Notes under the pieces: generated by a model
What the model was told of the DNA's origin: nothing
Database searches by the model: none
The model's input: only the letters and a program-made list of their open reading frames with translations
Shown here: in pieces, positions 1-64,000 of the stretch
Layout of the letters: each line of letters starts with the position of its first letter
Numbering within the stretch: position 1 is the first letter of the stretch
Assembly: GCF_037042905.1 (NCBI RefSeq)
Contig: NC_087251.1
Location: forward strand, 10,914,001-10,978,000
Source of the DNA: Lytechinus pictus
Lineage: Eukaryota
Direction of reading: 5' to 3'
Length of the DNA: 64,000 bases
Program-made: the position numbers and the translations under genes

Positions 1-1167
1 CAAAATTTTATAGTCACTTTAAAGACTTTATACTTTTCCAATTATTCCGGTCCCATACTTCATCACCTTTTATTTTTCCTCCTATCATCTTCCTAATTAT
101 TTCCTCATCTCTTTTTAAATTTATTCTCTTCCTTTTGCTTTCTCTTCCTCCCTTTTTGCATCTTTGTATAACGCTTTACCTGTTTACCTTTCTCTTTTTG
201 TTTGCCTCGTCAAATTTTCATGGACTTTTTTTTGCTTCCTCCATTTTTTCTGTAAGGGGGGGGGCACCGAAAATCTGTGGCCCCAGCCCCCCCCCCCCCA
301 CCCGTAGCTTCGAATTATACATGGAAGCCCTGCTTGGTATAAACCAAAGATGTGCCATGAACTTCTTACGATAGATAATAAGTAAAATGGCTAAATAAAA
401 TAATTGTGAACAGCAATGCCAGCGAAGAGCAGTAGGTCCTGTTACAAACGATAATTTGGGACCTTTCGCAATCCTCATGGACGCTAATATTAGGGTCCCC
501 TAACACAAAAGTTAACGCTTAATCATACACTTGATTTTTAAGATTGATTGTACATTATAGTCAATAGAATCAAACGTAGAAAACTGCTCTACAATCAATG
601 CTAAGCTTTGTGTTACAGGGGGTAACAGGCCCTACAGATCTGCTTTTCGTGTGCAAAATTCTTTCCCGCGACACCCGCACCATACATGCATGTAATACGA
701 CTGATGGCTGGTGATATTCGAAATGCAGGACCTACAATAGATTATGACATGGATAAGAAAGTGGTTTTTCAAACAAATCGAGTACAAATTGAGTGAGGAA
801 AAAGTTACTGAATTAAGGCTTAGATATAGATCATTACAATCCATCGAATCGATATTGCATTTAATGTGGATTATTGGTGGATCACTGGCAATTGATTCCA
901 TGGGTCAGATCACCTCTCCAGCCGAAACCATTTCGCATGCGTTGATATGTACACATCATATGCAATAGGCCTATACATTGTGTGCTAGAGGCATATCGTT
1001 TGTGTAGGAGTAAACAAAAGAAAAAAAATCCACAAAATCGACTGAAATTCAGACGTATTTGCGGGGTTTTTTTTATACTCCTTCTACACAAACGGTATGC
1101 CTCTAGCACACAATGTAATGGGCATTGTGTTTTACTTTCCCCAGAAATGGGGGATTAGATTCAAATT

Positions 1168-1468
1168 CCCGGGTGGACCACTTCCATTGATGAGTGGATA
1201 CCAGGCACGACCATGGGGTTTCGAAAAGCACCCTAAACAAGGGAAGCAAGTCTTTTCCAGATTATGAAAATGCATCTCTTAACAAGTATTTAGCTTGTGA
1301 AACCCTACAAGTTTTGAAAACATATCCTCCTTTTCAGTATTTTAAACATCGTTTTTGACACCCTTATAACATTACATAGGCCTATACGTAACGTACTTGC
1401 CTACTCTTTCCCTTTTTACGCGTGGTCGCGCCTGGTTTCCACTCTTCAATGGAAGTGGGGCCCCCGGG
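1168..1468. mobile_element. Shorter member of the CCCGGG-terminal MITE family
   Basis: Same imperfect TIR as 39201-39845; no clear TSD. Confidence 0.7.
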
Positions 1469-2689
1469 CGGCCTCTCGAGGTCTGGGAGGAACCAAATGT
1501 GGCTTTGGAAAGTCGTCCTAGATCGGATATATCGCTGTTACCATAGTAGCAACCAGAGTTTTGCACACGAAACGCAGATTGAATGTTTCCGTTCCAGATG
1601 CGAAACGAAAAAAAAATCTCATGTCACACAATTTGCATTGCAGGACAGACGGGCCCAAAAGTCTCTTCCAAAATCAACTAACGTCGTAAATAAGCGTTCG
1701 CGTTCTCCAACGAAAGGTCGGGGTTATCGGTTGTAACATGTACTAACGATTGATTGGCTGTTGATTGGCTGTTGGGCCATGTTGCCATTGTAGTTACCTA
1801 TGGAAGGCAAAGTTACCATAATACTAACTTCTATGCAACGAGGACCTGGTTCACACAAATGTGCCTGAAACAGCTGAGAGAACACGGTTAAGATTAATAA
1901 GATGTCTTCTATTAGGGAATCGACCTGTGCATAGAACTTTATCGGCTCTTTTCATTGGATTACTTCCAAATAGATTCAACGAATATCCAATCTACCATGT
2001 CTACTGGTTCACGTCAGGTTGAATTATTTTAAAACTTAGATGTCCCCCTCTGTCGCCATTTTGTCTTAAGCTATGGTTCCTCTAAATATAGCCGCAGTTA
2101 GGTGCTCGTTATACACCAAAGTAACCGAGCTCAGACCGATCAACAGATCAAATTGCATTATTTTTAATGACCATTAATTTGGATTGGATGTGACTATGAT
2201 AGAACAACCACCTACCCTGCTTTCCCAGCTCCACTCCTTACCCCCTTAATAAAATGTCTAAAAATTGTTCTTAAGGCTTGGTCCCGTTGCAGCAACGGAT
2301 GCAAAGAGATTGTAAAACGTAAAAAAAAAAAATCTTGTCATCCGTTGGAAAACGCCATGCATCCGTTGTGTACTCATCGCATACCTGCTATACGCGCTAT
2401 CCATCGAGCATCCGCCCACTGTGATTTCATCCGCGCAAAAAGTTTTGAGCTGCGCCATGAAAACTTTTAGAACGGATGAACTTTCTGCCGTGTACGATGT
2501 AAATCCGCAACATAGACGAGCAACAAACGTCCCATGTCCGTTATCATCAGAGAGCATAGAGGGCGCTCTTATATGAACCTGTTTGATCTGTCATGAGGGT
2601 TTCATGAGCCTATCTACAACAGGAAGGCTAAAGATATTCGTTCGACCCAACCCATTCGAATTTTTCCTGTTTTCTCGGTTTCGCCACAG

Positions 2690-2900
2690 ATCATTTTTAT
2701 TTATCGGATTAACGAACCTTATTTCGTTTTCGGTGGAACAAAACTTCGGAATAACGAACCCTATGTCGTTTTCAGATTAACGAACCTTCGGAATAACGCC
2801 AATGTTCGGATTAACGAACATCGAGGTAAAGGCAATTTACGTGTTTCAGAATTACGAACCTTCGGAATAACGAATCTTCGGAATTACGGACTGTCACCCT
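2690..2900 (+). repeat. Short tandem array (ttcggaataacgaacc)n
   Basis: Multiple degenerate copies of cgga(a/t)taacgaacct. Confidence 0.7.
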
Positions 2901-4110
2901 ATTTTGCTATAGGCGCGAAAAAAATTACGTCCATGTTGGAGCTTTCCGAGCACTATACAATGAAACCATAATTATGGAACTACTAGCTCCCGAAACTTAT
3001 AAAAAAATTCATCAAGATGGGCCTATATAATGGGATCACTTCCATGAACTTACCCACTGTTGATAGGGGAGAGACATTTGCCCCATCCATCTATCCTTTT
3101 AAACAGGGAAGAGAAGATATTTTTTTATTATTATTATTTCAAAGTTCACCCATGCACTAAATCATTCAATTTTACCTGCAAAATTTCAAAAATGCCTTCA
3201 TGATAAGCTTGGTCAATTCGCTGAGTTCGCTCCCTCGGTTTCAAGGTTCTTAACAAACACAACAACAACAAATAAAAAACAATATGCGTCAACCCCCATT
3301 TCTATAAACGACTTGTGACAGAGACATCAGGGGCTATGGGGCACCTCACTATTCTTCTTCTCATGTAATTTAATAAGAGAGTGGTGAAAAATAATTTAGC
3401 AAATGGAAACCGAAAAAAAGGAGATGTGCCATTGCTTGGTCTGTCAACTATGGACACATGTCTGTGATGAAGAAAAAAGAAAACAAAGCTAAGATGCTGA
3501 ATGTGTTTAGTCTGTGTACTTTCTTGTATATAACTTACATAAAAGAATTTTTTTCAAAAATATTGTTTGCATGCCAGGTTATAGGCCTATGTATTATTGC
3601 AGAAGCCATATTGTCACAATATGCTGTAAAATTATTTAGGCGCACCAGCAGAAGTAAGAGAATAGATTAACCGGATTGCAATTTAGATTAGAAGTCAATA
3701 AAATGCCATATTGCATTTTACCACAAGATAATTTATCCGTTTAAGTAACTTTCCCCTGATTCAGACTGTTGTCCGGGGAGAGGGAGCGGTACTCCCAGGG
3801 GTTTACAAATTTCAACACTCAATCGAGAATTAAGGGATAGAGATTCTCGCGTCTGTTTATAACATTGGAGAATTCGTTTATCCGAGGAAATTCTCACTCC
3901 CCCGGATAATAGTGTGAACGTAGGATACGATGTTCGAGGAGCAGACTGTCCACACAACAATGACACAAGTCCAATGTGCTATCAGTTTTCCTGCCAGACT
4001 TTACCGAGCACAGTCGTCGACGGTGGATGCTTATTTTTCTATTCTTCAGATTCTTAATCTTAATTTACACAAATTTGATGCTTTCTTTGGTTGGAGCATA
4101 GAACCATGCA

Positions 4111-4371
4111 CAGTGGCGGATCTACGGGGGGGGGGGGGGTAGGGGTTTACCCCCCTCCTCCACATGATATCTCTGGATATAACTGTATATTAAACTTTTA
4201 CTTCGTGTGAAAAGATCTTATCATGAACTGCCTTTTACGGTTTCCATTATGCTAGTAGATGCCAGTAAAACATCACTTAAGGGGTTAAAACAAAAAGAAA
4301 AAGCATCACCCGCGGCTCACGGGTGACGGTCCAGTCAACTCCCCTTGGAAAAAAAGCTAGATCCGCCCCTG
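4111..4371. mobile_element. Small MITE upstream of MAT2B
   Basis: TIR cagtggcggatcta / tagatccgcccctg with a flanking atgca direct repeat. Confidence 0.65.
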
Positions 4372-4806
4372 ATGCAGGATAAAATCTCTCAGCAATTTCT
4401 AATTCCTTGCAATTTTCTGATTTATTTCTCTTTTAAGAACATATAGAGAAGTATCAGACTTTTGAAAAGGTATGTTAAAACCGGTCTATAAATGTGAATG
4501 GATAACTTTATCAGAGGTACACGTAAAAAAGAAAGATTCTTGACAAAATAATATACTCTTTGACAAGAAACTTTAATTTTTATAGATTTCTACTAACACT
4601 AAGGTATGTAAAAAACTACCTAAACTTGATAAGATTGGGTGCGTTTTTAGTGCTTTGACCTCGGCTTTTGTAGTTACCAAAGCTAACGGAGTTTAAATGA
4701 TTACTCTAGGCAGCAATTGCCATGCCAACCAACTTTTTTGTTTAAAGTCCGAAATACATCACGCAAGAGGTCTTGGCCATACATATTGATTGTTAACATT
4801 TTAGCC

Positions 4807-7800
4807 ATGAAGATTTTAATTACCGGTGCATCTGGCTTGTTGGGACGATCTCTTATGAGCGAGTTGGAGCGGGATACCTCGTTTGATGTCCTGGGCTTGG
4901 CTTTCTCTCGTCCAAAGGGGACACTCCGAAAGGTTGACATCAGAGACGAAGATGGGGTGAGAAAGATCATGCAAGAATTCCAGGTGAGCAGAACACCTTC
5001 TTAACTTATCGATTACTTGTCAATTTGATTGAAGTTATCAACCAAAATGTTATTTTGTCTCTTAAGAAAAACAAATATGGCATTTCACCACTTTTAAAAC
5101 AGTTATCATCATTATCATCTGTTGGATGAACAAAACTTTAACAAATCATGTAATTCATAAGTTACGAAGGTCTTCTGTTAGTCTTTCACAGTTAAAGTAT
5201 AGGCTTTGTTACATAATTTACTATATTTTTTAAAACATATTCATCACTTAATTTCTGCATGTTTATTTTATATGCTGGTATATAGTCAACACTATTTGCA
5301 TTTGAATGAAACCAGAGGTATGCAATTCAGGCTTCATGGCTCAGCCAATCATTCAAACTATTTACAACAAAATAAAAACAAAGAGATGGTGTACTTTTAT
5401 TGTAGGCCTACTGAACTTTTTACTGTATTAATTTGAGAAACAAATATGTATTGTGAATTGAGATAGATTCAAAATTATTATGTTATTACAGCCTGATGCT
5501 GTGATCCATGCTGCTGCACAAAGAAGACCTGATATAGTCGAGAAAGATGAAGAGGCTGCCAGGACAATCAACTGCAGTGCAACAGAAATAATAGCCACAC
5601 TTAGTGGTAAGGTTGAATTGTATCCCCCAGGAAACTTGTAAAACATGGATGAAAAGGACAAGCATAATATTTGTTCTTACCATTCTTTCTTCTTCTTCAT
5701 CCTTCTATTTTTCTTCTTATTCTGATTGTTTCCCTTCTTCTTCCTCCTCCTCCACCTCATATTTCTACTCCTTTATTACTCTTCTATAAGATCTTTCACA
5801 ATGGCTCCACCTCTTCTCTCCATTTTCTCTCTTCTATTCTTACTTGTCTACCTCCATTTATCTTTTTTCCCCGGGTCTCTTTTTCCCTTCTTCTGATATT
5901 CATCTGTCTCTTCCTGTTCTTTTTATGATCTTCTCCTGTTCCTCCTCTTGTCCATCCTGCTCTTCCACCTCCACCTCCCCCTCCTCCATTCCTCTTGGTT
6001 GATATTGTCGTAACTCTACCGTGTTTTAAGTTGTTTTCCTATCAGTTATTTTGTTTTCAGCGGAGATTGGTGCTTTCTTGATCTTCATCAGTACTACATA
6101 TGTATTTGACGGCACCAACCCCCCATATAAACCTTCAGACCGTACCAATCCAGTCAATAGATATGGACGACAAAAACTAGAAGGAGAGAAAATCTCGCAA
6201 ACACACAACCCAAGTGAGTCGTTTTTTAAATAATATTCAATACGAAAGAAAACCTTAAGGTTACCATGGTTACAAGCTTTTTTCTCAATTGAGTAATGAG
6301 GGTAATATAGAATCGCACCTTCTAAAAATTATTTTCAATACTGTTTTCTTTCCTCCTTTCTAGTTTAGTTGTAACATGTATGTTAGAGAAATAATAGCCG
6401 TGTATATAAATTGCCTTACTGTGGGTTATAACATGATAACATGCATGTTGCGCCGGAATTAATCCCCAGTGTAGTCAGGAGCATAGGCGGCGGAAGCGGG
6501 GTGGGGGGCAGGGGGGACACGTCCCCCCCTAAATTTTGGGGAAAAGAAAGAGAGAAAGAGAAAAAGGAAGGAATGACGAAAAGAAGGAGGAAGAAAGGAA
6601 GAAAGAAAGAAGAAAGAAAAAAAGAAAGAAAGGAAGAGGAAAAAGAAAACAAGTTAACTGAACAGCTGAAACAAAGAAATATTAAAACCTATATATAGAA
6701 TATTAAGAAAAAGACATTATTTTGCACCACGAAGAAGAAAATATGTTTAAAAAAAAGAAGAAGAAGGAGAAGAGAGCATTCCCTCCTGTTAAGTCAGATA
6801 CAGTAATCTGCTTATTAGGATACCCTGGAGCCTAGAATAAGCCTATCCAGTTTTAAACTCAATATGCACAAATTATTTTGCTTGCGATTCGAGTTTCCAT
6901 TGCATTCTGTTCATGCTTAAAAAAAATACTGAACATCAGAAAATAAATCAGCTAGCGCTACGCGCTGGCATTATTTGACAGACAAATGTAGTGAGATAGT
7001 ATTCTCTTCATGTATTACAGAAAACAGTCATTCAAGTGTTACCGTTTCAAGTATATAGGTGTATCACTTATTTTCATCACGCTCCTCGCATCAATTGTTT
7101 AGTAACATAACCATCCTATATTCGTTTCAAAAAGTGCTCAGAATCCGAGGTTTTAGGTCAGAATATCAATGTTTTTCAGCTCGCGCTTCGCGCTCGCATC
7201 AATTGTTAAGATAGATACCCATCCAGTTCATGGTCACAATAAGTGTATTCGAATTTTAAGGTTTGGGTCGTATTATTAAAAATGTTTAGCTCTCGCTTCG
7301 CTCTCGCATAAAATGTTTAGTTAAATAGCCATTTTGTTCATGATTAACAAAAGTGCTCAGAATGTCCCAATTTTAAGTCAGATAACCAACGTTTTTCATC
7401 AATTGTTTAGATATACACCCATCCGGTTCAAGGTCACAAAGGTGCTTAGAATGTCCAGTTTTTTGTTGGAATAACAAAAAATTTGAGTTCGCACTACGCA
7501 CTCGCATAGACTGTTTAGTTAGATTCCAATCCTGCTCATGATGACCAAAAGTGCCGCAATGTAAAAAATTTAGGTCAGAAAATCAATATTAATTGTTTAG
7601 ATTGACACCCATCCCGTTCATGTTAACAAAAAGTGCTTTGGAATATCAAATTTTGGGCCGGATCTCTATCAAAAATTTTGAGCTCGCGCTACGCGCTCGC
7701 ATAAAATGTTTAGTTTAGATTCTGTACTCCATTCTGTTCATGATTATCAAAAGTGCTTAGAATGTCTAAATTTTAGGTCAGAATATCAAAAATATTCACA

Positions 7801-10640
7801 TAAATTGTTTATATAGATACCAATCCTGCTTGATGACCCGAAGTGCTTAGAATGTCAACATTTTAGGTCAGGTTATCAAAAAATTTCAGCTCGCGCTTCG
7901 CGCTTGCATAAAGGTTTAGATACTATCCTGCTCATCATTCATGTTCATGGGGCACCATTTTTCAAAAAGTACACAATGGCACCAAAGTCAGGTAGGGCCC
8001 ACGGGTGCAAATCCTGTTTAAATGCGCCTGCCTTGTTAGATATCTCATCATGTCTGTAAGAAGAACTAATATGTACTTAAAACTACAGACTTTATTAGTG
8101 TAGACTACCCCGTAATATTAACAACATCTTTTAGCAGCCGACTCGGAAAATTCGGGTCCCAAGTATTTTTTCCGTCCCCCCTAAATTGTTATGCTTCCGC
8201 CGGGTCAGGAGCATTCGACCACTCAACGACGGTATTTCCACTCGAAAATCAAGGAGCGGGGCCGCCCAATGCCCCCCCCCCCCCCCCATCGCCGGAAGCG
8301 AAATTATTTTCCCCACCGCAGTTCTGGAAGCCAATATGGATATTCATGATTAGCGTCTTCGTAATAAGAGTACGCTAGTCCTTTGCCAGGACTGTTCTAC
8401 TTTTCAGTTGATCGATAACACAATCCTCGACCTCTACGCCCGAAATGAAAACAGCCACACGATAGCGCGAACACTGGAGATGGCGCGCATGGGACAATAA
8501 GCAAGGGGAGAGAAATAACAAGTACACCGACATCTAAAATCTCATAAATTTCTTATTTGACAACCGATTTTGATGACGTTTTCAGTGTTATGCTTGTTGG
8601 ATTTTTGTTTGTTAGAGTGGACTTGTCCTTTAAAGGGATTGTTTCACTTTGTGAGCAATTTAAAAAAATATCATATTGCTTTTTGAAAATGGTATGAACA
8701 TTTGACTAACAGCTCAAAAATACCCATGTGAAAGTTTGGGATCATAACATGTTCGGGAAGTGTTTTTAAAAACTGAAAATCTGAGGCAATGTTTGAAGAG
8801 AAAAATGCACTTCTCGACGGTTGATTCATGATTCTGTTTCCAATTTAAATCGATATTATATAGCGCCACCTTGTGATGTATGCAAGAAAGTAGGCGGAGC
8901 TTACCACGGGGAATTTCGCTTCTTGCGTGATCTGTGCAAGGAGTTAGAGTGATATCTCCTTGATCTGTGGGCGAAGTTAGTTTGTTTTGGGGTTTTTTCT
9001 GTGTCTCCGCTCGGTGTGTGCGATAAGCGATCGATGCATGTGCGTTGCTTATTGCCTGTGTGAAAGGGTGTAGCTGTACGTGTGTGTCGCTTGTGCATAA
9101 CATTGGGGGAATATCATAGGTCCATGATCATACTGTCAAACTGTGTCGAACTCGTGAATGTCCATTCCGTCTGTGGTCTGTACATTTGAATATGCTACAT
9201 GTATGCCTCATAATGAACTTTGTAGACTTACAGACCATGGGATTTTGATGAATTTATATTTTGGCGACGTAAATTAGTAGCAAATAAAACGACAACAACA
9301 GAAAAGAACGCGACAAACCGGGGCTACAAATACAATCTCGGATCTACAGTGTAGAGTAATAGTAGTTTTTTTTTGTGGATCATGGGGGCCGGGGATGGAG
9401 CGTGATTTTCCAGAAGCTATATTGTGCCCCCCCCCCCCAAAAAAAAAAAAAAAAATCCCCTCTGTTCTTTTCTTTAGTTTACCTTTGCATGCACTACAAG
9501 ATATATCCTTGTGGTTGTTGATAATTCTCTTTTACCTGGTCACGATATAGCAAACGTCCGTCGACTGGTTCGAGAAGAGAATGCAATATAGCTCCATGTA
9601 ATGCACTATCATGGAGCTGTAATATGTATCCGAACTCCACTCTGGTCATGTTACGTCCACGTAGTCACAGGCCTTCGTGTGTCATGTGCATGTTTACATG
9701 CACGGGGCATAGCTGGGTAGGAACTCGGAATAAAGGCAGTGACCTCTCCTTCTCCCCCCCCCCCCCCTGGCATGGAAACATCCACCATCGTGGGTTTGTG
9801 TGTGTGTGTGTGTGTGTGTTTTTACGTTCTCCACGAGCTCCCCCAACAAAGATATTCCCATCCCGGATTTCCCATCCCATCAAAATCTTCGGTAGGCCTA
9901 TCTTCACGTAAGATGCTTATGAGAAACTCCCGGGGAGAAACTATATGATCAACATGATCAACGTATTGCCCCCCCCCCCCCCCTCTGATCGATCGGGGCC
10001 TATCCGTTTTGGACTTTATTTTGGAACGTGGTAGATAGGGTAGTTGCAAACCCAAAACATCTCAACTCCTAGACCCCGGACTATAATGACTATTAGACCT
10101 ACAAATTATTATCCATAAACTTTGTTGGTTTTTTATTTTTTTTATTTGAATGTTTTTTTTGTAATGGGTGGGAATCGTATTTAATTTTATCCATGATTGG
10201 GGTCAATAATTCTTTCAGTTTCTCCGCCATATAATCCGCTCATGACATCTTTCAAATCATATCACTTTTCTTTTACATTTTCCATTTCTTTCGGCCGCTC
10301 TTTTCTTTTCTTCTGCTTCCCCTATCTCGATCCTCCTTCCGTAAATTCTTTACAGTAAAAAAGAAGTCTGATTTTTTTTACACATCCCTGATTACTATAT
10401 GAACCTTACGTGAAAATAGTGTTTTGTGTTCTTTTCTAGCTCGTTTACCTGAAAACCTGTAAATTGGTTATTGATTTTCTTTATACAATTTATATGAAAC
10501 CTCAGCGTATATGAAGCATCCTTTACCTTCGATCTGGTATTGTTTATATTGGTTGGTTATATTCACGATTAAAAAAATGCATAAATATAAACAAAATAAC
10601 ATTACATAATCAAATAATAAAAAAAAAAACAATATAACAA

Positions 10641-10671
<31 letters not shown>

Positions 10672-13600
10672 ATTCTGTTTTTATTATACAAATTGAAATA
10701 TAACAGTAATGAAGCTTACAATGCATGTAATACAGAATCGTAGGGATAGACCCGTTTCAGATTGGCTATTGATAGCCAACCTGTTCTTCCCCGGGGTCCC
10801 TAAAAATAAATTAATTAAATTAGCATTACAATATGAAAATTTCTAATAAATACGAGTATAACAAATCAATATAAAACAAATGTAAAATAATATATCCTCA
10901 TGATATCATTCATTTGGGGAAAATAATGAAAAATGAAATAGTGTAATTAGTCACACGTTATCAATCACGAAAGTTCCCTTTTCTGCTCGATCCAATCACT
11001 GAAACATTCAAATTCCATGGAACAATTAGTCATACATCATCACCACAACTATCACATAACAATACACTTAAATTCGTGTATTTTAAAACAAATTCTTGTG
11101 AATGAGCATAATTGTATTTCCGTCGATATTAAAAGGCCGTCTCTAACAGGGTATGACCCCCCCCCCCCTTCCCATGTCGGGGTAAGGGGGAGAGGGGGGA
11201 AATAGAAGTGAGGATGGAAAAAGTGAGAAAGAAGAAAAGTGGAAGAAGGAAAGAAAAAAAATGAAAAGAAAAGAGGCTGTCGGACTGACGCCTACCAGAA
11301 AAATGATATAACTGTTGGGTCACGAAGGAATGTTCCATTACTCCGTGTATATATATGCTATACCGACAGTGATTAGAATATACTGTCACACAGGGCGGTT
11401 CTAATTAATTGCTTCATGTTCCGAGAGAGATTTGAATGTATATAGGTTTTAGGTCTAAATCGCCTTACAATCAAGCCCATTCTTTTTTACGTACAGTGAT
11501 TAAAATTGCCCGGCCATATGTCCCAGTCGCCAAAATTGTTAGCTCGCGCTTCGCGCTCGCATCATTCAGACTGTTCCATTATCATCTTCACAAGTTTCTT
11601 ACGTGTTGGGCAGCGCTTTTAATATATTCACTTTTATGTCAGTAAATTTAGTTCGCGCTACAAACAGCTTGTTCTTTATTGTTTTACAACGTCCAGTCAT
11701 GATCAATTATATATTTAAAAAAAATATATTGTTGAGCATGATATACCCTTCGTATTCATTATTACAAGAAGTGCAAAAGGAATGTCTAGTTTTTATGTCT
11801 ACATGTAAAAAATAGCTTATTGTGCTTCGCGCTTGCAATTATTGTTTGATGAGGTACATATAATTTGATATTTACATAAAAAAACCTGCTTAGAATGTCC
11901 AGTTGTCGGGCCATAATAATATTCAGCTCGCGCTATTCGCTCGCATTGTTTAATTTAATGTCCACCATGTCCACAGTGGCGTATCTAGAACAAACGAGGC
12001 CCGGGCAAGTGCTAAAATCGCACCCCTTTCAAAATATAGGTCTATTGTGTATATACTCTGCACTCGACCAGTCAAAATAAAACATAATATTCTAGTCCGG
12101 GTTTTTTTATCATGAAAATGATGCGTATCTAACGAAAACAACGTATGCGAGCGCTAAGCACGTGCCTATTATTTTCAGTATTAAGATCTTAAAAAGGAAT
12201 ATTCTAAGCACTTTTTGTAATAATTAACATGATGCATATCCAGACAATGAACGCATTCGCGAAGCGCGAGCCGAAAATTATTGATATTGAGACCTACAAT
12301 CGGGACATATCGATGCTTGTCTAATTAAGCATTTCATGCAAGCACGAGGGGCGAGCTGAAAAATTAATATTGAGGGGAAATCTTAATAATAATGATGATA
12401 ATGATAATAATTATAATAATTATAATAACAATAATTGGTGGCTTCTTATATAGCGCACGCGTCCACCTTTCGGTGCTCATGGCGCTTGTAGAAAAATAAA
12501 CACAACACCCAACAACAATAGAAAACGAAAAAGAATAGAATTTGAATTCTCCTGAATGTTAATGGGAGATCAAAATTTAGTTTTCACTGGGACTTGAATG
12601 TTTCTGTTGATGAAAATTTGGCGTAATTGGATAGGCAATCGATTCCATAGCTTTGGTCCTATAACAGAGAATGCATCCCCCCATTTGTGTTTGGTTCTGG
12701 GTGTCTGGAGCAATAGAGCATCAGAATGATGAGCGGAGACTGCGTGAAGGCTGATATTTTGAGATAGAGCTGCGGAGATATTTTGGGGAAGAGAGAATAA
12801 ATTGAATAATAGTAAAATAATTTTGAAGGAGATTCTTTTATCAACAGGCAGCCAATGTAAGGATTGGCGAGATGGAGTCATACTTTTTAGTGTATGTTAG
12901 GAGACGGGCAGCAGAGTTTTGTAGACGTTGAAGTTTTGTCCAATCTTTTTGCGGGAGGTTAAAGAACAATGAGTTTGAAAAATCTAAACGGGAGGAAATC
13001 AAAGCATGGATAATTTTAGGGGCTTTTTGTAGGAATTCATGAAAAGGATACGTATCTCATCGGGGTAGGCCCTAATGTGAGCGCGAAGCGCGAGATGATA
13101 TTTTGTATATCCTCACCTAAAAATGTATAATGGAGAGTTTTTATCCCCCTCATCAAAATCAGAGCGTGGTGAGAAGCCTTTACAAACCAGAAAATTATAT
13201 TTCTGAACTGTTTGCAAGAATTAATGAAAAGAAAGGTATAAAAATAATGCAAACTCGTAGCTATAGATGAAAAGTTATGACATTTGAGTTTGAAAAACTA
13301 TTTTTTTTAGAAGGAGTGTTTGTTGGAATTCATGGAGAGAATATAAGTATATCACTAATTAAAAGTTGCACGAATATTCATCCCTGGGTAAAGACATGCA
13401 AGATTATTTTTTTACGTTGAAAAGTGCATTAATGGTACAGAGAACGGGGGTATTACCGTCAGCGGTATTCCTTTTTTCAGCGTCTTAATTCCTTTGCTTT
13501 TTCTATTCATTTTTTCCCTTTCTTTCTTTGCATCTATCTCCCGTTTTTGCACCACTGAAAGTAGCACCCGGGGCACGTGCCTCCATTGCCGCCCCGGCTA

Positions 13601-13751
13601 GATACGCCATGTAATAAAGTCCACTTTTCATGTCGGAAGAAATATCAGCTTGCGCTCCGCGCTCTAATCGATTGTTGAGTTATATATATATATATATATG
13701 TATAACATGTACATGTATATATGTATAACATGTACATGTATAACTTCACAC

Positions 13752-13823
<72 letters not shown>

Positions 13824-16800
13824 CCATTCTGTTCATGGTTCCATTGCTTTTTATGTCTTGTTTTAGGTCTAAATCTAGGGGGAAAATCACCTCGCGTCTA
13901 ATTCTCTAATATGACGTTTCTTCTTTAAATAAAAAACGGACTTGAACTTTCCAGTTTTTAGATCTGAATTAAAAAAAAATAATAATCAGCTCGCGCTTCG
14001 CGCTCGCATTAATTGTTTGATTACATACTCATCCAGGTTATGATTTCAAAACGTGGTTAACATGTTCAGTTCTCAATAATACTCATATTGTACATGACAG
14101 AAAAAGTGCTTAGATTGTCCGAGTTTCGGGCGGAAAATTAGAATTTCTGTTCGCGCTTCATGCACGCTCACATCATAAAGTTATGCTTATATATCCATCC
14201 AATTTATGGTTGAAAATGTGATTCGAATATACATTTTTTAGTCCCAGATATTGAAAATGTACAACTCGCTCTCGCATTTTATTGATTGGTGAGATTTGTA
14301 TTACATGTACATTCATGAGTCACTGCAAAACGAATACTTTTGTAGGTGAGTATATTAAAAATTACTTCTGTGTTTCGCGCTCGCACGAATCTTTTCGTTA
14401 GATACGCATCTTCTTCATGATTACAATAACTGCCCAGAATATTCAATTCTCAGTTCTAAATAAAAATATACAATAAATTTAGCTTGCATGTGATATATTT
14501 AGACCTCATGAGATAAGGTAAGATAAGACTGTATTAGAACTTCGATCTTTAGTTAGGTCAAGCCCTCTAATATAAAATGAATAAATAAATAAATAATAAC
14601 GTGAATAATGCCCCCCCCCCCCAAAAAAAAAAAAAATGATTTTGGCGGCCTATCGGGAAAGTGTGAATGATAATTCCCACCCCTACCTTTAACTGATGAA
14701 AGCCTGTACTGCCCTGGGTATGGTGGAAGAAAATGTGACTGAGGAGAGTGTTGAACACTTCCAAGACTCATGGTCGTATAGCTGACGTCGGTACACGTTA
14801 CCGATATACATTTGTAGAATCAAGGGTTATACCGACAAACATTTTGAACATTTACGATGGAGCGTAGCTCGTGAGCAAAAAATAAAATAATATAATCACT
14901 TTTTAAAATGAACACCACTTCTCCCCCCCCCCTCTCCCTTGCATGGTTGTGGAAGTTCGTAGTGTTTTTCGTTTGCGCGGGGGAGGGGCTCAAATAAAGG
15001 ATTATAGGTATGTTCGTTTTGATCACGCGAATCAAGCAGTGATAATAATACATGGGCACCTTGAGCACCTAACAAGATGGACACGTGTGCTATATATATA
15101 TTATATTATTTTATTACTATTATTATCATTACTTAGAACTTATACGCTACTCGCCCCTCCCACTTCCCTCGTCTCCATTTTTTTTTGAGGGGGCCGCAGG
15201 TATAGGCATAATCTATAGCGTTCCCGCTCCCCCTTTCAATTTTTTTTTTTTTTTCATCGTCCATTCTGGAGATATATGATTTCATCTCTCCGATCCGCCT
15301 CGTCAGTGTGTAAATGCGCTAGCGTGAAGGGAGGGGGTCGCTAGCAACCAACCTCCAACCTTGGACAACACAAGAAATAGGAGAAAAAATAAAGGACATT
15401 TTAATATTAGAAACGAAAATGTCTGCTATGTTCTTGTTTGTCTTTTCCCCTGTTTATATTCCATAATGATGTAATGATTTTCATTTCAAGATTTCAAAAA
15501 TCACATGTTCAGACCCCCCATTCCTCCGTGTCCAGGGTTGCACTTTGTGAATAAGAGAATTCAACCTGGTCACACGTCGTTTTATTTTCGTTTTCAGATC
15601 CTTTCATTTTACTTCTCTCTCCCAATTTTCTTTCTTTAGTCATGTTCGTTGTGTTGTAGAACAATAGAGTGGACTCTTTGACGTCGAAATAAGGTTACCA
15701 GACTAACGAAGGGAATGGGAAAGGTAGCGATAAATGGAAGCGAGGGGAAGGGGCACGCCCTCCTAAATTTTAGATAAGTGGGGTAGTTACCCCCTTAAAA
15801 AGGAAGAGGGAAAGAAAGAAAGAAAAAAGAAAAGAAAGGAAAAATGTGAAAATAAAAATAAGAAAAAGATGAATATCACATGTTTACTAAAACCAATAAT
15901 ACCAAAATAGCAGTTTTGACAAAGGAAAATACTTAAAATTTAAAGCAAAATAATCATACAATCAAAAATAAAAAGTTTGTTTTCCGCACCAAAATGAAGG
16001 TGTTTGGATCAAACCTGTACATCACCCCCATATAAATCTTGGAGGTGATTTAGCACCCCCGCTTACAAAGGCCATGTGCATCGGTGTTTCCACAGATCCA
16101 AAACAAACTTCTCGAATTTATAGACATTTCCTAGAATTTTTAATTTGATTTTAACAAAAATTGTACAAAAATGTAGCCAGCCGAAACTTTCAGCAAACAA
16201 TTTTAAAAATATAACATGAATGTTGACAGTTGCTATGTTTAATTATTGTTTACTTGTAATCTTTGGATTTCCCGAAATTTCCTGCATGGATTTGTTTCAT
16301 TCGGAACCTTTCCTGGAAAAGGTAAAATTTCCCGAAATTTCGGGAGGAGTGGAAACACTGATGTGCATCACGGGAATATCTATATATAACCCTTCATAAT
16401 GCAATGTTATATCTAAGTAATATCACGAACATGCTATTGAAATAAAAATGTAGGATTTTAATATAAAATCGAAAAACTTTTCAAATTCAACTCTTTGCGT
16501 TTACTCGCATTTCTCTATTTTATTACTAAACTTTATATGCCCTGTCGCCGAACCCTGCATGTGTCTTTCCACATTTTTTAAAATCGGATTAAAGTGACAT
16601 TTTTAGATTGGTGACTTCATTTTTTTGTACAAAATACCATCTGGACGTCTCAGGATTCTGGAGTTTCTTGGGGCTTTGCTATCCATGCCTAGAGAAAGGG
16701 GAAATAGAGAGGAACGATAAGAAAGGATATAAGAAGAAGAAAAGTGAATGAAATAAGAAAAGAGGAACGATTTGAAAACAGAAAAAGTAGAAATCATTAT

Positions 16801-19800
16801 ACAAAAAAAATCAATCGCGAATATACTTTTTAAAAAATCAGCTTGCGTTTTACATGCGCTCTTATCATTATTCAGGAAAATATGCAGCAATATTCCAAAA
16901 CAGTTTATACAATGTTTCGTATTAAGATCTTAATTTCAACAAATATCAGCTCGCTTGGCGTATAAACTTTATACTTACCATAAGACCGTATTTGATTAGA
17001 ATGACCCGATTCAGCTCTTCATGTCAAAATATTAATAATTTTCAACTCGTTCTTCGTGCTCCGCGCTCGCACCATTCTGTTGTATAATCGATGCAATTTA
17101 ATAAGTTTGAATCTCGGGTTTTCAGTTATTTTTTTCCAAGCAATGTGCTTATAATGACAATCCTCGGTCCTGCTAATTGTTAATATCATAATATGTTGGG
17201 TGTGGATCATTTGGTGTGTGTGGGTTGAATCATATTTTTAATAAGTACACTCTATTATTCATGCCAAAATTTTAAACGATATTATGTTTCTTTTGTTATG
17301 AAAATGCTAATACGCATTTACGAGAACAATAAATCAAATCGAATTGTTTAAGATGAACATACCCTGCGTGATTACCAAAAGTGAGTAGAATGACCCGTTT
17401 AAGATGTTCATGTTCATAAAAAAGTTCGCGCTCCTATATTTATTTTCAAGGCGAAATATAAAAATAAACATTACCTTGCGCGCTTCGCGCTCGCATCATT
17501 AATTTAGGCCATATAGGTCCATGATTGTAAGAATAAAGCTACGATGTACTTAAAAATTCAGACTTTAGTTGCATGGGACACCCCCCCCCCCCCTAAATGA
17601 TAATAATCAAGCATTTATCAGCCGATGTGGAAGAAATGTGGATGGAAATATTTCTTACCCCCCCCCCCCCCCGAAGTACGTAAAAATATACATTCTGGCA
17701 CTGGCGGCGGAAGATCATGCTTCAACACCGCCGGAACACCGCCAATCCAGAATCTAATATTTTTATGCTTTCGCCGCCGGCCACAGAATAATGCAATTAT
17801 TTTTATGTCCTTTTTATCCCCAGCATATACCTTTATATTTTATATATTTTATGCTGCACCAAATCTTTTTATATAATTATTATAAAAATGTTCGTTATAT
17901 ACATTGGTTGTTGGGCTGTGCAGTTATGTGTTGGAGGGGGGGGGGGGACAGCTTTACGTTGTGCAGGGGTGGATCCAGGTTTTTCTAAAGGGAGGAGGCA
18001 CAATTCATGAGAAAATTTTGAAAAGAAAAAAAAAAGGTTTTCATCTAAAAATTTACAATCTAAAGGTATTTCGCCAAAAATTTGTCAAGCAAAAGAAGAA
18101 GAAGAAAGGACCTCGCGTCCAAAGGAAGGGAGTGCATACGTGAGTAAAATATGGCAGATTTACTACACAAGTTTTGACTACTACTCTCAAAAAGGTGCTC
18201 GGCCCATTAGAGAAACAGTCTTGAATAAATGAAATGTTATATTCATGTGACTGCACAATTAAAAATGAATGTCCTGTATTATGTTCATTTTTCGAGCGAT
18301 ATGGGAAGAGTCTTACGTAATACCAAGTAATTTGCATACCCACATAAACAACGAAACGTTCACGCATGGGATAAAGCCATCCTTCCCTCAGCTAGCCATG
18401 GTCCATGCCTCAGCTCACGACACACGCAGAGCTCGAGAGACCACATGTTCTTATTCTATTCTCAAGTACATGTATGATGTTCTGGATCGCACATATTTTA
18501 TTCTGGTGCTACACTTTCGCTTTATCTTCATGTAATATTAAAGTACATCGCCCCAAATTTGCCACGTTACTACCATCCCGGCGAGGAGTCAGTAAGTCTG
18601 CATTTTTCTTATCTTAGATGGTCTGTACATAGCTTTCGTTGCGCTATCAGAATCTGTTTTTCTTCTTTCATACTACTTTCTCTGCTTCGACTAGAACCGT
18701 CAAGGCACTATAGAAAAGAGCCAGCAGAGAACATGCGCTGGATGTAATGTTTACAATTCTCAGTGCATGCCGGCCGGAGCGGCCTTGCCCCCATTCACTA
18801 TTGGTTGATTGACAGTTCTCGCTTGCGTGTCCGTTACGATCTCAACGCAGAGGGAGGCATACAATTTTATTTTCAAATCGGGATGTCACAGTAATTTGGG
18901 AAATCGTCTAGTAGACGAGTTCTAATATAATCACATTTTCCTACCTACTAACAACTTTTCATTCAAAATAAAGATGATTTCTAGGGTTTCTTAGAACAAG
19001 TACATAAACTCATAAACATAATTCATCTTAATTTGAGAATTTTTTAAATCAGCTTCTCACAATGTTAAACGATCCCTTTAAAGGCTATGTTTACTCGTGG
19101 AATTTTTCGAGATGAGAAGTATATCATCACGACAAGGTGCTAAAACACGACCATTGTCATTTTGGATTGAAATGGAACGCAAGAAGGTCATCAAGTCATC
19201 TAACATGAGAGAATGCCGTTTGCCGAAAACATGCTACTTGGGTGAAGAAGTCCAGTAGCTTGTTTCCAAATTCTGATTGGTCATCAAACGCGTCGGTATA
19301 ATGTCCCAGTGCATAAATATTTCGTAATTGGTGACGTCATAGCCGTTACTTTCAGCGAAATTTTGTACATTCTTCGACGATAGTTGTTCGTTAGATTGGG
19401 TTTTGCCTGCGAACCATGTGAACCTGTTGAAGATTTTTGCCATGAGGTTTTCTATATATAATATCAAGAAAACAAGAAATTTGATAAATATGATTGATTC
19501 CCGTAATGTGCAACGCTGTCACTTTACTTATTAGAATAAATATAAGAAAATAGCACATTATAGCTGTAATGGCAAGGAGCATAACTTTACAAATTCATAT
19601 ATTAGTAGGCCTACACTATTGATTCGTATAATTTACACAGAATATACAAAAGATTCACAAGATAAATGTGAAAACATAGCGTACAAGAAAATGTCCATAA
19701 TCAATAATTTTCATAACAAATTTGTGTGGCATTTTGTAAAAAAATCATTGGCAAGAAATGATGTCATCGTTGCCCCCCCCCCCCCAAAAAAAAAAAAAAA

Positions 19801-22800
19801 AAAGACAAGCCAAAAACGGGTTTTACACCAAAAGTTGTCGCATTTACGTTTCGAGAAGTATCTGGCAATAAAAAAAGAAAGCATCACACATGCATTGACA
19901 TGATGGGGCGCCCACCCGTCAGTAACGCGCAAAAATTAATCCTTCTTGATTGCTGTTATCATATCTAGCGCTACTATACCCCCACCCACCGAAGATGCTT
20001 GTCGGGATTTTATTTTATAGGTGCTTATTATCATTATTTCTTTCTTTTTTTGAGGGGGAGGGTTGGCAAAAATGTTTGCCCAGGAGCGAATCCAGGTTTC
20101 GCCAATATGGGGGAGGGAAGGAAAAATATGTTCATCCACAATTTCCCCGATCGGCAGCTAAAAGCTGATTTTTGTTAGTAAGTGTTTTCTAAGGGGGGGG
20201 GGTGTCCTAACCATTGAGTGAAGTTTGAACTACATCTTACCTTTTAAATTTACCCCCCCAAAAAGAATTATCTGACAAGGCCGAAGTAAATACATGTAAT
20301 GCGAGCGCGAAACGCAAGCTCATTTTTTTTAACATTTCATTTACATGCATATTGACATGACAATTGAATGTTATGAGCAGTTTTTAATCATGAATAAGAT
20401 AACTAAACAATTTAGCGCGAGCTGAACATTAATAAAGGAACTTTTTAATGATGGTTTGCAGAATATAACTCAGGAAGAGAAGACATATGTCAAACAAATA
20501 AAAAAAATACAAGCGCGAAGCACGAGCTGAAAGTTCTAACTGATCTGAAAAGGAACCTGTTAATGACGGTTTGTAGTGACTCATGAAGAGGATACATATC
20601 TCACCAATTAAATAATGTCATGGCGAATAAAAAAAAAAATCGTTATTCCGACCGGAAAACTTTCTAATTAGAGCAGCTTTTGTATACATGAACATGACAG
20701 GTATTTAATTAAACAACTAATATAAGCACGAAGTTCGAGCTGAAAATTTTTGATTTTCCAACTACAGAAATATTCAATGATTTATGTAATGTTTCTTCAT
20801 TTTTCCATTTCATTTTGTTTGCTGATGACACTTATCTAACATTGTCTCTTCACACAAAGATTTTGATATACTCCAGCGTAAGACAAGTGAAGAACTCCGC
20901 AAACTTATCGACTGGTTTGATTCCAATGAGTTAGCAATCAATTATGATAAAACATGTATTTTGTATTTCTCCAAATCAAATATTAAGTCTCCTCACCACA
21001 AAGTCAAAGTGAAAATTAATAATTTATATTTGAATGTTTCAATGTCAGTAAAATTCCTTGGAGTTTTATTAGATGATCAACTTTTTTTCGAGACCATCGC
21101 ATGAATTTACTTAATAAGATTTTCAAGAATGTTGGTATCATCAATACATTACGTTCTATTTTACCCGAAAAACAATTATTTATGTACAACTCACTTGTAC
21201 TTCCTTTTATTTATTATTGTAATATTACTTGGGGAAACATAGGAAAAAATCAATTAGAACCCTTTCATAAATTGCAGAAAAAAGTCTTACGTATCTGTAC
21301 TAAATCATATTTATGAATTTAAAGTTGCAGTTTTGATGTATTATATTAAACAGGAAATGGCACCTGTAAACATTATGATCTTTTTTATCATAATAATGAT
21401 TTTCACCAGTATAATACTCGTTCAGCTTCTCATTTTCATCTTCCACTGACCTCAAATAATCAAATTCATAATTCTTTTAAACATGCAGGACCTAGAATTT
21501 ATAACAATTAGATCCTATAATTCGTTCAACTGCCTCCTCATTTAAAATTTTACTTAAAAGACAATTAATTGGTGGTTATTCATCTTGATTCCCTTTCCCT
21601 TTTCTAAACATACCCTCCTCCCCCCCCTCTCTCTCTTCTCTCTTTCTCTCTCTTTTGTTTGAGTGCAATGGGTCATGGATGTGTTGGGTTTGGGTGATTC
21701 TGTGTTTGATGTGTGAATCAGTGAATGTATAATGATTATAAATGATTATTTGAATACTTGTAAAGGGGCAACTGCCTACAAGATTTTAATCTTTTTGGTT
21801 GCCTCTTACCATATGTTGATTTTTCTTTTACATGAATGTATAAATTATATTTATTTGTTGTATATTTATTTGTTGTGTGTCTTGTTACATTTATGCATTT
21901 ATACAGTATGTTATTTTACATTGTATTTTAATATTTTTATATGGTTAATAAATGAATTGAATTGAAATATGGACATTCTAAGCTCGTTTTTTAAATCATG
22001 AACAAGATAGGTATCTAATTAAGCACCTGACATGCCTGATGCAAGCGCGAGATGATTTTTTATTTTATTTGAAAACTTGACAGTTTTTGTAACCATGAAC
22101 AGGATTGGTAGCTGATCAATAAGTTCAAGTGAAGCATGAAATGAAAATATGTGATTTTCTGCTCTGAAAACCAGGGGGCCGTTTCATAAAGCTGTTCGTA
22201 AGTTAAGAGCGACTTTAAGAGCGACTGGTGAACCCTTCTTACGCGCTAAAGCATCGCCAATGAATATACCCTTTACCACAAGAAAGGATCACACTCACGG
22301 GAATGTCTGAAGCGAATTAACGAAAAAAATTTAAAATGAGAGATTCGACATCAGTGGCATCTTTAATTATGTAGGTGTCGGGAATACTCACAAACACAAT
22401 TGCAAATATCTTGATGCGTGGCGTTTGCATTATTCAATTGTGTGGGATGATGGGCATCTTGCCATCAGTCCTGATGGACATATTGCCATTTTCAAATGTT
22501 CTCGATGTTCTTTATCTGCCTTACACGGTTTAGTTTGATATATTTTCTTGAAAAAGATGATTTATTGTAAACCTAACATTATTGTTCTCATTATTATCTT
22601 TTATAATTGTTGGATTATTCTAAAGAGTCAATTGTGTAATTATTGAAACTCCGTGTAGAACTTGAAGGTCCCGTGTCCATCGCTACGGGACCCAACCCAA
22701 GTACATAATGTGGAATCCCCTTGGGTGTCATCTCGTCTGACTGAGACTCATATAGCAAACTCGAACATTGGTCCTGCTGCTTTACCCAAAGTACCAATTC

Positions 22801-23851
22801 CGGTACTCAAAAGGCAACGCTGTTGCTGTTCGTCAGTCATGGCTGAAGTGAAAACCTATAATGAGCTGATAGTATGTAACATGTAATCATATGGATAAAT
22901 ATTTTTTGTATCAGGTATGTTGTCGAGGCCGGCCTCGAGTCAAAATTTTGTCGACTTTGGCATTGGCCTTGGGCCGAGTCATGTGTAAAAAAAATCGACC
23001 GAAGAAGGTTTTTTTTTCAACGCCCTCGTGACTCGAAACTTTACTAGACATGCTAGACTGAGAGCCCATATAGTTCACAAATTGAAATTATATTGATTTT
23101 ATCAAATAAGTGTAATTCCGACATTTATTCAAACATAAATTCAAATATGCCAACCTTCTCCTACCCCGAGTAGACTGAACTCTTCGTCACTTCCAAACGA
23201 ATCGGTAAGCTTTCCCATCACTTCGTCGTTAAAAAACTCATTCACCTTATGACGGAGAAGATCCGTCTCACCTATCTTGGAGAAAGCCTGGTAGTAGACA
23301 TCTTCATAGCGCTCAGGATTGTCTGTTAGAGGTTTGATGTTCGAAAAAGTGGCAGACATAATCAAAAATTTGTCTTATCCTGTTACAGAAGATACAATAT
23401 TGCCTAAACATGTAGATCCTAGTATGCTCTGCATATTAACGGAAGGACCGGGCGGAAGGAGTGTTAATTTCAATTTATGTGACGACACGGATTGACATTA
23501 TTGCACATATAATGTGTTATGAACACAATGGATAAATTCCATATTTAGTTTTATCAACACCCATACGAGTCATTGATGCACATCATCAACATGACTACAG
23601 TTTAATCAAGTTTTATTTGGACTTTGTCCCTTGATATTTCTTTTTATTCAATCTCTTTATTCAGTTATGGGACTGTCGATACAGATTCATCCAAATAAGA
23701 AACACGGTATTTGGCTGAGTGCCTAAATACAAATAACAACAGAACATAATAGATATCATGATAAATCAACCTTCATGTAGTCAAGAAATATTATTAAAAA
23801 ACGGTAAAGTTGTTTAGTACTTGAGTTGTTTATTATCAATATCTTTATTGC

Positions 23852-23896
<45 letters not shown>

Positions 23897-23965
23897 CATT
23901 ATTATTATTATTATTATTAGTAGTAGTAGTAGTAGTAGTAGCAGTATTAGTAGAAGTAGTAGTAT

Positions 23966-24037
<72 letters not shown>

Positions 24038-24089
24038 AAGTAGTAGTAGTAGTAGTAGAAGTAGTAATAGTAGTAGTAGTAGTAAAAGC

Positions 24090-24139
<50 letters not shown>

Positions 24140-27100
24140 AAGTAGTAGTAGTAGTAGTAGTATTTGTGGTTTAAATGGGTGTATAAATAAATTTGTCATG
24201 ATTGCGGATCGGCAACTACGCTATCGATATTGGAAACAGAATGGAAAACAAATATGTTTCTGACATAACGAATACTGCATTCATTTTGGTAAAACTCTTT
24301 CTCCTTTAATTTTACCCCAGCAGAATTGGTTTTCTTTGTTTCAATTATTTCTTCTTTCTCTTCATGGAAGCCATTCTTGCGGGTACTATAGCAGCCTGAT
24401 ATGCCTGTCAATGCAAAGTGATTCAGCAACATTGACATTGGTGAAGTGTAAGTATAGTTACGGTATGGTGAGAATGACTAGCAAGCTCGTACATGCCTTA
24501 TTTCTTTCCGATATTGTGCGTCAGATCTTCTCCTGGAATCGCTTTCTCATACTTCGATCGACTTTCATTCTTTTTTTAAAATCCTATTCAGGGGACTTAG
24601 TGGTGATGTATGCCATGATGGAATTAGTATATAATCTAGGCGGAGGCTGCAGTTATTGTCTTTGCTGTTATGCTGAACGCAGGCGATAGTCTGATCTGGC
24701 GAAGACTACACATTGTGGCTGCGTCTGCTAACGCAGCCACAATGCGTAGTCTTTGCTAGATCAGACTATCGCCTGCGTTCAGCATAACAGCAAAGACAAT
24801 TACTGCAGCCTCCGCCTAGAATACGATGGAATAGGACTTGATCCATTCTTACATTTTGTTCTTGTGAGAGTATGATAATTTTGAGTCCAATACACACAGC
24901 CTTCTGGAGTCCACACTTTCCAATAGTCTTCCATACTTCCATACCTGTGCTAAAATAAACAAGAGTGTTGTGCTCCTCGAAGACAACGATTTAGCTATTC
25001 CTTGACTTTGGCCCTAATCTCTGGGCTACGAGATCTGATATCCTTTGCATCGGACGTCTAGTCCCTGGCATCGTGAGGTCCGAGGTCCATGAGTCTTTGG
25101 CCTCGGGCAGTCGATCAGCACTTGACCTTTTCCTTGGCCTCAGACCGTATCCCTAACATCATGAAGTCTGAAGTCCGTGTGCCCTTGGCTTCAGACAGTC
25201 AATACTTGACTTTGACTTTGGCCTCGGACGTCTAGTCCTTGGCTTAATGGGCCCTTGGCCTATTGCAGTCAGTACTTAGCCCGGGACTTAGCCTTGTACT
25301 TGAACTCGGGCATTGAGTCAGACCTCGGCTTTCAGACCTGCGCACACCACTGTCAGATGTGTCCAGAGGTTCATTCTGCTTTGGCATCAGATAGAAGCAG
25401 ATAACTTACATCTATAAAGAATGTATTGATAAATTATCGGGCATAATGTAAGTGAAGAGCCGGGTATTTTGATAGGGATGCACATCAAATTCCTGGGGAG
25501 CGTTTCATCAATATTTTCATCCGACAAGTTGTCAGATCTGACATCTTTCCATGATTTTGATTGGCTGAAAGGCACTGTTCCTATGGTAACTGTCGGATAA
25601 AATGGGACTTGTCGGATAAAACGTCAGACAAGTCCTTTCATGAAACGCCCCCCTGTACACCCTCCATCCCGGATTGCGCCTTACTTACTTGATGGTCCAA
25701 CACTAACGTCATATCCAGTACCAACCTTTTTGCAAGTGTTAATTGCTCTAGCTGTGACATAATTCCAGTCCTTGCAGTAATGAACATCAGCTCGTCAATT
25801 ACACTGAATCCGTACAACATAGTGATCCAAATAAAACCTGAGATAGTGAGATAATGGTTTATCGTTGAAAGTAAAGAGTTTGAAAAGCCAAGTAGTCTGT
25901 TTTTGTGTCCATTCTTCACTATTATAGATTGTGCTGTCTTACGAGTGCCCATACTGTACGGCCAGATCGAGACGATAGAAGAGAGTGCTGTCACTACCCT
26001 TCTCAATACCTTGATGAACCAAGACAACGTTGACTTGGTGAATGATTGTTGCATCCGATGTCCAACCCATGTTGATGATATCGCTGTGGTCTGCAGACAA
26101 ATGTGTGAGAGGAGAACGACGGTAAGAATGTGTGATGACGAAGATGGGCATGCCACAGGGTAGGGGTTGAAGTGGCGATGTGGTGTTGATGATGATGGTG
26201 ATGATGATAACGAATATTTCAGTAATGTTGATGATCATCATCATTGTTAATGATTATAAAAGTGACATTAACGACGACGACGATGCCCGACAATGATGGT
26301 GACGATAACTTTATTTTATTGGTCATTCATTTAATGCAATGTGATCTTTTGACCCCTACATGGCTTTTGAACTTATCATCCTCATGAACACAGGTGTGGT
26401 GTTTATCATTTGTACCGAGTATAAACAGTTGAAAACAATTGATGCAGATATGAATAAGAGCAGGTTTAACAAAGTCTTGAAAAAAGGATGGACATGACCT
26501 CATATCATTCGACCTTTAAACACCTAGATGACCTTTGACCCCATCATCCTCATTAACACACATGTGGTATTACTCAAAGCTTTGTACACAAGTGATGCAG
26601 AAATTAAACAAAATGAGAGCACTTTGAATAAAAACTTGACTTTTTGAACCCTAGATGACCTTTGACCTCATCATTATCATGAACACACGTGTGTTATTAC
26701 TCAATGATCATTTGTACCATGGAGCTATTGTTAATAGCTCTATGTTTGTACCAAGTGTGAACATAACTGATGCAGAAATCAGAAATAAAGAAATGAGAGC
26801 AATTTGAACAAAACTTGACCTTTCGACCCCTATATGACCTTTGAACCCCACCTTCCACAACAACACACATGTGGTATTACCCAAGGATCATTTTATCTAA
26901 GTGTGATAAAAATTGATGTAGAAGAAATGAGAGCAATTAGTAGAACAAAAATTTTAACAGCCTAACGGACCAACAGGAAAAGTGATTACAAGGTCTCTGC
27001 CGAACTTATTTCAGGCGAGACAAAAAAAATAACAGGCCGGCATCCCCTACAGATATCATGGATATGGGCCAATTCCAATATTGTTTTATCTGATAGAGCT

Positions 27101-27656
27101 TTCTATGTGCCTATATTCTTTATTGTATAATGTGTTCGAGTTAAGTATTCATTTTGTAAACAAAACAGATACTTATAGTATAGTGGACATTTCCATAACG
27201 CAAATAATATAACCCACCAAACTTGGTTATACATGTATAACGACGCTTAAATTTTACCCAAGCGTAACCAGACTTATGGACGCTGAGGGCATTCAAGGAT
27301 TTTCTTCCTTCATGTAGACATCTATCCGGATACACCTGGGTAGAGGGTGGTAAAATAAAAGATTGTCATTTATTCATCTGTGTGTTTAGGATCCCGAGTC
27401 GGTCAGTGGTGTGTTCCATTGGTGCAGAGCTGACTTCATGACGAAATACACAATGTTAGTCACAATAGCCAATGTCTTCAACCTTCCTCATGATCACATT
27501 AGAGCTAACCCAGTCCAACCAACAGGTGAAACGCCACGCCCCAAGGATTGCTCCATGGATCGATCAAAGCTGGTAAATCTGGGTATTGGACAGACCACAC
27601 CCTTCACCGAAGGGATACAAAAAGTGATGAAACCGTTCATCTCAAAAAATCAATGA
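4807..27656 (+). CDS. MAT2B: Methionine adenosyltransferase 2 subunit beta-like / RmlD-family extended SDR (5 exons, 301 aa)
   Basis: Exons 4807-4983, 5492-5606, 6061-6213, 25928-26121 and 27390-27656 are all GT-AG bounded with consistent phases (0,1,1,0) and total 906 nt. Motifs: [11 protein letters not shown] (Rossmann fold), [35 protein letters not shown] (YxxxK), [47 protein letters not shown], colinear with vertebrate MAT2B as recalled. Confidence 0.93.
6482..8203. mobile_element. Non-autonomous TIR element with internal ctcgcgcttcgcgctcgca tandem array
   Basis: Ends catagg-cggcggaagc / gcttccgccg, direct repeat gtcaggag at 6474-6481 and 8204-8211, and degenerate tandem units at about 6950-7930. 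Confidence 0.7.
11974..13611. mobile_element. Non-autonomous TIR element interrupted by a LINE fragment
   Basis: Termini cagtggcgtatctag / ctagatacgccatg and internal gcgcgaagcgcgag motifs. Confidence 0.6.
12385..13035 (-). mobile_element. L2/CR1-group LINE 3' fragment, degenerate
   Basis: LHWLPV..RI.FKI and AFSV.GPKLWN.LP motifs in ORF 12570-12881, with a (TTA)n-like tail at about 12385-12435. Confidence 0.8.
13681..13822. repeat. (TA)n microsatellite, interrupted
   Basis: Directly visible. Confidence 0.95.
20790..21966 (+). mobile_element. Degenerate CR1/L2-group (Crack-like) LINE 3' fragment
   Basis: LFADDT codons near 20815, KFLGV.LD near 21050 and YNSLVLP...YCNITWG..LQKK.LR in ORF 21101-21316. 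It ends in an aataaa-(tgaat)n-type tail. Boundaries are approximate. Confidence 0.75.
23155..23359 (-). pseudogene. Histamine N-methyltransferase-like first coding exon (orphan or fragment), nested antisense in MAT2B intron 3
   Basis: Acceptor tgtaacag at 23380-23387, ATG at 23359, reads [69 protein letters not shown], then a weak GT donor at 23154. It resembles the HNMT N-terminus up to SAM-binding motif I. No downstream HNMT exons were found. Confidence 0.6.
23850..24162. repeat. Compound microsatellite (ATT)n-(AGT)n
   Basis: Directly visible; it generates the poly-L and poly-I/poly-S ORFs. Confidence 0.97.
24625..24824. mobile_element. Foldback/hairpin MITE with 8-bp TSD
   Basis: Arms 24635-24724 and 24731-24820 are complementary at 86/90 positions around a 6-nt loop. 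The direct repeat gatggaat flanks it at 24617-24624 and 24825-24832. Confidence 0.85.
24963..25352. repeat. Element with degenerate tgactttggcct tandem units
   Basis: Repeated ccttggcct/gactttggcc motifs and imperfect termini gagtgttgtgc / gcacaccactg. Confidence 0.45.
25493..25654. mobile_element. Short palindromic MITE
   Basis: ggggagcgtttcat ... atgaaacgcccccc termini with internal tccgacaag/cttgtcgga inverted motifs. Confidence 0.6.
26320..27028. repeat. Degenerate gacctttgacc tandem-repeat element related to the 47-48 kb element
   Basis: About 4 units with tgacctttgaccc...cacatgtggtattac, ending in a gtctc...caggcgagac-aaaa stem-loop. Confidence 0.6.
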
Positions 27657-28166
27657 GATAATTTTTTTATTCGATAAACTGGTACTCGGCTCAGGCTTAC
27701 CAATCATACCGATAGCTACACTCGAAGAAACACAAGTCAAATGGATTTTGAAACCTCCTTGGTATTACTATTATGTATGATGCAGGGCTATGTGCAACTT
27801 TACACCTGTTATGTCGCACCTTTCATAAAGGAAAGCACCTTTAGAGTTAATTCTTTCAGAAAGGATATAGGCATGAATCTCTAAAGCAATTGAGTAACTT
27901 TTTGGACTTTTGCTAACATCAGTGTTGTGGGACCCTAAATGTCGTCAGTGCACGCAATTATGTTTCAAGAGGACAGCCATAAGTATCATTACATGCTCTG
28001 CTGTATAAAAATATTATTTTTCATCCGCTCCCTAGTCTTATTATTCTAAAACTTTAGCGGTTAATAGGCCATTATGACACAATTTGCAGACAATTTTTAA
28101 GATTGTTGTGTATCATAATTTAAGAGCTCAAAACTTTTGGACCTGAAAAACATCAAGGTTTACAAT

Positions 28167-31100
28167 ACAAGAATTGAAATATGGGGAAAAACCCTCCAAA
28201 TATTTTTTTAACCTTATGAAAAAACGTAGGACAGAAAAACAAATGATTCAACTGCTTGATAAAAATAATGATGAGTTATATATGGATGAGGAAATAAAAC
28301 GAGAAGTTCTCATGTTTTATGAAGAACTTTACGGTTTTCAACAGGTGTCAGATTTTCGTGATATTTTGCAAGAACTAAAAGAAATCGAACATAATCCAGT
28401 TTCAGACGAAAAAGCAAAAATGATAGAAGGAGAGATCTCTTTCGAAGAAATTCGTAAAGCAATTAACAATTTGAAGACGGGGAAATCCCCCGGTCAAGAT
28501 GGGTTTACTGCAGAATTTTATAAGTTTTTCATGCAAGATATTGGAATTTATTTATCAAGAAGTTTGAACTCAGCATTTGCTTGTGGAAACTTATCACATT
28601 ATCAATATTTAGGAATAATAACTTTGTTACCGAAGGGGAATAAGCCGAGAAACTTGCTCAGAAATTGGCGACCAATTTCTTTACTTAATGTCCAATATAA
28701 GATTCTTTCCCATTGTATTTCGAATAGAATAAAACCGTTGTTAGAAGAAAATATACACAACGATCAAAAAGGTTTTCTCGCTGGTAGATATATAGGTGAA
28801 AATATTAGAATTATTTATGATATAATTTCCTACACAGAAAATAATGACATACCTGGTATAATTCTTTTTATCGATTTTGAAAAGGCATTCGATTGTGTTT
28901 CGCATGATTTTTATGGAATGTACTGCACTTTTTCAATTATGGTGATAATATTATAAAATGGATTAAAGTTATGTATGCTAAATCTACTTCTAGTGTTTTG
29001 GTTAATGGCTGTTTAACCTCACGTTTCAACATTAAAAGAGGATGTCGCCAAGGGGACCCCCCCTCTCTCCCTATTTGTTTATACTGTGTGCAGAGATCTT
29101 AGGAATGTTAGTAAGAAAATCTCAACGGATTGAAGGCATAGTTATTGATAAAAAAGAATACAAACTATTGCAATATGCAGATGACACCGTTTTGTTTCTC
29201 GATAGTAAGGAAAGTTTGCAAAATGCACTAGACCTTTTAGACATGTTCTCGAAATATTCTGGTTTAAAGGTTAACATGACTAAACGCAAATATTGTGTAT
29301 TGGGTCTCTGAAAAAAACTGTTCAGATTGATTTGCCTGTGACTGATAAAACGTTGATTAACATGAAATTCGTTAGATATTTAGGAATCGATTTCTGTATT
29401 GGTCTGAAAAATCTCCCTGATTTCAATTATAATAGAGTATTTGATAAACTAAAAAGACAAATGATATCATGGTCAAAGCGTAATATTTCTGTATTTGGTC
29501 GTGTAATCCTTGTCAAATCATTGCTTGTTTCACAATTCAATCATTTATTCATGTCTATTCCAAATCCGTCTAAACATCTTTTAAAATCAGTAAATGTGTC
29601 TTTTTACAAATTTATATGGAAGGGGAAACCCGACAAAATAAGCAGGAAACAGATTGTTTGTAACTATGAAAATGGTGGACTTAAAATGATCGATGTTGGA
29701 CACTTTTCTAGAGCTTTGAAGCTGTCTTGGATAAGAAGAATACTGTCAAACTCATGTGAAGAAGTTTCTCATTTAATGTATGCATTTTTGAAACCGTTAG
29801 TAACATTAGAATGGGGTAAAGGGGATATATATTTCACCAAACTATCACTCATGGTCCGAAACAGTTTTTGGAAGGAAATCTTTATTATAGTTTCCTCCTT
29901 TATTCGAAATGTTCAGTGTACTTCTCTTTTTTGGCCGGCTATTCCTTTATGGTACAATTCTGATGTAAAAATTGGTGGAAAAGGTATATTCTTAAAGGAA
30001 TGGTGGGACAAAGGCATTAGATTTATTAACGATTTATTAGATGAGAATGGAAAACTTCTGGAAAGAGAAGAGTGTGAAAAAAGATTTTCAATCAAAATTC
30101 AGTTTCTTCATTATTATGTCTTATGGCAGATTATTAAATGTAAGTATAAAGCTCAGTTGAATACGTGTAATATGAAATCTAATGAACCATTATGCCCTGC
30201 TTATATCTTTCATTTACTGAAGGACAAAAAAGGATGTAGACATGTATATTATATCATGTTAAAAGAAAATGATGATAACTTGACTAAATTGTGTAATAGA
30301 TGGTTTGTCAATGGCATTTCGATGGACACCAGAGATATGAAAAATTATTTTAAAACGATGTTTCGATGTACAACTTATACTACAATGAGGTACTTTCAGT
30401 ACCGACTGCTAAATAAGATATTATATTTGAATAAGGATCTTGTAAAGATGAAAATAACTGCAGATGCAAAATGCTCTTTTTGTGGAAGGGAAGAAGAAAA
30501 CGCTATACATTTTTTTTATCAATGTCATGTGGTAAATCTTATCTGGGTACGATTTACAGACTGGTTATACAGTTTAACAAGATTTAGAATAAATCTTTCT
30601 GCTGTACATGTTTTGTTTGGTTTCACAGAAAAAAGAAACGATGCTTTAAATTGTTTAATAATTTGGACGAAACAACAAGTATACTCTGCTCGTGTGGAAA
30701 AAACCATACCTAATTTTGAGAAAATTAAACAATATATAAGAAAATGTTACAAAAATGAGAGGCAAATCAGTATTATGGAAAACAAAACACATAAATTTGA
30801 TAAAAAATAGGTAAATTTCGAAAGAATTCTTGTCATTTTGTAATAAGATTTCCGGACCTTTATATGTATTTCTGTTTAATGTAAACATATTTTCATGATG
30901 AATGTGCAGTGTGTTTCGGGTGAGAGGTGATCAATTATTGTTGGAGTGGCCTTGTTCGGTGCTCATTTGTTCTTTGCTGCTGCAAGTGTCGGCGGCGGAA
31001 CGGATGGGTGTAGGACATGGCCACTCTAGTATCGGTTGTCTTTTGCTTGAAACGCCCTGTAGGCCTATACTTTGTACAAAATTATGCTATGTGTGTATGA

Positions 31101-31189
31101 TATGTTATTTCATTTATGTCATTGTTAAAATGTTTATGCAAATATATGCCCTATCGGAGGGAAATAACAAAAAGCTTTAAAAAAAAAAA
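28167..31189 (+). mobile_element. 5'-truncated L1/Tx1-clade non-LTR retrotransposon (ORF2 RT plus C-terminal Cys/His finger)
   Basis: ORF pieces 28174-28956, 29042-29311 and 29293-30810 carry KSPGQDG, WRPISLLN, IDFEKAFD, QGDP/LSP, QYADD and CSFC...H...C. Poly(A) at 31179-31189. Direct repeat aaggtttacaat at 28155-28166 and 31190-31201. Confidence 0.95.
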
Positions 31190-32275
31190 AAGGTTTACAA
31201 TGGGATAGATGACTGATTTTTCTCTTGCCATTTTTCAGTCGTACTTTATAGTTTTGTAGTTTCACATTGCTGTGAAAAAAAAATCGTTCAGAATCATTTT
31301 TCCCGTTCTTACTGTTAGATTAATTCATTTTTTTATTATGAGATAATATACTGCAGTTACAACGACAATAATGAATATCTATGAGTAGTAATGTTTACAA
31401 GGTTTATGGTAATATATCGTTTCATTTGATTAAATTAATTATTGGACGAATCTTGTGTTCATCTTCTCTGCATTTTGAACTTAAAATTTTGAAAACCCGA
31501 CGCAATAGGTTTTTTCTTCATGCAAGCCTGTGCACTGGATGGAGACGACGACGATGACAACAGTAAGAGGGTGGTGTCAGAGACGAGGCGGTCCACATTT
31601 TAAACCAACTCCTTTGAAAAAAAAAAGGAACCATTGGGCCCCTCGTCATGCCCGAGCTGCCGAACCCTTGAGGATGCTAAAGTCACTGGCCCATGTTATG
31701 AAATCGGGGTTGGTCTAACTCTGCTAAAATAATTACATGGTATGCTGAAAATATAACCAAAAAAATGCTTACATTGTACGATTGATTTTCGCTGTTTGTT
31801 TATTTATTTTCCGATTATTAAAAAACACAATAGATAAATAACATAGATGGCATCAATTGAAATAAACAAAATGAATTGCAAATATGTTGAATAGATAAAA
31901 TAATCGAAATGATTGCCCATTTTAGAGTCATTAACATAATTACTCTGTTCTTCCATGGGGTCCACTATAATCATGCGATATAGCTCCTTCATCATGCTAT
32001 ATAGTGACGAAGAAAATTGATTCAGTTATTATTCTAATGCAGACAGTTGAAAACGAACAGAGTAAGACATTAACAGCTGATAAATCTAATTTGTACTTTT
32101 CTTGATTTTTTCACAGTTGGCTTTCCATAGTTAAACCAGAACGTTAGACCAGGGTTTGAATCAAACTCAAGTTCAGAATACGGACCATTCTATTTCTGCT
32201 TATGACTTCCATGAATCCCTGAAGATGCACCGCACTTTCCAGTTTTAATGAACTAGATGAGAGTAGTCATATTAA

Positions 32276-33200
32276 GGACGTTCCACAGTTAAAGTGAAAT
32301 CCATGTCATTTTCACCAAACTTTGCACATAGATACTTTAGAACCTTAATATTCGAAATACGCAAAAATCAACATAGGTCCATGTGCTTGATTTTTTGCTA
32401 TAGAGTTTCAAAGTTCACCCAAATTGATGTTCTTAAGAATTGCGCATTTAAAAGAATTCGGCATTTTTAGACCGCCCAAGATTACTACAATGAGTTTAAA
32501 CCTCTATTGCTCAGTCAAAATACATGAAAAAGTCATCAAATTTCGCAAGAGAGTTAATAATTGTATCGTTAGAATGGAGAATCTATTTATAGTGCTATTT
32601 GTTTGCAATTTTAAGTTTAACAGCACGTTCCGTTCTTAAAAATGGCGCAAAAGATAACAAAATCCCAATCTAAAAAATGTGAAATTTCAGTAACAAACTA
32701 CAAAAGTACAATAAATGCTGCACTTTATTCAAAATCCATGTCATTTTCACCAACTTTTGCAGAGGAAGGTATACCTAAGACGTACAAACATTAAAAAATA
32801 GGGGTTCATGTGCTTGTTTTTAAACTATCAGTATTTTATTAGAGCAAATGTGCTTTTTAAAACACCAAAAATGCGCCGAATGCTTTGTATCTATGTGAAG
32901 AAAAAATCAAAACCACTCACCATTTATTCAAAGTCGGGGTAATATTCGTGATTCTTGGCAGCACTGCAGAGTAAAGTATTTTGAAATTTTAGATATATTT
33001 TTTTTAATGGTCCATGGAATAATTCAATTTTTTAGCTTCATGAAGTAACGCATCGGATCTGCAGTTAAAGTGCAGAAGATGAGAAAAATCAGCTCATACC
33101 CGCAGCTAATTAATCACCTGTTCATCCATTGTGACGTCAGCGCACAGAGTGTAAACTATGCGCAGATCATAATGCGCACAAACATAACTGTGGAACGTCC
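32276..33200. mobile_element. Non-autonomous TTAA-targeting DNA transposon (Kolobok-like)
   Basis: Perfect 16-bp TIR GGACGTTCCACAGTTA at both ends, flanked by TTAA at 32272-32275 and 33201-33204. Confidence 0.88.
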
Positions 33201-34406
33201 TTAAAAGTTACATTATGACAGCGCTTCTTGGTTATAATAAAGGATCATTACTTTCAATATTTATCGAAGTCACCAACTATTACAGACTCTTACTTTCAAT
33301 AATTTGTTCATTATAATTCAAAGTAAGTATCGATTTCCATAGTATCTTTGCAAATAGGGATCAAGTTTTAGTTACACATCAATTAATAATGCTATATATC
33401 CACTGAATACAATAACATGAGTAGAATATATATTTTAGGTATGCTTCTTAAAACGAAGAAAATTACAATTCAAGTGGACACACAGTATATATTTTCACAG
33501 CATACAGGTACAAAAGTATATCAGATACATTCATTTAAAAAAAATACCTGAAAAAATCATAGCAATAGAAAAGTGAGGTGAACATAGTATAAAATTACGT
33601 ACATAGAGCATAAGACTTGTGTAATACTTTTCAATTCAATTTAAATCCTTTTATGGGAATCTATTATTTCCATTCTCAAATTATACCCCAAACTTGCATA
33701 CTCTCCATTACATTATATTAACATAAATACAAAATTCAGAGAGCTATATATAGGGAATTGAAATCATTAGTGATTTTCAATGCTACCAAATATAAAATAC
33801 CTTAGTTATGCATCTAATTGACTTCAAAACATGATATGTGTACGCAATAAATGAATTCGGTGAAATGAGATGCATAAGCATATTTTCAGAAAATCAAATT
33901 TCAACAGATAAATTAATATGAAGGCCGATAGTCGGGCGTGTCTCGGTCAATGAAACAGATACATCTTACCAGCATATCGATTATGAAATTCTTGTTTTAC
34001 TAATAAATTTAAGAAAATAAGCGAAGATAGAATATGCTATTCTCAGCATACTAAGTTACGACAATCATCTGAAGAGGTAAGTTTGCGGGTCATCATATTT
34101 CAGGCTAAATTTTCCATCCTGGGAACCTGATGATATTACAATTTTTCCTCATTTTGTAATGAGTCAAAGTATATAAAAGTTCCATTAACCTCAATTTTGG
34201 CTACTTGAGCTTTGAACTTCAAAAAAGGTGTGACACTATGGTGGGAACACCTCCATCCCGAGTAGAGCGTCAGGTTTCACATCAGTGGAATAGAAGAGTC
34301 GCGGGGATATTGCACCTAGACTTGAAAAAAAGGATAGTGAACAATCATGGTAATATGGCAGCAATTTAATTCAACAAATTCGTGCATTTTCTTTTTGTAT
34401 CCAGTC

Positions 34407-35021
34407 TCATGACTCGATGTAAAGCTTCGAGTAAGAACTTGACCGATTAACTTTCGGAATCTCCATCACATGAAACTTCGGAAACTGTCGCTCCAGGACA
34501 TACACGGTTTTGAGATTTTCCATTGACCGTTCGGCTGAACTCGTTAATCTTCGGTCCTGTGCATCCACGTACATCTCGATGTATCCAAGATATATCTCCA
34601 GCTTCGGCAGAGTCGTCTTCAATCCATTCAGGAGCTGATCAATGAAGATGATGCAATCATTACATGGGGATAAGTAGGTGAAGAGGTACAGCGAATGTTG
34701 GGCGTGGTCGTTCAGGTGTACCATATCTTGGAGATTCGATATGAGGTGACAAAGGACTCGTTGTTCAGCGTGCTCAATGATGCCATTGGCCTCTCTGCAA
34801 CTTGTAGCGACGGCAAAATCCCAACTAAGGAATCCCCCACCTCCGAATGGATGACCTCGGTAGATAGGTTTCTCACTGTCAAGTCCAGCCATGTCCAAAG
34901 AGAAAGCAGCAAATTGTTTGCGACCAGGGGATCGCATGCTGAATTCATCTCTGAAAGTTAGATACAGACGCTTGAAATATTCCTCGACTGAGTGCGTTCT
35001 GAATTCTTGATAAAATTCCAT
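34407..35021 (-). CDS. AID/APOBEC-like (SNAD-like) zinc-dependent cytidine deaminase, 204 aa
   Basis: Intact ORF with HAE (34764-34772) and SPCNDC (34653-34670) zinc/catalytic motifs 32 residues apart. It has a hydrophobic strand LYLFTYLSPC, an N-terminal KQFAAF strand and a downstream EIYLGY..Y strand. The start context aaaATGg is strong and a splice acceptor lies upstream at 35111-35125. Confidence 0.88.
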   Translation of the reverse strand: MEFYQEFRTHSVEEYFKRLYLTFRDEFSMRSPGRKQFAAFSLDMAGLDSEKPIYRGHPFGGGGFLSWDFAVATSCREANGIIEHAEQRVLCHLISNLQDMVHLNDHAQHSLYLFTYLSPCNDCIIFIDQLLNGLKTTLPKLEIYLGYIEMYVDAQDRRLTSSAERSMENLKTVYVLERQFPKFHVMEIPKVNRSSSYSKLYIES

Positions 35022-35480
35022 TTTTTCTGGATTCTCTCAGAAATGTTCAGGAAGTAGTCCTGTTCGATATTATCCCCAATGCGATTTATTGTTTCAGGTT
35101 CAGGAGGCCTCTAGCTAAAAAAAGAAACAATAACTTCTTGATCAAGGATCTGAACTTGAATGTCTCGATAGCATTGTCCAAGAATAACAAGTTGAAAAAA
35201 TCATTTCAATCCTGGTTTTCTAAACCATAAATAGTTTTCACCGTAATAATGTTCATGCATGCACCGAATAATATTGGTTACAGACTAAACGAACGAGCAC
35301 CGCCCCGCGACTAATCATGATTCAGAAAAAGAATCTGTTTATAAACATAATGTCTGGGGAATCCCCATCATCTATGTCGATGGATACGTATACATGCGAT
35401 CATTTACGATCATTGCGCAACACCATGTGTTGCATCAAAATATCTTTTAATCATTGCAGGGCCATTGTCGTGACTCTTAC

Positions 35481-35560
35481 CATGGTTATGACCGGGGTTA
35501 TGACGGGCAAACATTGATGACGTTAATGCAAAAATAATTGCTAAGATTGATCTATTCAAC
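35481..35560 (-). other. Putative upstream (5'UTR or first-codon) exon of the deaminase gene
   Basis: Bounded on the minus strand by the acceptor cttttttgcag (35561-35571) and the donor ATG|gtaaga (35480). Confidence 0.5.
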
Positions 35561-35929
35561 CTGCAAAAAAGGTTAAATTATTAAGTTACGAGTTTTAATA
35601 GGTACAACTCAGATTTTCTCAGATGCCAAATGTGTATGTAACCTACATGGCGAAAAAAATTGACATGATGTAGGACAATAATATACCTAATATGCCGACT
35701 TTAAAAAATCACACTATATGGGGCTAGTATCATGAAAATATACATTTCCTTTGTTCAAATAAGACACGCTTGTCGATGGAGGGGGGGGGGGTAAACTATA
35801 TCGAGGGACCATAGCTACAGGATAGAGAATGGAAGGAAAAATGTAGGAGAGGAAAGAATGGAGACGGCATGAAAGGGGGAGGGAGGGGGGAGAGCGAAGA
35901 GGGAGAGAGAGAGCGAGCGAAGAGGGAAT

Positions 35930-36051
35930 GAGAATTTCCTACCCACGAGAAACAACTTGCCTGATGCATCATGCATACGATTCAGGGAAATCCCCTTGAC
36001 GACAACAGCTCTGCGACGGGGGAATTCCCTGAGAGCCATTTCATTACGTCA
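35930..36051. promoter_or_regulatory. Cluster of NF-kB-type sites plus a CRE/bZIP-like site upstream of the deaminase
   Basis: GGGAAATCCCC at 35985-35995, palindromic GGGAATTCCC at 36020-36029, one-mismatch GAGAATTTCC at 35930-35939, and TTACGTCA at 36044-36051. Confidence 0.55.
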
Positions 36052-37683
36052 TCTCACACAATGTTCCAAAAAATAATTCCAAAATAATTTGACTTTGTAA
36101 TTAATTTCGCACTGCACAATTTCACGTGTTCAAATATGTTGATCATCATCATACTGATTATACTAAGCACTAAATTAATTTACATTTTATTTTTAACAAA
36201 GAAATAACAACTATTGTCACATTAATCTAATTCAAAAATATGCGATCTAAGTTTATTAGATATATCAAAACAATCATAAATATATTCATTTCAGATTAGT
36301 CACACCAAATTGATACATTCCAATCATTATCAATATTTCATGAAGAAAAATCACTGTAAAAAATAATGATAAACGAATGGAGAACTATGTAATCAGTTTG
36401 AAATAATGAAAACAATTTTTTTTTTTGGGGGGGGTATAATAATAGTTGATGCTTTATACTATCACCAATGCCATCATCATATTATTTTCATAATGTACCT
36501 CTCTGGAAGCAGGCAAAATTCTCTTGCTGAATCCAAAAAATTAACCGTCAATGTAAATCAAATCATCATATTCATAAAATAGGGTTTATGAATTTACACA
36601 AAGATGACATATCAAAAAGAAATCATGTGGTTTGGCAATGCCATGCTCTTAAAAGAAAAGGAAAAAAAACAGGAATAATGTAAAAACATGTTCTTCCACA
36701 ATTCAAAATATATAGCCGTGAGAATCATCACAATAATAATAAGAATGATGATAATATTACAGTAATAATGATACTTTTAATCTACTGCTTCTGCAACTAC
36801 TAATTACGTCTGCTAATAATAATAACAATAATAACAATTCAACATGTTTCCTGAATATATCCTTTCCAAACATTATATTGAAATGAAATATAATGGTCAA
36901 AGCTATAAAATTATCATATAACCCATAACCATTTTTTTAATGGAAACTGGTGATTTGTCATGTTCCATTAAACTAAAGTATAAAACTATAAATTTATTCT
37001 TCCTGTGGAAACAACCTTTACCAAGGTTAGCATACCTTCTACTGAAAACATACTGGACACCACAGAATTATCTAAAAAAATTAAAGAAACCATATAATTA
37101 AATATCAACCCTCAATAAAAGATTAATTGTTCTACATTACTTATAATATTCGATTGATTGAATGCAGCGATGTCAAAATAGAGTTAACTAGGACTTGGAA
37201 AACATAATGAGTTGAAATAAAAAAACACATAAGAACAGAATACTCCTGATGAGGAACAATGGAATACGTAAATCAAGAGATTTCATCGACCAGAAAGAAC
37301 ATCGGAGTTATATCATTTAGAACAATTTTAAGTACATCTACTTTCTAAAAACTTAAACACGGCCTAATTTCCATGGCATAATTCCATTCATTCTGATTTC
37401 AACATCAGATCATTACTCACACCAAACACAAATTTTGAGATGGCAATATGACTGTAAACTCTAATATTGAATTTGGAAGAAAAAAATTGGTATTCCCAAG
37501 GAATCTACCAAACCTACAACCTGTAATATTTCATCTTAAGCTATTAATGTGATTAAGATCAGGAAGATTTTTTGTCTTCTACATATTCAATTCATGGATA
37601 ATGTTGTGTTTTATTTGAAGAATAGATGTATGGGATAACTGCCTGATGTTATTCTTATTATAGTAGTATATAATATACATTGG

Positions 37684-38010
37684 GGCCCGTATTCTGAAGT
37701 CAGGTTTAACTTAGACCACGGTCTAACTCTGACCACAGTCTAACTCTGTGCTAAAATTATGGGAAGCCAAACGTTTCAAAGTTTTGTTACGATGAATGCT
37801 TCTCATGTTTACAGTGCTCTTTACTAATTCTTTAATGGTGAAGACAACTGTCATACTTATCCTTCCCAGGCAGTTAATAATGTTTTGGGAGTCAAATGAG
37901 CTGACACATTGAACCTCTACTGTTAGAGATATATGTAACAACTGGCTCTCCATAGTTAACCAAAACTTAGAACCAGAGTTTAAATTAAACCCGACTTCAG
38001 AATATGGGCC
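37684..38010. mobile_element. MITE in the cysteine synthase 3' flank
   Basis: TIR ggcccgtattctgaagtcaggtttaa / ttaaacccgacttcagaatatgggcc. A degenerate relative lies at about 31687-32187. Confidence 0.7.
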
Positions 38011-38105
38011 AAAGAGACAATTTATTTCACTTGAGAATATGACTTGCTATGAAGCACACCTAGTGTCTTGAGAGAACAATAATGTGAGGTCATTCCTAGA
38101 GGTCA

Positions 38106-41100
38106 TCATGAATGGAGGAAGCCGTGACATTCTTCTGGTACGCTATCAAATAATCCTAAAACATTCAAAAAGAGAACAACAATCTTCTATCATCAATAGG
38201 AAACAATAAGTCAATTCACACTTGAAAAAAAAGAAAAAAAAAAGTTAAATAAAAACTACAAGGGAATTTTAAGATGTAGAGAGGATTATAACAAATATTG
38301 TGAGATCTAAGATTTTTTGTCATTTCGATTGGAAAAAAATATCACTATTATTACTTTTTCCCTATTTAATAAGTCTTTTCAAATTTCCTAACACTTTAAC
38401 TGTGAAAACAAAATTGGGGCTATGATCAATTATCTCTCTTTTGCACTAAAAATACAAAAAATAACGATTAAAAGGAGAACAAAAAAAGTGTGGACAAAAT
38501 TATTTTTTCTTAAGGGACAGGAGTACCTTAACTATATAAATTGTCCTAACTTGGAAAAAAATTACATTGAAAAATTAAATAATGCATTGTTTTTTTCAGG
38601 AATCCAATTTCGCTTCTTTCCACTTAATCCCCATTATAAAGAAAAAAAGAAAAGGCAATGAAAAGATACTAATAAGATTTTCTGCTGGAGTGTGTGTGGC
38701 CTGGACTTTAAAGTCCCTGAATTACCTTTTTCTTTGAGCCAAGTTCTGTTGAAGAGCCTTGCATAGTATCGTTGACCAGTGTCACACAGGCAGGAAGCTA
38801 CCACATGCCCAGGTCCGAGTTGCTTAGCAACCTAAATACAGATTAATAATTTTTCAAAAATTATAATAGATCATAGTGTAAAAGTAGTTTGTACAATCAT
38901 AACTAATTTTCAATTACATTTTAAAACTGAAAAAAATTATGTATGCCTACAAATCTTTAAATGAATTAAGGTATATCTGCACATGAATTACATCAAATAA
39001 AGTCATAAACATAACAGCAGTACTATAGTGGCTGTTGTTTATGCTAATATTACATTTCCTAATCCTACTACTTCTTTAATTCTCTTGATTACTCATCTTA
39101 CTACTTCTACAACAACTTCCAAAATTAATTTGAAGGCAAAACACTTTTTATGGCCTGTAAGGGGTGCAGCAATTGTGCTCAACACGAAGCAGTTGACCAT
39201 CCCGGGGGGGGGGGGCCACTTACATTGACGAGTGGATACCATGCGTGACCAAAAAAACACGTAAAAAGGATGTCTTTTTCAAGATAGGGCACGTTACGTA
39301 CGTAACGTGATAAGGGTGTCAAAAACACAAAAATATTGAAAAAAGGGTATCTATTTCGCTCGGAAAAATATACGTGTTTAGGGTCAAATATGCGGGGATG
39401 ATAAAACAAAATCAAAATGTTTTATAAAGGATGTCCTTTTTGCCCCAACACTACGTGTATAGAGTCCGATTTGCGCGAGGTGTGAAAGGTGGAGCCGTAC
39501 AAAACCAAAATAATGGTGTGTAAAGGTATAACCGACGACCGACGGACCCATGACATAACAATAAAATATCGCTGTACTTGTTTAGGGGTTCATTTCAGGG
39601 AATACTTGCCAAGAGTATCGTTTTATTTCTAATAGGCCTACTTGTTAAGTACATCGCTGTACTTGTTTAGGGGCTCAATTCTACTTGCCAATAGTATTTG
39701 TTTCCAATACTTGTTAAGGGTAGGGTTTCACACGCCTTGTTAAGGGGTGCATTTTCAGAATATGGAAAATACGTGTTTAGGGTGCTTTTCAAGACCCCGT
39801 GGTCGCGCATGGTATCCATTTGTCAATGGAAGTGGCCCCCCCGGGTTGACCATATAGGTCTTCCCTTCTCAGCAAAGACCGATACAATTACACATATGCT
39901 GCCCTCTTCAGTCCAATGTAGGCCATATATAATAGCCACCTTAATTATTACAACTGAGAGTACTGAAAACAATTCAGTTGCAATGAAGCTCATAGTCAAT
40001 GTGTATGATAATGTTGAAGTCAAAGTAAAAACCCCACATGGCTTTTTCTTGTTTGTGATAGTGAAATATCATGGTGGGGGGGGGGGGGGAGAAAAAGAGA
40101 AGAGGAAAAGAAGGGAATGAAGAAATTGGAAGAAAATGGAAAGAAGAGTATAAAAAAGATAGATCTTGGCCTTGTATATCTATAATACGCCTATAATTCA
40201 ATTCAGAAAAATTAGTAAAACTACCTTTTAGGTGCCCCCCAAAAACAATACCCTTTCAGACTTCATTTCAAAACCAATTGAAGTAATAACATATATAAAA
40301 TACATTTCTTCTCTCAAAATTTGGCAAACAAACCATTATTGTTGCAGGTTTACAGCAACAGAAGAAAAGTGACAGTTTGAAAAATACCATCAATCATGAT
40401 ACATTTTAGAATTATTTCATATCCAGTTTGGTATAAAATGGAACTGTTGAGTTTACTAATATATTCAAATTTTATGGACAAGTGCTTTTTCTTTAGCTTC
40501 CTCAAAGCTTGCCAGAGGATTTTACGAGACATAGCAGGACGTCATAAATGCGGATTGCTATTTGATTAATATTAACATGTTATAAAGAAATACATTATTA
40601 CCAAAGTCCAGGGAAAGAAAGATAATTAAATCATTTAAAATCAGGTCTATTCTCAAGAATTTACACTGAATGGAATTTGGACAATACAATAAGAAAATAT
40701 AGCACATTTTATCAAGTTTAATTATGTAAATGTAGGTCAAATGAAACTGCCTCAGTTTTTACCATATAACAAGGAATTGTGTATGCATTCTTTTTCTTTC
40801 AAAATGTAAGATTTACAGATGAATTTTGCACTAATATTTCTTTGACTATAATGTCATTTCAAAGTAAAGCATGTTGCTCAGAGACAACAATACAACCCCT
40901 TCTTCCTTCTGGGAAAAAATACAAGAGAGATAGCAGGAGATGAATTTATTTGTTTTCTAATAATAGAAACAAATAACACCTGCATAGATTGAAATCAAAA
41001 GTTTAATCAAGCCACAAGTGATTGCTTCTTCACGGTGACTATATACCATAAACATCTTGCTACCACACACACCGATCAACCACAACGTGTTGTTTGCTTT

Positions 41101-44100
41101 ACAGCTTTATCAACAACTCATCCCCTTAAACAAATTGTTGGAATATAAAATGCTTCTTTACGAGGCAATCAAAATACAACAACCTCATCATGGAGTAATT
41201 ATGTATCATTTGAATGTTTATCAAGCCCAGTTGTTGTTGATTTTTGACAATTTATGATCATCAAATCACACTATTTAATCTTGGTCAAGGGTCGCTAGTT
41301 GGAAAAAAAAAGGACCTGATTTGCAAAGAATTTTTGTAACATTCTCCTGAAATATTTGAAATACTTGTAATTCTCTCTTGGCATCTCAAAAATCCTTCAT
41401 TTTGTTCAGAATAGAAAAGAAAGAGTTTGAAGGTTAAACAATGCTCTAATAGTCAGGGAGATAAATCAAGTAGAATTACTAAATGAAAATCAAATTGCCA
41501 AATCTATAAGTATATATATAGAGAACTATTGATTATTAAAATTAATTCATTGAGGAAGAAAAAAATACCCACAGTTCAAGGCTAATTAAAATAATATTCA
41601 GTTTCTGATTTACAATATAACCATAAAAAACTCTACCAATATTATATTGTTGAAATCAAACAATCATCTAAACTATACCAATTGAAGATGACAAGGTGAG
41701 AAAAACATAAATACTGATCTATAAAATATGATATTTTGGAGACTTTATAGTAAAGCCAAGTATTATGAGGAAAAGTGTATCTTTATACAGTTATACAAAT
41801 GCATCAAACATACATGTACACGTTTATTCAGGAATATGACTCACAGCGTATGACATCCAAAATTTACAAAATTAAATAATTGTAATTCAATTGACTTCTC
41901 CTTATCCAATCAGTATAATTTTGAGTATTCACAATAAAAAAATTATCTTTATCATTTCAAAGCTTTGTAATTCTCTGGCTCTACAATAACACAACAGCTA
42001 CATCTAAAGTTAATTAGCACTTTAGCAGTAATTGTTAGTCACGTTTTACTGCATGGGAAAACTGTAACATCCTAATATTGCCATGGCAACAAATGAGCAA
42101 CATCGTTACCAGTATTTGCAGGTCCTTAACACGTGGCCTTGCTACTGGTTCAGTATATCTTAAAGTCTTCACAACAACTGCAAATTTTGATGATTTTTTT
42201 AAATCATTTTTTCAATTCTCCTTGATGTTTCATGTTATCTAATTCTTTTTTTAAATTGAATTTGATTCCCATTTTATGAAAGATATTTACTAACTTCTAA
42301 ATCAAATAGTCAACAGAAACAACAAATCTTTTCTTTAAAAGTCATGACACCCAACATTCACAGAAATCATTAATATACATGTACTTGAAAAAGTGTGAGG
42401 TTGTCATATCTTTTATTTCTAAATAATCTGCTTCCATTTCACAAAAGATCAAATGGAAAAAAGAGAAACAATTTCAAAAATCTAGAGCACACAAAGTAAT
42501 TATCAGTTTCTGTACGGATGAGTGACACATGAAAAGTACTGAAATTGAGAGAGAAGCCCAGCAAATTTTGTAGAAAGGATTGACGTTTAAAAACAGGAAT
42601 GAAAATTGACACTTTAAATCAAGTGACGAACACAAATTAATGTAAACTGTAATTCTACAACTGTGAAGCTAAGAGAGGGTACTTTTATGATTTAAGAAAA
42701 TACATCGTGGAGAAAACGGAAAAGACAAGGAGATTAGGTAACCAGGCCCCCCCCCTGGGTTCCTGTGGGTAATTGACAACATTCTCCCGTATATGTCCAA
42801 AATTGCCCTAAAATATTGCAAAAAGGTACTTTGTACATTGCTACTTGGCAAAAAAAAAAAAAAAAACTTGTGAATGATCAGTAATAAGAAAATTAGCTTC
42901 CCTCTTCTGTTTTTTTTTAAAACTGGGGTGAACTAACCTCTACTGCTGCTACTACATTAAGACCAGATGAAGCACCAACAAAGAACCCTTCTTCTTTCAA
43001 GAGACGAAATGTCTACATTAAAAAGACAGATAAACAACAGAAAACAATGATTATCAATACGACTCCATCTATATCAATATATCCCACCAAAAATACTTTA
43101 GATGGATCAACAAGACATTATAAAATATCTGAACAAATAGATTCTGTATTTGCATTTTACATATTGATAGTTATAAATCCATCATTATTTTGTAATTAGT
43201 AAATAAAGCGACCCTCGATTATCCTTATCTTGGAGACACCACCTACAATAAAACAATATTTCTCCCAAAATGAGGAACAAATATTTGAAATCTATATTTA
43301 ATCTGTTTAGCTAAGGCTAATTATTTTGCAATCTGGGTGTTATTAAGTCATTTGGAGCTTGCTACAACAGCCAAGGAGTGTAGAGTTCAATCGTGAGGTG
43401 ACAATCAATGATTCTCATAGAGAAATTGTTGAAATGCCAATTCAACTAAAAACTAAAATATTCTTTTTTCTAGAGTAGAACAAATCTAGCTTTTGCTCTT
43501 TTGAACTTATTGTTCAATTGTTAAAATATGCCAGAAATTAAAACTGAATTGTCTTTGACATTGTCTCCCTATTGAATCCTGAAAAATAAGTGTGAGAAAG
43601 AAAACAATGGTAGTCCACCAAGGGTACACACACATCTTACAAGAACTCTGAAAGTACAGTTTGTAAATCCTAGATTAATTTTCGTTGAAAATATTTCTGC
43701 AAAATCACTTCCTGTTATTCTTTCTAATGTGGCTGTCAGTATAAATAGACAAAATATCTTTCTCTTTTCTTACAAGAATAATTCACGACATAAGATTTAA
43801 CAAAATCATTTTTTTTTCAGAAGAAAAAAACATTTAAATGATTAATTTATGTTTCTCTTTGAAAACTTTTCATCATTGAACTCTAGATAACCTTTCCTCT
43901 AGTTGATAATTTGATCAAACGACTATAAAGGCAGATTTTTAATTGAATAAAGAACAAATAAAAATGCCACTCTGCAATAAAGCCACCTGACACTGAGTTT
44001 GAAATCAATTGAACATAACCTTTCCTCTATTTCATAAAACATTTAAATACATGAAGTTCTCGATTTTACAAAGCAATTAATAGAAATACTTTTCAGTATG

Positions 44101-47100
44101 AGTTGTAACTGTCTAAAACTTACAATGAAGAAACTGTAAAGATTAAGCACAACCTTTCCTCTATTTCATAAAACAATTAAATAGTTCTCAAAGCTACAAA
44201 GCAATTAATAGGATTCTGAATAAGCTGGAACTGTAATCTAAAACTTAAAATGGAGAAATTGTAAAGATTAAGCATAACCTTTCCTCTATTTCATAAAACA
44301 ATTAAAATTTAAGGCCATCAATAGAAAGAGTAGTAATTAGCAATTTGTTTCAATTGTAGTATTTGCTTCAGTCAAGTGTTGATAAATAAACATTCCTAAC
44401 AAGTGATTTAAAAGCTATTGATTTGAAGAATAGATTGACAACAGCTAACCTTTCACCCAATTCTTAATCGATTTGAACAAGATTGTATATTTACAGTCGC
44501 TAATTAATTGGCACTTTGATTTTATTAAATTGGTGTGCATGTGATTCTACAAATCAGTTGTTTTATCACCATTCCCGCATGTATAGCCCAATTAAACTAT
44601 TTGAAGAGGAGTTCAGTGGGTGAAATACGGAAAATGTGCAACTTTGCTTTGAAAGAAAAAACTTGCAGAAATCAACAAAGATTGTAAAAATTCTATGAAA
44701 TTCTTCTTCATGTATGTGTGTGGAAGTTCAAATCACAAAAGTGGGAGGGGCATTTATAATAAGTAAAATAAAGTCTGTTAATCAGATCAAGAGGTCCGAT
44801 GAAATACATTTAATAGTGCAAAAACAACTTTGAAAAGAAAAAGAACAAACTTGCAAACTTGTACACCCTTTTCTGAAAGAACAATTGGAGGAATAATAGA
44901 CTTCTCATGAGGTTGCATGTTTTATCAAAGTTTATTCTAAAAAATTTTTTTTTGTAAAAATGACAGATGAGCTTGAGACAAATCAGCTTGAACTAGTGAA
45001 AATGTTCAACTTGGGTAAAGTTGTGACTCATGAATTATGAAAAGTTGAAATTTTAGGCCTATTGGACAAGGGTTATTAGGTTAATCAAGTTTTCAACTTA
45101 CCATACTGACAACATCGGTATCCATAATGCACAAAGCCTGATCAATGGGAGCGCCCTTTAGGTTATCTGTGACCCGACCTTGACCTATGCCCTCTGTGAT
45201 GGATGATCCTGGTGACCTTTCTATCTTACCGTGGGTGAAATAATTATAGAGGACACTACCTTGAGGGTCTGCCAAGACGACCTTTACATCCTTACTCTTT
45301 TCCTTCATGTACATACCTACCCCTGTAAGGTAGAAACAAAACAAGTTGGTTAGTATGGTCACTGAGTACTGAATTATATGTTTAAATAAAGGGATCATTT
45401 GGTTACCAGCAACAAAGAGGTTAAATGGGAGCTTTAAGTAAAAGCAGAAAACTGAGGGAAATTCATCACTGAGGGTTTGGCAAAACCTGTAAAATAACAG
45501 TTTTAAGTTAGTGAAGTCACATGCGAGCAGACCATCTCATATGTCATGTGATATAGTCAGAAAACTGAAAATTATTTTACCTGTACACTTAATATATGAT
45601 CAGACACATAATTTGATAAAGTCGATTCCCTTGAAAATAATTTTCATTTATCATGACCCATGAAAAGGGTAATTCACCTTCGAGTTAAATTATGATTATT
45701 ATTATCATTTATCAATATCATCATCATAAGACGTAGTAGAAATAGAAGTAGAAGTACTACTACTACAGTGGTAGTAGCATTAGTAGTAGTAAAAACATCA
45801 TCTTCATCATTATCAACATTATTATCTAATGCGGTTTTCAGACTGAAGGCAAAGTGGAGTGGACCGACATTATACCACTTTCAAACTGGTAAGCTCTGCA
45901 GCGGTGTATCTGCAGTCGTTTCTGTGGTTTCCAAGCGAGTTCGCGCCATATGCGTGGCGCGAGGAATCTTCCCCATGCAGCAATGAATAAAGTTACGCGC
46001 GAGATTCGCGCTACCGCACTTCCGGTGCGGACTTACTCCGTATGTAACCCTCTTCTCGAAGTGGGTCAAGTACTCTGCTTTGAATCCGGATTGAAATAAT
46101 CCTAGAATTCTCATACTGCCCTCCAAAATGGAGTAACTCCTTTTGGTCTCCGGAGTAACTCCACTTAAGCTGTCAGTATGAAAGTGGTATAAGAGTATCT
46201 CACCTGCTAAAGTGCCACCTGTTCCGGTGCCAAAGGTAATAGCATTAACCTTTCCCTCTATGAAGAGAAAAAAAACATCAAAGCAACATTATCAACATTA
46301 GAATATCATTGCATGATTAATATTTTATATAGTCCTCCAAGCTTCCAACTGATTGGTGGTAATTCTGATTATCATGAGTGCTAGCTCGAGATAAAGCAGG
46401 GGTACAGTGATAAAAATTGTGCTTTGTATCATCTGGCAAAGCACGCTATATTAATCCAGCTATCATTATCATCATGATGAACAGAAACATTTTGCATGAC
46501 ATAATCAATTCTAGGTATAAAATATTTACACATTCTAAGTAATAGGGAGGAATTTTCTCTACTTAAACCTTCACATTCCCAATAATTGCATGCCTATTAA
46601 TGATAGGCTATGTAAATTAAGTTGTACTTAGAGATACAAAAAAAAGAAACTTAAAAGCTTGGAATATAGACCCAGATGAATTCCAATATCTCACACACAC
46701 AAAAAAATTGAGAACAGACACTTGTTATCTAATTCATATAATGCATTTTGGACTTGCCTGTATGAAGATGTAAAACTGTATCTTTACTTATTTAAATGAA
46801 ATAATATTATATACTGTTTAATTTGTATGACATTTCTTTAACTTTAGTTAAAAAGAGCAACCTAGCTGAATATAAGATGATAATAATATTTAAATGTCAT
46901 TTAATTTAAATGTAGCTAAAAAAAGCAACCTAGTTGAAAGCACATTAAGTTTCTACCTATATTCATAAAAATTCACAATAATAGCTTAACAAGTGGAATG
47001 CCTCTGGCGGTCTCACCTGCATCACGCTATTCAATATAGCAGCAGTGCTGACTTTGAAAACTACTATAAAATAATTATTCACAAAAACACAATTCATATA

Positions 47101-50100
47101 ATGATACAATACTATGTTCATTGACATTTGACCTTGATCATGTGACCTAAAACTTGTCAGTGATACTTGATTACCCCTATATCCACATTTCATACACTAT
47201 ATCTATAAACTTTGAAAGTTATGACAGCAATCTAATAATTACCTCTAAAATGGCCAAAGTTCAATGACCTTAAATGACCTTTGACTTTGGTCATGTGACC
47301 TGAAACTCACAATAGATTTTCAGTGATGCTTGATGACTCTTATGTCCAAGTTTTATGAATTAGACCAATATACTTAGAGTTATGATGGTAATTCAATAAA
47401 TACCCCCAACATGGCCAAAGTCCATTGACCTTTGTAATGTGACTAGACTTGCACAAGATGTTCAGTGATACTTGATTACTCTTATGTCCATGTTTTATGA
47501 ACTAGACCAATACACTTACAGAGATATGATGGTAATTCAACAAATACCCCCAACATATGGCCATAGTTCATTGACCTTAAATGACCTTTGACCTTGGTCA
47601 TGTGACCTGAAACTCGGACGGGATGTTCAAAGATACGTGATTACTCTTATGTCCAAGTTTCATGAATCAGATCCATAAACTTTCAAAGTTATGATGGTAA
47701 TTCAATAAATACCCCCAACATGGCCAAAGTCCATTGACCTTTGTAATGTGACTAGACTTGCACAAGATGTTCAGTGATACTTGATTACTCTTATGTCCAT
47801 GTTTTATGAACTAGACCAATACACTTACAGAGTTATGATGGTAATTCAACGAAAACCCCCAATTTGGCCAAAGTTCATTGACCCTAAATGACCTTTGACC
47901 TTAATCATGTGACCTCAAACTTGCACAGGATGTTCAGTGATACTTGATCACTCTTAAGTCCAAATTTCATGAATCAGATCCATAAACTTTCAAAGTTATG
48001 ATGGTAATTCAACAGATACCCCCAATTTGGTCAAAGTTCATTGACCCTAAATGACATTTGACCTTGATCATGTGATGTGAAACTCAAGCAGGATGTTCAG
48101 TAATACTTGATTAACCTTATGTCCAAGTTTAATGAACTAGGTCCATATATTTTCTAAGTTATGCTGTCATTTCAAAAACTTAACCTTCGGTTAAGATTTG
48201 GTGTTGACGCCGTCGCCGTCGGAAAAGCGGCGCCTATAGTCTCACTCTGCTATGCAGGTGAGACAAAAACTATCTTAATAATAATAATAATATTCCGCAT
48301 TTATATAGCGCTTAATACATCGGAACGACGTCTCTAAGCGCTTTACAGACATATTATTACCCCGGTCATCGGATCCTTGCATGCCCGCATACAATGTATG
48401 CACCTTCTCCACTCCCTGGGGAGCATTCCAACAAGATTTCCAAGACTCAATTGTTAGGCATACTACATATAGGCTTTCACATCCTACCGGGTACCCATTC
48501 AACACCTGGGTGGAGAGTGGCAAAGTGTGGATTAACGCCTTGCCAAAGGACGCTAGGCCATGGTGGGATTCGAACACATGACCCTCTGATTACAAGGCGA
48601 GAGTCAGAACCGCTACACCACGACGCTTCCAATCTTACCAGTCTGTTCCCATATTTCTGGTCCAGTCGTTTCTATATGTGCTTGTCTATTGGCAGTGTTG
48701 TCAAACTGATTTGTCCAAATTGCATTATCTAATGATTCAGCATGTCTCCTTGCCTAGAATGAAAAAAAAAGTAAATTATCTCCATTAAAACCACTGATAA
48801 CCTCTTGATTCATGGTTTAGAAGTGAAAGACTAATTAATGGTGGAAAAGAGTTTTAATATTGATTTTTTTATTTAATTAAACATCCATTCATTCAAACTC
48901 GATTCATTTGGAAATATGAGAGAGATTGGGAGAAAGATAGACAGATAGAGAGAGAGAAAAGGACTGATGCAGAGACATGGAGATAGACAGACAGAAACAA
49001 ACAATACATAATGATGCTCTTTGTTCAATTTTACTCATGAGGCAAATATTTGCAGTAGCATGTAAAGTAGGCCCTGGACCACAGTTCCGATTTGAAAACA
49101 GAAAGCACAAACTAAATAAGGTATTTCTGTTTAAAATTCCATTACTTATAAATCCTAACAGATAAAACTGACATTGAGTGGTCATTAATAACAATGAGAA
49201 CTATAAGTGTTTGTGCTGGAAAAATGGGTAAACTAAAAATGCAGAATAAAGAGGAGTTTGCTACAATCTTAATAGGAAAATTGTCTCAAACTTTGGACTT
49301 CAATACAATGGTTTACTTTCAAATGGTTAAATGCCAATTTGTCCAATTACCAACTCATCTACTATCATTTGGTCTACCATCCACATGGTCTAATTGCCAT
49401 TTCGTCCACTCACCATTTCGCCTAATAACCAGTTGGTCCGATAGCCATTTAATCCATATACCATTTGTGTCAATTGGGCAAAATAAATGAAAATAACATA
49501 GATATTAGATCAACTGGTTATGAGAAGAAATGGTCACAGACGAACTGATGATTAGTCAAAGTGATGATTAGACCGAATAGTTATTGGACCAAATGGTTGT
49601 TGGACGAAATTGTGATGGATGGAATGGCATTAGACTAAATGAAGGTAGACCATGTGGTGAGTGGATGAGTTGGCAATAAAAGAATTGGCAATTTACCAAT
49701 ACAATTTGTATTAACAAATATTATATGGACTGAAAATTTTGTAAAAAGAAAAGAATTCAAAACAATGGTCTGAAAACCTAACTTAATTTTAAACAGCTTT
49801 CATGACAAAAGAGCATCTAGAATGTATTGTCAAGTAAGAGCAACTGACCTGGTGGTTATAATTATCAGGATTATCAAAAGGCACAACAGGAACAGGAAAG
49901 ACTTCAGCACCAAGGAGTCGCAGCATGTCAATCTTTTCTTGACTCTGACTATTAGGCATATAGATCACACACTTGAAACCCATGGCATTACATATATGGG
50001 CTAAACCAATGCCTGACAGAAGGTAAAAAGGAAACCATTATACAGAAGATTAATGACTTGTATGTTGCTCAAAGTATATGTTCATTCTATCTGAATCTAT

Positions 50101-52577
50101 TATGAACTTAGGCTATCAGTAAGTACATGAGTAAGCAAGTGAGTGAGTGAGTGAGTGAGTTAGTAAGTAAGTAAGTAAGTCAGTCAGTCAGTAAGTAACT
50201 AAGTGTAAGTAAGTAAGTGTAAGTCAGTAAGTAAGAAAGTTAGTAAGTAAATAAGAAAGTTAGTAAGTAAGTAAGTGAGTGAGAGAGAAAGTGAATCAAT
50301 AAGTAAGTCAGTAACTAGAAAGGTAGGTAGGTAAATTTACGTATTTAAACTTTAAACAGATGAAAAGTTATGAATTCAAACATACTGAAAACTATATCAA
50401 AATTAAATAGAAAACATCTGAATGTCTTCACTTAAAAAATAAAGAAAATTGAATATGAACAAAAAATTGAATTAATAAACAGATAAATGTAAATATCAAT
50501 AAAATAATGAATGAATAAATGAATGAATAAATACATAAATTCTTTTAATAAGTAACAGTAAAGAACAGTAAATGAAGAAAGTGTACATTAATCAATTAGT
50601 CATTTATTCAAATAACTGAATAAAAAAATGAATGGAAAAAGTAGCATAGAATTCAAAATTTACCTGTATTTCCTGCAGTTCCTTCAACAACTGTACCGCC
50701 GGGTTTCAGCCGACCTGAAGAAATGGAAAAAAAACCCAAAACAAATGACTTGACAAAGAAACATTTACCCACTGCTTTACTCTTCACCTTTATTTATACA
50801 TTTTTAAAGACAGACCTTTCAGAAAGAGGCCATATAGTCAAAATAAGGTATAATGCTTACCACAATAAAACACACAAAAACAACCCCACAAAAGTTCTGA
50901 TCCAAGTGATTATTTGTAATGTTTTAAAAACCTTTCTTTCTTAATCTACTGAATACCACTTTAGATACTGTACATCGTTTTGAATAATGCATCACTTACC
51001 TTCGTCAATGCCCTGTTGAATGAGAAAAAGGGCGGCTCTGTCTTTTACTGAGCCCCCGCCATTAGCAAACTCTGCTTTCACCACAATATCACATCCAGTC
51101 TCCTGACTGACTTTATTCAATCGAATCAATGGTGTCCTTAAAATAATGAAGAGAAGAATATTTGTTTAAAGATTCATATCAACTTGATAAGGAGATTGAA
51201 TAGGGAATGAATTTTCTTTGTTCATCTTTAATGGAAAATAGGTAATCAGCAATCAAATCTTGAAAATGAATCCTTTTAAGCAAAAAGAAAAACAAAACAA
51301 AACCATCAAATGTGTTCATGATATAGTTCATATTTTGTTAATCTCCTTCATTCAAAACCATCTTTACAGAACTACAGAATACAATATGTAGACCTAATTT
51401 ATTTTTAGTTTAGACTGTTTCGGATAAATCAGAAGTAAAAACTTACTTGCCAACCATTCCAACAAATCCCATGCGCACATCCTGCAAATAAAGAAGAAAC
51501 AAACATCTGGAAATTACAGTAAAAAATCAAAATCAATATAAACTCAGCATATAAGTACACAAATGGAAATTAACTTGAGGTCCTTCCCCATGCCTGAACC
51601 TTCCGTCAAAACTTTAAATTCCAATTCATTCCATCCTCCTCTGACCTTTATGTGGTTGGAATATCAAGATTACAATAAAAATATAACATGAACCCACTTT
51701 GTATCAAGGTGCATAAAGTCAAGAGCAATGAATCCAATAAAGTTTTTGAAAATATTTTTTAAAGACTCAAAAGAGATCACAATTTTGATGTCTTCATTTC
51801 ACTCAGGAAGTATATTTCACAATGTTGGGCATGCATGATCATGATTCAAAGGCCATGAAAGGGTCTTTGAATTTTTAAAAGTAAACATTATATATTTTCA
51901 TCATCGCCATCAGAAAGGTAGGCTAGACGTCTAGATCTAGGTGTTCATTAAAAAAAAAACTCCCGACAGTGACAGTAACACCAGAAGATTAAATAACTCA
52001 CGATCAATCTACAGTTGTTGTTCCCTTAAATCTGTGGGTCCTCCAAATAAGTTCAATGAACAATATAAAAAATGTTTTTCTTTAAATCCCCCCCCCCCCC
52101 CCCCCGGCCCAGCCCCAGGGGCCAATATGATTTTGATTGCAACAAAAATGGTTAGCTCAGCTCAGGTTTGAAAAGAAAAAAAAATAAGATGATTGATATA
52201 ATTATTCAGCCGTGTCAGCTATTGATCACATCATCAGGCAAGCATAATGAAAATGCATAGCCACAGACGATAACAACATAACTAATCTGACCTGACCTTT
52301 GATCCAGGCCAGGCACTGTGCATGACGAAGCGTTTTCATTATTCATCTGTGATCAACAAACAGAAATATGAGTATATGGGACTGAGTTAAACGACTCGGT
52401 ATCAACGATAACGCGATACATGCAAATGCAACAGCACACAAAGAATCACATAAATGCACATTCCTAATGGTTTATTAGAATACTCACATTTGAGAGTAAT
52501 CTCTGTAATATGCTCTGATCTCTTTTGCAATAGGTTGACAGTATTTTCTGTCCGATTTTCCTCAAAGGCGATGCCAT
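38106..52577 (-). CDS. Cysteine synthase (O-acyl-serine sulfhydrylase, PLP-dependent, fungal CysB/Cys11-like), 11 exons, 365 aa, with mitochondrial-type presequence
   Basis: Exons 52577-52488, 51481-51447, 51136-51000, 50714-50664, 50012-49849, 48753-48639, 46257-46204, 45322-45102, 43012-42938, 38831-38726 and 38155-38106 are all GT-AG with consistent phases and total 1098 nt. Motifs: [20 protein letters not shown] (PLP lysine), [65 protein letters not shown]. No heme or CBS domains. Confidence 0.95.
39201..39845. mobile_element. MITE with CCCGGG termini and 8-bp TSD
   Basis: TIR of about 45 bp (cccggg..ggccactt.cattgac.a.tggataccatgcg.gacca). TSD ttgaccat at 39193-39200 and 39846-39853. 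Confidence 0.85.
45830..46189. mobile_element. Probable PIF/Harbinger-type MITE
   Basis: Imperfect 17-bp TIR (12/17) flanked by TAA at 45827-45829 and 46190-46192. The interior is GC-richer than its flanks. Confidence 0.5.
46988..48268. mobile_element. Non-autonomous Helentron-associated (HINE/DINE-like) element with internal tandem array
   Basis: Sub-terminal IR gtctcacctgcat (47010-47022) pairs with atgcaggtgagac (48252-48264). There is a terminal stem-loop at about 48239-48264 and about 7 units of roughly 143-165 bp containing gacctttgacc. Confidence 0.7.
48277..48630 (-). mobile_element. tRNA-derived SINE with LINE-like (TTA)n tail
   Basis: The minus strand begins GGAAGCGTCGTGGTGTAGCGG (A box) ... 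GTTCGAATCCC (B box), has a central CACCCAGGTG...ATGGGTACC domain and ends GCGCTATATAAATG...(TTA)n. Possible atctta TSD. Confidence 0.85.
49325..49697. repeat. Palindromic element built from about 20-bp repeats
   Basis: Termini ggttaaatgccaatt / aattggcaatttacc, with left-half ggtcta/cgtcc units mirrored by tagacc/ggacg units. Confidence 0.6.
50120..50333. repeat. Tetranucleotide repeat (GTAA/GTGA/GTCA)n
   Basis: Directly visible in cysteine synthase intron 4. Confidence 0.85.
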
Positions 52578-52640
52578 ATGTTTAGAACAGGTATTACAGT
52601 ACAGAAACACTAACACAAATTATAACAAAAACTCATTAAG

Positions 52641-52650
52641 TGGGCGGGGC
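52641..52650. promoter_or_regulatory. GC box (Sp1-type) upstream of the cysteine synthase start
   Basis: TGGGCGGGGC lies about 65 bp upstream of the ATG at 52577 in otherwise AT-rich DNA. Confidence 0.45.
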
Positions 52651-53611
52651 TTAGAAATCAGCTGTTAACCTCATGCAAGAATTCCAAGGTCAATCCCAAG
52701 TACATTAAGTTATTAAAGTTCATCAAAGTTGTCAGCACTGACAAGCTGCATTTTTCTCCGACAGTTACCATAGTAACAGCCAGGGGCCAGTGCATCTTAG
52801 CCAACCAGCCCCATGGATTTCAACCTTTTCATTAATTGTCAGGACTGAGAAGCTGACAACTGTCATAAAACACCTACACCGGATCTGAAGGTTCTATCTA
52901 CAAAAAATAATAAAATTAAATCTCTTAGTACAAAATCAATCAAAATGTATAAAAACTGCTGTGAAAGACCTCCTCCTTTGAACATTGAACTAATTTCCTG
53001 ATAGCACTCCAGTGGAGTTATCTATAGATGGATGCATGGGGCAACTTGAGGGGGGCCGGGTCATTGAAATTGGAACTTCGGGGCGCAAATGAAGAAAAAG
53101 AAAACAAAAACGACAAGAAAAGGGCAAATGAATAAAGGCACAGAAAAGGAATACCACTGAAGGTGATTTATACTCCTGTCCTATATGGTAATGCTGTTTC
53201 CAATACATTGAGAAAATGAATCTTACATGTCTTTACCAAGGGATGAATATTAATCCTGCCAACTTTGTGATTAGTGATATGCTTATTGTCTTCAAGAATT
53301 CCAACAAACACAAACAGTCCTTAAAATATTCATTTTTAAACGCAAAGTATAATTTTTCATCTATCGCTGCGGGTTTGCATTTTGATACGTCATACAAGCA
53401 GTTCTGAAATACATATTTTTCTGTTTAATTGTCAAATGAAAGCTTTCCATCATTTTTGTAAGGGAGATACAAATCCTCTTTATTGATTTTTACAAAAAAT
53501 CATTGAAATGTCCCTTTCTACATGTTCTAGGTGAGGATACATTAAAAAAAATTGGTTCGCGCTTCGCGTTTGTATTACGCCGATGAGATACGTATCTTGT
53601 ACATGAATTCC

Positions 53612-55527
53612 CAGTGGCGTAGCTAGGATTTGTTTCCTGGGGGGGGGGGGGGGCACTGGGGGGTCCTTGCTTTTTCAGGGGGGGCACCATTTTTTTCCGG
53701 TGTGTGTGTATGTGTCATAAGGGCGGATCCGACTTTCGCCAATAGGGGACGGGGCCCAAAATTATCTTCACATATATTTTCTCCGATCAGTCACTTGTTA
53801 TTTCTTATAAAACAACATAAACATGAAATTATCTCAAAAGCCTTATAAAAAGTGCGAGCGCGAGCGATTTTTTTTTTACTTTCATGTTCTTTGTCCTGAA
53901 AATTTAATATTCTGGGCAATGTTATGCGTGATCCTGAACAAGATTCGTATGTAACTAGAGGGTTACTGCGAACGCCAAGCGCGAGCAGAAATTTTTATTA
54001 ACTGTTCTAGCATTATCGAAAAGGGACCTGTTAAGGACTGCTTACAGTTACCCACGAAGACGGTATATATTGCGAAGTGCGAGCAATTTTTTTTGACATT
54101 CCGACCTAAAAACTTGTCATTCTAAGCACTTTTTGTATTAATAAATGGAAAATTGAGATTTTAGACCTAAAAGCGGGACACTCTATTCATATTTTGTAAA
54201 TCATAAATAGGATATAGTTAATTGGGTATCATTAAAGGACAAGTCTACCCCGACAAAAAGTTGATTTGAATAAAAAGAGAAAAATCCAACAATCATAACA
54301 CTGAAAATTTCATCAAAATCGGATGTAAAATAAGAAAGTTATGACATTTTTAAGTTTCGCTTAATTTCACACAACAGTTATATGCACATCCTGGTCAGTA
54401 TGCAAATGAGGGGACTGATGACATCACGCACTCACTATTTCTTTTGTATTTTATTATCTGAAATATTAAATATTCTGATTTTCTCACCCATGTCATTTGA
54501 AATCGAGCTTTATTCCTCCCTGAACTTGTGGAATTAACATTGTTTAACATTATGTAGTTCAGTCAAGTTTTACATTATTGTCAATTCTGTATAAATTGAA
54601 ATATTGTATAATTCAAACAATAAAAAACAAAAGAAATAGTGAGTGATGGACATCATGGACTCTCTCATTTGCATATCGCTGAGTTGTGCATTTAACTGTT
54701 TTGTAAAAAAAATAAGTGAAACTTAAAAATGTCCTAACTTTCTTATTTTACATCCGATTTCGATGAAATTTGCAGCGTTAAGTTTGTTTGATTTTTCTCT
54801 ATCGATTCAAATCAACAATTTCCTGGGGTGGACTTGACCTTTAATAATGCGATCGTGAAGCGTGAGCAGACAATTATTGATATTCTGATGTGAAACTGGA
54901 TAATTTAAGTACATTTTAAATAAAGAACATGCAGGCTATCGCGCATGTTTTAGATTCAGACCTAGAATCTGGGCATTCTGAATACATTTGTTTAATGGAA
55001 CATTATGGAATACACGTAGACAATAGGAACTTGGCAAATCAAACAATGTGACCACGCAGCGTGAGCTAAAAAAGGCTGATATGTTGACCATAAAACGGAC
55101 GTTTTACAGAGCACTTAAATTTGTAAATGAAAAAAAATAATGAAAGCTCGATGTCCGAGCTAAAATACGTTTTGTATATTGACTTCAAAACTTGCTCCAT
55201 ATCAGCCTATTGAGCAAGATTTGAATCTTATCGAACAGGCAATTCTGGCGCGAAGCGCAAGCAAAATTTTTATAGTAACATGAAAGATTTTTTTGTTGTT
55301 GCAAGTCTTCCCCTCACATTATTTCATTAACTCGTCTTCCTCCTCTTTTTTTCCTCTCCTGTCTTTCTTCTTCTTTTCCTTTTTTCTTTTCTTCTTTTCT
55401 TCTTTTTCCCTTTTTTCTTTTTTTTGCTCTGTCAATTTTTTTCAGGGGGGGGGGGGGCACCTGGGGGGCACACCAAATCTCAGGGGGGGCACGTGCCCCC
55501 CCCAGGCCCCCCGTAGCTACGCCACTG
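53612..55527. mobile_element. Non-autonomous hAT-like element with 8-bp TSD
   Basis: TIR cagtggcgtagcta / tagctacgccactg. TSD tgaattcc at 53604-53611 and 55528-55535. Confidence 0.85.
54236..54840. mobile_element. Long-TIR TTAA MITE nested in the hAT-like element
   Basis: Near-palindromic element aggacaagtc.accc...ggggtggacttgacct with TTAA at 54232-54235 and 54841-54844. Confidence 0.85.
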
Positions 55528-58500
55528 TGAATTCCTACAAATAGTCCTTTTCTCCTTTTTCTTTCTCTTTTTTCTTCATTATTAGCTGTTGGCGATTATC
55601 AGGTCTTTCGAACTCTTTAGAGTTTTAAAATATAATATGTTCTCGAAACAGCCTTTTCATCGAGAACATGATAAACTGGTTAATTATCAAAAGTAAGTGT
55701 AATTGGAAGCAATCTTGATTTCGTAGAAAATTAAGGTACTCTTATTCTGGAATATGACGTGTCAGTGGTCTCACTGGTTTGTTATTTGTTTGCTTGTTTG
55801 TTGGGGGGGGGGGGGGGTAGGAGAGTTAGAAGTGCATGGCTTTTTTATCATATCAGTTTTAAATCGAATCAAACGTACATTATATGACGAAGGTCTGACA
55901 TGATTGAAATCTGGCTAGTTCAACATTCTATTTTGTTTCGTACCATTGTTTGACCCTAAATTTTTCCAACACCATTTCACTTGAATCAGATGTATTCGAA
56001 GGCCTGTATAATCCTCAAGGCACTGGGAATGGCTGTTTTTACTGGAGGTGTTGATGTAAATTTGAAAAGCAAAAAAAAAAGGTTTCACTACAAAATGGAG
56101 ATGAAATTGGTCCCGAGAAATTTGAAAAGCAAAAAAAAAAAAAAAAAAAACATCTTCCAAAATACCTGGGATGCTGCCTGTGGAGAATAATACCCCAGTA
56201 CCCCGCTTCCCAGAGCCATGACCGCGTCCTTTGAAATGAATACTCAGGTGATAGCTTTTTTTCTTCATTCGTGTATTGTACTCAAATGTACGTCTCTCCA
56301 GGGGTCGCCGCGGAGCGGGAAGAGGGAGGGGAGGGGCTTCAGCCTCCCACTTTTTTCCCGACACCACTCCCACTTTTAGCTCAGCCCCCTCCCACATTTC
56401 AAAATCGTTCCACGACCCCTATCTGCATATACATTTTTTTTTATTGAGGAGGGGGGTAGATATAGAAAAGTAACTAAGATTTTGTTCAATTATCAATTAT
56501 TCAATACTTATTTACATTATATATACTTGAGGTTAAGTACCAACAAAAATGAATTCACAGAATTTCAAATGTTACTGAAAAACTAGAAATTATACAAGTC
56601 TAAAAATTTTATAAGATATTAAATTGTTTCTTTCCTCATTTTTATTTAGCATGGAAGTTTAGACCTAAATAAAGTTCATGCAGAATGAATAGCTTCAATC
56701 ATGTTAATTTGAAAAATCTTGAGTGTTCGACCGTCTAAATTCTAATTTGTTATCATTTTGGCGGGTTGGAATAGGATTATCCATGCAGGTGGAAATGTGG
56801 CGTTATACATATGTATTTTATGATAATGTTTTTCGATTAACATTTTTATGGCCTCAAAAAAAAAATTAAAATGAAAAAAAGTTTTTAAAAACTCACCATC
56901 GCAATATCCAAAAATGCTTTCATTATTTTGTTTTCACTCAATATGCTCCCTTTTGTGATATTTCGTTATTAGGCATCTAAGCTTATCACGCCATTGTTGT
57001 ATTTAAATTTTAGACAGCTTGCGGCTGGTGGGGGCAGGAAAATAGGTTTGTTTGTTTTTAATGATAATAGAAATGTGTGTGACAAAAATGTATACCCCAG
57101 TCATCCAGCGTCAAGGGATGTGATTAAGAGTGATGACTTTTTGTTTATTTCCCTTTTTTTAGGGGGGGGGGGTAGGCTTGTCAGAAATTTTGACGAAAAA
57201 CTGTGCCCAAAGAAATCCTGGAATCACCCACCATGGAATACATGAATACAATTTTTCAGTTTTCCGCAAAAATACCAACTAAATAAAGAACTATAAGTCT
57301 ACTCTTTGACAAGATTTAAATGAAATAACGAAATTCTTCTTCTAATCATTAGAAAAATGCTTCCTTTTCTAACCTGAAATGCAAGACAAAGTAATTGTTA
57401 ATTAAGATAGACAATTACTTCTCAATCTCGATATAGCGTCTTTTACTAGGAAAGGAAAATCTATATAATTTAGGAATAAATTAGATCAAAGGAAATAACG
57501 GAGAATCTCGCATTCCTAAATACAGACTAAATGGGAATAAAAATCTATAAATGTCCACGGATAAGTATTTCATTGTATGTCATAAACCGTTCACCCCAAC
57601 ACCTCGCAGGCAAACTGTGATAGTGGAAAAGTCAACGATACCTTCGTGACAATGATTTATGACATAGCCTCACACGACACAGTTCGAGTAGAGCCCCCCC
57701 CCCCCCCCCCCCGATATTTGCCATCGAATTCGAATAAATACCGAGGTATTTCAGCAAATGCAGATCAAGATTTGTTTCATTTTGGCTTGGTGAGTCTGAT
57801 CTAATTCGTCATTCTTTCATCTCTTGATGAGTTTGGATTCTGCGTTGACCGAATAAATCAGACAGAAAAACTAAGACATTTTTAGATGTTGCATCCTTTT
57901 ATAGTCGACAGAATTGTGTAGCACCGACAAACGTTTATCCGGAGTCTTGAAATTAATCAGGTCACGGTTTTTGTTATTTAGAGAGGTTGTTTTCTTTTCA
58001 CTACCTACTTATTGCTGCTACTGTATTTCTTCCTCGTCAAAAGGTATTTATTTTTTTCCTTTTTCATTTTTATTTGTAATTTAAGCATGAAAAGATTTAA
58101 ATGAATGAACCCGAATTGCATAACTGTAGTTTACTCAAATTTGTTGTATAAACTCTTAATCAGATTTGATCAAATTGGAAATTGAAATGTGTTTGAACAT
58201 GCGAGGCTTTATAGGAAGATAATCTGATTTATGCAAAAAAAAAAGTTGAACTCGTATTGGCTCAATTAAAGAAGAGCAACGTCTTCACTTTCTCATGTCT
58301 TCATAAGTTGAGTGTGCTGTCAGTGTATGAAACCCGAGCATTTACATGCCATCATCTCATAAGCTGCTATATCTCAAACGACTTTAAAGAGTCTATCATT
58401 CCTTTCTTAATTATATCATTTTGATTTCGTTAGTGATTTATTGATACGGATTCATTTCATTTTTAGCCAATTACATATTTTCGCAGAAAACAAAGATAAA

Positions 58501-60924
58501 TGCAGTGAAAATTGAATGGAATATATCTAAACGAAATTCGGCATCTCATAGGCCCTGTTAAATATAAAGACTTTTTTTGGGGGGGGGGTGTTTGTTTGCT
58601 TGTTTTGTTTCATTTGTTCGTGTGTGATTTTTATGTTACTTTTATACCAAGAAGTATACTTATATAGACGGATTTATAGAATTGCTGCAATAAGTTAAAC
58701 TGCACTTCGATTATTTAAATTTTAAATTTTAATATATTCCTCAAATATTTGAACCATTACCTCTTGTTAAATTCCGCCTTAATCATTACACTAAATATAC
58801 CATTTAAAATATAATGATGAATTACCAATTAATACTGTCCATTGTGGCCACGTACAAACACACACACACATTCTTTTTTAACTTTGAATGCATACACTCC
58901 TTTTCATTTTCTTTTTTTCACATTATACGTTAGCAAAATTCATAAAATTACAAGGTCTCAACTGAAATTCATAGCGAGATTGTTGCATGGTCGTATCGTA
59001 TGGCATGCACAGCAAATACATCCAGTTTGAACAGTTTGAATATCAAATAGTGCTTCAAGAAAAATATATATCCCCGCTATACTGTTAAAACTAAGTATTT
59101 TCCCTTTGGACATTGATTGATTTTAAGCAAGCAAAAGTACAATAACAATCAATGTATGCCTACCACTTATTGTATTTTATGGCTAACTCTTTTAGACTAG
59201 AAATATCTAAATAAATTTAGCGGATCGGTAGAATCAAATATCAGCCAAAATGTAAATATCATACTCGATCTACATAGAATTCAAAGCGAGATGGTGAGAG
59301 TTCCACATAAATACAGTAGGCATATCTTTTTCTGTATGAATTTAATAATTCGTAAGTTATTCGTAAGTTATTTCCTACAAGTTGCTTATGAGTGTTACTC
59401 ATGATTTTCGATATATCAATTCCCGCGTTTTGTTTCTAAATTAAGAATATAAAAAAAACGTTCCAGTGTTTTCATTTGCTTTAATTATTGACATAAATTT
59501 ACCTCAAAACCGATGTAAAAACATAATGGTTTTTGCTACAGGCATGCAGTAGGCAAAGAGCAGTCTAATCATTTACTTAACATGTTTAAGGGGGTTTAAT
59601 GATTTGGCGATGTCTTCGTTTATAAAGAGGTCTTATTTTCTTTAATCATAATAATCGGCAACTGGTGGTTATGTTAGTTAAGTCATCGAAATGATACTTA
59701 CTGACTCTCATTTTTATTGGTTTAACAGTAAATTAAAGTAATTTTATCCTATTTTAATTGTGAATTTCGGAATGGTTGAAGCTATTGTATAAAATCTATA
59801 TGCATTGGAGGCTACTAGATATATATAGATAAGTTGCACAAATTCCTTACAAATGAGCCTAAAATAACAAGAATTATAAGCGGAGGTATGTGTTATAAAT
59901 GCGTTCTTTATCATCTGGTGGAAACTCAACACCAATAAAACATTTGAGTCATTTTAAGTTATATTGTCTCTAATAAATTCCTTAAATAAATTGTTTCCGA
60001 ATGACGCATTTTTGGGGTAGTTTTGCACAAAGAAACAGAGGACTCTGGATATATATACAATTAAACATCCGCTATAAAACATTGCATTTCAAGTTGCCAA
60101 CTACAAGTGCAATCTGAATTATACTACTCAATTAACTGTGCTTCGTTAGAATCAGAATTTAAATCTGTTAATTGCTCTCGAATCGGGCATATGCAAAACC
60201 ACAGTATAGTATTTGCAAAGTTGATGGTGTAGTACTAATGGCTATTGTATTGATCTTAAGGGATTAAAACTTCCGTGTATGTGAATAAAAAGCAGGAGTT
60301 TAACTTATTTCTTTCTATATTTCCCAATATGAAATAAAAGTGTGATTAATTATATCTATCTTGATCGGAATAAGCTATATGCACTTGAAATGTATCGGTA
60401 GAATTCATGCCTGTAAAATAATTGTTCAAGATATAGCCCAATTTGACATTCAAGATAATCAAATAAAAATAATTTGTCTCGTGATTATAAAAGATGTATG
60501 TGGTACGTCGCCAAGCAAAATATAAATAAATATATAAGTAAATCAATATTCGAATGAAACTGAGTTGAATCGAATATTGCCATTTTTGCGGAACTCGTGC
60601 AATATAACCTATAATGTCAAATTATTAATGTGAAGAACACCCCCCCCCCTAGCTGATCAGCTGCTTCGTTCCCTCCGTGTCTCGCATTCATAATTATGCT
60701 TATTTAACATTTTGCCTATTCTTGCTCATTGGGAAAAGATTCGGACATAATGTCCGTACGCCTACTCTTTTATTTTTTTTTCCAAATAGCTGAAACAATA
60801 TCGGGATGAATACATTCATGCAAATTTGAACCACGCTAATCTGCATTATTCTTATATCAGAACCAACGAGAACTATCATTCAAGAAAACAATTTTTTTTC
60901 TTACAGCGTGAACAACTTTAAACC

Positions 60925-63900
60925 ATGTCTTCCAATTCGTGTGTTGTAGTTGAACCAACTTCTAAGGAACTTTTCGACCGTAAGTATTTCATGATTTATG
61001 TCTCTCTTCAAAACCAAACATGTGTTTCAGAATATTAAGACTTTGAAGAGAAAAATACGAAATATGCATTCTTATTCCATTTTGCTTCTGCAATGTATCA
61101 GGTATATTGTTTAACATGCAAATAGTTAAAATGAAAGGGAACTAATGATTCGCCGAATTTGTTAAATTATGAAATGTTTGAAGGGCTTTTTGTAAAAAAT
61201 GTCCTCATTTCCTACGTCAAATTTACATTTTACCTTCCCTTTCTGCAATATTAAGAATGTACATTTTGAATGATTCTCCCCAGGGCGACGCCAGAATGAT
61301 GCAACGGTGGCGGGGGGGGGGGGGGGGCATTCCGGGCGTAATGACTTGAAAGTGAAATTGATTTCTTTTCAGACAAGAAAACAGGGATATTTATAAAGGG
61401 CCTTTATACTAGTCCATTATCGTACTTAGTTTAAAAATCAAAGGGGGTGGTCGGATGTGTGTCCTCCATACTCTCTAAAAAACACGGCTGAGTAAAATTG
61501 TACTTAATATTGGGTAGAAAGGGAACATGCATGTTTGCTGGGTATTTTTTTTAACCCCATATTGGGTTATTTCAACGCAACATTGCGTCCCCTTTTTTTA
61601 CCCAACCAACATGCTTCTTCCCCTTTTACCCAATATTGGGTAAACCTTTTTAAGAGTGTAGAGCGACTTTGGTTCCCTCTAGAAGTAATTTGTTTATTTG
61701 TTCTTTTATTTCCTAAATCTGATAAAGCATTACAGATAAAATACCATTTTCAATGACCATACCAAATTGCAAGAGAACAGTCACCATGACAATGTAAATT
61801 AAAATCCGATACGTCGCAATGTTTAAATAACATTAACGTTCTTTAGGGTCCTTACATCTTTTGATTGCTTTTAGAAATAAATACTGAATTGAAGATTGAA
61901 ATAACATATTTTATTGTTTTTTTTTTCAATCTAGATTACAGTTCGAACACTGCGGCAATTGTTTTGATTGTCTTCATGTCTCTCTTCAGTGTGGTGACTG
62001 TCATCATGTACCTAGAGGCATGTCATTACATCAATAAGAAAGTCAATGATAGCCGAACTCGGGTTAGACTGATCGTCATCCTCGGCATCTATCCAGTCAG
62101 TTCATAATTAATTCTTTTTTCAATGTTATATATTTCAAACATAATCATAATTATTTTAGAAAATACTCTATAAAACAGGATCAACTGGAACAAAAATGTA
62201 TATAAACTAGATTGATTTTTGTTTTTCATGTTTTTTTATTTTTATTTTACTTGTCTTGTCTTGTCTTGGGTTAACTCGGCTTATGTAGGCTTTTTGTACT
62301 CCACCAACTTTGTTGAAAATGTGGGGTCACCGAGCAAGCAGGTTACTTGCTTACTTTAGGCTATTGTGTGGCTTTTGTTTTGTATTAGTTCAGTGTCTTG
62401 GGTTACAGTTGTGCTATGTTCAATTTATTCCAATCATTAATGGTCCGAGGGAAGAAACTGTATTTATGAGCATCCCTTTTGACTAGTTGGCGTCAGAGTT
62501 TGTTGCTATTCCCTATAGTCTGCCGAGTGGTATAGGTGAATCGGAGGTGGTGGCAACAAGACCTTTAATTACTTGGAACATAAAGCAAAGTCTACTATCA
62601 AATGCTGTTTGATATATATTTTAACCCATAGCAAAGGGTCAGAAATCAAGCATTCACGTTATTTGGTTCGGATAACATTTCTCTTTTTTTTTTAAGGTTT
62701 ACTCGACGACATCATTGCTCGCTCTTTATATTCCAAGAGCACATCTTATAACCTACCTGACTGCAACACTGTAAGTACTTAGTCTCTCAACTTCTTCGGA
62801 GGTGGCGTGGGTTGGGGGTTTCTTTTGCATTTTAGTAAACCAATGAAAGGGGTAAGCCTTTGAGATTCTACATAGTATGAATCTATTTATCACATTATAC
62901 ATGTTATAGAGTTCGCTAGGTTAACCGATATATACTGTACTCTTTTGAATGCATTGATCGCTAACTGAACCAAATTATTTGAACGTGCAGAAAACGTTAT
63001 CGAGCATGCATCATGTTAATGCATGTCATAATAGGGACACAAAGCAAACAATTGTTGTCACCATGATCATAATATTTCTTTTGCTAAATTAGAACGGTAA
63101 ATCTTTGAAGCTACACTATTCTAATTGAACAAAGCTTCAGCCATCTCATGTAGATCGAAATTTAATTGAGATTCAACTGTGTATGAGGCGTAAATGTCTA
63201 GTTACAATCTCATTTGTTACACTCTCGTGTAGATATTTTTCGGTCGCCCTGTATCAGTTCTTGATGCTGATTGTGAGCTATTTTGGTGACAGGGACCAAC
63301 TGATTGTCAAGCTACAAGGCTCAAAGATTCCCATCGCCAGCCCTCCTTTACTCTGCTTCTTTCCTTGTCTTCCAAAACCAGATATGAATGTGTAAGTTCT
63401 CATTATATCTTCTTTGATAAATTTCCACAACTACGTACAGTTTCAAACTCCATCGGCATGGTGAACACACTCTTATTGAACTATTAGCAAATTATTCACC
63501 GCCAACCAACCGATAAACCAAAAAGCTGAACAACTGCACTAAAATTTGACCGCTAGCGAGTCAACCAACAAACCAATAACCACAACCAATTGTTAAAATC
63601 CAACAGAAACAAATCATCATACGGCACATGACAATCAACTAAATGTAGATATCCAACGACAACCATTAAAAATAAGCTAACTTACAAACTCGACGCCCAC
63701 TCTCCTCGGCCACCAATCAACCGACCAAATAAACAACAGCTGACAACCAATAATCATACAACAAAATAATCAAATGTATAATCATCAAACTATCAACTGA
63801 CTGATCATGATTGGGCCTGCCACCGACAGTGACTGTAACTTCTTCTTTCTGACAAATCAGCACGGTCTTTTAGTAATTCGATTACACAAATTTTGTTTAT

Positions 63901-64000
63901 CCCTTTACAGCAAGAACCTGCTCCGTCTTCGTCGTCTCGTTCTCCAGTTCGTCTTCATTCGACCGATCTGTAACTTCATCGCTCTTATTCTTTGGGCCGA
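60925..64000 (+). CDS. Organic solute transporter alpha (SLC51A)/TMEM184-family membrane protein, 5' part
   Basis: Exons 60925-60979, 61935-62095, 62697-62770, 63233-63391 and 63911 to window end are GT-AG bounded with consistent phases. Hydrophobic segments with ILGIYP, LYIPRA, SPPLLCFFPCLP and LQFVFIRP motifs are typical of OST-alpha. Confidence 0.88.

Follow-up and report, generated by a model that had tools for sequence, protein, structure and literature searches.

On the minus strand of the window (the whole 64,000-nt stretch of Lytechinus pictus DNA analyzed here), an ORF scan delimited a complete, single-exon coding sequence of 204 codons plus stop at 34407..35021, running from an ATG to a stop codon at 34407-34409. 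The encoded protein (P0001) is 75–78% identical to AID-like cytidine deaminase 9 of Strongylocentrotus purpuratus (SpAIDL9), 94–97% identical to its counterpart in L. variegatus, and 62% identical to that of Diadema. Upstream of the ATG, the frame stays open for just 5 codons, for a stop-to-stop length of 209 aa. The ORF is far beyond what chance would produce: its full length (100%) aligns to a sea urchin cluster at 75% identity (E 7.8e-100), and its GC content is 45.5%, against 33% in the flanks. A preliminary description, made from the letters of the window, had reported an intact 204-aa single-exon ORF with the motif H-A-E-x32-P-C-N-D-C and without a signal peptide: this is confirmed at 34407..35021 (minus strand), and the stretches it named (KQFAAF, LYLFTYLS, YLGY..Y, GHPFGGGGF, and MYVDAQDRR) are all present.

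One locus of this type was detected in the 812-Mb L. pictus genome, whether by protein search (1 match among 2 candidates scored), by DNA search (1/1), or with the distant relative P0022 as query (1 of 3 candidates), and none of these protein, DNA, and P0022 queries yielded a second AIDL9-like locus. Within the window, tblastn with five family proteins likewise found no second copy, all matches outside 34410-35021 having E ≥ 0.3. Among 258 candidates, none at E ≤ 0.001 was a longer or fused form; as evidence, this is weak. The gene is single-copy and intronless in L. pictus.

Expression was assessed in runs X1 and X19-X21, whose RNA nature was guessed and is not on record. In run X1, one 1476-nt contig lies colinearly over 33798..35273, without an intron and at a depth of 42.4 (contigs carry no strand and do not mark transcript ends), and an adjacent contig covers 33234-33796 at a depth of 29.7. 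Since a spliced contig and zero-depth bins occur nearby, run X1 contains RNA, and the locus probably produces an unspliced transcript of ~2 kb. By contrast, three raw RNA-seq runs, each read to ~6% (8.3-8.7 million records per run), had zero depth over 33301-35703. For SpAIDL9, PMC5956068 reports transcripts in S. purpuratus that are highest in the digestive tract and variable between animals. A motif scan located a candidate TATA box (TATAAA, 35338..35343, minus strand; a lead only) ~65 nt upstream of the X1 contig end and 317 nt upstream of the ATG, and ATTAAA, a candidate polyadenylation signal, occurs 37 nt after the stop codon (34370) and next at 33008, with X1 contigs reaching 33234. A separate bacterial promoter/terminator scan returned 17 promoter-like sites against 15.7 expected and was discarded, the underlying model being inapplicable to a eukaryote.

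At the catalytic core, the protein reads H84-A85-E86, 32 residues, and P119-C120-N121-D122-C123, in agreement with the zinc/catalytic motif H[AVS]E-x(24-36)-PCxxC quoted for the family in PMC5956068. All four zinc and catalytic residues are present (H84, E86, C120, and C123), as had been claimed together with the AID/APOBEC-like assignment. The H84-A85-E86 codons (34764..34772, minus strand) specify the zinc-ligand His and the catalytic Glu where helix 2 begins (85-95 in the structural model) and are invariant in 17/17 and 11/11 aligned members. Those of P119-C120-N121-D122-C123 (34653..34667, minus strand) specify the two zinc-ligand Cys in loop 5 and at the start of helix 3, with S118, P119, C120, and C123 invariant and the motif aligned to the SPC..C of APOBEC3G and to AID/APOBEC-like deaminases (AADs) of the same genome. 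Directly before S-P-C, the L117 codon (TTA, 34671..34673, minus strand) stands at the Trp position of the APOBEC3G ‘SWSPC’ in the HMMER alignment, where all 18 other family sequences carry Phe or Tyr.

The E149-M150-Y151 codons (34569..34577, minus strand) span the end of strand 4 and the start of loop 7, which reads MYVDAQDRRLTSS and contains neither Cys nor His. Y151 is the AAD-typical loop-7 aromatic, being Tyr in 18/19 family sequences (Phe in P0024) and aligned with the Tyr of the APOBEC3G ‘ARLY’ and the invariant Tyr of same-genome AADs (‘SGFY’). In AADs, this aromatic (the APOBEC3A Y130 equivalent) projects into the pocket and restricts it to pyrimidine, while TadA has a small residue there (PMC5889660). 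E149 aligns to an APOBEC3G Arg, so that strand 4 lacks a basic residue at its end, and the position is Glu in 15/15 echinoid-type sequences and Lys in 4/4 distant relatives (P0022-P0025). The corresponding basic residue (APOBEC3A R128) is described as a conserved feature of core vertebrate AADs ‘among others’, without being universal (PMC5889660).

Residues 43-68 (34818..34895, minus strand) form a conserved insert of ~25 residues that separates strands 1 and 2 and includes GHPFGGGGF, with A45, G46, F59, G62, and G63 invariant even in 27–30% identical relatives; H57 is not conserved (Pro in S. purpuratus, Gln in Diadema). In the model, the insert displays small extra strands at 52-53, 57-58, and 63-66, and we infer its location relative to the active site. 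T73, also invariant, is found where strand 2 ends, 11 residues ahead of H84, and is a candidate equivalent of the Asn or other small residue (S/D/P/H) that contacts the cytosine at the start of loop 3 in AADs. The N-terminus is charged and predicted helical, and its hydropathy (maximal 15-residue Kyte-Doolittle mean of -0.40 over the first 20 windows) reveals no signal peptide.

The closest named relative over the full length is SpAIDL9: the protein matches a cluster with six named SpAIDL9 entries along its whole length (75% identity, 100% coverage; E 7.8e-100), and is 76–78% identical to the S. purpuratus SpAIDL9 entries in alignment A2. The full-length open frame is kept as far as Diadema, in a different order, at 62% identity. 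Homologs are few, with only 8 protein clusters found among 5.8 billion, the named ones all from echinoids, which agrees with the earlier suggestion of a lineage-specific protein; P0022 is a distant relative, 35% identical to P0001 (E 2.7e-21). With one locus in its own genome, the protein is almost certainly an ortholog of SpAIDL9 and a classical AAD. To judge from these sequence relatives, AIDL9 is a conserved single-copy echinoid gene, and not one copy of a lineage-specific expansion.

The gene is real but not new. Its exact protein is already on record in NCBI/UniRef, and its 90% cluster consists of NCBI “uncharacterized protein” entries of L. pictus, including two named RefSeq proteins, so that the description of the gene as probably unannotated no longer stands. 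The implied novelty is also lost, as the orthologous group was published in 2018: Liu et al. obtained a full-length SpAIDL9 cDNA by RACE, amplified the ORF from genomic DNA, profiled its expression, assayed its activity, and reported numerous alleles of the gene in S. purpuratus (PMC5956068). For the Lytechinus gene itself, no paper was found by title or abstract opening in the APOBEC and sea urchin deaminase literature. A number of Lytechinus and Diadema entries that RefSeq lists as “uncharacterized protein” could now be named as AID-like deaminase 9 orthologs. Annotated loci of the group include LOC129265536 and LOC129266023 in L. pictus, LOC121419146 and LOC121419149 in L. variegatus, and LOC115929474 in S. 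purpuratus; the two in L. pictus may be alleles or haplotigs of the present locus or else paralogs, a single locus being seen in this assembly. No new question is opened, invertebrate AID/APOBEC-like enzymes including the AIDL9 orthologous group having been described in 2018.

The class assignment was evaluated with profiles. For P0001, Pfam AAD families rank in the order APOBEC_N, NAD1, SNAD4, APOBEC2, and APOBEC1, all before dCMP_cyt_deam_1 (E 0.016). The best match, APOBEC_N (E 1.8e-4), scores 22.0 bits against a cut-off of 25, NAD1 20.5 bits against 27, and dCMP_cyt_deam_1 15.5 bits against 25, while matches to SNAD4 (E 2.7e-3) and SNAD1 (E 0.019) are sub-threshold and cover the catalytic core. 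The profile comparison with dCMP_cyt_deam proposed earlier therefore came out in favor of AAD families by rank, but P0001 lies above the gathering cut-off of none of the Pfam AAD families. AAD profiles are matched by 16 of the 17 family members, and P0022 passes the curated cut-offs of seven (NAD1, APOBEC_N, SNAD4, APOBEC2, APOBEC4, APOBEC1, and SNAD1); because P0022 passes while P0001 is sub-threshold, the Pfam AAD membership of the latter follows by transitive homology only. The lead of AAD profiles over dCMP_cyt_deam_1 amounts to roughly two orders of magnitude for P0001 and roughly five for the family’s best member. In addition, hhalign against same-genome AADs that pass the cut-off gave a probability of 81% (E 1.2e-5), with HAE, SPC, and the loop-7 Tyr lining up. 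Searches of PDB chains returned nothing significant with P0001 alone or with the family profile, for which a phage dCMP deaminase (E 0.59) and APOBEC3G (E 2.5) were found. As a side observation, a protein feature search returned clusters of APOBEC type, scoring 0.88-0.92 and serving as leads only.

Among five AlphaFold models, one was confident (82.2) and the others scored 66-47. Model m9808d2de75db includes strands FAAFSL (37-42), SLYLFTYL (110-117), and EIYLGYIE (142-149), in keeping with the strands guessed earlier at KQFAAF, LYLFTYLS, and YLGY..Y, and has a helix at 163-179, after strand 4 (142-149) and before strand 5 (183-187). The predicted fold is that of a helix-4-division deaminase with strand 5 parallel. 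Since this division is common to TadA, ADAR, and dCMP deaminases (PMC5889660), it is necessary but not sufficient for an AAD. In a Foldseek search, the first 33 listed ranks were all APOBEC3, APOBEC1, or AID (best E 2.1e-5; TM-scores 0.30-0.42), with APOBEC3C, 3G, and 3F as best matches. VIA-align, on the other hand, placed Msmeg3575 on top (Z 9.3, rmsd 4.3, 135 aligned), followed by ADAT2/3 (Z 9.0), RibD (Z 8.9), and dCMP deaminase (Z 8.7), with APOBEC3H and APOBEC3G at Z 8.8 and AID at Z 8.0 (rmsd 3.6, 125 aligned). Because these Z-scores are tied within ~1 Z, the structure search does not separate APOBEC from TadA/dCMP deaminases: of the proposed comparison with AID, APOBEC3, and TadA, the Foldseek part favors APOBECs, but the VIA-align part leaves APOBEC, TadA-type, and dCMP deaminases level (Z 8-9.3).

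The activity of the published ortholog bears on function. In the E. coli mutator assays of PMC5956068, SpAIDL9 was inactive or minimally active and not significant in KanR or rpoB, and a pilot assay at 25 °C did not reveal activity; the significant enzymes in E. coli were only SpAIDL1 (both assays) and SpAIDL2 (rpoB). The prospect of mutator activity held out by the preliminary description is weakened accordingly, its rifampicin assay having a published equivalent, alongside kanamycin, without significant activity of SpAIDL9. The authors note that the E. coli assay may not be optimized for marine invertebrate enzymes, and liken ‘inactive’ SpAIDLs to APOBEC2/4 (PMC5956068). The strand-4 Glu and the Phe/Leu polymorphism at the ‘SWSPC’ aromatic position might explain the inactivity of this ortholog, and could guide biochemistry or base-editor mining.

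Overall, the explanation that we favor, and consider likely, is that the locus carries the Lytechinus ortholog of SpAIDL9, a single-copy, intronless gene for an intracellular classical AAD. Zinc held by H84, C120, and C123 would activate a water molecule, E86 would shuttle a proton, and the base deaminated would be a flipped-out cytosine of a single-stranded polynucleotide. The chances that the protein acts as some form of catalytically competent polynucleotide cytosine deaminase appear slightly better than even. Its natural substrate may be narrow or cofactor-dependent (RNA, one sequence context in particular, or a low temperature, for example), and is probably not bulk ssDNA, since SpAIDL9 showed no significant mutator activity in E. 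coli. Expression may be tightly conditional, being gut-enriched and variable in S. purpuratus and absent from the three RNA-seq runs here.

Two other functional readings survive less well. The protein could be a broad, APOBEC3-like ssDNA mutator directed against viruses or transposons, the negative assays then reflecting only E. coli conditions, such as temperature, folding, or sequence context, that do not suit the enzyme. The intact catalytic residues and loop-7 Tyr, the E. coli activity of the paralogs SpAIDL1 and SpAIDL2 in an assay perhaps not optimized (PMC5956068), the APOBEC3C, 3G, and 3F matches, and the numerous alleles of the S. purpuratus gene are all consistent with this reading. 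However, SpAIDL9 failed to reach significance in KanR and rpoB and showed no activity in the 25 °C pilot (PMC5956068), the basic residue closing strand 4 is replaced by Glu, and a single gene copy goes with 1:1 orthology all the way from Lytechinus to Diadema, unlike arms-race AADs, which are typically lineage-specific expansions (PMC5889660); we consider such a mutator unlikely. Equally doubtful is an APOBEC2/APOBEC4-like protein devoid of mutator activity, whose role would be to bind partners (nucleic acid or protein) or to serve as a decoy, its catalytic residues kept for structure or zinc binding. The inactivity of the ortholog in E. coli and the authors’ own likening of ‘inactive’ SpAIDLs to APOBEC2/4 (PMC5956068) would fit, as would the charge reversal at the phosphate-contacting strand-4 position (E149) and the conserved 25-residue insert, which could be an interaction surface. 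Yet H, E, C, C, and the loop-7 aromatic are kept (invariant or conservatively replaced) down to 27% identity, which is hard to explain without catalysis, and inactive AADs usually lose such residues (PMC5889660).

It is very improbable that the protein stands outside AID/APOBEC as a divergent deaminase of free nucleotides or tRNA (dCMP deaminase, TadA/ADAT2, or guanine-deaminase-like). Enzymes of this kind hold the top VIA-align scores (Msmeg3575, ADAT2/3, RibD, and dCMP deaminase) and include the best, non-significant PDB profile match, but these scores are tied with APOBEC3H and APOBEC3G within 1 Z, Pfam AAD profiles beat dCMP_cyt_deam_1, the loop-7 aromatic is present where TadA has a small residue, and the narrow echinoid distribution misfits a housekeeping enzyme. 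Least credible of all is a silent or decaying copy with an ORF open by recent descent only, to which the zero reads in three RNA-seq runs and the non-aromatic Leu at position 117 might point, against the full-length frame at 62% identity to Diadema, the GC contrast with the flanks, the X1 contig at depth 42 in a run with spliced RNA, and the transcription of SpAIDL9.

The favored reading of a classical AAD orthologous to SpAIDL9 also leaves room for a more speculative one, which we hold to be improbable, namely that AIDL9 is an old single-copy echinoid AAD lineage that left a DNA-mutator role for a substrate other than bulk ssDNA. Such a lineage would be at least as old as the split of Diadematoida from Lytechinus and Strongylocentrotus, the basic strand-4 residue (Lys in distant relatives, Arg in APOBEC3G) having become an invariant Glu while the strand 1-2 insert was kept. 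Candidate substrates may include one specific RNA, cytosine in a modified form, or a target to which a protein guides the enzyme, and this would explain the silence of the ortholog in E. coli assays.

Compared with known systems, the protein is a predicted classical intracellular AID/APOBEC-like deaminase, and not a SNAD. SNADs are described as a secreted clade of vertebrates and sponges with a signal peptide (SNAD1, 2, 4) and disulfide cysteine clusters, while echinoderm AADs belong to the classical clade (PMC5889660); P0001, by contrast, has no signal peptide and no C-terminal Cys cluster in its sequence. Since it lacks a signal peptide and its echinoderm relatives are classical, it is not a SNAD, and the earlier label ‘SNAD-like’ is to be dropped. 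Vertebrate AID/APOBEC proteins (APOBEC_N PF08210, NAD1 PF18778, APOBEC2 PF18772) share the HxE...SPCxxC zinc site, the helix-4 topology, and the loop-7 aromatic. They differ in that P0001 is below the profile cut-off (22 vs 25 bits), Phe/Tyr (Leu in P0001) replaces the Trp before SPC, Glu replaces Arg at the end of strand 4, and a ~25-residue insert separates strands 1 and 2. The HAE-to-PC spacer is ~x27 in AID and APOBEC3 and x32 in P0001. The preliminary description had singled out this spacer as longer than in vertebrate AID/APOBEC, but x32 falls inside the quoted family range of x(24-36) (PMC5956068).

The metal-binding clade of lophotrochozoans and echinoderms also comprises classical, non-secreted invertebrate AADs (Krishnan et al. 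2018, PMC5889660), and five such loci were found in the same genome on contigs C17 and C19. These differ from P0001 by a Cys/His-rich loop 7 (e.g., RLPTCDD..PPCHC), an HAE-to-PC spacer of x24-25, long acidic C-terminal tails, and a clustered arrangement; the P0001 gene is solitary and encodes no such tail, and the metal-chelating insert (one His in loop 1 and three Cys/His in loop 7) is absent. SpAIDL1, SpAIDL2, and Lingula LaAIDL1 were assigned by tBLASTN to the same named family, and SpAIDL1 is of similar size with H86, E88, C123, and C126 for the H84, E86, C120, and C123 of P0001, but all three are E. coli mutators, unlike SpAIDL9 (PMC5956068). No SpAIDL1-8-like protein was found at E ≤ 0.001 with P0001 or its family profile. 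SpAIDL9 itself comes from another genus and differs by 3 residues in N-terminal length and by a Phe where the L. pictus allele has L117. The two correspond in several respects: SpAIDL9 has 202 aa against the 204 aa of P0001, the HAE and SPC..C motifs are identical and equally spaced in the alignment, the strand 1-2 insert is shared, and both ORFs are intronless.

The deaminase open reading frame was reproduced on the minus strand (34407..35021) as a single, one-exon ATG-to-stop frame of 204 codons with the motif H84-A-E86, x32, P119-C-N-D-C123, and every sequence string quoted in the preliminary description was found in its product (hereafter P0001). Stop-to-stop, this frame spans 209 codons, limiting any upstream in-frame joining of a coding exon to 5 codons, and its GC content is 45.5% (GC3 50%) vs 33% in the flanks. 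Over the first 30 residues, no 15-residue window is more hydrophobic than −0.40, so that P0001 lacks a signal peptide, as originally read. The gene had been considered probably unannotated, but it is in fact annotated though unnamed: an NCBI/UniRef record already exists for the exact P0001 sequence, and its 90% cluster holds two L. pictus RefSeq records under the name "uncharacterized protein" (LOC129265536 and LOC129266023), which differ from it by 3 and 2 residues, respectively. The substitutions relative to P0001 are F3C, L117F, and Y144H in one of the L. pictus proteins of this cluster (P0005) and L117F and V175A in the other (P0006), and the codons of these variable residues (34671-34673, 35013-35015, 34590-34592, and 34497-34499) belong to one locus in the assembly; the variant proteins may be alleles, haplotigs, or paralogs.

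When 5.8 billion proteins were searched through a word index (29 candidates), four clusters reached E ≤ 0.01: that of P0001 itself, one sharing 75% identity with it at 100% coverage, and one each for proteins of Lytechinus variegatus (96% identity) and Diadema antillarum (62% identity). The 75% cluster includes six Strongylocentrotus purpuratus entries named "AID-like (cytidine) deaminase 9" (AIDL9), which align with P0001 over their full length at 76–78% identity. HMMER, run exhaustively over 1.84 billion representatives, returned just three proteins at E ≤ 0.001 (the Diadema protein and two others, both unnamed, with identities of 35% and 31%), and a family-profile search returned eight clusters from 2028 candidates. 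Given so few matches in protein-wide searches, the AIDL9 family is very small; every named member comes from a sea urchin, the range being Temnopleuroida/Toxopneustidae through Diadematoida, and a search for longer or fused forms (258 candidates) turned up none, a weakly informative result. When the L. pictus genome (812 Mb, 368 contigs) was searched for copies, both the protein search (two candidates scored) and the DNA search (1/1) returned one AIDL9 locus, a query with the distant relative P0022 gave one match (three candidates scored), and no second AIDL9 copy was found within the 64-kb window. The window gene is an intact, conserved, single-copy ortholog of S. purpuratus AIDL9 (SpAIDL9), adding one Lytechinus member to an orthologous group already in print. 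The L. variegatus entries P0003 (162 aa) and P0019 (205 aa) are near-identical and carry close LOC numbers, LOC121419149 and LOC121419146. P0003, the shorter, begins at the Met equivalent to M44 of P0001, a pattern that suggests either a tandem duplication or a gene model cut short.

At issue is whether P0001 belongs with AID/APOBEC-like deaminases (AADs) or with tRNA/nucleotide deaminases. From a 17-sequence alignment, AlphaFold2 produced one confident model (pLDDT 82.2, pTM 0.84) and four poor ones (66 to 47). The confident model comprises a long helix 1 (2–30), strand 1 (37–42) followed by small extra strands, strand 2 (69–73), helix 2 (from residue 85), strand 3 (110–117), helix 3 (121–137), strand 4 (142–149), helix 4 (163–179), and strand 5 (183–187). 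As modeled, this order is that of the helix-4 division, which according to PMC5889660 takes in AADs, TadA, ADAR, and dCMP deaminases. The best 33 listed Foldseek matches were exclusively APOBEC3, APOBEC1, and AID, with a best E-value of 2.1e-5, yet TM-scores of 0.30–0.42. By VIA-align, Msmeg3575 (Z 9.3), ADAT2/3 (9.0), RibD (8.9), APOBEC3H and APOBEC3G (both 8.8), dCMP deaminase (8.7), TadA (about 8.4), and AID (8.0) are effectively ties on the predicted model. The structure comparison upheld the zinc deaminase part of the initial reading, while APOBECs and free-nucleotide/tRNA deaminases (Z 8.0–9.3) are not separable by the modeled fold alone.

Judged from sequence, it is the profiles and the loop-7 aromatic that decide for an AAD over a tRNA/nucleotide deaminase. 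The top Pfam matches of P0001 were AAD families throughout, each under its cut-off: APOBEC_N (22.0 bits, cut-off 25, E 1.8e-4), NAD1 (E 5.8e-4), SNAD4 (E 2.7e-3), APOBEC2 (E 7.6e-3), and APOBEC1 (E 0.012), vs E 0.016 for the generic dCMP_cyt_deam_1. Among family members, 16/17 matched NAD1, APOBEC_N, SNAD4, APOBEC2, and SNAD1 (E ≤ 0.1), with best AAD E-values of ~1e-7 to 1e-8 vs 0.006 for dCMP_cyt_deam_1, and P0022 scored above the curated thresholds for seven AAD families. A profile-profile comparison of the AIDL9 family with five above-cut-off AADs of the same genome gave a probability of 81% (E 1.2e-5), with HAE, SPC, and the loop-7 Tyr co-aligned; sequence searches of PDB chains with P0001 and the family profile gave no significant match. 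The window gene is a classical AAD, and not a member of the secreted clade (SNAD) to which it had been likened.

The zinc-deaminase centre of P0001 is complete, in line with the catalytic residues initially read as intact, and the AAD pocket aromatic is present: Y151 in loop 7, opposite the Tyr of the APOBEC3G "ARLY" motif, is Tyr in 18/19 family sequences and Phe in one. T73, invariant in the family, may be the loop-3 residue, and the strand-4 position is Glu (E149 in P0001) in 15/15 echinoid-type sequences vs Lys in all four distant relatives (P0022–P0025). The residue before SPC, which aligns to the Trp of APOBEC3G "SWSPC", is Leu (TTA) in the assembly allele and Phe/Tyr in 18/18 other sequences. 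An insert of ~25 residues between strands 1 and 2 contains GHPFGGGGF and has five invariant residues. In the usual deaminase fold the pocket is ringed by loops 1, 3, 5, and 7, and this insert, as an even-numbered loop, is thus probably located away from the active site.

Across three raw rRNA-depleted RNA-seq runs with the same species label (~6% of each, 8.3–8.7 million records each), depth over 33301-35703 was zero, with flanking repeats deep in the same runs. In a further run available as Logan contigs (X1), for which the RNA label is a guess, a 1476-nt contig is colinear with 33798-35273 (depth 42.4) and adjoins another at 33234-33796 (depth 29.7). Its sole difference from the assembly is a synonymous G>A at 34992 (His10), the Leu TTA codon before SPC being identical. 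Since X1 also includes a spliced contig joining 38154 to 38725 (GT..AG on the minus strand, a junction shared with the raw RNA runs) and zero-depth bins at 35437-36237, RNA is present in X1, where the deaminase contig stands apart from the upstream minus-strand transcript. These data suggest an intronless transcript of ~2 kb with condition-limited expression; a motif scan placed a candidate TATA box (TATAAA) at 35343 in the gene's orientation (−). The upstream transcript (36440-38833, minus strand) probably represents the 3′ portion of an adjacent gene. Splicing of its intron (38155-38724) is supported by 3, 4, and 1 reads in the three raw runs (+ strand, first mate only), as well as by a 1237-nt X1 contig extending past the stretch examined. 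A weak match to PALP (E 0.0027, under cut-off) came from an ORF fragment at 45096-45536 (−).

In Liu et al. 2018 (PMC5956068), SpAIDL1-9 were obtained by tBLASTN, 5′ and 3′ RACE were used to complete the SpAIDL9 cDNA, SpAIDL ORFs were amplified from genomic DNA, and alleles were numerous. Transcripts are described there as peaking in the digestive tract with animal-to-animal variation, and Vibrio injection altered SpAIDL9 levels in a pattern that did not track infection. The mutator assay initially suggested for this gene had already been run on the S. purpuratus ortholog, with a negative result: in E. coli KanR and rpoB assays, significance is reported only for SpAIDL1 (both) and SpAIDL2 (rpoB), and the authors likened inactive members to APOBEC2/4 (PMC5956068). 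Catalysis by P0001 would proceed through attack of a zinc-activated water on a flipped-out cytosine of a single-stranded polynucleotide, with E86 as the presumed proton shuttle in cytosine conversion. The inactivity published for the ortholog, the Glu at the strand-4 phosphate-contact position, and expression that is tightly conditional favour a narrow or cofactor-dependent substrate for AIDL9 over a role as an APOBEC3-like bulk ssDNA mutator.

The single-copy deaminase locus is flanked on both sides by interspersed repeats (32500-33300, 37573-38106, and 39175-39975) that RNA-seq reads and contigs cover to very high depth, where variant letters are numerous and the alignments show inverted joints and loose ends. 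About 3.6 kb past its 3′ end lies a non-LTR retrotransposon with two long open frames (28147-30810, +), its frame broken between RVT_1 (28147-28953, E 4.1e-14) and zf-RVT (29284-30807, E 1e-9) and hence a degraded LINE-type element. A long trinucleotide-type simple repeat at 23756-24263 generates poly-Leu/poly-Ser frames of ~150 codons on opposite strands, which were rejected as a gene. Elsewhere in the L. pictus genome, a Pfam APOBEC_N search (seven candidates scored) identified five further AAD loci passing the cut-off, three within ~127 kb of contig C17 (2317461-2444264) and two within ~54 kb of contig C19 (1441258-1495652). These AADs have a Cys/His-rich loop 7, long acidic or repetitive C-terminal tails, and a shorter HAE-to-PC spacer, with HAE-x24/25-PC on C17 or PCx5C on C19, and fit the metal-binding lophotrochozoan-echinoderm clade as described in PMC5889660. 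Unlike them, the window deaminase is solitary, with no Cys/His loop 7, short spacer, or acidic tail.

Follow-up and report, generated by a model that had tools for sequence, protein, structure and literature searches.

A single-exon deaminase gene and its surroundings

The window (the whole 64-kb stretch of Lytechinus pictus DNA that was analysed) carries on its minus strand a gene for an AID/APOBEC-like deaminase, delimited by the following features; X1 and X5 are sequencing runs described in the next section.

33180..34406, minus strand: 3' UTR of at least this length, the X1 contig breaking off at the terminal inverted repeat (TIR) of an element at about 32272-33206
34407..35021, minus strand: coding sequence of the AID/APOBEC-like deaminase, single exon, 204 amino acids; SpAIDL9 orthologue by sequence, with HAE at residues 84-86 and SPCxxC at 118-123
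35022..35312, minus strand: 5' leader of 291 nt, unspliced in the X1 and X5 contigs, with more than one upstream ATG
36229..36257, minus strand: probable 3' end of a cysteine-synthase-like gene lying upstream; RNA-type cover begins at 36229, beyond an AATAAA at 36257-36252

The predicted protein aligns with SpAIDL9 colinearly over its full length, with 155 of 205 aligned positions identical (76%) and the same HAE/SPCxxC core; H84, E86, P119, C120 and C123, which belong to the motif HxE-x(24-36)-PCxxC, are invariant in all 14 aligned sequences. In the protein cluster of a homologue at 75%, 6 of the 13 members are named S. purpuratus AID-like deaminase 9. By sequence comparison, the gene at 34407..35021 is the Lytechinus orthologue of SpAIDL9 (LOC115929474). 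Pfam APOBEC_N scores 22 bits, under the cut-off of 25, NAD1 and related families are likewise sub-threshold, a PDB sequence search returned only dCMP deaminase (E 0.61), and the AlphaFold model is poor (pLDDT 50). Relatives are scarce: one search gave 4 of 29 candidates, and another gave 5 representatives with E no higher than 0.001. According to the available text of PMC5889660, echinoderm AADs fall in known clades. In the assays of PMC5956068, SpAIDL9 gave no mutator activity in E. coli at 37 C and no striking increase at 25 C, and was apparently inactive in that host.

The deaminase's own protein cluster has two L. pictus entries at 99%. Near-identical AIDL9-like entries thus come in twos, on one L. 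variegatus contig and in L. pictus (P0003/P0021, P0024/P0025); they may be tandem duplicates or haplotype copies, and a low-copy duplication is possible. Residue 117, just before SPCxxC (position 34671), is Leu in the window as well as in the two RNA-type runs; Phe stands there in 10 of 11 other close homologues (in a TYFSPC or FYSPC-type context) and in the species of run X11. L117 is probably an allele. A frameshifted N-terminal extension, with an open frame from 35111, was rejected: the orthologues start at the same ATG region and the contigs have no indel there. When the N-terminal extensions of S. purpuratus-type translations (present in 5 of 7 proteins) were compared with the leader, only short matches with E of at least 1.3 were found beyond the coding start. 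In a metagenome scan for the locus, none of 170 pattern matches was confirmed.

A first-pass annotation of this DNA, made from the letters alone, had described the deaminase as a compact module between two housekeeping genes. The module amounts to a single gene. The description fits the upstream side, where the neighbour ends 0.9 kb away, but not the downstream side, where the neighbour, a MAT2B/RmlD-like gene on the plus strand (last exon about 27390-27656), lies some 6.7 kb off across a LINE and a TIR element. The upstream neighbour is a PALP cysteine-synthase-like gene on the minus strand, with its last exon at about 38155-38106. A block of RNA-type cover opens at 36229, at a distance of 23 bases beyond the minus-strand AATAAA, and extends to about 37705, at the edge of a small inverted-repeat element; the segment 36229-38105 (minus strand), bridged by no mapped contig, is the probable 3' UTR of this gene, about 1.9 kb long. 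The space from the apparent start of the deaminase transcript to this probable end is a gap of 916 bp, 35313-36228.

A broken LINE-type reverse transcriptase (RVT_1, zf-RVT) lies at 28147-30810 (plus strand), just after the MAT2B-like gene. The element of about 930 bp at about 32272-33206 has matching terminal inverted repeats, and the deaminase transcript contig ends in its right end. A small inverted-repeat element, 37684-38010, lies inside the probable 3' UTR of the cysteine-synthase-like gene, and a 634-bp element with 43-bp terminal inverted repeats (39209-39842) lies in an intron of the same gene, part of it recurring at 1168-1328.

An unspliced transcript reaching 35312

Four of the 23 listed sequencing runs (X1, X5, X11 and X21) were mapped on 33900-36700. 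Two of these, X1 and X5, come from different studies and were treated as RNA, which they probably are, because their cover stops at the gene edges; each has one contig over the coding sequence, with 0 and 1 differences respectively. X21, a set of raw RNA reads, placed 5 of its 8.7 million reads on the mapped region and none on the deaminase. The X1 and X5 contigs run unspliced across a potential acceptor before 35115 and reach 35312 and 35273. Depth in X1 is flat at 11 up to 35312 and, among the pieces listed, none continues past it, so that we regard 35312 as a dead end rather than a branch, in keeping with a 5' end. The same facts (no continuing contig, no raised depth among the pieces listed) led us to reject a reading of TTAG/TC at 35312 as a splice acceptor. 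Contigs of this kind carry neither strand nor true transcript starts, and they lose rare isoforms.

The first-pass annotation had proposed a spliced gene with an exon upstream:

35481..35561, minus strand: putative upstream exon, flanked by good look-alikes of an acceptor and a donor but lacking RNA cover

This exon has depth 0 in all three RNA-type runs (X21 having no reads anywhere on the gene), and the contigs from the two probable RNA runs read straight through the proposed intron, so the spliced model is not supported by the transcripts at hand.

The leader contains five upstream ATGs (35260, 35256, 35228, 35204 and 35174) that open frames of 2-20 codons, all of them 5' of the acceptor before 35115. 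That acceptor, TTTCTTTTTTTAG, is strong and looks unused. Translational damping by the upstream ATGs and a minor spliced form are both possible. Two other searches yielded nothing relevant to the gene: an Rfam match to snoZ5 (26 bits against a gathering threshold of 60, E 0.41) is at chance level, and a bacterial promoter scan has no bearing here.

A probable TATA core with an adjoining kB site

Immediately around and above the contig end we found the elements of a probable promoter (positions relative to an apparent +1 at 35312):

35309..35314, minus strand: initiator-like TTAGTC; A at 35312 is the apparent +1, and the X1 contig ends flush with it
35338..35343, minus strand: TATA box TATAAA, first T at -31
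35356..35366, unstranded: perfect 11-bp kB site GGGGATTCCCC, -54..-44; sole copy in the window
35413..35420, unstranded: C/EBP-type palindrome TTGCGCAA, -108..-101; sole exact copy in the window, with 22 of the looser class

A strict pairing of TATA box and initiator (Inr), a test chosen after the contig end had been seen, is present at only 5 positions when both strands are counted (127,900 in all), 35312 among them (20 with a loose pairing), and 35312 is the only minus-strand case between 33000 and 38000. From the contigs together with this motif geometry we infer both the strand and the exact start, and transcription would thus begin at about 35312 from a TATA and initiator core.

Neither the proximal kB site nor the C/EBP palindrome is mentioned in the first-pass annotation. 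The kB site was found independently of the flagged cluster, and the probability of a perfect site in the -100..-30 slot is about 0.007. GGGGATTCCCC is identical to the mammalian MHC-kB site, as given in the available part of PMC9991059. NF-kB-type regulation is better supported than the first-pass annotation could know, because a further perfect kB site stands at -54..-44.

A distal cluster of kB sites at about -0.7 kb

The first-pass annotation had drawn attention to 35930..36051, which corresponds to -618..-739, about 700 bases upstream of the deaminase gene. We recovered all four of the motifs it listed there, at the coordinates it gave:

about 35820..35933 (approximate), unstranded: GA/CT-rich tract, about -510..-620; simple sequence that draws unrelated contigs
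35930..35939, plus strand: kB-like GAGAATTTCC with one mismatch, -627..-618; frequency within chance
35985..35995, unstranded: distal kB site A GGGAAATCCCC, -683..-673, with the perfect core GGGAAATCCC at 35985
36019..36029, unstranded: distal kB site B, 11-mer GGGGAATTCCC, -717..-707, with the perfect core GGGAATTCCC at 36020
36044..36051, unstranded: bZIP site TTACGTCA/TGACGTAA, -739..-732, at the level of motif only

Sites A and B are 34 bp apart, centre to centre. The purine/pyrimidine tract said to adjoin the cluster is also there, as a purine-rich run from about 35820 to 35933. The bZIP octamer TTACGTCA is one change away from CRE and one change away from the PAR/NFIL3 palindrome. A GAS-like TTCAGGGAA at 35981-35989 overlaps kB site A; this class is common, with 50 strand-matches in the window.

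We measured the kB sites against chance using the consensus GGGRNWYYCC, as it appears in the available part of PMC9991059. The window has 18 strand-matches against 3.7 +/- 2.3 in dinucleotide shuffles; they amount to 9 distinct sites (4918, 17575, 28480, 29052, 34829, 35356, 35985, 36019 and 61324), of which three fall inside the 916-bp gap (Poisson P about 1e-4, from the six sites outside). Those six include some within coding sequence or a LINE, two of the nine matches being inside the reverse transcriptase remnant. In Markov simulations of orders 1, 3 and 4, with 150 windows each (450 windows, 31,050 bins of 916 bp), a kB pair no more than 35 bp apart came up in a single window of the 450, under order 3, and at least three kB sites in a single bin of the 31,050 (10,350 per order), under order 4. 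The two perfect sites about 35 bp apart are thus real and above local chance, and the consensus kB sites of the gap exceed the window-level background. The third, one-mismatch site at 35930 is present, but its class stands at chance level (94 sites against 82 +/- 11 expected, a count that 19 of 100 shuffles reach), and because such sites are not above chance we gave it no weight. TTACGTCA is single in the window; its CRE/PAR class has 4 sites, and the probability that one lies within 50 bp of the pair is about 0.005. At the empirical rate of 0.015 chance pairs of kB sites per 64 kb, some 200 chance pairs would be expected in a genome of about 0.9 Gb. For this reason the pair alone is not significant genome-wide, and its weight lies mainly in its location: all the kB sites of the gap are at -44 to -717, within about 1 kb of the apparent start. 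That they belong to the short stretch above an AID/APOBEC-like gene that is transcribed is supported.

The cluster had been taken for the promoter of the deaminase itself. This is not supported: the apparent start is some 620-740 bp away, RNA-type cover is absent at 35968-36155 and at 35404-35685, and a motif scan found no TATA motif and no TATA+Inr pairing near the cluster. Its distance of about 400 bp from the putative upstream exon was computed correctly, but to an exon that has no RNA support. The cluster could still serve as proximal promoter for a second isoform, spliced and made only upon challenge, with a first exon ending near 35942, the exon 35561-35481 and the acceptor before 35115. 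Sequences that look like good splice sites (35562/35480 and before 35115) speak for such a form, as do a weak donor at 35941 and the tendency of contigs to lose rare forms; against it, X1 and X5 show neither a joint nor cover of the two segments just named, the motif scan gave no TATA near the cluster, and the leader of such an isoform would itself carry upstream ATGs. We consider it highly improbable. Among the mapped runs X11 is the only one with a joint listed, and that joint lies inside the GA tract.

Repeat status and the counterpart in a related species

The cluster does not belong to a multi-copy repeat as far as the window shows, since no further copy is found in the 64 kb. Run X11 is DNA from a related species; of the 7 differences listed for it that change an amino acid, 6 agree with the L. 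variegatus entry. Its depth over the cluster is 15-20, against 12-50 in other single-copy-looking pieces, and one contig, of depth 15, reaches from 35832 to 36123 and carries 16 substitutions plus 20 gap letters, which indicates that the flagged stretch has a counterpart in that species and is not high-copy there. The stretch diverges by 5.8%, against 3.6-10.4% for the other six pieces, and so shows no extra conservation. Of the 139 differences of X11, the 40 given by position all come from other parts. X11 cover has a hole at 35310-35497, over the proximal promoter, a hole that proves nothing.

These data bear on whether the distal cluster is neutral, its G- and C-runs beside the GA tract mimicking kB sites, with the proximal promoter alone mattering. 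The ordinary divergence is in keeping with neutrality, as are the chance pairs expected per genome, the selection of this window from many, and the six of nine perfect sites that lie outside the gap. On the other hand, the Markov models that keep G-runs (orders 3 and 4) give a pair in 1 of 300 windows, a bZIP site adjoins, and the 0.9-kb gap that holds the pair also holds an independent proximal site. Neutrality of the cluster is, in our estimate, distinctly unlikely.

Expression of the orthologue and the case for inducibility

The wider premise that vertebrate AID/APOBEC3 genes respond to NF-kB was checked for Aicda: in the available text of PMC3628980, mouse Aicda depends on an enhancer with NF-kB, C/EBP and STAT6 input. 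Sea urchins possess NF-kB, and A20, IkBzeta and C/EBP genes take part in an IL17-dependent response of theirs (PMC5660111, in the part available). For the orthologue itself the published data on induction are weak or negative. By qPCR on 3 Vibrio-injected and 3 seawater-injected animals, SpAIDL9 changed in a manner not strictly correlated with infection; SpAIDL2 alone was clearly Vibrio-induced, at 24 h; and SpAIDL transcripts were gut-enriched and strongly variable between animals (excerpts of PMC5956068). In Table 1 of PMC13043383, as far as available, raw reads for LOC115929474 number 0-14 (median 3) in every one of 29 libraries of coelomocytes kept ex vivo, control or UVB, in which IkB has 2,903-20,343 and A20 399-13,172 reads. 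Coelomocyte NF-kB target activity is thus insufficient to switch on the purple-urchin gene, a statement that concerns another genus, one cell source and cells without microbial challenge. Positive rank correlations of the AIDL9 counts with IkB, A20 and IL17 in this partly available source (rho 0.41-0.49) were dropped, raw counts being confounded by library size. Within a single study, runs differed in their word shares (0.45 and 0.41 against 0.12 and 0.09); these were left unused, the runs having no treatment labels. The SpAIDL9 gene has no matches in the supplements of PMC12616046 (5 files), PMC13736523 (7 files) and PMC5457136 (3 files), and PMC11688612 and PMC13428168 yielded nothing on it.

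Near-silence in coelomocytes with high NF-kB target levels, and the lack of strict induction by Vibrio, would be expected if the sites were bound without challenge induction, a p50-type homodimer holding a mutator-like gene down or the gene being steadily expressed in the gut. The symmetric MHC-kB sequence, which is that of the proximal site, has the p52 homodimer as its tightest binder, without activation, in the available part of PMC9991059; these dimer preferences come from mammals, however, and may not hold in urchins. We regard binding without induction as unlikely, if deserving of some weight. Against it stands the architecture of the gap, as several kB sites with a C/EBP site and a TATA core, here three kB sites, are the usual layout of inducible genes.

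We favour, with modest confidence, the reading that the gap is an inflammatory-type TATA promoter with proximal kB and C/EBP sites plus a distal enhancer of kB pair and bZIP site, active where the tissue permits and with translation damped by the upstream ATGs. Of this, the motifs, their excess over chance, the identity of the gene and the unspliced transcript are observed, while factor binding, enhancer action and induction are predicted. On this proposal 35313-36228 would be the entire upstream control region of the AIDL9 gene; the perfect kB and C/EBP sites would act directly upstream of the core, and the kB pair with the bZIP site would work from about -0.7 kb as a distal enhancer. Dimers of Rel/NF-kB, together with C/EBP or an ATF-type bZIP factor, would raise transcription upon inflammatory signalling; induction would probably be confined to permissive tissue, for instance the gut, and the five upstream ATGs would limit how much protein is made.

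Relation to known promoters

The predicted arrangement resembles the COX2-type TATA promoters with NF-kB and C/EBP described in the available text of PMC3628980, sharing with them a kB site just above the TATA box, a C/EBP site about 50 bp further and extra distal kB sites. In the mammalian inflammatory promoters binding and synergy have been shown, whereas in the Lytechinus gene they are only predicted. Promoters of the IL6/IL8 type are of the same TATA, NF-kB and C/EBP kind. The region-4 enhancer of mouse Aicda likewise places upstream NF-kB, C/EBP and STAT motifs on a cytidine deaminase gene, but it acts from 8 kb upstream, only in B cells, and with intronic silencers as a counterweight (PMC3628980, in the part available). 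We claim no homology between the two designs; the likeness would be convergent or a general trait of immune genes. With a known orthologue as the gene and a textbook design as the promoter, the surprise is low. In a search of mainly open-access papers, we found no description of an AIDL9 promoter, and the gene only in Liu et al. 2018 (PMC5956068), the main text of which gives no matches to "promoter", "NF-kappaB" or "upstream".

A more elaborate version of the proposal, a two-level switch, is very unlikely in our judgement. In it the kB/bZIP modules (-50/-105 and -700) would raise transcription in the gut or after viral-type signals, and splicing to the acceptor before 35115 would drop all five upstream ATGs, so that protein would be made only when induced. 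If true, a deuterostome that lacks adaptive immunity would echo the way in which NF-kB and C/EBP control Aicda in vertebrates.

If the sites of the favoured promoter-and-enhancer arrangement work, they would make up a compact, fully mapped control region of 0.9 kb for an invertebrate AID/APOBEC-like gene, would tie the family directly to NF-kB signalling, and would offer a reason for the erratic expression of SpAIDL9. The region is easy to test, because stable transgenesis exists in L. pictus (PMC11361634, in the part available).
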